Assembly: GCA_001244265.2 (NCBI GenBank)
Contig: CDLV01000005.1
Coordinates: 1,364,001 to 1,428,000 of the forward strand
DNA length: 64,000 bases
DNA from: Microbotryum violaceum
Taxonomy: Eukaryota
Direction of reading: 5' to 3'
In this document: positions 1-64,000 of the stretch, piece after piece
Layout: the number at the start of each line of letters is the position of its first letter
How positions within the stretch are numbered: position 1 is the stretch's first letter
The notes under the pieces: model-generated
Seen by the model: only the letters and a program-made list of their open reading frames with translations
Told to the model about the DNA's origin: nothing
Databases searched by the model: none
Position numbers and translations under genes: made by a program

Positions 1-563
1 GTGCCTGCTGTATAGTAGTTCGTCGGTTCAGTGCGATTGATCTAATTGATCTAAAATTAGGTGCGCGTGATCGAGCGGGTCGTCGCACGAGAAGGGACTT
101 GGCTCGGCTCGGTTCAGTTCACTCCGAGGCCCTCGCCGAGAAAGACGCCGCAAATCGCCGCTCGCGGATCGCTGTCCGTCTCCCCCCTTCATCTGCTACC
201 GAACATAGAACACACTACTAATATCAGAAGCCGCACACAACTCTCGAATCGACTCGACCAGACGTTCAGCAAAGCTGGCCTCGACTCGAGCGTAAAGCGC
301 TTGTCCGTCACGTCGCACAGAAGTGGTTCGGCCTTCCGTCATCCGCTACGAATCTCGGACTTGGGGTCGTACGAGATCACAACTGCATCGACACACGCGC
401 CACACCAGATCAGCAATGCCACCGGCCCGGAAAGCGACGAGTGAACCCATCGATTCTGTAAGTTGTCCACACATCAACGATTTTGCAAAGTATCTGGTAT
501 CTGATAACGCTCAACATATCTTTTGAAATCCCAAATCTCTCGACACCGCCCGCACCTTCACGC

Positions 564-2926
564 ATGTCACAGGATCACGAACATGAAACGGAGGACGAGG
601 AGCATAGAGGAGATGGTGGCAAGGGCAAGGGGAAGAAGACGACCAAGTCAAAGTGCGTTGCAAACCTCACTGCGTTGCAGCATCTGGACCCTCGCCCGTC
701 GGTTACGTTACCCGATCCCCGACTTTCGCGCGGAGCAACCGGCTCGGGACTGGGGTGACCGCTTTGAAGTACTGACACCTGCTTGCTTTCCTGCACTCAA
801 TCGAGTAGAGAGTCCGCTCAACGTAAACAGCAGAACCGACTAGCCCAACGTGAATTTCGTCAGGTTCGTCCACACCTCGACCCTGTTCGGGGAGCGGGGG
901 GGGGGGGGGGGGGGCAGCGGCCAATTCTCACTATCGCATCAATTCACCGCTAACGCCGAACATCCCTGCTGGTCCCCCTTTGACCTGGGCCAATTCAGCG
1001 CAAGCAAGCCTATGTTAAAGAACTCGAAGTTCGGGTCAACCTCTTGGCTCGGTCCAAAGATGATCAGTTGGAAGGGATGAAATTGGTCGGTCCATCGTGG
1101 CTTCGTAAATTCCACGAACGACCGACTGTATACTGACCTCTTGATGGGTCGCAGACGATTCGTACGCTGTTGGATGAGAACCAAGAGTTGAGAGAAGTGC
1201 TGGGTCATTTGGGTCGATTTATCGTACGTTACCGAGCATTATCGTCGATATCATGGCAGGACTTTTCTTGCCTCAACTCCGAAGGAGTCGGTCACTGACC
1301 TCCACCTCTACATTGTCATTGTCGCGATACCGCAGGGCTCGGGACTTGGTGGTTGTCTGCCCGAAATTGGCCTTAGCCCAGAAGGTCAGTAAATGATGGG
1401 ATGGTTTGAGCTCTTTAGGAACGTTCTTGTGTTGACCAGAGTGCGATAGCCATATACAGAGCTCAAGAGGTTGGCCACCCGAGGTCGATTAGATGCCGTT
1501 CACAAGATCATGGAGCAGATGGATCGAAAGGATTCGAAAGATCAAGATCCATGGGCTCGTAAACGGAGTTCGAGCCAGAACGGGCGAGCGGAATCGTCGC
1601 ACGCAAATGCCGTCCACGGAACTTCCGGGCAGACCACCGCGACGACGAGCGGTAGTGGCGACGTCACCGAGTCGGACAAGTCTAAAGGGAAGAAGAGGGC
1701 CCGAGCCTTGGATTCGATATCGAGCCTTCCGTCGCAACCCGCCGAAGTCGATGCGATGGACGACTTGAATGGGTACTTTGCCATTGACCCGACGACCACA
1801 ATGGCACCTTGGAGTCAGGGCTTGCAAGACGAACCGAATGGATCCCTTGGAGATGTCTCATTGGTGCCGAGCAACGGCCAACGAATCACGCCTCAGCAGA
1901 TTGTCCGCCGAGAACGACAACTGCCCGAAGGGTACCCTCCCGCCCCAGCGACGACAACATCAACTACATCAGCTTTCGGCATCGGAGGTATGTCGAACCA
2001 GAACGCGACGGATCTCGGTGCGTCGTCGTCCTCGGTCACGGGTGCTTCCTCCATCTCTCCCGATCCGCCCTATCACCACAACACCCACGAATCAACCTCA
2101 ACGCTCGAGGACGTGCGGTCCGAGATGCGCCAACAGCACGAGGAAGCGAATGCGGTGATCAGAGACCTGATCGTGTCGTTCAACTTTTCGAACGAATTCT
2201 GGACCAGTACGGACGAGGATGGGGTTAAGATGTTTGCCGAATTCGTTAGTACACTCTGAAAGAAGCTGGAACGAAAGAGGATATGACAAACTGATGCACT
2301 TTCACACATTGTGCAGATAATGAACCTCTTGTCGCACCCAACGGACAACTCCAAGCTACAAGCGCTCCAGCTGATAGCATGCAAGTCCTCTCCAAAGGGC
2401 CCCTTTCCCCCACCGCGTCACACTCACCAAGCTTCGGATTTCTTTTTTGCCTCAGATCACGTCCGCAACAAGCTCGAAAACGCATCGTACCACCTCCCCT
2501 CGGCCTTACGAGCGACAGAGATTCAGCAATCGATCCCTCACCCCCCCTGGATCGACGGTATCATCTTCTCTTCACTTAGGGATCGGGTGATCCTCTTACC
2601 CAAAGGTCGATGCGATCTATCCGTCTTATGGAGCGATATAATGGATCATGTCGAATGTCATGAGAATTCGGATTGGTCAGTTCCAAAACGAACCCCATCC
2701 CCAGTTTTCAAAAATAGGAGCTTTGCGCGTTCGTCCTAACTTGAGAAAGATCACCCTTTCTTCTTTCGCTGCCAGTCTCTCCCCAGCGAATTGGGAAATA
2801 TCGCAACACTTTATGAAAAAGTACTGGTACTTGATCGACGAGAACGTGTTGTCGATCAGTAATCGATGGAGGATGGAGCGAGGGGAACGCATGTTGGAAA
2901 TGAAGGATCTCGTACCCCTTCAATGA
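564..2926 (+). CDS. bZIP transcription factor with C-terminal DUF3425-like domain (multi-exon)
   Basis: ATG at 564. Splicing exons 809-863 and 999 onward rebuilds the bZIP basic region ESAQRKQQNRLAQREFRQ|RKQAYVKELEVRV. The C-terminal PHPPWIDGIIFSSLRDRVIL and NWEISQHFMKKYWYLIDENVLSISNRWR motifs match the DUF3425 pattern. Confidence 0.85.
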
Positions 2927-3544
2927 CTTAGGGGGGGGGTGGGAGCTTGGGAAAGGGAAGAGGAGCACATAGCCCATGAATCGAATGATTTGTTGGTGCT
3001 TTCTTGTAAATGCAAAGTTAGTTGTTTGTGATTTGTAAAGCACCGCAGGTGTGAAATCTGTATATGTTGAATTTGTAAAAGAAATAAAAGTTGTGCCCCC
3101 CACCCCCCCTTCTCGCACGCCCGCCCTAGGTGGGGTCGTCGGGTGTTTACTTGAGAACCCGTGGTGTCTACTCTCAACATCTTCGCAGTACATTTTTTCA
3201 ATGACAAGAGGCGTACGGGGGAAGGGATGCTCCTGAAACACGTCTGCTGAGGAGAACCCCCCGTCGGAGGGTCGTAGTCGGAATAGATAGGGGGTGTTCC
3301 TCCCGTTAAAACCCCCCAAAAAAACCCTCATAGGGTTCGGCAGAACAAGCGGTACGACGCATTACACAAATTCGGGATACATCTGTGAGGGGTGGGTAGG
3401 GACCACTACTACGGCGTGGTTGACAGATGGACAAAGTTGCGGGCCACGATTATAACCCGTTGCTTTTGGGGGGGTCCCCGGGGGGTCCGCGAGCTTTGTT
3501 AACCGTCTGAAACTGAAACAGAGTTCTGCCCCGCCCCGGCCTGA

Positions 3545-4921
3545 TTACTGATTATCAATACTCCGATTCATACCCCCCAGCAAAGCCTTCATTAAATACT
3601 CGACGTTCAACTGACCCCCCTGGACATCGAACAGTGTCGTATCGACGATATCCCGAATGCCGTGCTTCTCACGTAGGTCGTCGTCGAGGGAACGCAGGGA
3701 TTGGGCGGCTTCGTCGTCGGTACCGATTTGTACGAATTGGATACCGAGTTGGAAGCTGGAGGAAGAGAAAGAAGAAAACACGATGAGTGGTCAGAGAGGG
3801 GCGTTTTGAAATAGAGTCGCATGGGTTCGGTTGAACTGACGGTGGCATGCGCATCTTGTCGAGACGTTGGGCGATTTCCACGATTACGGGTTCGGCCGCT
3901 TCGCCACGGTCCGGTGCACCATCGGTCAAAACGATGAGCTATGGAGAGATCAGATGTTGAGCGTGACGTAGATGAGTTGGGGACGACCCACGAGTGCGAG
4001 AACCTACGTTCATGGGCTTCGGTCGAGGGTATCCACTTGGTTTGCCCCTGTTGGGCAGAACAGCCGGATCAGCGACAGATTTGTTCTCTCCTCGCGAGAC
4101 GAGTAGGAGGTTCTACGTACTCGACGACCCAGTTCTCCAAATTTGAGACGTACGGATCCAAGACCCTCCTCAACGCACTCGCGGTCGGTGTCGATTTGGA
4201 TGGCCAGACTTTTTGGAACAGTTGCAACAACTCGGGCGCGGAACGAGAGGTGGCGTGATGGCGCGAGTTGAAGAAGTAGATGTCAACGCCGTCGTCGTCG
4301 TAGCGGATAGCGGTCTGGATCACCGCGGCTAGGGCGGGGGCCAGTTGGTCTTCCTATTCTCGGAGCAGGAGCAGGGGAAGGAATGTGAGCATGTGGAGGG
4401 GAGCGCCTCTTTGGTGGGGAGTCATAGACGCTCACCCAGAACATCTCCATCGACCCTGAATCATCGACGAGGAAGACGGTGTCGTACTTTTTGAGAGCTG
4501 GGGTCGTGGGCACCGAGGAAGGAGTGTGAGTCAGATATGGCTCGTCCTGACCGGGGGCCAGACTTGTCTCGACCGTAGACTGCTGAAGCGCTGACCGCTG
4601 ACCTTGAAGGGGATCCTCCCTTCCACTCGCCGCTGCGGGCGGTTGGTAGTACTGTTGAGGAGGGGGTTGACTGGGAGCCGCATACGTGTGTTGTTGCGCT
4701 GGTTGTTGCTGCTGTTGTTGCTGCTGTTGTTGCTGCTGCTGGTACTGCTGATGCTGTTGCGGCGGCTGTGGGTACGCCTGTTGCTGATGGTGGTGGGGCG
4801 GTGCTCCTCCGGACGACGCTTGCTGAGGTGGGGGCGCGCCGGGTGGGGGCGCGTAGTGGGTGTGGCTTGCAGACGACTTGTTGGATGAGGAGGAGGACGA
4901 CAGCTTGCTAAAGAGGCCCAT
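3545..4921 (-). CDS. von Willebrand factor A (VWA) domain protein with Gln/Pro-rich N-terminus
   Basis: Starts MGLFSK, then a poly-Q/P tract. MIDAS-like DTVFLVDDSGSM, YDDDGVDIYFFN, TDGAPD and IQFVQIG..DDDL..RDIVDT lie across GT-AG introns. Confidence 0.85.
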
Positions 4922-5314
4922 GGTGATGGTATCTTGAAGTGTGATTGGAGCAGAGGCGAGAGATGCTCCGGCTGAGGTGACCGAGTCGAGCAGCACGGCG
5001 GACTTGGCTCTGCGCTGACTCTGCGAGCATGACGTCGATCGCCCTCCGCCAAGCCATCGAGCTCATGCGCATACACCCAGCTCTCCAGATCGCCGCAGCT
5101 TAGGAACTGTCACCTGATGCGCTTCATCAGCACACATCAACGGAGCGCAATTTGCGTGTTTGGATACCCAGCACATCTTTGGAGCTATGTTTTGGGTGTA
5201 TTTCTCTCGTCAGAACGCTCAAGACACTTTGAAGCGATCACAGGCTCTCATCTCCCGAATGCCGGTCTCAATGCAAACATCTTCCGAATCCCGTCTCGGC
5301 GCAAAATCCTCCCT

Positions 5315-5754
5315 CTATGATGGTCTCCCCCTTTCGTCCGTTGCGACAGGCGATACTTTGGTTGAAGCTGGTTCGATGCCACGGAATCGTTTCCTGTAAA
5401 AAGAGTTAGCGACGCAAAAGAAAAGTACGAAGCGAAAAAGTCAGTTTCTCGGGGGCGAACTTGGATCACGCCCCGCCAAGATCGACGGACCTCATGTCCA
5501 ACTATTGAGACGCGAGCTTAGGTTCAGATCAGCAAAAGTGCGCATTTTTGGTTCCAACGTTCCGAGTCAGTTTGACTGACCATCCCCCTCTTACACTCGA
5601 AGAAGGCTTTCCTCAATTGCTGACACTCGATCGGTAACGCGTCGCTATGGTGCTGTAGGCATTCGTGCGGTGTTCTCGGTGGTTCGGATTTGAGTACGCA
5701 GTCGGATTTGAGGAGACATTCGGCTAGGGCGGTACGGACGCCGTTGCAGGACAT
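5315..5754 (-). CDS. PET191: Cytochrome c oxidase assembly factor Pet191/COA5 (twin-Cys motif protein)
   Basis: MSCNGVRTALAECLLKSDC...CQQLRKAFFECKRGM|LDMR|KRFRG, from exons 5754-5581, 5501-5491 (11 nt) and 5393-5315. Confidence 0.9.
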
Positions 5755-6061
5755 GGTGTCGGCCACTGCGAAGGTCCGGGTGAGGAGCTCAGGCTGCTGG
5801 TCGGAGAGGGGGGACTCGCACCGGATCGCGGAGGAATGTGGAGAAACGTAAGTCGGTCCTGCGATTCGAGAAGGTGTTTTAACGTGTTTTTGTCTGCGTG
5901 TGTCGAATCAGACGGTGGCAAGAAAACGAGAGACAGCGAGAGGCCAACACTCGCAGACTTGGGTGTTCGCGCGCTTCCGTTCTGCGTCTCTTTCTCATCC
6001 ACTGTACGGGCGTCAATCGCTCCGTAGCGTAGATCGATTCAATTCACACTACTCTGTTCCG

Positions 6062-7389
6062 ATGGCCTCTTCCCTCCCCTCGTGCTCAACGATCCTGGTC
6101 TACTCGCTATCGTCGATCCCGCGCGAACAAATCGACCAGATCATCCAGAGTACGTCCACCCTACGGCCAGACACACCTTGATTTCAAAGATCCAGATCCG
6201 TACTTAGTTCTCGGAAAACTACTCTGCCAGCTCTCATCCAATCCGGAACCAACGCCTCCCTCGCTTCAACCTCCGCAGCCGCTGCGACGACGCACGATTC
6301 GCACCCCACATCGACGAACTCAACTCGCGGCCCAAGATTCTGGACGATCCGAAACAAGTACTACACCTGCGAGGTTCAGTTCGTACATGTTCTTCAAGCC
6401 AAGGATGGGGAAGGGAGGGGGGATGATCAGGGTGGGTATCAACTTCAAGGTGATGAGCCCGCGGTGATCGTTGTCGCTCCCCCCACCCAAGTACGTTCTT
6501 TTCCCTTTTCTCGGCGCTGAACATATCGACACTAACCCAGCTTTCATCTTGTTCAAAACAGACCCCTCCCACCGACCTCGAAAACCTCCTCTCCTCCCTA
6601 GCTGCGAGAGATCCAGAATTCGACATCGCCCTTTTACTCACTTCACCCTCCCCACCAACCGATCAAGATCAAACCTTGATCTCCCCACCACCGAACGATC
6701 AAGCCTGGGACGATCTCTCCCTAAACCACGCGTTTGAATACGTTCCTCCCTCTTCATCATCATCACCGATCTTGAACTCGACCAGTCCGTCGACTTTCAA
6801 AACGCCGGCGAATGCGGATGATGATGATAGGGGTGAAAAAAGAGGTCCCGAACGCGTGATCGAAGTACTCCAATCTCGAATTTGGGAACGCATGATCCCC
6901 TCCGAACGAACTGTACAAGCAACCACAGTCAAGTCGGACAAGTCGACTTTACTCAGCTTATTACCCCCACCTACCTTACCGAAAGCGAAGGAATATTCAC
7001 CCGTTCGAGTCGATTGGCCGGAAAAATTCTTACCTAATCTTGTCGCTAAAAGAGGGGAGTGGGAGAGTAAGCTTCAGGGAGGGCCTGAGGGGGGAGGTTT
7101 TGATGATGATTTTACCGAGTTTGTGTCCGGACCTTCTGGAGCAGAGGTGGGAAGGTGGGATCAGATTTCGAGCGCGTCAACGTCCGAGTTTACTACGACA
7201 CCCGGCAGCGGCAGTGACGCGGAAGGAGTAGATGATGATGATGATTTCGCGACTCTCGAACTACAAGATCAAGAACTTGAAAGCTTATTCGCTCAACTCG
7301 GCACTGCAAGGGAATATGCGCTGGGGATAAAGGACCTGGATGAGAAGCGCGCGTTTGCGGAGAAGACGGTGTTGAGTTTGTTGGGTTGA
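6062..7389 (+). CDS. IRC6: Alpha/gamma-adaptin-binding protein p34 (AAGAB/Irc6-like)
   Basis: WTIRNKYYTCEVQF, GPERVIEVLQSRIW and a C-terminal LESLFAQL..EKRAFAEKTV helix match the p34/Irc6 family layout. Head-to-head with PET191. Confidence 0.75.
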
Positions 7390-7593
7390 TTGCATTATTG
7401 AAGAACGACAGCATAGTAGATTCGTAGATTGATGGGTTTGGGGTATGTTGTGAACTTTGCATGAGAGGAACTGAGGATGCGAGGGGGGTTTACTACAAAC
7501 AATCATGTAATCTTGCGAGCGAGAGAAGTGGAACCGAACAGGTGAACGGACCACAATGCACCTACATGCTGATGGACCAGCCATCACCAGCCA

Positions 7594-8926
7594 TCAAGTC
7601 ACAGCGACAGTCTCCACAACTGCTTCGCCCCCCAGCACATCCACCGCTTCGCCGTCCGGAACCTTTTCCTTCAAAGGCCATTCCCTCATCGCCTCGGCCT
7701 TCTCATTCAACTCGGGGAACACCTCATCCGAAAAGATCTTCCCCATCCAATCCTTAATCTCGGCCTCCCCCTCCGGTCCACGATCTTTAACCAAAGCGCC
7801 CAACATCGCTTCGAATAAATTCGCGAGCGCGTCTTGGTGATGCGCGAACGATTCTTCACCGTGCGCGACTTTACCGAACAACATCAAGTCGCCGAGTCCG
7901 TAGGCCCAAGCGATGTAGGAAATTGTATCGTTTTGTATCAACATGGCCGCAAGGAGCTGGTGGAATTAATGAAGATCTTGATCAGACCCTCCGAGTACCG
8001 ATCAATTGTTAGTAACAACAAGAAAAAAAGAAAAAAAAGGCACTAACCGTGTAGCTGGCATGGGTTAAACTCGGAAACTTTTTGACCAAAATGTTGGCGA
8101 CGTAATGTTTCAACTCGGCATCGCCGAACCATTCGAGAGGACGAAAACACTTGACGTAACTCTCTTCCTTGCTCAGACGAACATTATTCGACCCGTTGAG
8201 GTAATAGCTTAGGTGCGTAACGGATTGTAAGCGCAGGTCGAGCGATCTGATCAAAAGTGGTGGCGGCAGAGCGGTCAAGTTGGGCTGGATCCCCGGGCTG
8301 CGCCAGAAGACGGGGTGGGGTGGGATCAACGTCGAAAAAGGGTTGCGACGGGGACGTAGCGCATGCATGGGATCGTCGTCATGAGTCATGGACTTGCGAA
8401 CTTTAACTTTGGGTTGGTTGGCGGGCTTGGGAGGTTTAGAAGGTTTGGGTCGCTTCCTTCTGGATTTGGATTTGGTGGCTTTGGTGTTAGGGGCGGCTAA
8501 TTGAGGGACGGGGTGCGTAGGAACGAGAGGAAGAGGATGGGCTAGCTGAGCTTGAGCCCCGACGACAGCTGTGGTCAATTCGGAGACGCGATCTGTGTTG
8601 GCAGGGACCTCAGGAGTGGTTGTGTTCCTTTGAAACGAAGCAACGCGCGGCGATGTGTAACCGCGGGGACCGGGTGCCGCCAGTTCAACGGGCAGTCGAG
8701 GCCGAGGTAAGAGCGCCCGTTCGACCTCGACCGCCCGTTCAAAACTGCCTTGAGCTTGGACTGCCAATGTGTTCGTCTTTCCAGGATCTTGCTTGGCTTG
8801 TGGCTCTGTTTTGGTTGCGGCTTGAACCATATGACTGCCAATGGATGGCGAGAGCTTGACGCGTTTGGCCTCGGGCGGTCCTTCGAATTCGAGCTTGACT
8901 TGTGGGTCCGTGGCCGATCTCGCCAT
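7594..8926 (-). CDS. Ribonuclease III domain protein (no dsRBD evident); 5' end uncertain
   Basis: Signature RPLEWFGDA, then LIQNDTISYIAWAYGL and ANLFEAMLGAL after one intron (about 7961-8047). Long disordered N-terminus. An acceptor near 8986 suggests an extra upstream exon. Confidence 0.8.
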
Positions 8927-9577
8927 GGGTTCGGAATCCAGTTCCGGAGCACGTTCGGATTCGAGCTTGATGGGATGAATGCCCACTGTATGCACAGGGG
9001 AGGGGCAGGATCAGCGTGTTACTCGATTCGCGGCGGGTGGAGGTGGAGTGGTCGATGCGTGGATCACGTGCCGAGATGGGTCGCAGCACCCGATCGGTAG
9101 ATCGCCTTGAGCGCGATACTGAACTAAGCATCATTCAGACAGGTAACCTTGGACCACTCCCTTCCCACTTTATGTCTCTGCAACGCCGGCATGTCGAGCA
9201 GCACGATCTGAAACCAGTCTTGTGCACTGCACTGCGAAGCGAGTCCGAGTCCGCTATAATCGCTTGGTCGTACAGGCGCCGCCGAGGAGAGCAGAACCAG
9301 TTGACAGTGTCAAGGCGAACTCACGACTAGAAAGTTTCAGAACTTGGGGCTGAACAATAAAGTGTCTTTGCACGTTCCGACGTTCCGAGCCAGACAAGCG
9401 AGATGACCGGAGCTGGGAAGACGGCGGGGGAGGGGGGTGAAACCGACCGGCAGTCGGGCGGCGCGTGCGACAAAGTGCGATGCAGCTGGTGCGACGCACT
9501 TTTGACCCAAGTTTTAACGTCCAGGGGAAACGACATGGTCTGTTCACAACATCTTATTACGGCAATATAAAACAGTT

Positions 9578-11044
9578 TCATAACTTCCTCGTTACGGGTA
9601 CAAAATCCCTCCATGCTTGTGACATCCTGTCGGACGGCGGGAAGATACGGAGACATTGTCAGCTTGGGAACATGGGAGCGACAAGGTGCCGCCGAGGTAA
9701 AGCCACGTACATGATGGCAGACGAGGTCAATCCAGCCCAGCTCTTGATCATTTCCGACATGACATTCAAATCGAGCACATCCCACACTGTCGACAAGAAC
9801 GAACGCGGCGGGGTCAAAATCTGCCCTGCCTGCAATGGCCGAAGAACAGAACCCAAGCGGAACGGACCAGCGAACAAGCCATCACTCGTCAACCTCAACC
9901 TCTCCCACCACAGATCGGTCAACTCCTCTCTGAGAGCCTTCAACCGTCTTCTTTCGTTCCTCACTCGCTCTCTCAGCATTTTCTCCTCCAGCCTGCGCTC
10001 CTGCCTCAATCCGTTCCGCAACTGTTCACCTTCTCCGATTCCTTCCGTACCCGACGATTCCCCTACCTCTACCACCTTTAAAGACGAAGGTTCCCAATAC
10101 TCGAACGAATCGAGTCGTTCCTCCAACTTGATCGCCTCCTTCCTCACGGCCCTACCTTCCTCCCAAATCTGTTGCCTCGACCTCGCAACTTGGAGCAAGC
10201 CAATCAACGCAGCCATCAGGGTCGCCACATCAGCGATTCGATCGGCCTGACGGGTGCGTCGTTTTGACAAACGGATCAGATTTAGTTTCGAAAAGAGGTA
10301 GATGTTGTCCGAAAGAGTCGAGACGAGGTCGAATGATTGACGAGTGAGCTGCAACAAGGTCGAAAGTTCGGGGACGAGACCCCAACTTGATGAAACCAAC
10401 GACGGGTCATCATCGGGATGGGCGCTTTTGCCTTTGCCTTTTCGCCGATTTCGGATGTGGTGGAAGGGGTCCCAGGAATGGTAGATGTAGTACGTAAGAT
10501 CGACTAAGGCGACGAGCCGACGGATCGCCGAGAGCGTCGACACGAGCGCCAATAAGCGGCTCAACAGGGGCGTCGATAGCTTGTGTCGACGTAGGTAGAG
10601 GGTGAAGCGGAGAGAGTACTGTAAGAATCTCTAACGAGGGTGAAAGCTTGTATCAGAGGTCGGGTTCCGGTGAAGGTTCGGTCTCAACGTTACGACCAGA
10701 CTCAACTCACCAAGCCGGCTTCACGGCCATCTGCTGTCGCAAAGAAGTCAACGGCATGGAACACTTTGGTCCTCCGTTGCGGTTTGGTCGATGGAACAAA
10801 CTGGAGATCAGAGGAAGGAGACAGGTTCAGCAACAGCTCGTGCGCCGCCCATACACGACGGCGACCGGTCCGACGACTCGATGAGGAGGTCCGGGGGTTG
10901 GGGAACGGCGGACTGACTGACCTTGGTCGTACTACTCCCTACACGGGGCAGCGCGATCGACGATGTAGGAGGAGTTGGAAGTGGAGTAATGAAAGATGGA
11001 GCTGGGTCCGGATTCGTAGCCAACGAATTCGAAGTGGGGTTCAT
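9578..11044 (-). CDS. Peroxisomal biogenesis factor 11 (PEX11) family protein
   Basis: Spliced FFATADGREAGL|RFLQYSLR resembles the PEX11 N-terminal motif. Also DNIYLFSKL, ADRIAD and the C-terminal WAGLTSSAIM. Confidence 0.75.
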
Positions 11045-12501
11045 TTGTGGGGGGGTGATCACTTCCGGCTATCAGGAATGACGACGGGGTGAGCGTGGGG
11101 AGGCCGAGCCATTAGACATCAGACGCTGCGCGCTCTCTCTCGTGCAGTGGGCCCAGCTGCTCCGGCTGCTACTAGCGGCTGGATCGAGACGAGCGCCCCG
11201 GCACAGTTGTCGTGTCAGGCTGGGGTTCCCTCCCCAGTAGTGGTACCTGGTGTCAAACGAGCTGTGCCGGTCGCCGGAGCAATCGACATCGGGGCCCCGG
11301 GAAGGGAGTGCCAGCTCCTACGTCAAACACGATACGATGTTCGGTGATAACATAAGCACCCCACACTCGCCCTGTACCTACGTCATAATGCGGGGATCAA
11401 GTGCAGAAAAATCACCGGCTAACTTGTAAGTTAAGATCCGGGAAGGGACCTCTTTTATCGACGTCGAAACTTAAGTTATTTATGCATCAGAGCCGACCGA
11501 CGGACTTCGGCGCTGTCTCGGCGCTTGCGCGGACCTGCAAGGGGGCGAATACGAAATCGATCAACACAAGCGGTCAGTTACGAGTACACACCGCGTCGTT
11601 CCCATAACAAGGTTTCAAAGCAAGCAATCATCCTAGGTATTTTCACAGCCAGCAAAGCCTTCCATAATTTATCCGCCAAATCATGAAGACCGAACCATAG
11701 AAACTGCAAGATCGATTTCGATTGCTGGGCCTTGCCTCAGCTTCGGGGCCGCCGCGCCACATTGGTCGGCGGCGCTACGCAGGAATGCGCAGCGCAAGCC
11801 GACCTGAAGCCAAGCCCGATCATTGGCTGCGCTCTTCTCCCCGGTTCATACTAGCGTCCCGCGCCGCGCTGTATCTGGCGACTTTTTCTTGGACGGGCGG
11901 GGTTTTAACCGAAAGTCTGCCTACTATGATGGTTTTTTTTTTTGTAGATGGGGTGTCGAGGAGTTTCTTTCGACGTTTAAAGGCTAATTGACCGCGGAGA
12001 AACTTCGTTCGCGGAAAAATAGATCAGCTGATCAGGGTCGACGGCGCACGCGGCACGCGGCAACGCGAGGAGCTCGGGAGATCTGGGGCAGATCAACACT
12101 ACTCCTTCTGGCCCGGTGCCGCTAGAAACCTCCAAGGACGAGCAAAACTTGCATGACGGATTGAACCTGGGCGCAGTCCAGCGTCGACGGTAAAATCGCT
12201 CCGCGATTCTGGATCACGCGGTTCAGCCTGATTTTATTTCTGGGACCCCGCTGGCTAACCCCGCTTTAGCGCGGTCTTGTAGCTCTCCTCAATTTGATCC
12301 CCATCTTTCCCCACGTCGTATGCCCCCCTTTTATCGATCACCTTTCTTACGCCTTCTCAACACTTTGCCTCAAGTCGCTTTCTGCGCGCTTCCTCCTCGT
12401 CGCCTCAACACTTCGACCCCACCGCATATTCTCAAGTGGCCCTCAGCATGCCTATTTCCTCGACAACCGACCGTGAATTTGACAAGTCCGTCGGGACCGG
12501 A

Positions 12502-14689
12502 ATGGTCAGCCCGAACCAGGTCCACAAGACCATCATTCCCGAGTAAGTTCACTACGTCTTACTGTGCTTGCGTGTGTGTCTGTGAAGGGGGCACACCTGC
12601 AATTGCCTCCGGCCCAGCTAGGCGAAAATGTTACATGTCATGGGGCGCTTCACCATACGCTCGGCGATCACGCGCCAGTACTACACTCCTCGCACTTCCA
12701 GCGTTCCAAGGGGCTGAGCCGCCGCTTTACATGCATCGAACAGGCCCCAAATGCTGGAAAGAGTCTCGACTCAACTTGGTGATACGACCGTCAATGATGC
12801 CGCCGAGACGGCCAACAAGGAGCGGCACATGACCATGTGGCAGGCCTTCAAGGCGTACCCCTACGCGTGCGGATGGTCCATGTTGTTCTCGAGTGCAATC
12901 GTGATGGAAGGTTTCGACTTGGCCATGATCAATGCGTTCTTCGCCCTCCCGGCGTTCCAGATGAAATTCGGCGTTCAGCTCGCCGACGGATCCTATGTCA
13001 TCACCCCCGCATGGCAAACCGGTCTCTCAAACGCTGTGCAAGTCGGTTCCATCTTCGGCCTTATGGTCAACGGATGGGCGTGTGATAGATTCGGCTACAA
13101 GAAGACGATCGCAGTCTCGCTCGTCGCCATCACACTGTTCATCTTCATTACGTTCTTCGCAGTTAGTCTCCCGATGTTGCTCATTGGTGAAATACTTTGC
13201 GGTGTCCCTTGTAAGTCGAGTGTCTGCGCTGTGCGGCCTTCCGATCTTAAACTGACGTCCTCGTTCTTCTCTTGTGCTCAGGGGGTGTCTTCCAGAGTTT
13301 GACGACGGCCTACGCGGCCGAGGTCTGCCCCGCCCCTTTACGCCCCTACCTTACGACCTACGTCAACCTCTGCTGGGTCATGGGCCAATTCATCTCCTCC
13401 GGTGTCTTGAAGGGTGTTTCGGGGATGAGTGAAGACAACGAGTGGGGCTATCGAATTCCCTTTGCTTTGCAATGGGTGAGTCTTCCCGCCGACGACCGTG
13501 TCGCTATTTGCTGACCCAACATTTTGATCTGGTACATAGATGTGGCCGGTGCCCATTCTGGTCGGTGCCGTCTTTGCGCCGGAGTCCCCGTGGTGGTTGG
13601 TCCGTCAAGGTCGTCTCGGTGACGCCGCCAACTCGTTGAACCGCTTCGGATCCATCTCGGCCGAAGGCTTCATCGACGTCGACGCCAAGATCAACCAAAT
13701 GATCTTCACCAACGAGATCGAAAAGGAGATCAACGCCGGCACTACGTACTTTGACTGCTTCAAGGGTACCAACTTGCGTCGAACGGAGATCGTGTGCATG
13801 GTCTGGATGATCCAAACCTTGGTTGGATCCGGTTTCATTTCATACTCGACTGTCTTCTTTGAACGTGCCGGTCTTTCGAACTCGAACGCCTTCTCGCTCT
13901 CGCTCGGCAACTACGCGCTCGGTGCCGTCGGTACGATTTCATCGTGGTGGACGATGCAATGGCTCGGCCGTCGTGACTTGTACATGTGGGGTATTCTGTC
14001 GATGGGCGTCGTCCTCTTTGCAGTCGGTGGTGCCGGATTCGGTTCCGGTTCGGGCGCTTCATGGGCCGCAGGAGCTCTCATCGTCTTTTACTCCTTCCTG
14101 TACCAATTCACCGTCGGTCCGGTCTGCTACTGCCTCGTCGCCGAGATCTCTTCGACACGCCTACGCGCCAAGTCCGTCGTCCTCGCTCGCACGTCTTACA
14201 ACATCGTCGGTATCATCAACAACATCATCTTCCCTCGCATGCTGTCCCCTCTTTCGTGGAACTGGAATGCCAAGGTGAGAATCTCCCCTTTCAATGCTGC
14301 CCTCCTTATCCGAGTGGTGCCACGCCTGTCATCTTCGATACAGCTTGATGAGTTCGTTGCTGACCATTATATCTTGTCAGGCTGGATTCTTCTGGGGTGG
14401 TTCGTGCTTCCTGTGTCTAATCTGGTGCTACTTTCGTCTTCCGGAACCCAAGGGACGCAGTGAGTCCAAGCCGTCATTTCACTGCGCAACACGCCCTCTC
14501 CCGCTGGCAACCCCCCCCCCCCTTGCTAATACATACTTCTACCTCTACCTTTCTCCAGCATATTTGGAGCTGGACATTCTGTTCAACGATAAAGTTTCTG
14601 CTCGCAAGTTCAAGACGACTGCAGTTGACGTACGAGCTCACGGACGCTCGAACGAGAAGCATTACGAGCCAACCGGCATCGTTCACTAG
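12502..14689 (+). CDS. MFS sugar porter, maltose/alpha-glucoside permease family
   Basis: In-frame first exon from ATG 12502 spliced to about 12744. Motifs DRFGYKKT, YAAEVCP..LR.YLTTYVNLCWVMGQ, PESPWWLVRQGR, DCFKGTNLRRTEI and LPEPKGR. Confidence 0.92.
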
Positions 14690-15190
14690 AACCGCGTTGG
14701 GCTGGCGGGCGTGCAGTGGTCCTTGGGGTCCTGTGTGTAACTTGAGATGCTGTCTGTAGTATGTTGAGTTTGTTAATAATGTTCAATATATTATAATTTT
14801 GGGCTCAATGAAGGCTAGAATCATCGTCGCAAGGAATGTGGGATCGCGTGGAGAGATATTCATCGGGGTTCTGTGTAGAAGGACTCAGGTTGATGCACCG
14901 ACTTGAGACTTGACGGGTAAGGAAATGGAGAAGAGGCCTTAAGTGCTGGGTGTCTCACACAATTCGATCGAATTTGTACCTGCAGACAGTTACAGTTGGA
15001 ATACAATTCGGCGGCCATGTCGGAAATCTCGGCCGAATCGGATCCGGGCGGACTTTTACGAGTGGGGGGGGGGGGGGGGAGTCACCCGCGTCACCTGTCT
15101 CGGGCTCGGCTCGGCTCCGCACGCCTTTAGCGCCCCCATCCCGGCCAGGTGCTCTTGCGAGTCTGTGCGCTCGTCGCCGCACTGCCCAGG

Positions 15191-16635
15191 ATGCCGACTG
15201 CAATCAACAACCAGCCACTGGTGCAACATATCCTAACACGAGACTTTTCGGGCCCGTTCGCTCCGAACAGCACCGGCACCGGTACCGGAAGCGGTGACAT
15301 CACCACAACGACGACGAGTTCCCCACCCGCTGCAACACGTCAGCATGCGATCGCATCCACACCGGTGCTCGTGAGGGCCCTCCCACCTTCGTCTTATCTG
15401 GATAAGCTAGGTCAACAAGCTTCGAAACGAGCGAAACGGCAACACATCCTCACTGAATCACTCGAGAGCGCTCTCGAAACTCCGATCGATGCGTTCGCTA
15501 TACCGCTTCCGGACAAGGATCATCCACAGCATGCATTGGGGGACGATTCTAAAGGACTGGCGAAACAGAACAAGATGAAGGGGAAAGTGGCGAAGCGGTA
15601 CGAGAGCTGGGAGTTGCTCAAGGCGATCGAGAAGAAGCAGCTTATGACCATCTACGACATCAAGTCGAACCAATTCGAGTTGTTACTCGAGCCGGTAGGA
15701 GGGAGTACACCTCTTGTGCATGCGATGCGACATGGGCCATCTCGTACGTGCATTCTTATTCGGATGCTGCTTACAATTATTCCAGGAGCTGACTCTCCTT
15801 TCCTCGGCTCGCTCACTTGCCCCAGATCAAGAAGTGGCCATTCTCATCACCGGAGCCCTCTCGAAGCAAGTCAACGAACTCGCCGACCTGCCAGCCGAAT
15901 CCTTCTCCCGCAACGATGCGACCAAAGCATTATTACGAGGAATCCGAGTCAACCTCAAACTCGCGATCACGCAGGGTTTGATCTCGGAGCATACGTCGCT
16001 CTTGGCTTCGTTCTTGCAAGTGATCGTCATGTCCGAAGGGGAGAAATGGTTGCAAAAAGCGGGGCATGAAGTGGCTTTGGCATGTCGAGCGGTGAGTCCC
16101 CATTGCCTTATGAACAAGTCGCCCTTCGTATTGATCCGAAACTTTCTACGCATCTCACCTCGAAGGGTCCACCGGGCCGAGCGGTGGCAGCAGCGACGAC
16201 CCTAATCGACAAATGGGTTTCGAGGGAATTGCAAAAGACCCAAATCGCAGCTGTGGGGGAATACGTCTTCAATTCGATAGGTGACCTCGTCTTGCTGGGG
16301 CTTTGGTCGATCGTGATGGATATCTTGCCCAAGGAGGAGATGATGCCGTTGTACTTCTTTGCTAGGGATGATCGGATGACAAAGTGGGTACAAAGGAATG
16401 GTCATGCAGGTCGAGCCGCTGAAGAGTACTGACTTCTCTCGTTGTTCTCCTCCTTCCATCTTACCCTCGCAGAGCAATGGAGGAACGCGTCGAGGCACTC
16501 AAACGTAATGGAGGGTGGACCAGATTGTCCCCACTGCTGCGGAAACAAATCAATGGCTCACTGGCGGAGTTGAGCAAGAGGACGATAGGAGGGAGAGAAC
16601 GAGTGGCCGGGTTGAAGAAATTGTTAGATGAGTGA
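15191..16635 (+). CDS. Conserved-looking hypothetical protein, mostly alpha-helical, one ankyrin-like TPLVHAM motif
   Basis: Four ORF segments joined by canonical introns. No family recognised. Confidence 0.65.
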
Positions 16636-16849
16636 TGAACCTTGAACTCAACGGATGGAGGGAGTGGTCGTGGCATTCTTGGGGTGTATTGTGACATTCT
16701 TTATTTTGTTGTTGCATCTTGAAACATTGTTGTACGCTTGACCACGCAAAATTTCAAACCACCGGAATGCCAAAGTATGGGCGGATAGCCCAGGGCTATC
16801 CCCCCTTCCCGTGACGTTCAATGTTGTCTCCACACTCAGCAGCACGCGC

Positions 16850-17048
16850 GGTCAATATATTGCTGTTTCATCCCACTTGTATTCCCGATCATGATTAGTT
16901 ACTAGTTGTTGATATTAGTCGCCTCGCGCGTCTCGAGCCTGCCACGCGCGCGCTCCCTTGGCGCTTCTCTTCTTTCTCCAACTACCTTTACTAGCATCTT
17001 CGGCTCTCGTACTTACGCATCTCGTGCCTCGGCTTCAGGTTCCTAAAA
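16850..17048 (+). repeat. 5' LTR of copia element
   Basis: Closely similar to 20402-20681 apart from an 81-bp segment. Followed directly by the PBS. Confidence 0.92.
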
Positions 17049-18838
17049 GGTTATGAGCCCACCGAGCCTATCAGCGGCGGGCGACCTCGACGACCACAGT
17101 GCTATGGCATCAACGCCTCCACCACCGTCATCAACGTCGATCCATACTAAAGAGCAATTCGACGAGCTGATCAGGAACCAGCGCCCCGCACGGGACGACG
17201 ACGCATTCTCCATGCGTCAGCTCCTACCCCCAGCCAACCCCTCGGTCTTCCCAGACGACTCAAAACTTACGGAGGACAATTACGTTGACTGGGACCTGAC
17301 CATGTCCGTCACCATCGGCCCAATCGTTCAGACGGGCGGCTCGGCGCACGAATGCTAGCTCGCCCTCGCCGCACGCTGTGCTCCCAGCGATGCCCAAGCG
17401 TACTCGGCACTCATCAAGGACTATTTCAGCATGCCACCATGCCTGCCCACTTGGGCTGGTTTCAACGCATGGACGAATCGAGCCATGGTTCTCGTCAACC
17501 ACCTTCGAATGGCCCAGCTCGACTTGGAACAGGCCATCGCGGCCCGGGCCCTTGACGACTTACCTCACGTCTTCGATGGCTGGCGCACGACATTCTACGC
17601 GATGAAAGTTCACGACAACAAGCTGCCGCGTGTCGAACACATCTTCGCTTCGATGGATACTGTCGCTCGAACGTTGCGCAACGAGTCGAACCCGGCCCTC
17701 GTAGCGAAGGCGGTCGCGCCGACCACAAGCGCTGCTCTCGGCAAAAAGGGGAAATGGGATCGATCTGGTCCTGCCCCGAGCAACTGCCCGGCTTGCGGTC
17801 AAGGTAAACTCTGGCTCGACAAGTGTCCGGACTCGCGCAAGCGAGCCAAGTACATCGAGCTCAAGAACGCCATGAAGGCACTCCAAGACTCATCATCATC
17901 GACTGTCGGCCACGCCTCTGTCCAGACACTTAAAAGGTAGCCTAGTGGACTTGGTGGCGACGTCGGCGGCCACGAACGTGGTCGTAATCGATGATGATGA
18001 GCCTTGTAGTGCCTTCATGGCGTTCTTGAGCTCGATGTACTTGGCTCGCTTGCGCGAGTCCGGACACTTGTCGAGCCAGTGTTTGCCTGGACCACCGTGC
18101 CGGCTCACCGACGGGACAAGCTCGACCCAAAAGGGATTCCTCTGGTCTTCGTCGGGTACGATCGACACGCGAAAGCCTACCGTCTTCTTGACCCTTCCTC
18201 GATTCGTGTGAGTCTGGGCCGCTATGTGACGTTCGTTGAAACCGAGTTGCCCTTCGCGATCGCGCCCACCCGAGTGGCGCACCCGTCCATCCCGGGTTAC
18301 AGCCCCCAGCTTCCACCCGTCGAAGCTCCAACACCTGTCGAGCCTCCCCCACGGCCACCGGCATCAACGCCTGTCGAGGCACCCGCGTCGCCGGCTTCGA
18401 CCAGCTCGGCCGACAACGACGACGCCTCATCGACCACGAGCGCAACGACGGAGTCAGCCGTGAACCTGCCGCGACCACCTCCGGATCCAGCTCCACTCGC
18501 CAAAGTCAAGCCGACTTGGGAGTACGGCGACGTCGCCAAGGTTGGCCCCGATCCAGGGAAGTACTGTGAAGTCGACGCTCGAAACATCATTGATGGCCCG
18601 CGGACTCGCCGCCAGCTCGTTCCCACCATAATCACGCGGGAACAGCTCGTCGACGGCCCCGACGGACCCACCGCCTCTTTCAAGAGCCTGCTCCTTGCCT
18701 TCGCATCCACCAAGGCCGGCTTCGCAGATCACGACTTGTCAGTTGTTCGCGATCCGGCAAAACGGGGCGACGTCATTCGATCGGGACAAGAGGACATTTA
18801 GGGCGCTCCGGCACAGGATGGATTCGATTCGCTTCTGA

Positions 18839-19215
<377 letters not shown>

Positions 19216-20401
19216 CTATGTAGAGAGGCTTGTCCATGCGCGTCCCTCAGGGCACCAACCTGCCCGGCAAAATCCTCAAGCTGTCCAAATCCACCTACGG
19301 CCTTCGTCAGGCCGGCCCCATCTGGAACGCTGAGATCGACTCGACTCTGCGGTCCCTCGGATACGTCCCCACCAGGTCCGACATCTGTATCTACCGCCGC
19401 GAACAAGACGGGCACTCTCACTACATTGACTTGTACGTCGACGACTTGCTTTCGGTTGGTCCCTCTACCGCCGAGATCGACCGGGTGCTTGACGCGCTGG
19501 AACTCGCATACGGCATCAAACGTCTCGGACCTGCCGAATATACTCTAGGCATCCAAGTCAAACTTGGACAAGATGGCTCTATCATGCTCTCACAAGAGCG
19601 CTACCTTCCGGACATCCTTGCCAGGTTCCAATTCACCAATGCCAAGCCGGCAAGTGTTCCAATGCAGCCAGGTGTCGCCCTTGACTTTGAGGACTTGGCG
19701 GCCATCCCTCAAGATCGTACGCGCTACTTGCGGGCCATCGGTTCGTTGATGTACGCCGCAGTCGGAAGTCGTCCGGACCTCGCCTTTGTGGTCAGCTACC
19801 TCGCTCGCGTCTCCCAGCAGCCCGGCCCGGAGCATTGGACAGCCATCAAGCAGGTCATCCGTTACATCAAAGGTACGTTGGACTTGGGCCTCACCTATCG
19901 CAAAGCCAACCAACCATTCCATGGCTACTCGGATGCGAACTGCGGAGCCTGTCTAACGACCTCGCGATCGACCATGGGCTACGCGTTCATCTTGTCCGGA
20001 GCCGCAATCGCTTGGTGCTCCAGAGGCGAGCACAGGGTGGCCAAGTCCACTACCGACGCAGAGTACCTTTCTCTTTCGTACACAAGCGGTGATGCCATCC
20101 ACCTGAGCGAACTCCCGAACTCGTGGCTGAACTTGGCGCTCCATTCTCCGGTCCAGTCGTACTCTACGGTAACAACCAAGGTTCGCTGGCTCTTGCGCAG
20201 CACCCGACCAACCATCAGAGGTCTCGTCACGTTCGCATCTTGGAACATACCGTCCGCGAGAGGGTAGCTGAAGGTTCGCTACATCGCCACCGGCGACATG
20301 TTCGCCGATATCTTCACCAAAACCTTGGGTCCCAAGCCGTTCATCTTCCATCGGGAGAATTTGGTTTTGCGAGGTGCAGTGGTAAGACAGCATGGGGTGT
20401 G

Positions 20402-20681
20402 TGTCAATATATTGCCGTTTCATCCCACTTGTATTCCCGATCATGATTAGTTACTAGTTGTTAATATTAGTCGCCTCGCGCGTCTCGAGCCTGCCACGCG
20501 CGCGCTCCCTTAGCGCTTCTCTTCTTCACCCAACTATCTTTACTATCATCTTCGGCTCTCGTACTTACGCTTATCGTGCCTCGGCTTCAGGTTAGTTACT
20601 GTGAAATGCTCGAACTATCTTTACTATCATCTTCGGCTGTCGTACTTACGCATATCGTGCCTCGGCTTCAGGTATCTAAAA
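20402..20681 (+). repeat. 3' LTR of copia element with internal 59-bp duplication
   Basis: Starts TGTCAAT after a degenerate PPT. Units 20532-20590 and 20613-20671. Confidence 0.92.
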
Positions 20682-20877
20682 CGCGCAAGCTTGCCCCCTA
20701 ACCTTCTTCACTGGTAATCCGGATAACGGAGATCAATGTCATATGACCGAAACACGCTCAACCACATCTACCTAACCCACACCAGGACGAAGGATCGAAT
20801 TCTATCCCTGCCCTCCCGAAAACTCGAACCTGGCAGCCTCTCCACACGGGCCCTACTAGTACTACTACTGACCGCTC

Positions 20878-21014
20878 TTAAAGTAACATCACCCAACACC
20901 CCGTAAGACCGAGCATCACCGCCTTAACACTCAAATTGAAACCCTTGACCCGACTCGCCGAAGACGTACTTCCCGTCGTGGCCGTAGTCGGTGCTGATCC
21001 ATTCGTCGTCGTCG

Positions 21015-21048
<34 letters not shown>

Positions 21049-21536
21049 CGCGTTCGAACCCATTGAAGAACTCGTCGTACTCAGTCCCACTGAACCAGTA
21101 GAATTTGAGCCCATTCCTCCATTCGAAATAGAAGTAGATCCCGTCTGCGAAGTCATAGATGTCGCACCACTCATTGTCGTTCGGGGAGTAGCGCCACCAC
21201 CTGGGGTAGTGAACCCGGTGGAGGTGGAGAGTTGGGAAGTTGAACGTGTCGTCGAGGTGGAGGCGGTGATGACCATTGGGAAAGTTTCGAGGTTACCGTT
21301 ATCGTTGTTGTTACCGTCTAGGAAAAGAAAGAGATGGAACGGGAGTTTGTTAGGTCACTTGGGCTTTGTACAGGTCCTCCGACGCGTCGCAGTCCTCTTG
21401 AGTCTTCGCCATGTTGAGGGTTCGTGCACGCCAGAGACGACGCCCGGCAAACGCGCCCGAAGTAGATGGACTGACTGTTTTGAGAGCTGACCAAGAGCAA
21501 AGAGGTGAGTAAAAGAAATAGATATATGTTGCGCAT
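20878..21536 (-). CDS. Secreted Ser/Thr-rich, probably GPI-anchored cell-surface protein
   Basis: Signal peptide MRNIYLFLLLTSLLLVSS, one intron (GTCAGT..CCTAAC..TAG), S/T/G-rich body and hydrophobic C-terminal SSASRV...VMLGLTGCWVMLL. Confidence 0.85.
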
Positions 21537-22102
21537 GGTGCGGTTGGTGTAGGTGAATGCAGAAACTACTTGTAGCGGTGCTCGGGTGGGGGCTTGTCAG
21601 TGGTCACGACGACAAGACTGCCAACCCCCCTTCATCGCGGACTCCGCGCACAGACCAAAGTTTCTAGAGTTCGGAAATAGCTCATCATCGCCAGCTCATG
21701 TGACGTTCCGAAATAAATAAATAAAAGTCGTACAGGTGTATATCGTTATTGCAAGGGAAATTCTTCATCGCGTCAAAAAAAAAAGAGAACAGCAGACGAT
21801 CAGTGCTAGGGAACGGCTTGAATCAGGAATCGAGCTAAACCCAAAGAGTGAGCAAGGAGAAATAGGAAAATCAAAATTGCGGAAGCCCCAGTCTCGTAGC
21901 TGCAATGTGGAAGTGATGCACAAACAAAGGAATAGGTGCATGCGGGATATCTCGTGGACCAAGAAGGGGTCGCGTTGAGGCGGCCTTGATGGGTTGGATG
22001 TGAGGACCGAATGTCGCTCACACGGGAGGAGTCTAGCGTCGAAATGGGTCAAGAAGGGTCGTGCTTTCTGGGTAAAGACCTCATGACGAGTGTGGTCAAA
22101 GT

Positions 22103-23555
22103 TTATGCGATGACTGTGATTGAATCAAGATGTGTCCGTTAAGCTTCCTTTACAGTCCGTCAGGTAGACAAGGCCCGAGTAAGAACTTACTCGTCATTAC
22201 GGCCCAGGCACTGCTCGATGCGAGGATGACAAGAGAACAAAATCGAATGGGACTGTCAGCAGCCCGAAAACTTGGAGAGCGAGAGCGACAGTGAACTTAC
22301 ATGAGGCCGAACAATACGGGCAAGGTCAAATTGTCGTCAAGTCCAAAGACGTCGATCGCCTCGGCGACACCGGCGATCAACCCACATACAATCGACAACG
22401 CCGGCAACGACAGCGTACTGTACGGATTTTGTTCAAATTCAAAAAGTCAGTGCCATTTTTTTGGAATACGTCGCCAACGCGTCGCATCGCTGTTGAACTC
22501 GGCAACACGCACCTATTCGGACTCGGCAACCTCGGCAACCTCGTCGGGTTCTGACTCCTCTGCAACACCCACGTCGACGCCTTTCTCGCCGGCAACCACG
22601 ACGAATCACCTTCATCACCCAGCACGCTCACCGTTCCCCAAAAGTAATACGCCGCCAAGGTCCCCGTCATGACGGCAGCGAGCGTTCCGGCGAGGGACTT
22701 TTTACGCCCAAAGAGGGTGCCGGAGAAAGGTAGTTTGGGGGTGTATTTGCCGTACAATCGACCGAATATGGATGCGGTCGTATCGCATAGGGAAAGCATG
22801 ACGCAGGATAATGTGGCGATGTCTGCAAGAGAATGACAGAGGGAGGTGTATGAGCATGCCATCCGGAGAGGACTCCGAACTGTCGAGCAAAGGGCCTTAC
22901 CTCTCGGGAGGAAGGTGAGGCAAAAGAGGACACCCCCAAAGTAGTAGATTGTCCCATTGACGGATTCTGGATGGTGATAACAAGAGGTCAGTTTGGGTGC
23001 ATCTCCCCACCTGGGATTCCACAAATTGCACCTCGGACGAACCTCGCTCATGTTCCCTCTGTGTGGCCCAGAATATGCCCATCAGCAGAGTATTCCCCAA
23101 AGCTCGGTATGCGCGTCCAAGAACCGACCATCAAATAGCCCAAATACTTCTCGTATGTCAACTCGAAGGCGGGGCTCTTGAACCTGATCAGATCGGCGAC
23201 GACGATGATGGTTGCGATCAAGAGCGACCAACGCAACAGGGTCGTGACGTTGGTGTGCTGTTGCCAGAGGTAGACGGCAAAGATGGAGATGCTCGAATGG
23301 AGAAGCTTGCGAGGGATCTGGAGGGGGCCCAAAGGGAACACGTCAGTTCCTGCCTCGGGATGGTCTTGAGAGCTCGGATCGAGATTGAGCGTTTGAGCAG
23401 GGGCCACGGGGTGTAGGCGAGTGCTTACTTCGAGTCTGTCAAAGCGATGGAGCCGTACGTCCAGTCAGCGTTCAATCGGACCATGAATGTTCAACAAGCC
23501 CGCACTGACCCTGATCGAATCCTTCCCCGATCGACTCGTTCGGTGCTCATTTCAC

Positions 23556-23590
<35 letters not shown>

Positions 23591-23703
23591 ACACGCGCTG
23601 CTGACGGTGGTGTATCATGACCAGCCACGACGCCATTCTGCTTGCTCGACGCGTCCCCGTTCAAGGGTTTTGATGTGGTGTTTCGACTCCGTAGTTCGGT
23701 CAT
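22103..23703 (-). CDS. DGK1: CTP-dependent diacylglycerol kinase
   Basis: IPRKLLHSSI, VNGTIYYFGG, LSLCDTTASIFGRLYG, KKSLAGTLAA and LDDNLTLPV. The start could be 23703 or 23844. Confidence 0.9.
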
Positions 23704-24002
23704 GCTGCTTGGGTTCTGGGCAGCGCGTGAACGGTTCCAAGTAAAGGAGCCCGCAGCCGCGCGTGCGCGAGCCGTCTCGATAACCCACGCGCGCTTGCGA
23801 TGACCCGGACTCGGGCCGGCGAACTGATCGATCGGGTCCAGCATCGGGCATTGAGTTGTCAGCGCTGCATTGCGTGAAAATGATGGTACCCTGACGAGCT
23901 AAGCGTCTCAACAAGTACGAAAAGATGTGAAAAGCAAGAGTAAAGACTTTTGCCAAGAGCCTGCCCAGCAGCACGTCGGAATCGCCAAGAATTGACTAGT
24001 CG

Positions 24003-27000
24003 TCACATATCAAGCACATGCAAGATATCATCCAGCTTCCTCACTGCATAGAGAGTGAAAAAGTCAGCGAGTCTCCTACTAACCTTTCCAAGAAATCGAG
24101 TTCCGCCAACGCGCAACGAACCTTGTACTTTCTGCCTCGCCTTGAACCCATCCTTGTTGCCCGAAAACGCCTCCGAGATGCGTTCATTCTTGCGGTTCTG
24201 AATCTCCAAAACCCGGTCCTCGACCGTGTTCTCCGCGATCAATTGAAACACTTTGACTTCGCGCGTTTGGCCGATACGATAGCAGCGGTCGATGGCTGGA
24301 AGCGGGGCAGAGATCGGAGAAGGGTCAGCTGGGGAGTGCGCGGGAGGGTCCCTTTCCTGAAAGAACAGGGAGCGCACCTTGCGTTTCAATAGATCTGTGA
24401 GTGATGGGTACATTCCTTAGTATGTGCAGCAGAGACTCGCTAACCTATGCGTTCCAAACTCACGCTTGCCACCACGGATCCATCAAGAAGACCTGATTAG
24501 CGCACGTCAAGTTCAAGCCTGTACCGAATCCAAAATGAAATCAGGGCTTCAGTCCACCTCTCTTCGATATCAAGTCCATCCACCCCAAACTCAGATACAC
24601 TGACCTAAAGCACCAGCCTTTAGAGAAATCAACATCACTGTCGGAGGTGGCTTCTCCCCCTTCTTGAGTCGGATCGACGCCGCCGGAGGCGCCTTGGAAA
24701 AGGCCTTGATCATGTCCTCCCGCTTGGCTTGGGTCATACTTCCGTCGAAGCGGCAGCTCGTGATGCCCGCTTGTTCGAGCGCGGCTTCGAGGCAGTTGAG
24801 ATGAGTGGTCCACTGTAGGACCATCGTGCTGTTGAATCAGATGCGAACTCCCACACTCTTGACAACACGATTCGCTCACCTGGGAAAAGACCAAACTCTT
24901 GGCCGTCGGATCGGCCCGGAGCAATGTGATCAACCTCGCAATCTTGGGGGACGTCGCTCTGGCACCTTCCTTCTTTTGTCGTTCTAAAACCTCGGCTTCG
25001 TCGACCAGGCTTGCCGTTTCCGAGACCGCACCGTCCATTTCGATCAATTGGTCGTAGTCGATGGTGGTGCGACACATGGGGCAATCGCGTCGACGTCGTT
25101 CGTCACCTTCGATGCAGGGCGAGCAGTACAAGTGCTTGCACAGCGTCAAACGAGGATCGTTCGGCATCTCACCACAGATCAAGCACGTGCCTCCATGCGC
25201 CAGCTGCTGACGAAGTTCCATCTGCAGCTCGGACAATTCGGCTCGATCAAGCTTGCGATCAAAGGCGATGCTCTTCTCGAGCGAACGAGCGAGTTGGCGT
25301 TCGCGCACGGCTTCGAGGAATGATTCGGGGCAAAGCGAAGGGTCGCAGGCAAGCTGACGAAGACGCAAGAGCATGACGAGCACATCCTGATAGTGCGAGT
25401 TAATCGTGTCCTTCTTCATGTACGTGCGCACAATGTCCTTGAGCTGCGCTTGGATCTCGTCGTACAGGGCTCGCGTGTCTGGATCGAGCTCGACGCGCAA
25501 TTCGTAAAAGAGAATCTTGGGCAAGGTAACGAGTAATTTGCCCGTCGAGTCCTTCATATCCTTGGTGCGACACAGCGTCGTTGAGGCCACGATGGCGCGC
25601 AAAATCTTGGCACTGCTTTCGGTCGCGTTTTTGCCGTCACCGACGTACTTGAGCCACTCCTCACGGTTATCGAGAGGCTTGCACATGCGCAAAAAGGACA
25701 TGATTGCGCCGAGATCGTCGGACGAGTTGACAATCGGGGTACCCGTGAGCACCCAGCGACGTTCGGCGATGAGCGTCGTGCACGCGATCGTCATCTTGGC
25801 CTTGGGGTTCTTGATGACGTGACCTTCGTCCAACACGACGCGGCGCCACTTGATCTGGTGCAACGTGTCGTGCTTTTTGGCCGGCACTTTGGCCTTCTTC
25901 TTATCCGGACCACCATTCTCCTCATCGGCCTCGGCCGTCATCGCACGACTCGAGTTCGGGTCGGAGATCTCGGCGGCTAGAGTCTGGTACGTCGCGATGA
26001 CGACGTCAAAGTTGCGCAGCTGCTTCTTCGTTAACGAGCGTCCGTCACCGTGATAGAGGTGCCACTTCAAACGCTTCGAGCCGACGTGGGTGTGCAGCTG
26101 ACTCGTCCAATTCGAGGCCACCGAGAGTGGGCAGACTGGACAGTTGAACACAGTTCAAAAAGGGTTTCAATTATCAGTTCCTCGTCCCAACCGATTGTCG
26201 AACTTGCACTCACCGATCAAGGTCATGTCATCGAACCTGTCATCCGGATCCTCCGGTTGGTCGAGCACGCCGTCCCCTGTATCATCCGTCGTGATGAGCG
26301 CTATCGTCGTCAAAGTCTTGCCCAAACCCATCTCATCAGCCAAGACGCCTCCTCGCTTGAGCAGAGGTTTCTCGCGTTGCATGAGTTCGGTCGCGACGTT
26401 GTAAAAGAAGGGTTCGCCATTCGGATCGATCTTGCGTTGCCACAGTTGCACGGGAGGATCGTCGACCTTGCGAGGGAGGCGAGGGTGCTCCATGCGGATC
26501 ATCCAAGCTAGACCTTGCTTTTGGAACGGCATGAGGTCAGTTCTCATTGTCTTGTCCTTCTTCCCCGGCGGGCAAGGGTGCATCGGCAGTCGAGAGGGGT
26601 CCAGTCCGCCTTCTTTGAAGAGCTCGCTGAGCGGGTCACCGCCGACGGCGCGCCGATCTTTTTCAATCATGAGCGCATGCATCATCAGTACTTCTTGCTT
26701 GAGCTGTGACGAGGATAACGCGATGAGTATTAGCAGAATGACTTGTAAGGTGAGTTCCGAGCCCGCACAGAAATTGCTAACCTTCTCCTGATCGCTCATC
26801 ATCGGCCCGCCGTTCGAACTCGCCATCGATCCTCCCCTCGACGTCTTGAGGTCATTGGATTGGTTGGTGTGATTGGCAAGGACGCTCTTCGTAGCGCGTG
26901 CGAGCATCGTTGCTCGCTTGGCTCGGGACGGGAAGAGCCAATCGAGACGCGGGTCTCGACCCACCGATCGCTTGCCCCAGATCGAGATGCAGCACGTGAT

Positions 27001-28006
27001 CGAGGTAATCATATGCGTGCCTTTCGGATCAACTGATAAAGGGGCACGCTTTGCAGTGTTAGTTTTGCGCACACGAGCTGGACTGACGAGAAGGAATAGA
27101 CCGACCTTCACCGGCCACAGCTTCGAGTTCGATCAGATTTTCATCGAGAAGAGGGGCAAGTCGGGCGGCCAGACCTTTGGCAACCATGCCGATCTTTGCA
27201 CCTCGTCGAGCGTGACTGACGGCGATGGCGTTTTGGGGATCGACCAGGTTGGTTCGGTCCTGTTTGGGTGGGCAAGTCCGAGCAAAGAGGTCAGTCTGAA
27301 TTCGGCGAGCAAGTAACCGGAAGTTTTAGCTCAGGGAGGCGTACCCTTTTGAATTCGAGTTTCATTCCTGGCTTGACTGTGAATCAGGAGAAATTCGACG
27401 ATCAGACCCCTCTGGTGCTACATGAGCTGAGGGTGGGCCCCACTCCTGCGAGCTCTCGCTCGATCTCGGATGATGATCGATCGCTCTTGACTCACGTGTC
27501 TTGACCCCGCCATAATGTTTAGTTCCATTGACATTGGCCAAAGGGATCTGGCCAATCACGATGTCCTCATCCTCATCCAGACCATCCTCTACACGGCCAA
27601 TGTGCTTCTCGTCCTCGCCTAGCTCGTTCGCGTCGACGGGATCGGCTCGCTCCTCGTCGTCGTCGTTGTCATCACTCTGATGGACATCGTCATCGTTCCC
27701 GTCGTGCAAGGCCAACTCTTTGCCCTTGTTGCTCGGAGACGACTTCTACAGAGGGGCGAAGAATGGTCAGTGGTGTGAGTTGTTATGATATCCGATTCCC
27801 CAAGTTGGCCTCACCTGAGTCAGATCCAACACCCTTTTGTTCGTCGGCTTGGCTTTGAGCACGAACTGATCCTCAATCTTGGACTTTGAGCTCGAAGCCA
27901 CGACCAACGCTTCATCCTCTTCCCCAGCAGCGTTGTTCAGGTCGATCTTCATTCGGTCCGGACTGGACGAACGAGTTGGGGAGGAGGAGGACATGGCAGC
28001 GACCAT
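24003..28006 (-). CDS. SNF2-family helicase / RING E3 ligase, Rad5/HLTF-like with N-terminal HIRAN-like region
   Basis: LADEMGLGKT, LDEGH, TGTPIVN, LLRLRQLACDP, RING C..C/CKH..C..C/CPMCR, LISLKAG and AIDRCYRIGQ. HIRAN-like FDQNAIAV..KIGMV segment. Confidence 0.92.
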
Positions 28007-28676
28007 GCTCAGCTGCTTATTATTAGTAGGAGCGTGACTTTTGCGCGACCGAAGCGAAGCAGCCGCCGTGCGAAGTGGCGGAAGTGCCCTGAATCCGCCG
28101 AGCTGGGGAAATCACACTATAACTAAGATCATCGCGCCAGGGCGTGATTTGCCGCTACTGTAATCGCTTCCAGTTTTTTAAAAAGACATTGTGCGCATAA
28201 TCTTCGTCGCAGTCCCACTGCACGCATGCCGAGTTTCCGCTCGCGATCGACAGTTGGAGCCAGCGATTCGGACTCGACGTCACGGAAGCGAGTTTCCCGG
28301 ACCTCTTATTACGAGCTTCCCAAAACTGAACATCATTCTAAATCTGGCAAGCCAAGTTCCGAGAGTGAATGCTTTCTTTTACTTTATCGGTTGAGAGCAG
28401 CATGTGCCTAGGGATGTTTCGACGATTGTTCAACTGCACACTTTTATTCGCAAGCTCCACAAAGCCTCGCTTTCAAGGGGTGCTGCTGAGCCTTAACCTC
28501 AGAACCCTTCCCACCATGGCCCGACGTTTCGCCGCATGCTCAGGCAACGACGCTGATAAGACCATCTTTGACTTCTCAAACAGTTGACTTGATTATGTTC
28601 CATGACCTTAGTGACATAAGCACGTTACTTACTAAGGTAGAATAGGTAGCCTAGAAAACGGGTTTCGGTCCGCCGA

Positions 28677-30259
28677 TCAATCAAACTCCAGCGGAGGTGG
28701 CGGTGGAAGTGCCGAGAAGCTGGCGTGTTCACCCAACATTATCCCATTCAAGTTCCTTGCCTTTGTTCCTCGACCTTCATCCGCGAACATCTCACCCGTC
28801 CTTCCCCTGCTTTGTGAAGAACCCCACGGCGCCAACAGGTTCGCCGTCGAAGCCGCCGAGGAAAGGGGCAAAGCCAACGTCGCCGTCGAAGCTGCGGCCG
28901 AGCCATGGGATGAGACGGAAGGTCCGTTAAGAAGGACATCTTCAGAAGAGTTGTCGTTCGAGTTGCTGGTCACGTTGACGCGTTGCCAGAAGGAGCTACC
29001 TTCGATGAAGGGCTTGCGGTCGTCCGCGTCCGGTTCGAGGTCTTCGGATTCGGGATCGGTAGGGACGTCTCTCGGATCGTCGACGTAGCTTTGAGGTAGG
29101 CTTTCTTCCTCTTCGTTTGGCAGCTGGTGAGTTGGTACGATTGTGTATGAAATGTTGTTGGACCCGGATGCGTAAGCTTCACCATCGCCATGATCAGGCG
29201 AGGTGATCCGCCTCCTCTGATGTGGTAGGTTCTCCCAAGCCGAAGCTTTCCGTTTCCCCCTCGCTTTCATCGACATGGACGACGTCCATGGTGCATCCTC
29301 ACGCCTCCGAACGTCGTACAGCTGATCATCCTTTGCTACGGAAATCTTTGGCGCAGCGTACGAGGTTCCGATACTACCGTTGGGCGGACCACCTATACGA
29401 CTCGTTGACGCCTCAGATGTCCCGAAGTTGAAGTTGTTCGCCGAGCTTTGCAATTGAGCGTTCCGAGCTACGACCTCATCATTGGACCCGGGTTCGTGAT
29501 CGTCGTACGCTTTGCGTCGTTTGGCTTGGGCTTCGAACCTCGCAAGTCGGTCGGCAGCGAAAGGGCTGTGGGTCGGTGGGAGCTCGAAGTTTTGATCAGT
29601 TGAGATTCGTGACTTGAAGGCTAGATAAACGTACCCAAAGGTGAGGTACTCGACCTGATGGTGGAACAGTCGATGATCAAACGTTTGTATGATAGATGTA
29701 AGGACCAAGGTCGGCTAAAGCTCGACGTACCATAGCAAAGGGCAGCTCAGCCCATCCTCTTTCGATCTTGTACTTTGCGACTGCATGCCACGGATATGGG
29801 GGCAGGTACATCGTCAGGACGTTGAGTTGAGAATGTTGGAAAGACCTTTTAAAGATCGCTCACACTCTATCCGAGTCGTCATCCTGTTGAGAATCTGTGA
29901 TAGAACACGGGCCAACAGGCCCAGTTCGGAATAGGTCAGCGTGTCCGCTCAGTGATTCGCAATCGGGCTTTCGAGATACCTACCTCCTCACTCCGTTGCT
30001 TCCTCGCCTGAAGATCAGCCTGCGCACTATGAATCACACGGGTTAGAGTACCCGAGAGGAACGGTGATGGGGTATAACAGCCTTGCCGCGTGTTCAAGGG
30101 GTCGAACGGGAGAGAGACGTGGGAGTTAGGTTCCTCCGAGGTCGAGGTTGACTGAGAGCCCTGGGCTGGAGGTAGCTCGACGCTGGACCCTGCCGTGTCA
30201 TCCATCGATTCGGTTCCGGTTGGGGTGTTGATGGGCGTGTTGCTGCCAGTTGGCGTCAT
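28677..30259 (-). CDS. Hypothetical, largely disordered protein; exon structure uncertain
   Basis: 343-aa ORF at 28677-29708 plus upstream ORF segments with plausible splice sites. No recognised domain. Confidence 0.5.
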
Positions 30260-31127
30260 TGCGCTGGTGACGCGCACACGGCAGAGCGCGAGACCGGTCG
30301 CCTCCTCCTAGCGCCAGGTTGGCGAGAGGAAGTGGGGGTGAGACAAACAGCGCGCGGTTGCTCTCCCTGCTGGCCAGCGCCCCGGCCCTGAGTCCGGATA
30401 AAGGGCTCAATTCGACAGGGACGACCGAAGAGGAGTAAGTGAACCCATTGCGTGATGAGATTCAGCGAGAACTCGATGACGAGAACTCGATGAAGAACTC
30501 GATGATGAACTCGATGATTTTTAGTTATTTTGTCCGCTTTGTTCTCAGCCGTGGACCGAAAGAAGAAACTTGTGACTCTGGACACGTGCAAGCGCCCAAA
30601 AGTAGCCTAGTCTTCATTCATGCATACCTCCCGCCGATCGTTCCACTGAAAATTCGCGGCGAGTTGCAGGCACGCAGAGAGCAGTAGGTACATTGGCAAG
30701 CTCAAGTGGGCTTGAAAATTCCTTTTCGAGTTGTATTGTGACAATTGATTTTTTGCAGACCGAGATAAAGGCGACTCGAATATCGCACGAAAAGCTCAAT
30801 CGAATCCGCATTGCGAACGGAAGCTTGTCGACGAGCCTGCAAAAGCGTTGATCCGACCACGGCGTCAATGTCCCTCGACTCGCCTCGCACCTCCTCGCGC
30901 TTTCGCCGGTCAGCCTCGACACAGCCGTCGACACCGAACCCTCGTTTTTTTCGCATACCTGCACGAAGCTTAGCCATCCCTTGCCGTCCAGAATCGGTCT
31001 TTAGTATACCACCGCCCGCCCGCCGCCCAGGGCTTGGCTTTGACACAGCCGCACGCCGCCTCCGCTGCCCTTTGGTCGTCCGTCGTCCTTGGCATCCTCG
31101 GCTTCGTCACCCTCGTCGCGTCTTCCC

Positions 31128-34100
31128 ATGGCACCATCCAACATGCTCAAATTTTTTGGAGGCGTATCAGGACCGCAGGACCAAGTCACGCCCAAGGCGT
31201 CGTCGCAGTCGCAGACGAACCCGTTCGATTTACTGCCCAGTTCGGTGGTCGCGCCTACTCCGCTGGCGGCGCAGCGCTCGACGTCGATTGCCTCACTCGC
31301 GGCGTTGCTGCCAAGTGGGGCCAGGACACCCACCCACAAACGTGACTCGACCTCGACTGCAGTCGGAGTCCAAGTTTCCCCGGGCGTGATGGCCTCGCCA
31401 GGGAGCGGAGGGCTGCAACAGCAGCAGTCGTTTTTTGGCCGAGACTCCGGACCAGGAGACGTGACCCCGGGGGGCCCAGCAACCCTGGGCGCCGCGCCTT
31501 TCACCCTTGGAGGCGTACCCACCACAGGTGAGAGAGCAGTTGCTTCCCATTCATTCTCATTTCGCGGTTCCATCCCTCCGCTCCCCGACCACGCCCCCAC
31601 CGAATCACGAGGAAACCGATGAGCAATTCTGATATCCCCATTGAGAGAACAAGGACGATACGGGACTAAAGAGCTCGTTCTCCTATTCGTCTCCGCAAGC
31701 GCCTTTTTGTCGAGAGGCTGCTCCGAGAACGAGCGAGCGAGGTCGTGACGGCACTAACTGCGGGCGTGAGCACATTGGCGTCATCATTCCTCTCGACGTG
31801 TCTCGGGCGCGCGGCCACCGGCGCGGCGCAGGCTGGCTCGCGGGGCGTGTGCGCTAGGCGCGTCGGAGCGACCGGCCGGCGTCATGCTCGCGCGGCCCAT
31901 GTTCCCGCGACGAGGAGCTTTTCGGTTCTTCCTCCTGATCGCAGCAACTCGTCACTGACCACCTCGATCCTCTTCTGCCGTCCGCTCTTTCCATCTCTCC
32001 GCCCTCCTCTCTGATCCGCACCTCCGGTCTCGCACCATGCCCTCGATCCCGTCCGTAGCCATCTCGCGAGTTGAGCCCGACTTCTCCTTCAAGACCCAAC
32101 CTCCTGCGCTTGCTCGACGGAGAGACAACACCTCCGCACCCAAGGGCAAACTGTTGATCAAACTCATCGCTGCACGACAGATCTCGGCCCCTTCCTCCGG
32201 GTCGAGACCGTACGTCGTTGTCACCTTTGATCAGAACGAGTTCGTCAGTCGGGAACCCGTCCACGAGCAGGAGCGCGAAACGACCGGCTCGGCTAAACCC
32301 AAGACCGAGGCCGCCACCGTACGACTGGCCCATTCGCCTGGTCCGACCGCTGCAGTCGCCTTGTCGAAAGAGGGTCCGCCACGCACCGACAGCCCTTCAC
32401 CCGCTTCGTCGTCGTCGTCGTCAGACGGACTTCCAGCCGCGGCCACCTCGGCCAACATGTCACCCAACTCGTCGGCACTCAGTCGAGCATTGTACCAGAA
32501 CGGAGGAGGAGGAGCGATGCTACACCCTGCACCACTCGCACCAGCACCGAAAACGACGGCGACCCCAATCGCCCCCGTCGCACTGGCGCCACCCGCGGAA
32601 GAGAACGACGACGCCAAAATGACGTCTATCTCGCAGCCGATATCGAGCGAGTTGCTCAGTTTATCAGCCTACAACCCTACATGGAAGCAGGAAGTCTTGT
32701 TGTGAGCTGTCTTTCGGTCGATGTTGGTCGTATCTTGTCAGCAAGAGACCGAGCTCATCCTTTGGTTCTCTGGCGCAGTGACGTTATGAATGAGAAATCG
32801 CTCGTGCAGGTGCAGATTTATGATCGGGCCGTCGAGGAAGAGATGTTCTTGGGATTATGCGAGATCCGACCCAAGCTCGTCAACAACCATATCATTGACG
32901 AGTGGTTCCCGTGAGTTTTTTTACATGTCGTGGCTGGATCGACGGGCACTGACCAGTTTGGTGCGGCCGAACTAGGCTTCGACCGCGGTCAGAGGACGAA
33001 CTGGTTACAGGAGAGATTCGGATTCAGATCCGATACGAGAAGTTAGATGTAAGTCTCGGCTTCTTTTACTTCGAACTCTTTTCGTGGTGATTGGGAAGCT
33101 GATCAGGTTTACCTCGGCTCTTCACCCAGGTCAAGAAGGGTCTGTCCGTACACGATTTTGACTTTCTACGCATGATCGGCAAGGGCACCTTCGGTCGAGT
33201 CTTTCAAGTGCGCAAAAAAGACACGAAGCGCATCTACGCCATGAAGGTTTTGTCGAAGCGAGAGATCGTGGCCAAAAAAGAGGTTGCGCACACGATTGGC
33301 GAACGCAAGATCTTGCAACGGTCGTCGGACTCGCCGTTTTTGCTCGGACTCAAGTTCTCGTTCCAGTCCGAGACGGATCTATACCTGATCATGGATTACA
33401 AGTCTGGCGGAGAGCTTTTCCATCACTTGCAAAAAGGTTTGTCGTACCGCTTGTGCCCTACGCCAGTGCAGGCACCCAGCTAACCTTCCGATGTCGTCTT
33501 CTCAGAGGGTCGATTCACGGAGGATCGAGCAAGGTTCTACACGGCCGAAATCACTTTAGCATTCGAGCATCTACACAAGTTCGACATCGTCTATCGGTAT
33601 GTTGCGTCGGATCAAGTCCTTGCTTTATCACTTGAGCGCTGACTTATGGCCCTTGTCGTGTAGTGACTTGAAACCCGAAAACATCTTACTGGACGCGACA
33701 GGGCATATCGTGCTGTGCGACTTTGGTCTCTCCAAACCCGACCTGCCCTCCGACGCGCTCACCAACACTTTCTGCGGTACAACCGAGTATCTCGCTCCAG
33801 AAGTTCTGCTCGACGATCATGGCTACTCGAAACTGGTCGATTTCTGGTCGCTCGGTGTCTTGCTCTTCGAGATGTGTTGCGGTTGGAGTCCTTTCTACGC
33901 AGAGGACACGCAGCAGATGTACAAGTTGATCTGCTTCGGCAAGGTCAAGTTCCCTCGGGGTGTGATCGGTGAAGACGGCAAACAGTTCGTCAAGGGGTTG
34001 CTTAATCGTAACCCCAAGCATCGATTGGGGGCGCAACGGGATACGGAGGAATTGAAAGAACACCCATTCTTCAAATTGATCGATTGGGAAGCTCTGGCGG

Positions 34101-34579
34101 CACGCCAAATCCCCCCGCCGTTCAAACCTTACGTCGACTCGGACGAATCGGTCGCCAACTTTGATCCCGAATTCACCGAAGCGAACCTGCTCGAGGAAGC
34201 GCCCGTCGACGTTCAATTCGACGAGGACGACCCTTCTGCCGATTGGGTCGATACAGCTTCGAGGACACGACCGAGTACGACGAATCGAGCGACGCCGATG
34301 GAGATTCGAGAGAAACGAAGAGCCGCACCGAACTCCGCCGATGCATTGACGCGTAGTGTACAGGAGAATTTCCGAGGTTTTACCTTCTCTGGGGAAGGGG
34401 AGTCGATGATTCATCATGCGGCTGGGTTGTTCGCGACGACACAGATCCATCCTCCGTCACCGGATGGACTGAAGGGTGTCAACGTTGCCGATGAATGGGA
34501 GGATGAGGCGTTACACCCAACACGCCGCAATGGGAACAAGACATTGAACTCCAACGGTTCGGACATTATGATGCGATGA
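31128..34579 (+). CDS. SCH9: AGC Ser/Thr kinase Sch9 (C2 domain + kinase + hydrophobic motif)
   Basis: C2 region [63 protein letters not shown] and FRGFTF. First intron 31528-32058. Confidence 0.95.
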
Positions 34580-35519
34580 CGCGGTTACGTTTTGGGCGAC
34601 CTCTCCAAGCTATCTTATTGAACCCTCCCACGCTTATTGTAGGAAGGGGTCAAGTTTTGCTGTTGTTTTTAATGATGAAGAAAGAGGGGGCGCGCGCAGA
34701 GGTTTTTTGTTATCGAGTCGGGAGGACGAAGGGTGGCTACCATGTGTTTTATACTGTTGATCTTACCACAGTGACGCTCGCCTTAGCTTTTTTTTCTCTT
34801 CGCGTAGAGCCCTCGCAAACCCTCCTGCTCCTTCCTGCCCCACCCCCTAATTAATTGCGAATTTGCGTTCTCTTTCTTTGATGTGCTCTTCAATTTGTAT
34901 GCATCGAACCCTAACAATGTTTTATAGCAGCTACGGTTTTCTCTTCCTTGACACTTTGTCCCCGAACCTTGCAATGTCCTTGTCTGTCATGCATACTACC
35001 TTCCCTATCCCTGCGTCAAATATTGGGACGGGAGGGGCCAGTGGGACGGAGTGCGCACCGGTTCGCTGGCAGGTCGTAGATCATTTCGATCAGTGTTAGA
35101 TTTCCGCACAGTACTGGTAACTTTCGTTGGTCGAGCAAACGATGAGATTGTGTCGATATGGTGCACGGTCCTAAAGTTTGAAACAGTGAGTTACCAGTGG
35201 GCGGAAAAGAGAAGAAAAGGTACGGAAAAGACTCGCGCGCGCCCCGACCGCACTACCTAATTCCCTAGATCCCCCACTGAGAATAAACATTGTCTAGAAT
35301 GCCTTGATGCGCCAAAGGCCCAAATTCAACCATCAGAAGTCGAGACGGACAGCGGAGCTTAGAGTAAAGCTGAAAAGATTAAAACTTGGGGCGCAGGGTC
35401 TACCCAGGACTAAAGAAATGCGTATGACGCGAGCACTGAGAGCAGCTTGAACAGACACAAGACACAAGACTGGGCGAGACAAAAGGAGCTCCAAAGTACA
35501 GGCCTGGGGGCGACGTTGA

Positions 35520-36900
35520 TCATTCACGCACGGGTACGGTCAAGGTGAACTTGTTGACGAACGAGCAAGTCCTCAACGCGGGTGAAGTGCCTCGCAACTG
35601 CGCATCCAACCAATTGAAAACGCGCTCTCCATAAACAACTTGGGTTCCGACGTGACCTCCCCCTCCGATCTCGGTCGTGAACAAAATCTTGGAGCCTCTG
35701 CCGCACCACGTCTGTGCTGTTTCGTGCGCGGAGGAATAGGGGATCACCTCATCCGTCTTCGAATGGAACATGTAGATGGAGGGCTTGGTCGGGGTTTCGG
35801 TTACGTTGGCCTTCATGTCGGAGAGGGCCAAGTACTTAGCGACCATTTCGTCCGAAAGCAGCCCTTTGCCGATGCTTTGGAAGCTGGTGGAAAGGATGTT
35901 GGTAAAGGCGAAGCGGATGATGTCGGAGGCGCCACATTCGTTGCGGGCAGAAGCGATCGCGGCCTTGCCTTTGGCCGTCCCGACCTGGTCGAAGCGAGCT
36001 TGCAGCTCCGGGAAGGCATTCAGTTGACCCGCAAGACCAGCCACCGCGAATCCCTAATACAAAGCATAAATTTGAAGTCAGGTTTAAGCTTTGAAACGTG
36101 GAGATTGCGGGCGATACTCACGGCGAAAGCACCGCCGTTAAGCTTGTTCAGCGTCGTGGCCATATTCGCGGGCGTCCCCCGAAAGCGAGTGCCTTGATGT
36201 TGAGCTCCGGAGCGTAAGAGTTGTGTAAAGCAGCTGACCATCCCGTTCCGATTGCGCCTCCAGAGTATCCGTAGCCACCCAGAATGACGTCCTTGGGCAA
36301 CCTGAGGAAGTTGATGGCAGCGCGGTAGCCATCGAGGATTTGGTACCCCGATTGATGGCCGACGGAGAAAGCGGAGGTGGTGCCCAAGAAATCGGTGACG
36401 ATGGTTGTCCAACCGCGGAGCAAGATCTGGGTCAATTGGAGATCTTTTATTGGAAAGAGGTCGTAGGGTGAGTACAGAATTGGGTGATGCACCCTTGGGG
36501 TCCGTCATGACCGAATCTTAGCCAAAGACTCACCTCCGTCAGGGCAGAAGAGTTGAAACGGAGAGGTGTTGAAGCAGTAAGAAGGGGCACACTTGGCTGC
36601 AGCTCCATCCTCGTACATGTTGTAAGAAACAAGGTACTTGGGTGAAGCTCGCGCTGACTGAAGAATGGTCGTCACAGTGGACGCCGGCTTGCCCAAAGCA
36701 TCGGTGGTGCGAAAAAGAATTTGAGTACCGGTTACCCCCACTCCTGGGTTGAGTGCCAATCGCGTGCGGTAGACTGTTCCCGGAGCATCATTTGCGAACG
36801 TTGAAGGTGGAACGTAAAAGGGATCGGAATCCGGGGCGGGGAGAGCAGCACTCGTAAGAGAGGCGCACAGAGCGAGAACGCTGGTAGCTGCGCGCAGCAT
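35520..36900 (-). CDS. Secretory lipase (LIP/CalA-like family), type A copy 1; apparent 1-nt frameshift near 36178
   Basis: Signal peptide MLRAATSVLALCASLTSA, PDSDPFY, CAPSY, nucleophile GYSGGA, HSKTDEVIP and GGGH. Has C5 where copy 2 has C6. A further 3' exon is possible. Confidence 0.85.
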
Positions 36901-38166
36901 CGTAGCTCGGTGCAGGTTCATCATGGCGGAAAGAATAAGGAAGATGAGATGAGAAGGTATGGAGAGGAAGCAAAGAAGGGTGTACACTCAGCCTGAAGAA
37001 GTCGCTCGAGTTGGCGGGAATGACTAACAATTGTAGATGGCTTGGCACCGGCGAACTCCGTCGAGTTCAAAAGAAAGTGAGTGACACATCGTGGTACAGT
37101 CGCGCTGACCCGGGTAACACCGCTCCTATCTAGGCTACGTTAGTGTATGCACAGCCCATACTATGCTAGGACCAAGGTGATTGGCGAACTGAGCGCGAGC
37201 GACTGTGTCAGATTTGAGCTCCTCCCGGAGTCGATGCCAGGCTCACCAAGCTCGGATTCCGTGCACGGGTGGCGCTAATGAAACGTCCGTACGACCGGCG
37301 ACTCGGAGAATCGCTTGGAACGAGCTTAGGCACAAATGTGAGCGGTGCCTTGATTAGCACGAAGTCAAGCTCTGGCTTCCTATTTATGCTATACCTGTCG
37401 CCCTAGATGTTGCAAGGGTGTAGGTTCCCTGGACTGCTAAGTTGAGCCCCTAAGCCGGTCTGCGGGAGCAAGCCGTTCTCCAGCGGCCTGACATGTCCAA
37501 GCTCTACGAATGCAGAGTACAAGCAGGAGAATGGACATTTCCAGAAGCGTCTCGATTAAAAGCTTTAGGAGAGGCTACGCGGCAGCTGGGACGTTCTCGC
37601 GTTCGTCTGGGAGAACATAGAGGCCGCGCAGCAGCGCTAAGCTCTGGTGCCTGCACAGCTGGACGCCCGGGCCGTGCAAAACCTCGACCTCACAGCCGAG
37701 AAGTCCGCGTCCGTGCACGGTCAGGCGTTGATTTCCCCTCCTGTAAGAGTCAGTCGACTTGAAAATTCTCTAGACGAATAACATGTGATCCTGGCTTGTT
37801 CCGGACATGGTCGCCGGATGCGTTCGAGCGACGAGCAGAATGATGAGATCGAAGTCTCCGTCATGAGTCCCCAGTTCTTGAGGGCACACCTCCAGTAACA
37901 CCTAAAATGTAGATCGTGTGTTATCCATAGCCAAAAAATATAACAACCGGGACCATCATAGGCAATAGCGCCCTTTAACCGGCACAATGGAGCACCTGAC
38001 AAAACCTCTTATGCGTGATCGACAAAGAAGCCGAGATCACCCGCGACGACCGTCTAGCCGAGTTCTCGGACAAGTGCTCTCGAGGTATCTATCTTTTCGA
38101 GGTTTTGTAAGGGTCAGATTGTTGGGTGGCTGCAGATTTCAGCCCAACGACATCATATGCGATCGC

Positions 38167-40587
38167 TGTCATTTGATATGTGTCTGTGCCTGTGGTTGTA
38201 TCTGCGCGGATGCGCGTGGGTTTAGTCATTAGTCACTTTGGTATTGGAGTTTGCTCTGTTTAAGTTAGGGAGCGCGCGAGGCTTTCTTCCCGCGCGGCTG
38301 TTTACTCTTGGGAGCTTTCTCATCACTCGCTTTACATTGTGGTCCTGACTTCTCAGCGTCGTGCACCCTCACCTATCGGAAGCTTAGTTACTGGAATACT
38401 TTATTATCACTCGCTCTACATTGTGGTCCTGACTTCTCGGCGTCGTGCACCTCCACCTATCGGAAGGCTTTACTTCCGCGCTCGCACCGTTTCTGCAATA
38501 GGTTATGAGCCAACGGGTAGCTTAGGAGGCCCGGGTCAGCAAAGCGATTCCCATCGCACCACCACCATTGGAATGGACACCGAAACACCCTCCACCGAAA
38601 CGAGTGAACGTGGGTTACATGTCCCAATTCTTCGAGCCACCAACTACAAAAGACGTCGACGAGTGGCGAGTGGAAGCCGCGCGATCGATTGTCGATTACG
38701 ACCTGAAGGCCTGAAGAACGGCCTTCGCAGCGACGTCCAACGGCCTCGATACCAGACGACCGATAAGACGTCGACGCCAATCCATGTAGTTTGTGGCGCG
38801 AAGGACGGAGACATGTGTTCCACGCTCACTCGTTTCGGTGGAGGGTGTATCGGTGTCCATTCCGATGGTGGTGCGATGGGAATTGCTTTGCTGACTGGGG
38901 GCTTCGGCACTGCCCGTTAGACTCATAACCTATCGCAGAAAAGATGCGAGCGCGGAAGTAAAGCCTTCCGATAGGTGAGGGTGCACGACGCCGAGAAGTC
39001 AGGACCACAATGTAGAGCGAGTGATGAGAAAGCTACCAAGAGTAAAAAGCCGCGCGGGAAGAAAGCCCCGCCCGCTCCCTACTTAAACAGAGCAAACTCC
39101 AATATTAGAGTGACTAATGGCTAAAACGCACGCGCATCCGCGCATTTTTATTTATTTGATAGACTTCATTAACAGCATAATTATATTAATACCTAGAAAT
39201 CTTCGGAAAAGTCGGAGGGAATGCATATTAGAGTGACTAATGGCTAAAACGCACGCGCATCCGCGCATTTTTATTTATTTGATAGACTTCATTAACAGCA
39301 TAATTATATTAATACCTAGAAATCTTCGGAAAAGTCGGAGGGAATGCTGTTACGCACACTGGCAGAAGCCAGTAGTGTAGGACTCATTGACCTTGAACCA
39401 GGATCAACCATACCCACTAAAACCCCCTTTGGTGTCTTACAGCGACACTAGGCGACCCTTGGACTCCTGAATAGAGGCTCGAAGCCCCTCGAACTCCGCT
39501 TCGGTGATCGGTTCCAAAGGATCCGACGAGAATCGGCGACGGCGACAGAGCTTCCAGATCGAGTGAGAGAAGAGCACTCGTAGTTCGACAAGTCGACGTT
39601 CCGAGCGAGACACGACTGGACATACAAAGTCCACAAAAACTGGGTGGGGGGTCGGGGACAGAGCAGACCAGGGACGCCGGGCAAATGGGCAGCCGATCGC
39701 AAGGTGGGCCAGGCACTCGGGTGCTTCCGAGAGGCACATCACACAGGAGGCAGATCGATTGTTGGGGTGCGGGCTGGTTGGGGAGGCGACTTGGCTTCCC
39801 GGATGGAGGGACCCCAGGGAGAGAAGGTGGCCGATATCCTCGGCGTCCGAGTGAACCCGGCGAACCTTGCGCAAAGCCTTCCACCAAGCGTTCCAACGTT
39901 GTTCAGGCAGATCGAATACCTTCTGGTGTCCCTTGGGGAAGATAGGAGGGAAGATGAAGACTTGGTGGCGTTTGGACGCGTTCACAAACGAAGACGGGTC
40001 ATCACCTCACCATCGGGCCCTCGAAAAAGCGTCGGGTTTACCGAGATTTGTATTCCGTGGCCCGCTGGAAAGAAGAGTACGTGCGTCGCCCATTGCTCGA
40101 GGTTCTGGCTCTTGGAGAGTTCCGGGGGATTGAGCCAGGCTTCGAAGTATCGGACCCAACGAGCAGGAAGAAGTTTTGTCGTCTTTCTCACCGCATGGTC
40201 CCATTTTTGGGGAGGATGGCAAAAGTATGCCCACCAGATCCAGATCCAGGGGCGACGATGCTGGTTGGGGGCCGGTCTGGACAAGGTGAAAGGTGCTGGT
40301 TCGTTCAGTGCCTGGAGGCGGATGCGGATGTCGAAGAGGTGGCGTGTGAAGCAGCCGTCCGGGGCCCGGAGCTGGAAGACCCACTTCGCGTGATCGATCG
40401 CTAGACGCCGAGGCAGATCAATCAAGCCGAAGCCGCCGTGATTGAGAGGGATGCAGAGGCGCGACCGGGAGACCTTCGGACGTCGCTGAGTACCATCCGA
40501 AGCTCGACCGTGAATGGCGAGCATGGCGGCCTCCTCGACCTCCTTGACAACGCAGATACCACAGGCACAGACACATATCAAATGACA
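38167..40587. mobile_element. Foldback insertion built from two inverted copia 5' ends (LTR-PBS-gag start), with nested LINE fragment
   Basis: Inverted termini TGTCATTTGATATGTGTCTGTGCCTGTGG, TSD ATCGC at 38162-66 and 40588-92, empty site at 47440-44. PBS at 38501 (+) and 38920-30 (-). Confidence 0.9.
39145..40550 (-). mobile_element. 5'-truncated non-LTR retrotransposon (L1/Tx1-like ORF2 C-terminus), frameshifted
   Basis: LCIPLNHGGFGLIDL and zinc knuckle CVMC..E...HLAIGCP. A-rich tail (TTTTTATTTATTT on +). CGCA duplicated at both junctions within the host LTR. Confidence 0.85.
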
Positions 40588-41036
40588 ATCGCTCATACTC
40601 GTTATTCGTCGAATCAATCAGCGCCATAGGCTGCCAGTACTTGGCAGGGAAAGCCGCGCGAAGAGTGGTGGAGGTCTCGGTGGATTGACAAACAGGCCAG
40701 GGCGCGCTTTGCATAGATGTCAAGGTGATTTGGAACAAGGGACAGGCTTTTCCGCCGTGGAAGTCGCATTACACTGAGCCGGACGACGTTACTCGACGAT
40801 CAAATGAGCCCCTGTTCTTGACTTACGCCCGTGCTCGCGGTCGAAACACGATTCTGAGGCTTTAATGACCCACTGACGAAAACGCTCTTCGGAACTGTGC
40901 AAGATCTTCAAGTACATGTATTCCATAGCTACATGGGACGACATATTCGTACAATGGACAAGATCAAGAACCTAACGCTATCCGGCCGCTGTACAATCGC
41001 TTCATAGTCGAGACGACAAGGCGAACATCACGAGCA

Positions 41037-42550
41037 CTACATTCGCACGGGAAGCGCTTTCGTCGACTGGGTCTCGAACGAACAACTCGAGATCGCCGCC
41101 GAGGTGCCCCTCAACGAGTTGTCCAACCAATCGATCGTCATGTTTCCATACGAGATTTGCGTCCCCAAATGACCACCACCACCAAGCTCAGTAATAAACG
41201 TGATCTTGGCTCCATCGCTGCACCACGTTTGAGCGGTCTTGAGTGCCGAAGCATAAGGGATCACTTCGTCCATGGTGGAATGGAACATGAGGATGGAAGG
41301 TTTGGTCGGCGTCTCGCTCGCGACCGAGCCCATCGTTGACATCGTCAAGTACTCGGACACGATGGGATCAAAGAGGAGTTGACTACCTAGGGATTGGAAG
41401 TCGGTCGAGAGGAAGTCGGTGTAGGCAAATTCGACGATGTCCGCGGCGCCGCATTGGGAGTGGCCGGTGATGATGGCCGCTTTCCCCTTGGCCGTCGCGA
41501 TTTGTGAGAAGCGAGCGTTGAGCTCGGGGTAGCTCGCGACTTGGCCGGCGAGACCACCAACAGCAAAACCCTGAATTGACACAAACATGCGATGAAGGTC
41601 AGCGCCATGGGAGAAAGAACGAAGCGGTCAACTTGAAGCAAGGAAACTCACGGCGAACGCGCCGGCGTTGAGCTGATAAAACGTCGACGTCATATTCGAC
41701 GGCGTACCCCCGAACGCCAACGCCTTGATGTTCAACTCGGGTGCATAATCGTTCTGCAACGCCGCGGACCATCCCGTACCAATCGCACCACCCGAGTACC
41801 CATATCCACCGAGGACGACGTTCTCGGACAATTTGAGGAACTTGATCGCGGCGCGGTACCCGTCCAGGATTTGGTAACCTGATTGATGCCCGACGGAGAA
41901 GCTCGAGGTCTTCCCTCCAAAGTCGGTAACAATCACGATCCAACCCTTGGTCATGAAGTAGACGAGTTGACCGTCTGTAGGAAGCGAGGAAGCGAGAGGA
42001 TAACGGCGAGTCAGCGAGGCAGATCACGTGACCGTTGGGCCTGCGGGGGAAGGGGGATCCGGGCCGGCACCTGGTAGACGCCGAGAGAAAACCTTGAACT
42101 TGGGTCCAAGAGATAGGGACTACTCACCGCCATCGGGACAGAATAATTTCTGAGGAATGGTGTTGAAACAATAGGAAGGAGCACACTGAGGTGCTGAAGC
42201 ATCCTCATACATGTTGTAGGCCACGAGGTAGTTTTTTGACGAATTTAACGTTTGGAGAATGGTTGTGACCGATGTCGTCGGCTTGCCGAACGCGTCGCTT
42301 GTGCGAAACAAGATTTGAGTACCTTTACGACCAAAGCCGGGGTTGAGGGCAGCTCGTGAACGGTATACGGTTCCGGGGTCATCTTTTGCGAAAGTTGAAG
42401 GGGATGGTAGAATGGGTCGACGTCGGGTGTGGGGATGAGGAATGTCGCTGGCGAAGTTAAATCCAGGATCGGTGCGGCGGAAACGAGTACGGTGAGAGCG
42501 AGGATGCTGCTCGTGACGCGGGCGAACCAAGATGAACGCGGGGACAACAT
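41037..42550 (-). CDS. Secretory lipase type B copy 1; apparent 1-nt frameshift near 42400
   Basis: Signal peptide MLSPRSSWFARVTSSILALTVLVSA, PDVDPFY, CAPSY, GYSGGA, HSTMDEVIP and GGGGH. Confidence 0.85.
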
Positions 42551-42580
42551 CTTTATGAAGGTACGAAGAGGTAGGAATAG

Positions 42581-42680
42581 GTATGAAGAAGTATGAAGAG
42601 GTATGAAGAGGTATGAAGAGGTAAAAAGAGCTAGGAAGAGGTAAAAAGAGCTAGGAAGAGGTAAAAAGAGCTAGGAAGAG
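42581..42680. repeat. Minisatellite (GTATGAAGAR)x4 + (GTAAAAAGAGCTAGGAAGAG)x3 just upstream of lipase B
   Basis: Read directly from the sequence. Confidence 0.9.
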
Positions 42681-43414
42681 GGATGAAGAGGGATGAAGAT
42701 GAAAGACGATGGCACACAGAACGAAAACAAACAGAAAAGCGGGGCCAGTCCTCCGAGGTCCTCCGGCGTCCTCCGAATGATCAGCGACGCCGAGGGAAGT
42801 GCAGAATTTCGATCACCTCGAGCCTTCTAGTACGTTATTCAGGGTTGCATCTCACACGTGCTCAATCAGGTCAACAATCTCGGGCTTGAGATGATCTCGA
42901 GCTTGAAATAAAAGATCCCCGCACCTGGGGCTTGGAAAACGTTCACAGGCGACAGCTCCGAAGGCTGAATTGCACCCGGCTGACCACTACTTACTGATGC
43001 CGACAATTTTGAGTTCCGATTTCGGATCAGGATTTGAATTTCAGCTGGTCTGCAAAAAAGTGGCGATCCTTCTCGAGCAACGAGGCGCCGTTATAATAGC
43101 CGTCCAGCATTGCGTTGTCATCAACGAGTTGGCCGCTCGGACGCCAATATCCGAGTGTGTCCGCGTGCCTCCTCTTCACAGATAGGGGCTTGACACGAAG
43201 TCTCCGCAATTCCACTCCTAGTAGAATTTGTTACAACTTCGATAGGGTTACTTTCCCACCGTAATATTAACATAAAACGCCAAACAGCGTGTCCGACGTC
43301 CAACGTTGAACGATCGCCGATGAGCTCAATTGAACAATGGGCAAGCGTCTCGCTGCCGACGATCTTTCTCCGTGGGGCCGCCCCGCCTTTCCTTTTTCGG
43401 TACCCTGTGGTCCA

Positions 43415-43712
43415 TCATAACCGAGCCAATAAACCCTTGATGGCGGAGGCGACTTGTTTTCTTGTTGCTCTGGCGTTGCCTAGGGAGGGCATAAACAGAA
43501 CAATGGATGCATCAGTCAGTAAACCATCCAGAAGTGAAAAGCTGATGAACTGGCCAATTTGGCAGGAGTGGGAAACTCACCCTGTGACCAAATCCTCCAC
43601 CCCTGCTCATCCTTCAACCCCTCCACATCACCCCCTTTCCATTTCTCCACCTTGAGCACTTGATCCTCTTGCACGCCCGCGAACAAGACCTTCCTCAACT
43701 TCCTTTCAACCT
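43415..43712 (-). pseudogene. Truncated duplicate of the PPX1 3' end
   Basis: Diverged match to 50406-50702 (QEDQVLKVEKWKGG, RKQVAS). Upstream exons are absent. Confidence 0.85.
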
Positions 43713-43800
43713 TCTGTCATGCATACTACCTTCGCTATCAATGCGTCAAATATTGGGACGGGCCGGGAGGGGCTGGGACGGAGTGCGCACCGATTGGTCA

Positions 43801-44144
43801 TTTGTATATGGTCATATGGGTTGTCCCGTCCTTCATCTTATTATTGTTCCTATTTATGGTACTTGATGTTGAGCCCATAAGGCGGGTCATGAACGCCTCT
43901 GGGACCTCAATATCCTTTCCTTACTTGTCTCTAATCTCGCTCTTTATTAGCTTTACGCTTCACTTTCTAGCCTTCCGCGGGTCTGTCCCTTAGTCTCTGG
44001 CCACTCTGTTCTTTGTTCATTGGACTGACTCGTAGTCATCATCAGTTCAACTCTTGGAAATCTTACCTTACTCGGTTCTAGTCCCTGTTGATCGGACTGT
44101 GTCGTGGTCATCATCAGGTTCCACTTGAGAATATTTCTGCAACA
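43801..44144 (+). mobile_element. Probable degenerate solo LTR inserted in a short dispersed repeat
   Basis: Interrupts a copy of the 34970-35160 repeat. Flanked by GGTCA/GGTCG, ends TTCTGCAACA, and carries an internal 32-bp imperfect duplication. Confidence 0.55.
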
Positions 44145-44776
44145 GGTCGTAGGTCATATCGGTGTTAGATTTCCGCACAGTTCTGGTAACTTTCGTTGCT
44201 CGGCCAAACGATGGGATTGTGTCGATACGGTTGTCTTTCCCACACTTTGTCCCTGAATCTTGGGGAAAACGCAATGTCCTTGTCTGTCATGCATACTACC
44301 TTCACTATCACTGCGTCAAATAGTGGGACGAGAGTGGCTGGGACGGAGTGCGTACCGATTTTGCTGGCAGATCGTAAATCATATCGATCAGTGTTCGATT
44401 TCCGCACAGTTCTGGTGACTTTCGTTGGTCGGCCAAACGATGAGATTGTGTCGATACGGTGCACGGTCGTAAAGTCTAAAACAGTGAGTTACCAGTGGGC
44501 GGAAATGAGAAGAAAAGCTAACGGAAAAGATTCGCGCGCGCGCCGAATGCCTAGAATGCCTTGATGCGCCAAACGCCCAAATCCAACCATCAGAAGTCGA
44601 GACGGACAGCGGAGCTTAGAGTAAAGCTGAAAAGATTAAAACTTGGGGTGCAGGGTCTACCCAGGACTAAAGAAATGCGTATGACGCGAGCACTGAGAGC
44701 AGCTTGAACAGACACAAGACACAAGACTGGGCGAGACAAAAGGAGCTCCAAAGTACAGGCCTGGGGGCGACGTTGA

Positions 44777-46158
44777 TCATTCACGCACGGGTACGGTCAA
44801 GGTGAACTTGTTGACGAACGAGCAAGTCCTCAACGCGGGTGAAGTGCCTCGCAACTGCGCATCCAACCAATTGAAAACGCGCTCTCCATAAACAACTTGG
44901 GTTCCGACGTGACCTCCCCCTCCGATCTCGGTCGTGAACAAAATCTTGGAGCCTCTGCCGCACCACGTCTGTGCTGTTTCGTGCGCGGAGGAATAGGGGA
45001 TCACCTCATCCGTCTTCGAATGGAACATGTAGATGGAGGGCTTGGTCGGGGTTTCGGTTACGTTGGCCTTCATGTCGGAGAGGGCCAAGTACTTAGCGAC
45101 CATTTCGTCCGAAAGCAGCCCTTTGCCGATGCTTTGGAAGCTGGTGGAAAGGATGTTGGTAAAGGCGAAGCGGATGATGTCGGAGGCGCCACATTCGTTG
45201 CGGGCAGAAGCGATCGCGGCCTTGCCTTTGGCCGTCCCGACCTGGTCGAAGCGAGCTTGCAGCTCCGGGAAGGCATTCAGTTGACCCGCAAGACCAGCCA
45301 CCGCGAATCCCTAATACAAAGCATAAATTTGAAGTCAGGTTTAAGCTTTGAAACGTGGAGATTGCGGGCGATACTCACGGCGAAAGCACCGCCGTTAAGC
45401 TTGTTCAGCGTCGTGGCCATATTCGCGGGCGTCCCCCCGAAAGCGAGTGCCTTGATGTTGAGCTCCGGAGCGTAAGAGTTGTGTAAAGCAGCTGACCATC
45501 CCGTTCCGATTGCGCCTCCAGAGTATCCGTAGCCACCCAGAATGACGTCCTTGGGCAACCTGAGGAAGTTGATGGCAGCGCGGTAGCCATCGAGGATTTG
45601 GTACCCCGATTGATGGCCGACGGAGAAAGCGGAGGTGGTGCCCAAGAAATCGGTGACGATGGTTGTCCAACCGCGGAGCAAGATCTGGGTCAATTGGAGA
45701 TCTTTTATTGGAAAGAGGTCGTAGGGTGAGTACAGAATTGGGTGATGCACCCTTGGGGTCCGTCATGACCGAATCTTAGCCAAAGACTCACCTCCGTCAG
45801 GGCAGAAGAGTTGAAACGGAGAGGTGTTGAAGCAGTAAGAAGGGGCACACTTGGCTGCAGCTCCATCCTCGTACATGTTGTAAGAAACAAGGTACTTGGG
45901 TGAAGCTCGCGCTGACTGAAGAATGGTCGTCACAGTGGACGCCGGCTTGCCCAAAGCATCGGTGGTGCGAAAAAGAATTTGAGTACCGGTTACCCCCACT
46001 CCTGGGTTGAGTGCCAATCGCGTGCGGTAGACTGTTCCCGGAGCATCATTTGCGAACGTTGAAGGTGGAACGTAAAAGGGATCGGAATCCGGGGCGGGGA
46101 GAGCAGCACTCGTAAGAGAGGCGCACAGAGCGAGAACGCTGGTAGCTGCGCGCAGCAT
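44777..46158 (-). CDS. Secretory lipase type A copy 2 (frame intact)
   Basis: Nearly identical to 35520-36900. GYSGGA...AFGGTPAN reads in one frame. Confidence 0.9.
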
Positions 46159-47891
46159 CGTAGCTCGGTGCAGGTTCATCATGGCGGAAAGAATAAGGAA
46201 GATGAGATGAGAAGGTATGGAGAGGAAGCAAAGAAGGGTGTACACTCAGCCTGAAGAAGTCGCTCGAGTTGGCGGGAATGACTAACAATTGTAGATGGCT
46301 TGGCACCGGCGAACTCCGTCGAGTTCAAAAGAAAGTGAGTGACACATCGTGGTACAGTCGCGCTGACCCGGGTAACACCGCTCCTATCTAGGCTACGTTA
46401 GTGTATGCACAGCCCATACTATGCTAGGACCAAGGTGATTGGCGAACTGAGCGCGAGCGACTGTGTCAGATTTGAGCTCCTCCCGGAGTCGATGCCAGGC
46501 TCACCAAGCTCGGATTCCGTGCACGGGTGGCGCTAATGAAACGTCCGTACGACCGGCGACTCGGAGAATCGCTTGGAACGAGCTTAGGCACAAATGTGAG
46601 CGGTGCCTTGATTAGCACGAAGTCAAGCTCTGGCTTCCTATTTATGCTATACCTGTCGCCCTAGATGTTGCAAGGGTGTAGGTTCCCTGGACTGCTAAGT
46701 TGAGCCCCTAAGCCGGTCTGCGGGAGCAAGCCGTTCTCCAGCGGCCTGACATGTCCAAGCTCTACGAATGCAGAGTACAAGCAGGAGAATGGACATTTCC
46801 AGAAGCGTCTCGATTAAAAGCTTTAGGAGAGGCTACGCGGCAGCTGGGACGTTCTCGCGTTCGTCTGGGAGAACATAGAGGCCGCGCAGCAGCGCTAAGC
46901 TCTGGTGCCTGCACAGCTGGACGCCCGGGCCGTGCAAAACCTCGACCTCACAGCCGAGAGGTCCGCGTCCGTGCACGGTCAGGCGTTGATTTCCCCTCCT
47001 GTAAGAGTCAGTCGACTTGGAAATTCTTTAGACGAATAACATGTGATCCTGGCTTGTTCCGGACATGGTCGCCGGATGCGTTCGAGCGACGAGCAGAATG
47101 ATGAGATCGAAGTCTCCGTCATGAGTCCCCAGTTCTTGAGGGCACACCTCCAGTAACACCTAAAATGTAGATCGTGTGTTATCCATAGCCAAAAAATATA
47201 ACAACCGGGACCATCATAGGCAATAGCGCCCTTTAACCGGCACAATGGAGCACCTGACAAAACCTCTTATGCGTGATCGACAAAGAAGCCGAGATCACCC
47301 GCGACGACCGTCTAGCCGAGTTCTCGGACAAGTGATTGATAAGCATCGCTATCTTTCTCGAGGAATATATCTTTTCGGGGTTTTTTAGGGGACAGATTGT
47401 TGGGTGGCTGCAGATTTCAGCCCAATGACATCATATGCGATCGCTCGCACTCGTTATGCATCGACTCAATCAACGCCGCAGGCTGCCAGTACTCGGTAGG
47501 AAAAGCCGCGCGAAGACTGATGGAGGTCTCGGTGGATTGACCAACAGACCAGCGCACGCTTAGCATAGATGTCAAGGTGATTTGGAACAAGGGACAGAAT
47601 TCTCCGCCGCGGAGGTAGCACTTGCATTACACTAAGCCGGCCGACGTTGCTCGACGATCAACTGAGCCCCTGTCCCTGACTTGCGCCCGTGCGCGCGATC
47701 AGAACGCGATTCTGAGGCTTTGATGACCCACTGAGGAACTGTGCAAGAACTTCAAATACATGTATTCCATAGCTACATGGGACGATATATTCGTACAATA
47801 GACAAGATCAAGAACCTAACGCTATCCGGCCGCTGTACAATCGCTTCATAGTCGAGACGACATGGCGAACATCACATTCTGTACACGAGCA

Positions 47892-49403
47892 CTACATTCG
47901 CACGGGAAGCGCCGCCGTCGACTGGGTCTTGAACGAACAAGTCGAGGTCGCCGGCGACTTGCTCCTCAACGAGTTGTCCAACCAATCGATCGTCATGGGT
48001 CCATACGAGATTTGCGTCCCCAAATGACCACCACCACCAAGCTCAGTAATAAACGTGATCTTGGCTCCATCGCTGCACCACGTTTGAGCGGTCTTGAGTG
48101 CCGAAGCATAAGGGATCACTTCGTCCATGGTGGAATGGAACATGAGGATGGAAGGTTTGGTCGGCGTCTCGCTCGCGACCGAGCCCATCGTCGACATCGT
48201 CAGGTACTTGGCCACGATAGGATCAGAGAGGAATTGACTACCTAGGGATTGGAAGTCGGTCGAGAGGATGTCGGTGAAGGCGAATTTGACGATGTCCGCG
48301 GCGCCGCATTGGGAGTGGCCGGTGATGATGGCCGCTTTCCCCTTGGCCGTCGCGATTTGTGAGAAGCGAGCGTTGAGCTCGGGGTAGCTCGCGACTTGGC
48401 CGGCGAGACCACCAACAGCAAAACCCTGAATTGACACAAACATGCGATGAAGGTCAGCGCCATGGGAGAAAGAACGAAGCGGTCAACTTGAAGCAAGGAA
48501 ACTCACGGCGAACGCGCCGGCGTTGAGCTGATAAAACGTCGACGTCATATTCGACGGCGTACCCCGAACGCCAACGCCTTGATGTTCAACTCGGGTGCAT
48601 AATCGTTCTGCAACGCCGCGGACCATCCCGTACCAATCGCACCACCCGAGTACCCATATCCACCGAGGACGACGTTCTCGGACAATTTGAGGAACTTGAT
48701 CGCGGCGCGGTACCCGTCCAGGATTTGGTAACCTGATTGATGCCCGACGGAGAAACTCGAGGTCTTCCCTCCAAAGTCGGTAACAATCACGATCCAACCC
48801 TTGGTCATGAAGTAGACGAGTTGACCGTCTGTAGGAAGCGAGGAAGCGAGAGGATGACGGCGAGTCAGCGAGGCAGATCACGTGACCGTTGGGCCTGCGG
48901 GGGAAGGGGGACCCGGGCCGGCACCTGGTAGACGCCGAGAGAAAACCTTGAACTTGGGTCCAAGAGATAGGGACTACTCACCGCCATCGGACAGAATAAT
49001 TTCTGAGGAATGGTGTTGAAACAATAGGAAGGAGCACACTGAGGTGCTGAAGCATCCTCATACATGTTGTAGGCCACGAGGTAGTTTTTTGACGAATTTA
49101 ACGTTTGGAGAATGGTTGTGACCGATGTCGTCGGCTTGCCGAACGCGTCGCTTGTGCGAAACAAGATTTGAGTACCCTTACGACCAAAGCCGGGGTTGAG
49201 GGCAGCTCGTGAACGGTATACGGTTCCGGGGCATCTTTTGCGAAAGTTGAAGGGGGACGGTAGAATGGGTCGACGTCGGGTGTGGGGATGAGGAATGTCG
49301 CTGGCGAAGTTAAATCCAGGATCGGTGCGGCGGAAACGAGTACGGTGAGAGCGAGGATGCTGCTCGTGACGCGGGCGAACCAAGATGAACGCGGGGACAA
49401 CAT
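47892..49403 (-). CDS. Secretory lipase type B copy 2; three apparent 1-nt deletions (pseudogene or sequencing error)
   Basis: Same motifs as B1. Single-base losses near 48563, 48990 and 49231 relative to B1. Confidence 0.75.
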
Positions 49404-49436
49404 CTTTATGAAGGTACGACGAGGTAGTAGGAATAG

Positions 49437-49646
49437 GTATGAAGAAGTATGAAGAAGTATGAAGAGGTATGAAGAGGTATGAAGAGGTATGAAGAGGTAT
49501 GAAGAGGTATGAAGAGGTATGAAGAGGTATGAAGAGGTATGAAGAGGTATGAAGAGGTATGAAGAGGTATGAAGAGGTATGAAGAGGTATGAAGAGGTAT
49601 GAAGAGGTAAAAAAAGCTAGGAAGAGGTAAAAAGAGCTAGGAAGAG
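49437..49646. repeat. Minisatellite (GTATGAAGAR)x17 + 20-mer x2 upstream of lipase B copy 2
   Basis: Read directly from the sequence. Confidence 0.92.
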
Positions 49647-50405
49647 GGATGAAGATGAAAGACGATGGCACACAGAACGAAAACAAACAGAAAAGCGGGG
49701 CCAGTCCTCCGAGGTCCTCCCTTGTACTTCCCTGACGGCGTCCTCCGAATGATCAGCGACGCCGAGGGAAGTGCAGAATTTCGATCACCTCGAGCCTTCT
49801 AGTACGTTATTCAGGGTTGCATCTCACACGTGCTCAATCAGGTCAATCATCTCGGGCTTAAGACGATCTCGAGCTTGAAATCAAAGCTCCCCGCACCCGG
49901 GGCTTGGGGAACGCTCGGCGACAGCTTCGAAGGCGAGCGCTTGACCAATTGCTGATGCCGACAAATTTTTTAGCTCCGATCTCGGATCGGGATTTGAATT
50001 TCAGCTGGTCTGCAAAAAAAATGGCGAACCTTCTCGAGCAACGAGGCGCCATTATAATAGAGGGTCGAGACCCGTCCATCATTGCGTTTTCATCAACGAG
50101 TTCGCCGCTCGGACGCCAATGTCCGAGTGTGTCCACTGCACGTGCCTCCTCTTCAAAGATAGGGGCTTGACACGAAGACTCCGCCATTCGAACTCCTAGT
50201 AGAATTCCAAGTTTCCATTCACAACTTTGACAGGGCTACTTCTCCACCATACTACCTAACATAAAACGCCAAACAGCGTGTCCGACGTCCGACGTCGAAC
50301 TAACGGGGACGAGCTCAATCGAACAAGGGTGCATGCTTCTCGCTTCCGACGATCGTCCTCCATCGGGCCACCCCCGCTCTTCCTTCCGAGGTACCCTTTG
50401 GTCCA

Positions 50406-51894
50406 TCACAACCGAGCCAATAACCCCTTTATGACGGGGGCCACTTGTTTTCTTGTTGCTCTGGCGTTGCCTACAGAGGGCATACAGAGAAACAAGGGAT
50501 GCATCAGTCCAGTAAATCTTCCAAAATGAAATGCTGATGAACCGGCCAATTTTGGCAAGAGTGGGCAACTCACCCTGTGACCAAACCCTCCACCCCCGCT
50601 CATCCTTCAACCCATCCACAGCACCCCCTTTCCATTTCTCCACCTTGAGCACTTGATCCTCTTGCAAGCCCGTGAACAAGACCTCCCTCAACCGTTCAAC
50701 CTTGTCCCCTCCCCCCAACATAAAGTACGATTTCCCTCGCATGCACAGCTTTCCCTTCCGAGTTCTCCTCATTGATTTCGGAAAAGGAGGTCAAGATTCC
50801 CGCGAAAGAGAGGTTCCTTTCCTTCATCCAACCTAAAAGGTCCTGTTCAATCCCTTGCCACCCTTGGCGTCCCAGCGCCTTATCCTTTTCAAGCCAAGCC
50901 TTTAATCCCAAAGGAACGGTCGAAAGACCATATTTCCACCCTGATTCTTGATATTCTTTGTAATCCCTGCGTAAGAGATCTCTACCACTCATCGAAGAAA
51001 TATCGATCTTTTTCTTCATGAGGACTTGATGACGAGCGATCAAGGCCGTCATAGAAGGTCCCATGACGGCACTAGGGGCTGCACTTCCGGAGCGGAACGA
51101 GCTGAGGGGGAGCAGGAATTGAACGGCGGCGAGGTCCTTGGGGTGGCTTTACCTCCGTTCGTAGAGGGTTTGAGGGAGGTGTCGATGGCTATTGTGGAGA
51201 GGAGGAGATCGGCCAGGGGGTCGGCACCGAGACGGCGTATTCGGGGGGTAAGAGGGGGGAGAAGTAGGAGAGAACCAAGGAGGTGCACGATCCGACGGGT
51301 TCGATCAGACGAGGTTCGGCGGAGGTGTGCTTCCCTTCATCGGCGTGGTGGTCGATAATGGCCGTAACGGAGGTGTCCCATGGCGGTTTACCTGATGTAG
51401 ATGGCGTCTTTGATTCTGAGCGGAACACGGGCAAGAGGACGTTGTGGTCATCGAGGGCAAAGTTGGCGCCTCGTGCTGCGAGCACGGCGGGATCGGGGAT
51501 GTCATCGATGCAGAGCAAGGCCTCAGCGGGGACGTTGGCCTGTTCGAGTGCGAATTGGTTCTCGGGTCGGAGGTAGAGGTCCGATCGGGCGGTCATGATC
51601 AGGGGCACCGAGAGCGATTTGGGTGGGGTGATGATGTGAAGGAAGTAGGCGAACGCGATGGAGGAGACCAACGAGTCGAGGTCTGTACGAGATGAGATGG
51701 AGTTTCAGGTAAGAGCCAGAAACAAAAAAGATGGCACCAGTCGGAGTGGACTGACCTCCAGCTTGATTGCCGACTGTGATGGTCCACTCGGACAAGTCGG
51801 CACCGGGTTGGTGGAGCGAGTCCAAGAAGGCCTGCTTGGACGTGGTCAGGAAATCGAGCAGGGGCGGGGTGGCGGGCACGGATGATTTGGGCAT
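50406..51894 (-). CDS. PPX1: Exopolyphosphatase (DHH/DHHA2 family)
   Basis: VGNQAG|DLDSLVSSI, DDHN, IIDHHADE, VGSCTSLV, IAIDT, LLRRDYKEY and C-terminal TRKQVAP. Confidence 0.92.
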
Positions 51895-52455
51895 GGTGTG
51901 GTGAGACTGGAGGAAGCAAACTTTCGCGAGGTGGAACAGGTGTAGGGGCGGAGGTTGAAACAGTTGCGGAGGCGTAGGCGGAGGCGGTGGGGCGGCAACG
52001 GCTGCGATGACGGGACCACGACGAGCAAGAAGACCCAGGAGGCGATCAAGGGTCAGATATGCTGGCCGGTGTGATGGAAGCAATGCCAAATCTCGGCGTC
52101 GTGAGACGGTGTGTTTCTGGCGATGGGAACCAAGATGTCGAACAGAAGGAGAGGGAGAGAGAGAGAGAGAGAGAAGAGAGCCGAGCAGAATCTGAGACGT
52201 GTCATTAGCTCCAGGACTGGACTATTGAGTTTTAGTGAACGTTTGATCTGTTATTACGACTTGCGCGCGCTCGCAGTGCACTGCTTGCCCGTTCGAGCGC
52301 AGGCGGTGCCGAGGCAATTCGCATTAGTCAACGATCAAAAGAGCTCAACCCAGAGTAAGTAGGCTCCCAATTCCGAATTGGACAGCGGCCCCTCACCCGA
52401 CCGACCGACCGGTGCACCACGCTTCACAGCTTCACCCACCACCAGCCGAGCAACC

Positions 52456-53571
52456 ATGTCCCACGCCGAGATTGACACCGACTCCCACATCACCGTCGAG
52501 CAGATCGGCGAGGGAACCCGATCCAAGGGAGAGATCAAGTCTCGCAAGGGTCAGTACCAGGCTTTGAATTCGCGCTGCTAGTAGGGTGTCCCCTCTCCCC
52601 TCTCCCCTCTCCTTCCCCCGCACGCGCCCACCCGCCGCCTTTTCCACCCACCAACACACCACCTCACCGTGCAGACGCTGATGATCCCCCCTTCTTCGAC
52701 TCGTAGCCCTCTCCAAGCTCGGACTGGTCGCCGTCCCCGGTATCAAGCGAGTCGTGATGCGCAGACCTCGTCAGGTCAGTCCAGTCCCCACCGACGAGCA
52801 TGGAGGAACCTCTACCACTGAACTGACCCTCGATCCTGTCTCCCACAAATTACGCTCACTCAACAGCAACTCTTCGTCATCGCCGATGCCCAGGTCTTCA
52901 AGTCGTGAGTAGCAAGGAGCTCACTGCGACAGCTCTCACCCTCGTACCTTGTCCAGCAACGAACTGAATACGAACTCGAACCCCCCGTTCCCAGCCCGTC
53001 GTCGGACTGCTACATCGTCTTTGGCGAAGGGAAATACGAGGAAACCGGCACCCGTGACTCCGAGTTCGCGCGTGCGATGCAACAAACGGAGATGTTGGAA
53101 CGCCAGCAGCAGAAATCTGCCGCGTTGCCGCCTTCGAGCGAGGCTCGCCAGGGCGCCGGGGATGGATCCGAGGACCCGAGGGGAGGATGGGTTGGAAGCT
53201 GATGAAAGTGAGTTGAATGAAGAGCTTTGATAGGAACCAGGTTTCTGATCATGCCCATCCTGCCGGGTCGCGTGCCCTTTTTTTTGCTCTCTCCCCCTCG
53301 CAGTCAAGGTCGTGATGGAGCAGGTCAGTAATATAGAGCACGAAAGCTTCAGCTTGGCTTTGGATTCATCATGCTGATGCTACGTAATTGTATTGTACCG
53401 ATTCTTCTTAGGCCAACTGCTCGCGAGCCAAGGGTTCGTTTTTTCGTCACCTCACGTCGGTCCGGCCACCGCGCTGACCACGATCCCACGTCTGATCTCT
53501 TTCCCACAGCCGTTCAAGCACTGAGAAGCACAAAGGGCGATCTCGTACAAGCTATCATCGAGGCCAACTAA
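52456..53571 (+). CDS. EGD2: Nascent polypeptide-associated complex alpha subunit
   Basis: SKGEIKSRK|ALSKLGL..VPGIKR, LFVIADAQVFKS, DCYIVFG and UBA-like VKVVMEQ|ANCSRAK|AVQALRSTKGDLVQAI. Many short exons. Confidence 0.88.
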
Positions 53572-53752
53572 AGGAATATCCAAGCAACAAACTCGGCGAA
53601 CATCTCTGCAGGAGAAGGGAACGAAGAACACACACCATAACCTGCTTGGAGATGTCATCACCTGATCAATACAAACATCCAAAAGGAGGAAGAACCTTAA
53701 AAAACTTGGCACTTTATGAACCGTCCTATAATTGGGATCCGATTTAACCCCT

Positions 53753-56700
53753 TCATCTTTTTGGACCTGTTGAGACAGCCGAGGGGGTTCCCGGCGTCGA
53801 AGGATGTGGCGCGTACGTCGGCGCAACATTCTTTGCCCGGAGCGGTGTCCTCGTCTGCCTGAGCTCCTACGCACGGAGTTGGTTAAGGAGCAGGGTCGAG
53901 AATAAAGCTCACCATTAACATTGTAGCCAGACCCATTGCATTCGATCGACCTGCTGTCCATCCGTGACCACTCGAAAGCTGCACAACGTCGCGCACCCTC
54001 GCTCATCTCACGACATTGCGTGCTTCGTACAATGCCAACGACCATTTACTGACTGTTCAAATTGTATCAAGCTGGTGCGAATTCGTTCTACAACCCGGGT
54101 CAAAGGCTGTTGTGAACTCACCATAAGCGTTGTAGAACATGTCATTTTGGCAGGGGCATGTTTTCGAGAGGTAAACTTGACGCGACCGGCAATCACTGCA
54201 AGCGCTGTCGTCGGCTCCTCCTGCCGCACACCTCTTCGACACTACGTTCCTGAGCCCCATCTTCCCTCCTTACTTACAGGAAGTTAACAGAGTTTGGATT
54301 CCGAGTCTTGGCCTGGGTTGCAGCCACTTGCCCATGAACCTCAAACAGCTTCCGCGACGATAGTAACGACGTGAGCTGGCAGCTCGTAATTTCTCTGTCG
54401 GCTGCGCGAACACGGGCCCGAGTTGACAAGCAACGAGCCACTTTAAGATCAAGAGGTCCAAAATACTTGAGATCGAGAGCGTATCGGTACGATCGCCATG
54501 TGGGTAAGCTTGCAGACCCATACGTAAAGGACCTCCGAGTCAGAATTACATAAGCGGTGAAATAGAGTATATATTTTATGATTCGCCCCCTGCCCTAACG
54601 ACTAACAAATCTAGGGGGGTCGCCACCCTACCAATGCATCAAAACATCCTCGCAACCGTCCAATCCAGCATGCTGTGACCCTACAGACCACGAGCGTGTA
54701 GTATCGGCGCAAGTTCCGAACGTACCGAAATCGAACCCGTCGACATGGATCGTGTCCGTATTTTGAATTGGCACGAGGTGAATGCCCGCTTTGTAGGTCC
54801 AGAAACAGTACTTGTGCGTCGGTTGCCACAGAAAAATGGAATCGCCAGGTTTTTGATGATAAGCTGCGATGGCGCAGTCTCGGAGCGTTTGGGGGTTGTA
54901 GAGAGGGAAGGAAGGGTCCGAACCTCCTAGGGTGTATCTTCCCTGTCCGCCTAATGAGGAAGGTGGACGATTGAACGTAAGCGGGGAGGATATTTGGGTT
55001 TCAGCCTCAGAGCCGAGATCAACTTCGACTTACTACCATAGTAAGATGAAAATGGTCCTTGGCAGGGAACGGTCCCATTCACGATTCCACCGGACTCATA
55101 CCCTTGAACACATGAAATCGATAATTTTGTACCGTAACACGCCGTTGCGAAGGGGTCGACACAGCAACCCGTCCCTGTTCAATCGAATCGTGAAGCGAAT
55201 ATCCGTCAAACACCAGCGACAAGTGGAAAGGATGTCCTCTGTCAGCCTAGGACAGGAATCCGCGTCGCGCGTGGGCTCAATTTCTTGGGACGAAAACTTA
55301 CCCTGGGTGTTGAGTGCGGTACCATTGCATGATGGAGGAGTGCAGAAACCATTTGCGTCCACCAGACCATGCTGGCATGCGGTCGCTCGAACGTTGTTGT
55401 CGCATGCTGTCGCGTTGACAGGGCAAGGGTAACATGTTCCATCTGCAGTGCCAAACGATCACCCAAGGGTAGGAGACGGAGCCATGAGCATCTTTGGTGG
55501 AACTGAGGATCCCACTGTTCACATTCACGTACTATTGGGGGCGAATACCCGCTAGGTGTCGAGGCACCGCATTCGACAGGGGTGGGGCATAGGCCCGACA
55601 CAGGGGTTCCGTATCGACACGTGAGAGAACCAGACGAGTCACATGATCGTGCGAGGGCGTCTTGACAGCACGCAGTACCTGAGAATGTCATAGACATGCA
55701 AAGGATCAATCGTCTTGGTTCATACGGTGTGTAGCGGCACCCGTGCGATCCAGCTCACCGTCATTGTTGACGGCCGAGTTCGGGCAGTTGACTTTGACGA
55801 TGCAGCTGCCATTGTCAAGCATCCCATACGAACAACCCGTTGCTTGACCTTGACTATTACAAGAGGTTGAATTTGTAGGACAGGCAAGACAATTTGTATC
55901 CTTAGGATCTGTTTTGAACGCAGTCATTTAGTATAGGGTACAAAAAAAAAGGCGAGCAAGTCTCCCCCTACTCACTGCTTCCAGGAGCAAGGTAGCGAGG
56001 AGGAAAGCCACTGCAGTCCCGAAGTCACGACACCAACCCCCATCTTGGACAGGTTGACCGTTTTTGCACGTTAACGACCCCGAAGGATCACATGTGCTTG
56101 CAAAACCGTCCAGACAGTGAGCACATTGGTCACCTGATAGTCGTCGGAAGAGGGGTAATGATGATGAAGAAGAAGGGATCCGGCCAGTGAGTCCAATCGT
56201 TCCCAACAGAGAAAGAGTTTGAAGGGTGTACGCACTATCAGGGGACGGGTACATGCCCTCTGCGCATGGTTGACACTTTCCGTTGAGGACGAATCCGCTT
56301 GCGCAGACCGAGACACAATCTCGGCCAGTCGTAGTATTGAGGGTCTGCTTTCCTGAACACACTTTGGCAACGCATCTACCAGCGGTGGCGATCCCGTACG
56401 AGCTGCGATACCCAAGTGCAAGGGTGAGGACTGAATGGATCTCACCCAGGGAGCGTAGCACTTGCCAGGATTTGACTGTTGTGGCTGTGCAAGCTGTCGA
56501 GTTGGGGAAGATGGAAATGCAGGCTCGACATTGATTGGCTGTAAAGTAAATCGGATCAAAGTCACATTCCGTCGAGCAGGACACCTGGGAGTTTTCAAAA
56601 TTATCTCTTACATTCTACGTCTAGGTACTGGGTGTTATTACACACAGGAGTAAGGCAGGTTTTGGATCCCGTCTGGATCGTTCGCGCCAAGTTCATATTG

Positions 56701-57507
56701 AAGCCGGTACCATTAGGGAAGAAGGCGAATAGCTGACAGACCAGGAACGACACCCAAAAGAAAGTAAGTTTCGCTAATTCTGCACTGCTCGTGCGACACT
56801 CCCCGGAACGGACCTCGACGGTATCGCCCCGCTGGTGATGGGGCGTGAACGTATATGGCGAGCCGTCCTTGTTGCGGATTTTGGTCAGGAACTCCACTCC
56901 CGGTGCTAGTACCTCGATCGATTTTAACGTCGTCTTGGCCCCTACTTTTCGAAGTGCCGGGAGGAGCTTTGCTTGGGGTACTATTGCGACGGTCAAAGGG
57001 CGCACGTTGCCCGAGTTGAAGAAGGTGATGTTGGCCTGGGTGCACTGCCACAGCCGAGAGGGGACTGAAGAGCATACAAACGATGTCGCGTTAGCTGTAT
57101 TCACACAAAGGCTTTCTCTAGAAGCCGTCGCGATAATCGATGTGACTGGAAATCGCAAATTAGAAGACCCCGATTGTTTTCAAGAGTCGAGCTGCACTGG
57201 ATTCGTGAGAGCAACCTTCCGATTTCGATGGAAGCCTAGACAGGGGTGGTGCAATCCGTGCGGACGTATCGCCCACTGGACGACTATAAGCTGAAACAAG
57301 AGATCGCACAGGTACCTCCTGAAATTAGTACTTACGTGATGCAGATATTTTGGGTGCACTCGCAGGTGTGGCGCGATTGACATCCCGTGTGGGTCCTTCG
57401 TTGGCTGATGGTCTCGGCGCCTTTTCGCTCGTCGGGATCGCGAGCACCGTACCGCATAGCAGTTCGCCGCTTGCGATGACCCAGACCGCGTTGAGCCAGC
57501 CGAACAT
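53753..57507 (-). CDS. Large multi-exon secreted cysteine-rich repeat protein (CxxC / furin-like spacing); 3' end and exon joins uncertain
   Basis: Signal-like MFGWLNAVWVIASGELLCGTVLA. Repeated C..C...CxSC...TC.YG units in ORF segments between 55100 and 56650, with further Cys exons near 54000-54250. Confidence 0.6.
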
Positions 57508-58599
57508 GGTTTCGTCGAGATGTCTCTTGGCGTATGGATGGATGGACTTTAAGAAAGACACTTTGATCATCAACGCGGCATGCGCGCCTCGATTGACTCG
57601 TTCGTCGGTTTCGCAGATTTGACGCGCGCCCGTGCCTGATTGCGCCGGCCGAAAGGGGCTGCGAAACTTTCCGCATGCGGAATCCGTCTCCACCGCAAGC
57701 CAGATCGGGCGCGGCGCGGCGCCGATCGGATTGATTTCAAACCGCCTCGAACGCACCTACGTCAAGCTTTTTCAATCGATCAACTCACTGACTGCGACGA
57801 GATACGATACGAACCAATTGTCCACACCTTTTTCAAACTAATGTATTTTTACGCGCCGCGCGGGCGAAGGGCCGCTGGATGTTAGGCGATGTGATCCTGT
57901 CCTGAGAGCCGCCGCGGGCATAGAGTCTTTCCCTCGGAACAGTGACTCTGTTCTTTTAGCCGGTCTTACAATTGAGCAAGTTCGCATGCTGACACGATGT
58001 CGCTTGCCGATCCGCATAGCTTTCGTTGCCTACTATAAGTAAGGAGATTATGGATGATCAGCCTCCTTGAGTAGGTGTCGGCGGCTTCTTGATTCATTCC
58101 GATATGACGGTCCTCGCGAACAGAGAAAGTTCTAGACTATAGTGAGGACTATAGTTTAGGCAAGGGGGATTGCGAGGGATCTCAGATAGGTCTGGTTGGG
58201 CCGAAGCGATTGAAGGCCAAGCATAGGGGTGGAGGTGAGGTGCTGAGATGAGACTGGGTGAGGATTTAAGAGTAAAGGTTTTAGGCGAGGGAGATTGAGA
58301 GTGAGAATGGGAGAAATGGGAGTAATGGGAGTAATGGGAGTTGTTGCTTTCAGGAAGGAAAGAAGCAACTTCAGAGAGGACCATGTAAAGCAAGGCCTTA
58401 CGACGGGCCACAGGCATTCGAAATGGAGATTGCGCGCGCCTAGCTTCTTCAGCTCTCTCTTCATCGAGCTGACATCAGAAGCTAGTTGTAATCCATATAA
58501 CTTCCACCTGTCATCTTCGGTCACCAGTGAGGCTCCGCTGTCCGAGACAGCGTGACTTTCACTTTTTTTTTTTGACAACGTCGAGTTCATCGTACCGAA

Positions 58600-59152
58600 T
58601 GATACGGCCAAGTACGCTCATCAGGTGCGGCCGTACTCGAACCATCGAACAATCGACTAGCCCGGAGCGTTCAAATAAAGACGACCCTGCGGCACTAGCA
58701 GCCCCCCCCCCACCCTCCCCCCCCCCAAACGCCCCCTCTGCTCCAGGAGCGCCCGCCACGAGTGGTCGACTCCCCTGTCGGCCGCTCCCGCCCCTCGCAC
58801 TCGTCCTGGTATGGTGGCGGCCATTCAGACGTTCCAAGAAACGGCTGATTCAACCGCGTTTGCTGGCCTCAACATTGACTCGGAAGACGACGCTTACTCG
58901 TACGCCCCTCGCTCGTTCCCACCCTTACCCGTCTCTCTGCGCGGTGCTCATGGCACCCTCACTGCCTCTGCCCTCGTAGATTCGGGGTCGCCTCAAACGT
59001 TCCTCAGCGAGGACTTCGTTCAGCGATTGGGATTGGAAAGACGGACCTTGAGACATCACACGAAGTACACTCTTGCAATGCAAAGCCAAGTTCCCACTGT
59101 CTTCACATGCACACATCTTGTCCCAGTCCCGGTCGAACCTCCGAGCGGGTAG
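58600..59152 (+). mobile_element. Ty3/gypsy-like remnant with retropepsin domain
   Basis: ALVDSGSPQTFLSEDFVQRLGL matches the retroviral-type aspartic protease motif. Pro-rich gag-like debris upstream. No RT or LTR recognised. Confidence 0.7.
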
Positions 59153-61259
59153 ACTTCACTCGGACCTGCGGCAAGTGGCGTCACAGAGCGCCGCGGTGGA
59201 CTCCCTGCAACGGGTGTTCCCAGATCGGCGTCGGTACGCCGATCTGCTGCGCATCCCTACCATGATGCGGGCCCTGCCAGGCCTTCGTCGAAATCTTCGT
59301 CAGGCTCGGCCCATCATAAAACGGCTGCTTCCTCCCGCGTCAGTTCTGCTTCTGGCTCGAGACCATCTTCCTTCCACTCTTCGGGAGCAGACTGCTCCCC
59401 AGCCGCGGGTGGTACGAGTTCGGAAATGTTCACCTGCTCAGCAGTGGCCCGAACCTGTTCCGGTCGCCGCCACCGATTTCATCGTCGGAATGGGGTCATT
59501 GAAGTCGCTCCCGCCTCCACCAAAATTGTCGAAATGCGTCCAATGTTGTTCAAATACGGGAGAGAGGGTGCGGGCACGTCGATTTCGGGGCTTTGTCGAT
59601 GTCCATGTCCTCGTTGGTTCGCGGACGCTTGTCGGTATGCGCTGCTTGGGTCAGCTCCATCCTCTCTCGTGGGGAAGATCGATGCGAGCCTCGGCACCAC
59701 CCGGTGGAAATTGTCGAGCTTGGAGCGAGCTAGTACGGTCGTGAGGGGTCAAACCCAGTCCTGCTGTATCAGAAAGGGTGATTCGATTGCGAAGAAAGAT
59801 AAGTTGATTCAATGACTCATGGTGATGTGGGGTAGCCCTTAATGGTGCTGACAGGATCGACGGGTGGTGCGACGTCTCTGATGCATGTGATGGCCCGCGC
59901 GGCCGCCGCGGCCGTGCGACGGTGCGGTCGTGCACTGCAGCGGTGCGACGAAGATGGGGTGGCACTGCTCGTGCAAACCGATCAAAAGTTGAGCGCCCAA
60001 TACTGTGCGTGACCAGCAAACAAGCGAAAAGAGTGGACGATCCGCCTCAACGGCCTTGCGGTGGAGGCTTGTTTAGCAAACGGAAGTGGGGCCCGGGGGT
60101 TAGGAAGCCCAGGATTCGCCAGTCGGTGAACGCTCGGGTCACTGCACCTCAGCACGATGTCAAAAGCGCGCGCGCGTTTGTTTCTGCTCCCGCCACCTCG
60201 CTTCAGAGCCGTCAACTGGTCCCAACCCCAGCAAATCCAACAAAACACGTGAGTCGAACAAGCGGCAACGAGCGAGAGGATAGGGAAGTGAGTGAACTTT
60301 ATTCGGTGGTGTGAAACCATACTGCAGCGTGGCGGCTCGAAGTGAACGCTCAACGTTCAACCGCACGCCCGTTGCTGGCCGTGCCTTCGACCACCCCAAC
60401 TCCAACGCGATGTCAACTCCCACCAGATTGAGCTATAAGGAGGCTGACATCGTCTTTGACTTTGCGAACCATCCTCAAGACCCTTCTACGAAAGTCGCTT
60501 AGATGGTCGGGTTGGATCTTGAATAACTGGTACTGTCGAACCAGGGCCCTCAGCTCGTCCCGGGCCTCCTCATAGCCAGAAATGGGTGCCCAGCGCTCCC
60601 GGCCTTACACGGCCAGCCCTTTTGGATGGGGATTTCGCACGGATCCGCTCCTAATTTCCGCAGGGTCTGACTGGCGCTAGCCTCGCGGTGCTGGATTCCA
60701 CGGTGGACACGAGAAGAAGTTGAGGTTGTCATTTTCTGAGCGCATGAAATCTACTGCAGACAGTTAATCAACTGGTTGGGGATGCTTAACATCTACTCCA
60801 TTCTTAGCAACCGCTAGTGAGCTGATGCTGTAATGTTTCTAATATGGATTCCAGAGTACCAAAATCTGAGTTTTGCAGAAGGGTTTCATAAGAAACGCGT
60901 ACTGGGTACGGACTCATGTTATCCGTACGAGGGAGGGTCGCGCGTGTAGAAGCTCAGACCCTCAGGCCCGCTCAGCGCGATCTCAGACCAATCTCAGACC
61001 GATCTCAGACTGGGCGCCGGTTCTGAGCGACTCAGAGCGAGAACCCGCGCAATTCAGACGGTGCCTCGCTGCACTTGCTGTGTTCACCAGATTATGCTCG
61101 CTCAGACTGAGCTTAGTGGTTAATCATAAAGTAAGCACCATATCAGATTCGCTCAGACTGAACTTTGTGCATATCAGAAAATATTTATTACTCTTTGCAG
61201 GCACAAAGGGGGACCCCTGCGCGCTGCAGTTTCGGACAGGCCTAGACCGATCTCATACA

Positions 61260-61644
61260 CGCGAAACTTACGGCTGCCGTAGGGCACAACTTGCCACAAA
61301 AGAACAGTGTCTCTGCAAGGACTAAAGTAACGCTGGCTCCCTTCTGATTTCAGATTGAAATTATAAGCTTTTTTTGCTGTGTGGTCCAGTGTAAGGCCAG
61401 CCCCTTCACAACTGGACTACACACAGAGCTCCCTTGCGCCTTAAATGGCTCGCTTCTGATTCCGCATCCATTGAATTTGTTCGCTTTTTTGGCTGTGTAG
61501 TCCAGCTGTGAGGGGCTAGCAAAAAACCTAACAATTTCAATCGATGCTGATTGAAATCAGAAGGGAGCCAGCGTTACTTTGGTCCTTGCAGACACACTTT
61601 TCTTTTTTGGCAAGTTGTGCCCTACGGCAGCCGTAAGTTTCGCG
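61260..61644. repeat. Non-coding inverted repeat (MITE-like or foldback)
   Basis: CGCGAAACTTACGGCTGCCGTAGGGCACAACTTGCCA at 61260 is inverted exactly at the 61644 end. Imperfect pairing extends about 150 bp inward. Confidence 0.85.
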
Positions 61645-62578
61645 CTTGCATGTGTAGAGAGCGCCGGCGCGCACCGAGCGTCTCCTGTGCCCGCCTGGAG
61701 CCCGCTCCGGATCCTCACGCGTGCGTCTGAGTCAACCCTGAACCATTAACCCCAGGGTGAGGTGAACCAACGATCAGATTGGAGTTTTCAGGGGTTTCAA
61801 GGTGTTCTCCCTGGGTAGGTACTACTCTCCTCTCTGTCTATTGGCGGTGCTGATATGCGCACCCGATCTTTTCGTTCCTATTGATAGGTGTAGCTCCATC
61901 GTTCACTCATCATCTCACAGCGTGACCCCGAACTCTGTCCAAGCCCGGCTACAGACGTGTTGCGACGCACGTGTTTTAGACGAGATTGAGGTACCCAGAC
62001 TATATCCAATTACACCTTTACCAGCACTTTCCCACTGCCACTACTACGTCCTGTCTATTGCCCATGCATGCTCCCCCACGGCATGCCGCCGCTTCAGCGC
62101 TGCCGCCCACCACCCCTCGTGCTCGGCCCCTAATCCGAATAGGCGGCCCTTTCTTGAGTTGCGGGGCGGTCACCATCGAAAAAGGCCCGTACGGCTGATG
62201 CAAGCGCCGTAGTCTCTTTTTCGAAGTCTTGTTCTGAGCATCCAGTGCCGGCTGCGCGACGCTCGACCGGATCGGGGGCGGGTGGGAGGTCCGGTTTGGC
62301 CTTGACTTTTTCGACCGCCAATACCGTTCGTGATGTCCCAACACCACACCAGCCCGTCAGATCCCTCCGGGTCATCCGGTCCGCTGGCTGTTCCGCCCGG
62401 GAGTGGATGCGCCATGTATCTATTGACGGTGTGAACGAGGTAGCTGGTATCCACGGAGCTGTGGGTATACTGCGCGTTTGCCTGCTTGTTGTTGGCATCC
62501 GGATTAGCCCGCTGATCTCTGAAACTGATTGATTTGATCCGAAGCACATCCCTTAAGCTTTCGGCCCTCATATCGGGT

Positions 62579-62936
62579 GACCCAGCACGCTACTTCCCAC
62601 CCAATCAACGCGACGACGGTGGTGATCCAGCGTCGACGGTAAGGAAGGTCGACTTTTCGATGTGTCGAGGCCTTGGTGCCTCCAAGCAAAAGAGGTCGCA
62701 AAATATTATTCACAGTATCGTCATTCCCGTAGAGGGCAAAAATATGCTCCCGTCTGCCGAACCTCGAAACGCTCTTTGCCCTCTACGGGAATGACGATAC
62801 TGTGGAGAATATTTTGCGTCCTCTTTTGCTTGAAGGCACCAAGGCCTCGACACATCGAAAAGTCGACCTTCCTTACTGTCGAAGCTGGATCACCACCGTC
62901 GTCGCGTTGATTGGATTGGAAGTAGCGTGCTGGGTC
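62579..62936. repeat. Inverted repeat, about 162-bp arms, 34-bp loop
   Basis: 62579-62740 versus 62775-62936, with scattered mismatches. Confidence 0.92.
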
Positions 62937-63289
62937 CACCTCGAGGGACGGGAGGCAGGTTGCGGCGCATCGTCATTGCCAGCCGCGCGCGCGCTGCAGT
63001 GCATGCAGCGCCTCGCTCAGCATCCACTCGGCCGAGAATTTGACAGGCGCAGGGGCACCCACCGGTGCTGTTCCAGGTAAGGATTGCCATATATAGTCGC
63101 TCTCCAGGAACTCCTTGGCTCGAGTGGCCGCTAGCTTGCGCACGTCCTTGAGATTCGTCGAAACATAGATCTTGGCCATCGAGACCAGCTCGGACTGCCA
63201 GTTCGGAGATGGCGAACAATTTGATGGTCATCGTGGCATCATAGTAGGAGAAGCGGGTCAGAGAGGATCGCGTTTCTTGCCAAGCGCGG

Positions 63290-63821
63290 CCACTTGCGTT
63301 CACCTCGTAGTTCTCTAAGTACTTTGGGTCTTGGCGCAATTCATACGGAACCACTTCCTGGAAGCCAGCACCACAGTACATGCGCGACAGGATGAATCGA
63401 AAGTCGCTTAGATGATCGGGTTGGATCTTGAATAGCTGGTATTGTCGTACCAGGGCCCTCAGCTCGTCCCGGGCCTCCTGTTGGTCGATCGGCTCGCCAT
63501 TGTACGACGTTAGCTCCTGATGCGATACTCCGGACCAGCTCGTCAGTGTACCTTACAGTCTTCCATTGTGGCTCTTCCTTTGTCTTCCTTCGCTTCCGAG
63601 AGGTCGCACAAAGGCGGGCCGATCGACCAACAGGAGGCCCGGGACGAGCTGAGAGCCCTGGTACGACAATACCAGCTATTCAAGATCCAGCCAGACCACC
63701 TTAGCGACTTTCGATTCATCCTGTCGCGCATGTACTGTGGTGCTGGCTTCCAGGAAGTGGTTCCGTATGAATTGCGCCAAGACCCAAAGTACTTAGAGAA
63801 CTACGAGGTGAGCGCTAGTGG
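63290..63821. repeat. Inverted repeat, about 219-bp arms, 94-bp loop; third partial copy at about 60490-60570
   Basis: 63290-63508 versus 63603-63821. Both arms encode MYCGAGFQEVVPYELRQDPKYLENYEV on opposite strands. Confidence 0.92.
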
Positions 63822-64000
63822 CGAAGCGGCGGCATGGAAGCAACTCGAGCATGGGCAAAGGACAGGACGTAGTGGCTGGCCGGTTGCCAAAGGCGACCAA
63901 CGGGCGCGCCGAGCGAGTCGAAAGGCGAGTGCGGTGGGAATCATTCCCTCTTACTAGAACCAACGATTCTCGCTCGCAACATCGCCTGTTGCTCGCTCGA

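Follow-up and report, generated by a model that had tools for sequence, protein, structure and literature searches.

An insertion in an anther-smut fungus in which two related copia retrotransposons are represented by their front ends, placed face to face

Introduction

The LTRs of an intact Ty1/copia element form a pair in direct orientation. The stretch of Microbotryum violaceum DNA analysed here (64,000 nt, referred to as the window) contains an insertion in which two copia LTRs are inverted relative to each other. What is this insertion, and how could two inverted LTRs have come to lie between the copies of one target-site duplication (TSD)?

Results and Discussion

Architecture and target site

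In this insertion, two related copia retrotransposons are each represented by the front end, and the two front ends lie face to face as a single unit. As proposed in the preliminary description, each arm is a copia 5' end (LTR, primer-binding site and gag start), and the arms are inverted within a perfect ATCGC duplication. The features are listed below.

38162..38166, plus strand: left TSD copy, ATCGC, present as a single copy at the paralogous empty site
38167..38500, plus strand: left LTR, long form of 334 bp, TG...TA, with an internal 88-bp tandem repeat
38501..38511, plus strand: primer-binding site GGTTATGAGCC; the same motif follows the LTR of an unrelated copia at 17049
38512..38647, plus strand: left leader and first 25 gag codons, of the subfamily type common to P0006
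38648..38661, no strand: junction patch of 14 nt, 13 of them identical to the gag minus strand at the palindrome CGTCGACG
38660..38918, minus strand: right leader and gag start (to ...FHSPL), of the P0002 subfamily type
38919..38930, minus strand: right primer-binding site
38931..39144, minus strand: right LTR, short form, 3' part, ending ...GCGATA
39145..40550, minus strand: later insertion, a 5'-truncated LINE piece with an A-rich tail and a 4-nt TGCG duplication
40551..40587, minus strand: first 37 bp of the right LTR, the U3 tip, yielding the plus-strand terminal CA
40588..40592, plus strand: right TSD copy, ATCGC; the contigs of runs X1 and X3 that carry this junction show 0 differences; the first codons of P0001 read across it
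47440..47444, plus strand: empty paralogous target site with one ATCGC, in a duplicated lipase unit

The outer ends of the element are TG at 38167 and CA at 40587. Because the paralogous site is empty, these borders are fixed independently of the TSD match, which would arise by chance with a probability of about 0.001. The empty-site joint (38161 to 40588) was present in three of the four runs, and nothing was lost or gained in the flank relative to the empty site. The ATCGC target sits within the palindrome GCGATCGC. A 5-bp duplication, as made by Ty1/copia elements, was found here and, as CTTTC, around a solo LTR of the family; its exactness in the present case fits a single integrase event, in keeping with the earlier proposal of integration as one unit. 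The primer-binding site directly follows the LTR in both arms, as in Ty1/copia elements, and is presumably that for a cleaved initiator-Met tRNA; no tRNA genes were found in the 64-kb window. Of the gag-protease-integrase-RT-RNase H region of an intact element, only the gag starts remain. The right gag start lacks 8 codons and is frameshifted relative to its relatives, and the minus-strand gag peptide VLRATNYMDWRRRL reported earlier in this arm was confirmed.

The gap in the right LTR, left unnamed in the preliminary description, is occupied by the 5'-truncated LINE piece, which entered the LTR later and split it. The LINE label is tentative; it draws on sequence motifs, the A-rich tail, the short duplication, a zf-RVT match that is weak (E 0.015) and falls short of the Pfam threshold, and a very high summed contig depth. 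The Pfam search of the gag pieces and one LINE frame gave 0 families. An exact 123-bp tandem repeat (39102-39224 and 39225-39347) extends over 43 bp of the LTR as well as the tail of the LINE.

Parent family and identity of the termini

Both termini of the element are left (U3) ends of LTRs. The solo LTR, located in L001 and the sole match of the element terminus in the metagenome contig scan, has the form TG...TA; the normal right end of the family is TA, and the terminal CA at this locus is therefore an inverted U3 tip. Positions 40548-40587 are identical to this LTR at 39 of 40 sites, and end-to-end alignment of the left LTR with it gave 227 matches, 18 substitutions and 89 gap columns. The LTRs of the parent copia are in direct orientation, as seen in a contig of 4768 nt that joins the gag start to the LTR start, and copia protease, integrase and RT families were identified in the relatives P0003-P0005. 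An LTR word scanned in viral contigs gave 0 matches. Protein searches with the plus-strand ORF across the junction returned two matches among 718 candidates (P0002 and P0006) and one among 202 (P0001), in none of which the central junction was present. A gene model of Microbotryum silenes-dioicae contains the right half of the element together with the adjoining flank.

The preliminary description had allowed that the termini might belong to a TIR transposon such as Ginger. This is excluded, because the solo LTR and the full copia polyprotein of the relatives identify the ends as the U3 of a real copia LTR with a full-length parent. The TGTCA ends do agree with the TGTNR start of Ginger and MITE-like TIRs, but they are the U3 tip of the copia LTR. 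No integrase-like transposase domain was found in five translated frames inside the element, and the relatives are LTR retrotransposons. DIRS-type elements combine inverted LTRs with a tyrosine recombinase and no TSD; this identity was rejected, as a TSD is present and the parent encodes a DDE integrase (PF00665).

Two source subfamilies

The two arms are 84-94% alike. Their LTRs had been described as related but clearly diverged; they are related, but their divergence is modest, at 14 substitutions in 246 aligned sites (5.7%) plus the 88-bp repeat. The leader and gag segments are more diverged (23 of 144 sites; Fisher p 0.0012), and seven of the eleven gag differences fall at third codon positions (p 0.039). 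At nine residues differing between the arms, P0006 is of the left type at six, the right type at one and neither at two. P0002 is of the right type at five, the left type at three and neither at one, and because of these three left-type sites the subfamily signal is clear in the leader only. The pattern of differences argues that the arms derive from two different pre-existing copia subfamilies, an origin which would disfavour a simple fold-back. One priming model predicts that U3 should be more alike than R-U5, and this was not seen between the arms. A set of bases apparently derived in both arms relative to the main parent (38551, 38589 and 38593) was dropped, as other-species relatives carry the residue of the arms at the sole amino-acid-changing site, so that these bases look ancestral.

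A more elaborate chromosomal fold-back, in which a mirror copy of the front end replaced the 3' part of one old copy and one arm was later changed by gene conversion, is very unlikely. Fold-backs are frequent in the TE relics of the window (17797-18093, 19140-19302, 61260-61644, 62579-62936 and 63289-63822), where five pairs have similar loops of 27-199 nt, so the chromosome itself makes such joints. The LTR divergence would fit decay from identity, the adjacent flanks being 5-14% from the paralog, and P0002 contains an antisense gag patch near the same gag site. Both breakpoints, however, would have to land exactly on LTR tips, the different subfamily leaders and the long and short LTR forms require an extra event, and use of the 5-nt ATCGC overlap of the palindromic target would alter the flank, which is unaltered.

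Read support and copy number

The central junction was found in short-read contigs of three of the four runs at about single-copy depth (1.0 times the single-copy references in X1, 0.83-1.1 times in X3 and 0.5-0.8 times in X11), contig depth being a poor measure of copy number. These runs come from three studies, and the contigs showed 0, 0 and 1 differences. The two runs with 0 differences, X1 and X3, may be the assembled strain itself. The depth of the parent family was 9-13 times that of the references. The right junction was recovered in at least two of the four runs; among the contig pieces listed there was none with the left junction or the LINE joints, and none spanning the whole element.

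Given the near single-copy depth of the central junction in three of the four runs, the insertion is apparently a one-off event and not a mobile family. One alternative in the preliminary description, a non-autonomous foldback family, is not supported; it was noted there that a single genomic copy would reduce the locus to a one-off event. A non-autonomous inverted-LTR element, spreading now or once through copia integrase or a TIR transposase, is extremely unlikely in general and already largely refuted for this genome. Its build would be MITE-like, with arms of about 250 bp and TGTCA ends, and one M. silenes-dioicae contig has two annotated copies of P0001. However, the first codons of both copies are the same ones in the flank, suggesting a segmental duplication, and protein searches found no second inverted copy. 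The centre is near single-copy in all three runs that hold it, and several copies with the same ends and different TSDs, as expected of Ginger or MITE-like families, were not found at this depth. The element, moreover, lacks a polypurine tract with a direct 3' LTR, so that its RNA would not be copiable in the normal way.

That the structure is an assembly or amplification chimera is scarcely credible. The whole element is spanned by no contig and a slip in assembly could account for the exact 123-bp repeat, but the centre was recovered almost without differences from runs of three studies, the arms are alike without being identical, and the gene model of an independent assembly runs from the right flank through the LINE and the LTR into gag.

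The central junction and the origin of the insertion

The tail-to-tail join of the arms lies about 150 nt beyond one LTR and about 270 nt beyond the other, in gag, and contains no target-site copy. The last 2 nt (CG) of the junction patch overlap the right arm, and a post hoc p of about 0.005 was obtained for its six non-palindromic bases. The parent sequence departs from the element at 38660, and 38662-38785 is an unpaired loop of the predicted fold. Both reported copies of the palindrome CGTCGACG are present, the second starting at 38769 and not at 38768; they were rejected as a designed pair, being the same gag site on each arm. Palindromes of 8 bp occur at 287 of the 64,000 window positions.

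The explanation we favour, with a confidence that falls just short of even, is a reverse-transcription chimera of two subfamilies, with two U3 ends, integrated once by the copia machinery. A molecule with two U3 ends had been proposed in the preliminary description, as either an aberrant chimeric cDNA or a foldback family; the U3 ends stand, and the finding that each arm matches a different existing subfamily speaks for the chimeric cDNA, while the foldback branch is not supported. RNAs of the two subfamilies would have been packaged in one particle, and plus-strand DNA of one of them (U3-R-U5-PBS-gag start) may have stalled. A short slip at the gag palindrome could have left the 14-nt patch, after which the slipped strand would have used the 2-nt overlap to prime on nucleic acid of plus sense from the other subfamily. 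Bidirectional copying would then give a linear molecule, about 1.0 kb long and flanked on both sides by U3 ends, that the integrase of the family could insert in one concerted step. Ty1 has reportedly been studied with U3:U3 substrates. The LINE piece would have entered afterwards, the locus decaying passively; the chimera is dead as a mobile element.

Reverse transcriptases including that of Tf1 are reported to switch templates on 2-nt overlaps with C or G (PMC3035444). Such overlaps are common by chance, which counts against the chimera reading, and the second switch shows an overlap only if one later substitution is allowed. No sequence sign of joining before integration was seen, and the patched micro-overlap junction also fits host break repair. 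No inverted LTRs with a TSD and no two-U3-ended insertion were found in the literature covered, which leaves out most subscription journals.

Repair by the host is central to a second explanation, two-donor concerted integration, which we consider unlikely. One integrase complex would have captured the U3 ends of two separate cDNAs and joined them to the target, 5 bp apart; both tails would have been left free, amounting to a chromosome break, which host repair would have trimmed and closed at the palindrome, leaving the patch. The exact TSD, the two subfamilies and the repair-like junction would be accounted for together, and pairing between two tails of plus sense is restricted to self-complementary words, on one of which the junction falls. 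Concerted integration of two separate, identical donor ends is routine in vitro (PMC11054761), but no in vivo report was found in the literature searched. About 4 kb would have to be trimmed from each tail, and the double-strand break survived. The U5 end of this family is without CA, and this could favour the use of U3 ends; however, the neighbouring copia also lacks CA at U5 and yet shows the usual arrangement with direct LTRs, so that ends without CA can evidently be used.

Doubtful, too, is a double insertion, in which two full-length copies entered the same 5-bp site in opposite orientation and the centre was removed by a near-symmetric deletion. Near-symmetric deletions are typical of long palindromes. 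The two subfamilies would be directly accounted for, the ATCGC target lies within a palindrome, and inverted tandems of LTR elements with a palindromic target in the junction are described in Drosophila (PMC5932611). The second insertion must nevertheless have hit the same 5 bases, because the flank is unchanged relative to the empty site. The sole other target seen, CTTTC, shares no common motif (n = 2), and about 9 kb must have vanished in one deletion.

Hairpin potential and significance

The inverted arms are predicted to fold (z -40.9 against 20 shuffles), with perfect Watson-Crick runs of 46, 33, 23, 23 and 20 bp. The locus is thus an inverted duplication of the 5' part of a transposon with predicted folding ability, as at Mu killer. 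If either LTR still drives transcription, the RNA might fold into a hairpin of about 400 bp directed against its own family. The dsRNA from convergent LTR promoters put forward in the preliminary description is likewise hypothetical. Run X15, guessed to be RNA, gave no cover at 38708-38909, a gap to which no weight is given here. Dicer, Argonaute and RdRP are reported for the host fungus (PMC4469406), in which such insertions would be ready-made hairpin templates.

A wider proposal, which we regard as rather improbable, is that Microbotryum copia recurrently integrates like-ended DNAs, partly by pairing separate cDNA ends in vivo, yielding in a single step TSD-bounded inverted loci whose hairpin RNA silences the parents. 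If so, the present locus would be a silencer of the family's own making, retained in more than one lineage, and would serve as a model for the derivation of a TIR-like element from an LTR element. On the favoured reading, the locus cleanly documents, in nature, the ability of copia integrase to insert a two-left-ended DNA from two sibling elements, and such products escape LTR finders in which direct repeats are a requirement. The locus is a single, decayed copy and thus of moderate importance, unless small RNAs or further cases emerge.

Comparison with known systems

Ginger elements resemble the insertion in their TGTNR-type termini, inverted ends of 40-270 bp and integrase-type chemistry, but are described as families with their own transposase and mostly 4-bp TSDs (PMC2836005). 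Here, in contrast, complete copia LTRs form the inverted ends, with primer-binding site and gag behind them, in one copy. The inverted tandems of Drosophila, such as two Rover copies, likewise consist of opposite LTR elements at one site with a palindromic target motif; those reported keep a target copy between full ends (PMC5932611), whereas the present junction lies in gag without one.

The maize locus Mu killer and the EVD insertion of Arabidopsis, which is nested in antisense orientation (PMC11624286), share with this locus inverted transposon front ends and the possibility of hairpin RNA or convergent transcripts. Mu killer silences in trans (cited in PMC11624286), while silencing by the locus described here would be conjectural, and in the EVD case, one element having inserted into another, remnants lie beyond the inverted part (PMC11624286).

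The insertion also resembles the complex insertions of Sabot and Schulman (2007), composite copia insertions of grasses ascribed to template switching, in which, as here, sequence of two parents is fused within one 5-bp TSD and is read as a single integration of a reverse-transcription chimera (PMC1950507). The cases described there have three direct LTRs, two complete cores, near-identical outer LTRs and normal U3 and U5 ends (PMC1950507). The Microbotryum insertion has no internal third LTR, no complete cores and no direct, near-identical outer LTRs; its LTRs are inverted, both ends are U3 and nearly all coding sequence is gone. Read as a reverse-transcription chimera, it would extend the known template-switch products from direct to inverted geometry.

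Structure of the locus and the element

Secretory-lipase genes (PF03583, E 2.6e-19) were found in a tandem array in the window, comprising two duplicated units (35062-50700), one of which carries two copia 5' ends placed face to face:

38167-40587: element, between two ATCGC copies
Left arm, plus strand: 334-bp LTR, PBS at 38501, 147 nt of leader and gag
Right arm, minus strand: 247-bp LTR, PBS, 269 nt of leader and gag

As claimed in the preliminary description, the ATCGC duplication is exact, and the paralogous unit has a lone ATCGC (47440-44) with flanks otherwise uninterrupted. The element coordinates in that description were also accurate, apart from the second palindrome position (off by 1 nt). 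A LINE piece, truncated at its 5' end and with an A-rich tail and a TGCG duplication, interrupts the right LTR at 37 bp from the tip. The LINE tail is covered by an exact 123-bp tandem repeat (39102-39347), which is either a recent duplication or an assembly slip. The unit measures 1011 bp once these later additions are subtracted. The left LTR has an 88-bp repeat at its 3' end (38315-38470). The two lipase units are 98-100% identical along most of their length, with divergence rising to 5-14% close to the insertion (within about 300-750 bp), as would be seen if it had blocked gene conversion.

Identity of the termini

The termini had been read as copia LTRs, and this was borne out by a solo LTR of the family and by a contig of a direct-LTR parent. 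The solo LTR (245 bp, metagenome contig L001) was the sole metagenome match to the terminus, and has the form TG...GCGATA between CTTTC duplications; TA is thus the normal right end of the family, which makes the CA at 40587 a left end in inverted orientation. In the parent contig (4768 nt, short-read run X15), the start of gag is linked to that of the LTR, a join which a direct-LTR element requires. The gag relatives were all Microbotryum proteins (5 matches among 107 candidates in a protein search), so an anther-smut fungus is the most likely host, and relatives P0003-P0005 contain copia protease, integrase and RT families. Ginger ends were ruled out by the criteria in PMC2836005. L001 also harbours, on its minus strand (2200-1780), a second copia 5' end (LTR, PBS GGTTATGAGCC, gag start) broken by a LINE-like piece that contains a run of T.

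Read support and copy number

Contigs of 4 of 24 short-read runs, from four studies, provided read support. The centre was crossed in three of the four: X1 (38460-38949) and X3 (38457-38949), both with no differences and including both PBSs, and X11 (38554-38873, one difference). Given their exact match, X1 and X3 may derive from the assembled strain itself. With three runs crossing the centre, an assembly or amplification artefact is largely excluded and extremely unlikely. Among the contig pieces listed for the four runs, the right junction was present in X1 and X3, the left junction was not found, and no piece spanned the whole element.

Copy number was assessed from contig depth, a crude measure. 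Depths at the centre, right junction and empty paralog were 226.8, 226.7 and 236.6 in X1, 6.0, 7.3 and 5.5 (roughly equal) in X3, and 19.6, 24.5 and 36.4 in X11; the parent internal contig was 9 to 13 times deeper. As the centre matched the single-copy references in X1, and roughly in X3, the mobile inverted-LTR (non-autonomous foldback) family proposed earlier was not borne out; it is largely excluded and very improbable. The element is a real, single, decayed insertion.

Gene model P0001 of M. silenes-dioicae runs from the right flank through the LTR tip, LINE and right LTR into the right gag. It differs from the window by about six substitutions and one 5-residue indel; the right half is therefore old enough for a diverged assembly to share it. 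Two copies of P0001 are annotated on a single contig, and the same flank at the start of both suggests a segmental duplication.

Two source copies

The left and right LTRs differ at 14/246 sites, with 6 left and 8 right private changes against L001. This difference alone could reflect decay from identical LTRs, since the adjacent flanks have also diverged from the paralog (8/150 upstream; 18/150 and 19/139 downstream). The leader and gag regions, however, are more diverged than the LTRs, differing at 23/144 sites (Fisher p 0.0012), with 7 of 11 gag changes at third codon positions (p 0.039). P0006, an independent M. silenes-dioicae copy, has the leader of the left arm and agrees with that arm at 6 of 9 differing residues, whereas P0002 of M. 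saponariae has the leader of the right arm and agrees with it at 5/9. P0002 matches the left arm at 3/9, all in gag, so it is in the leader that the subfamily signal stands out most clearly. Further copies with the long LTR form were found among the run contigs. We conclude from these comparisons that the arms derive from two source copies. The P0006 model leaves the LTR and resumes at the first G of the PBS, in a splice-like manner.

The central junction

The left arm is colinear with gag up to 38647. In the following 14 nt, 13 positions agree with the minus strand surrounding CGTCGACG, whereas agreement with the forward strand is limited to the palindrome (post hoc p about 0.005); the final two bases (CG) overlap the right arm. 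This minus-strand patch and overlap imply two switches, one with a 2-nt CG overlap; bridging of 2-nt overlaps that include a C or G is reported for reverse transcriptases, that of Tf1 among them (PMC3035444). The parent sequence departs from the element at 38660 (loose contig ends in X3 and X11), so the right arm extends about 110 nt deeper into gag than the left. The arms do meet near the palindrome, as previously described, but its second copy merely represents this gag site as it occurs in the right arm.

At protein level, sense gag in P0002 gives way at residues of about 100-120 to a peptide of antisense gag, after which come residues derived from the LTR. This independent inverted patch near the same gag site hints at a possible switching hotspot.

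Other inverted patches in the window

Two inverted patches occur in another copia of the window (16851-20681), which is unrelated and has its LTRs in direct orientation: 17988-18093 mirrors 17797-17902, after which the sequence jumps to the integrase end, and 19140-19207 mirrors 19235-19302. The LTR of this copia terminates in AAAA, not CA, ahead of the PBS at 17049. Three further fold-back pairs (61260-61644, 62579-62936 and 63289-63822; arms 93-220 nt, 95-96% complementary, loops 34-199 nt) look like parts of TE relics.

Origin of the element

From the two U3 tips, exact 5-bp duplication, two subfamilies, patched junction and single copy, we infer integration in one concerted step. Joining of the arms during reverse transcription is tentatively favoured, in view of the overlap bridging reported for reverse transcriptases and of the known single-TSD chimeras: a particle would have contained RNAs of both subfamilies, the join would have preceded integration, and the DNA with two U3 ends would have been inserted by one concerted integration. 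Integration of two donors, with the tails then mended by host repair, fits the sequence equally well and is standard in vitro (PMC11054761), and is considered rather unlikely. The aberrant chimeric cDNA suggested earlier agrees with the two source copies, patched junction and exact duplication, but is not the only reading to fit them. Double insertion followed by collapse has a precedent (PMC5932611) but would require the identical five bases to be struck twice, and seems about as unlikely as two-donor integration. Chromosomal fold-back is frequent locally, as TE relics of the window contain five other inverted junctions, but needs both breaks at LTR tips plus an extra conversion, and is improbable.

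Hairpin potential and comparison with known elements

An RNA covering 38203-39144 is predicted to fold with an energy of -697 kcal/mol (z -40.9 relative to 20 shuffled sequences), and its perfect duplex runs measure 46, 33, 23, 23 and 20 bp. The right promoter may be disturbed by the LINE piece. Core RNAi genes (PMC4469406) and active copia bursts (PMC10502011) are reported in M. lychnidis-dioicae.

No description of a natural inverted-LTR insertion with two U3 ends was found in the literature searched, of which coverage was incomplete. Chimeras formed by template switching and bounded by one TSD have been described in direct orientation (PMC1950507); the present element shares the single TSD but has inverted LTRs, and so extends these chimeras with a variant not previously described within that literature.
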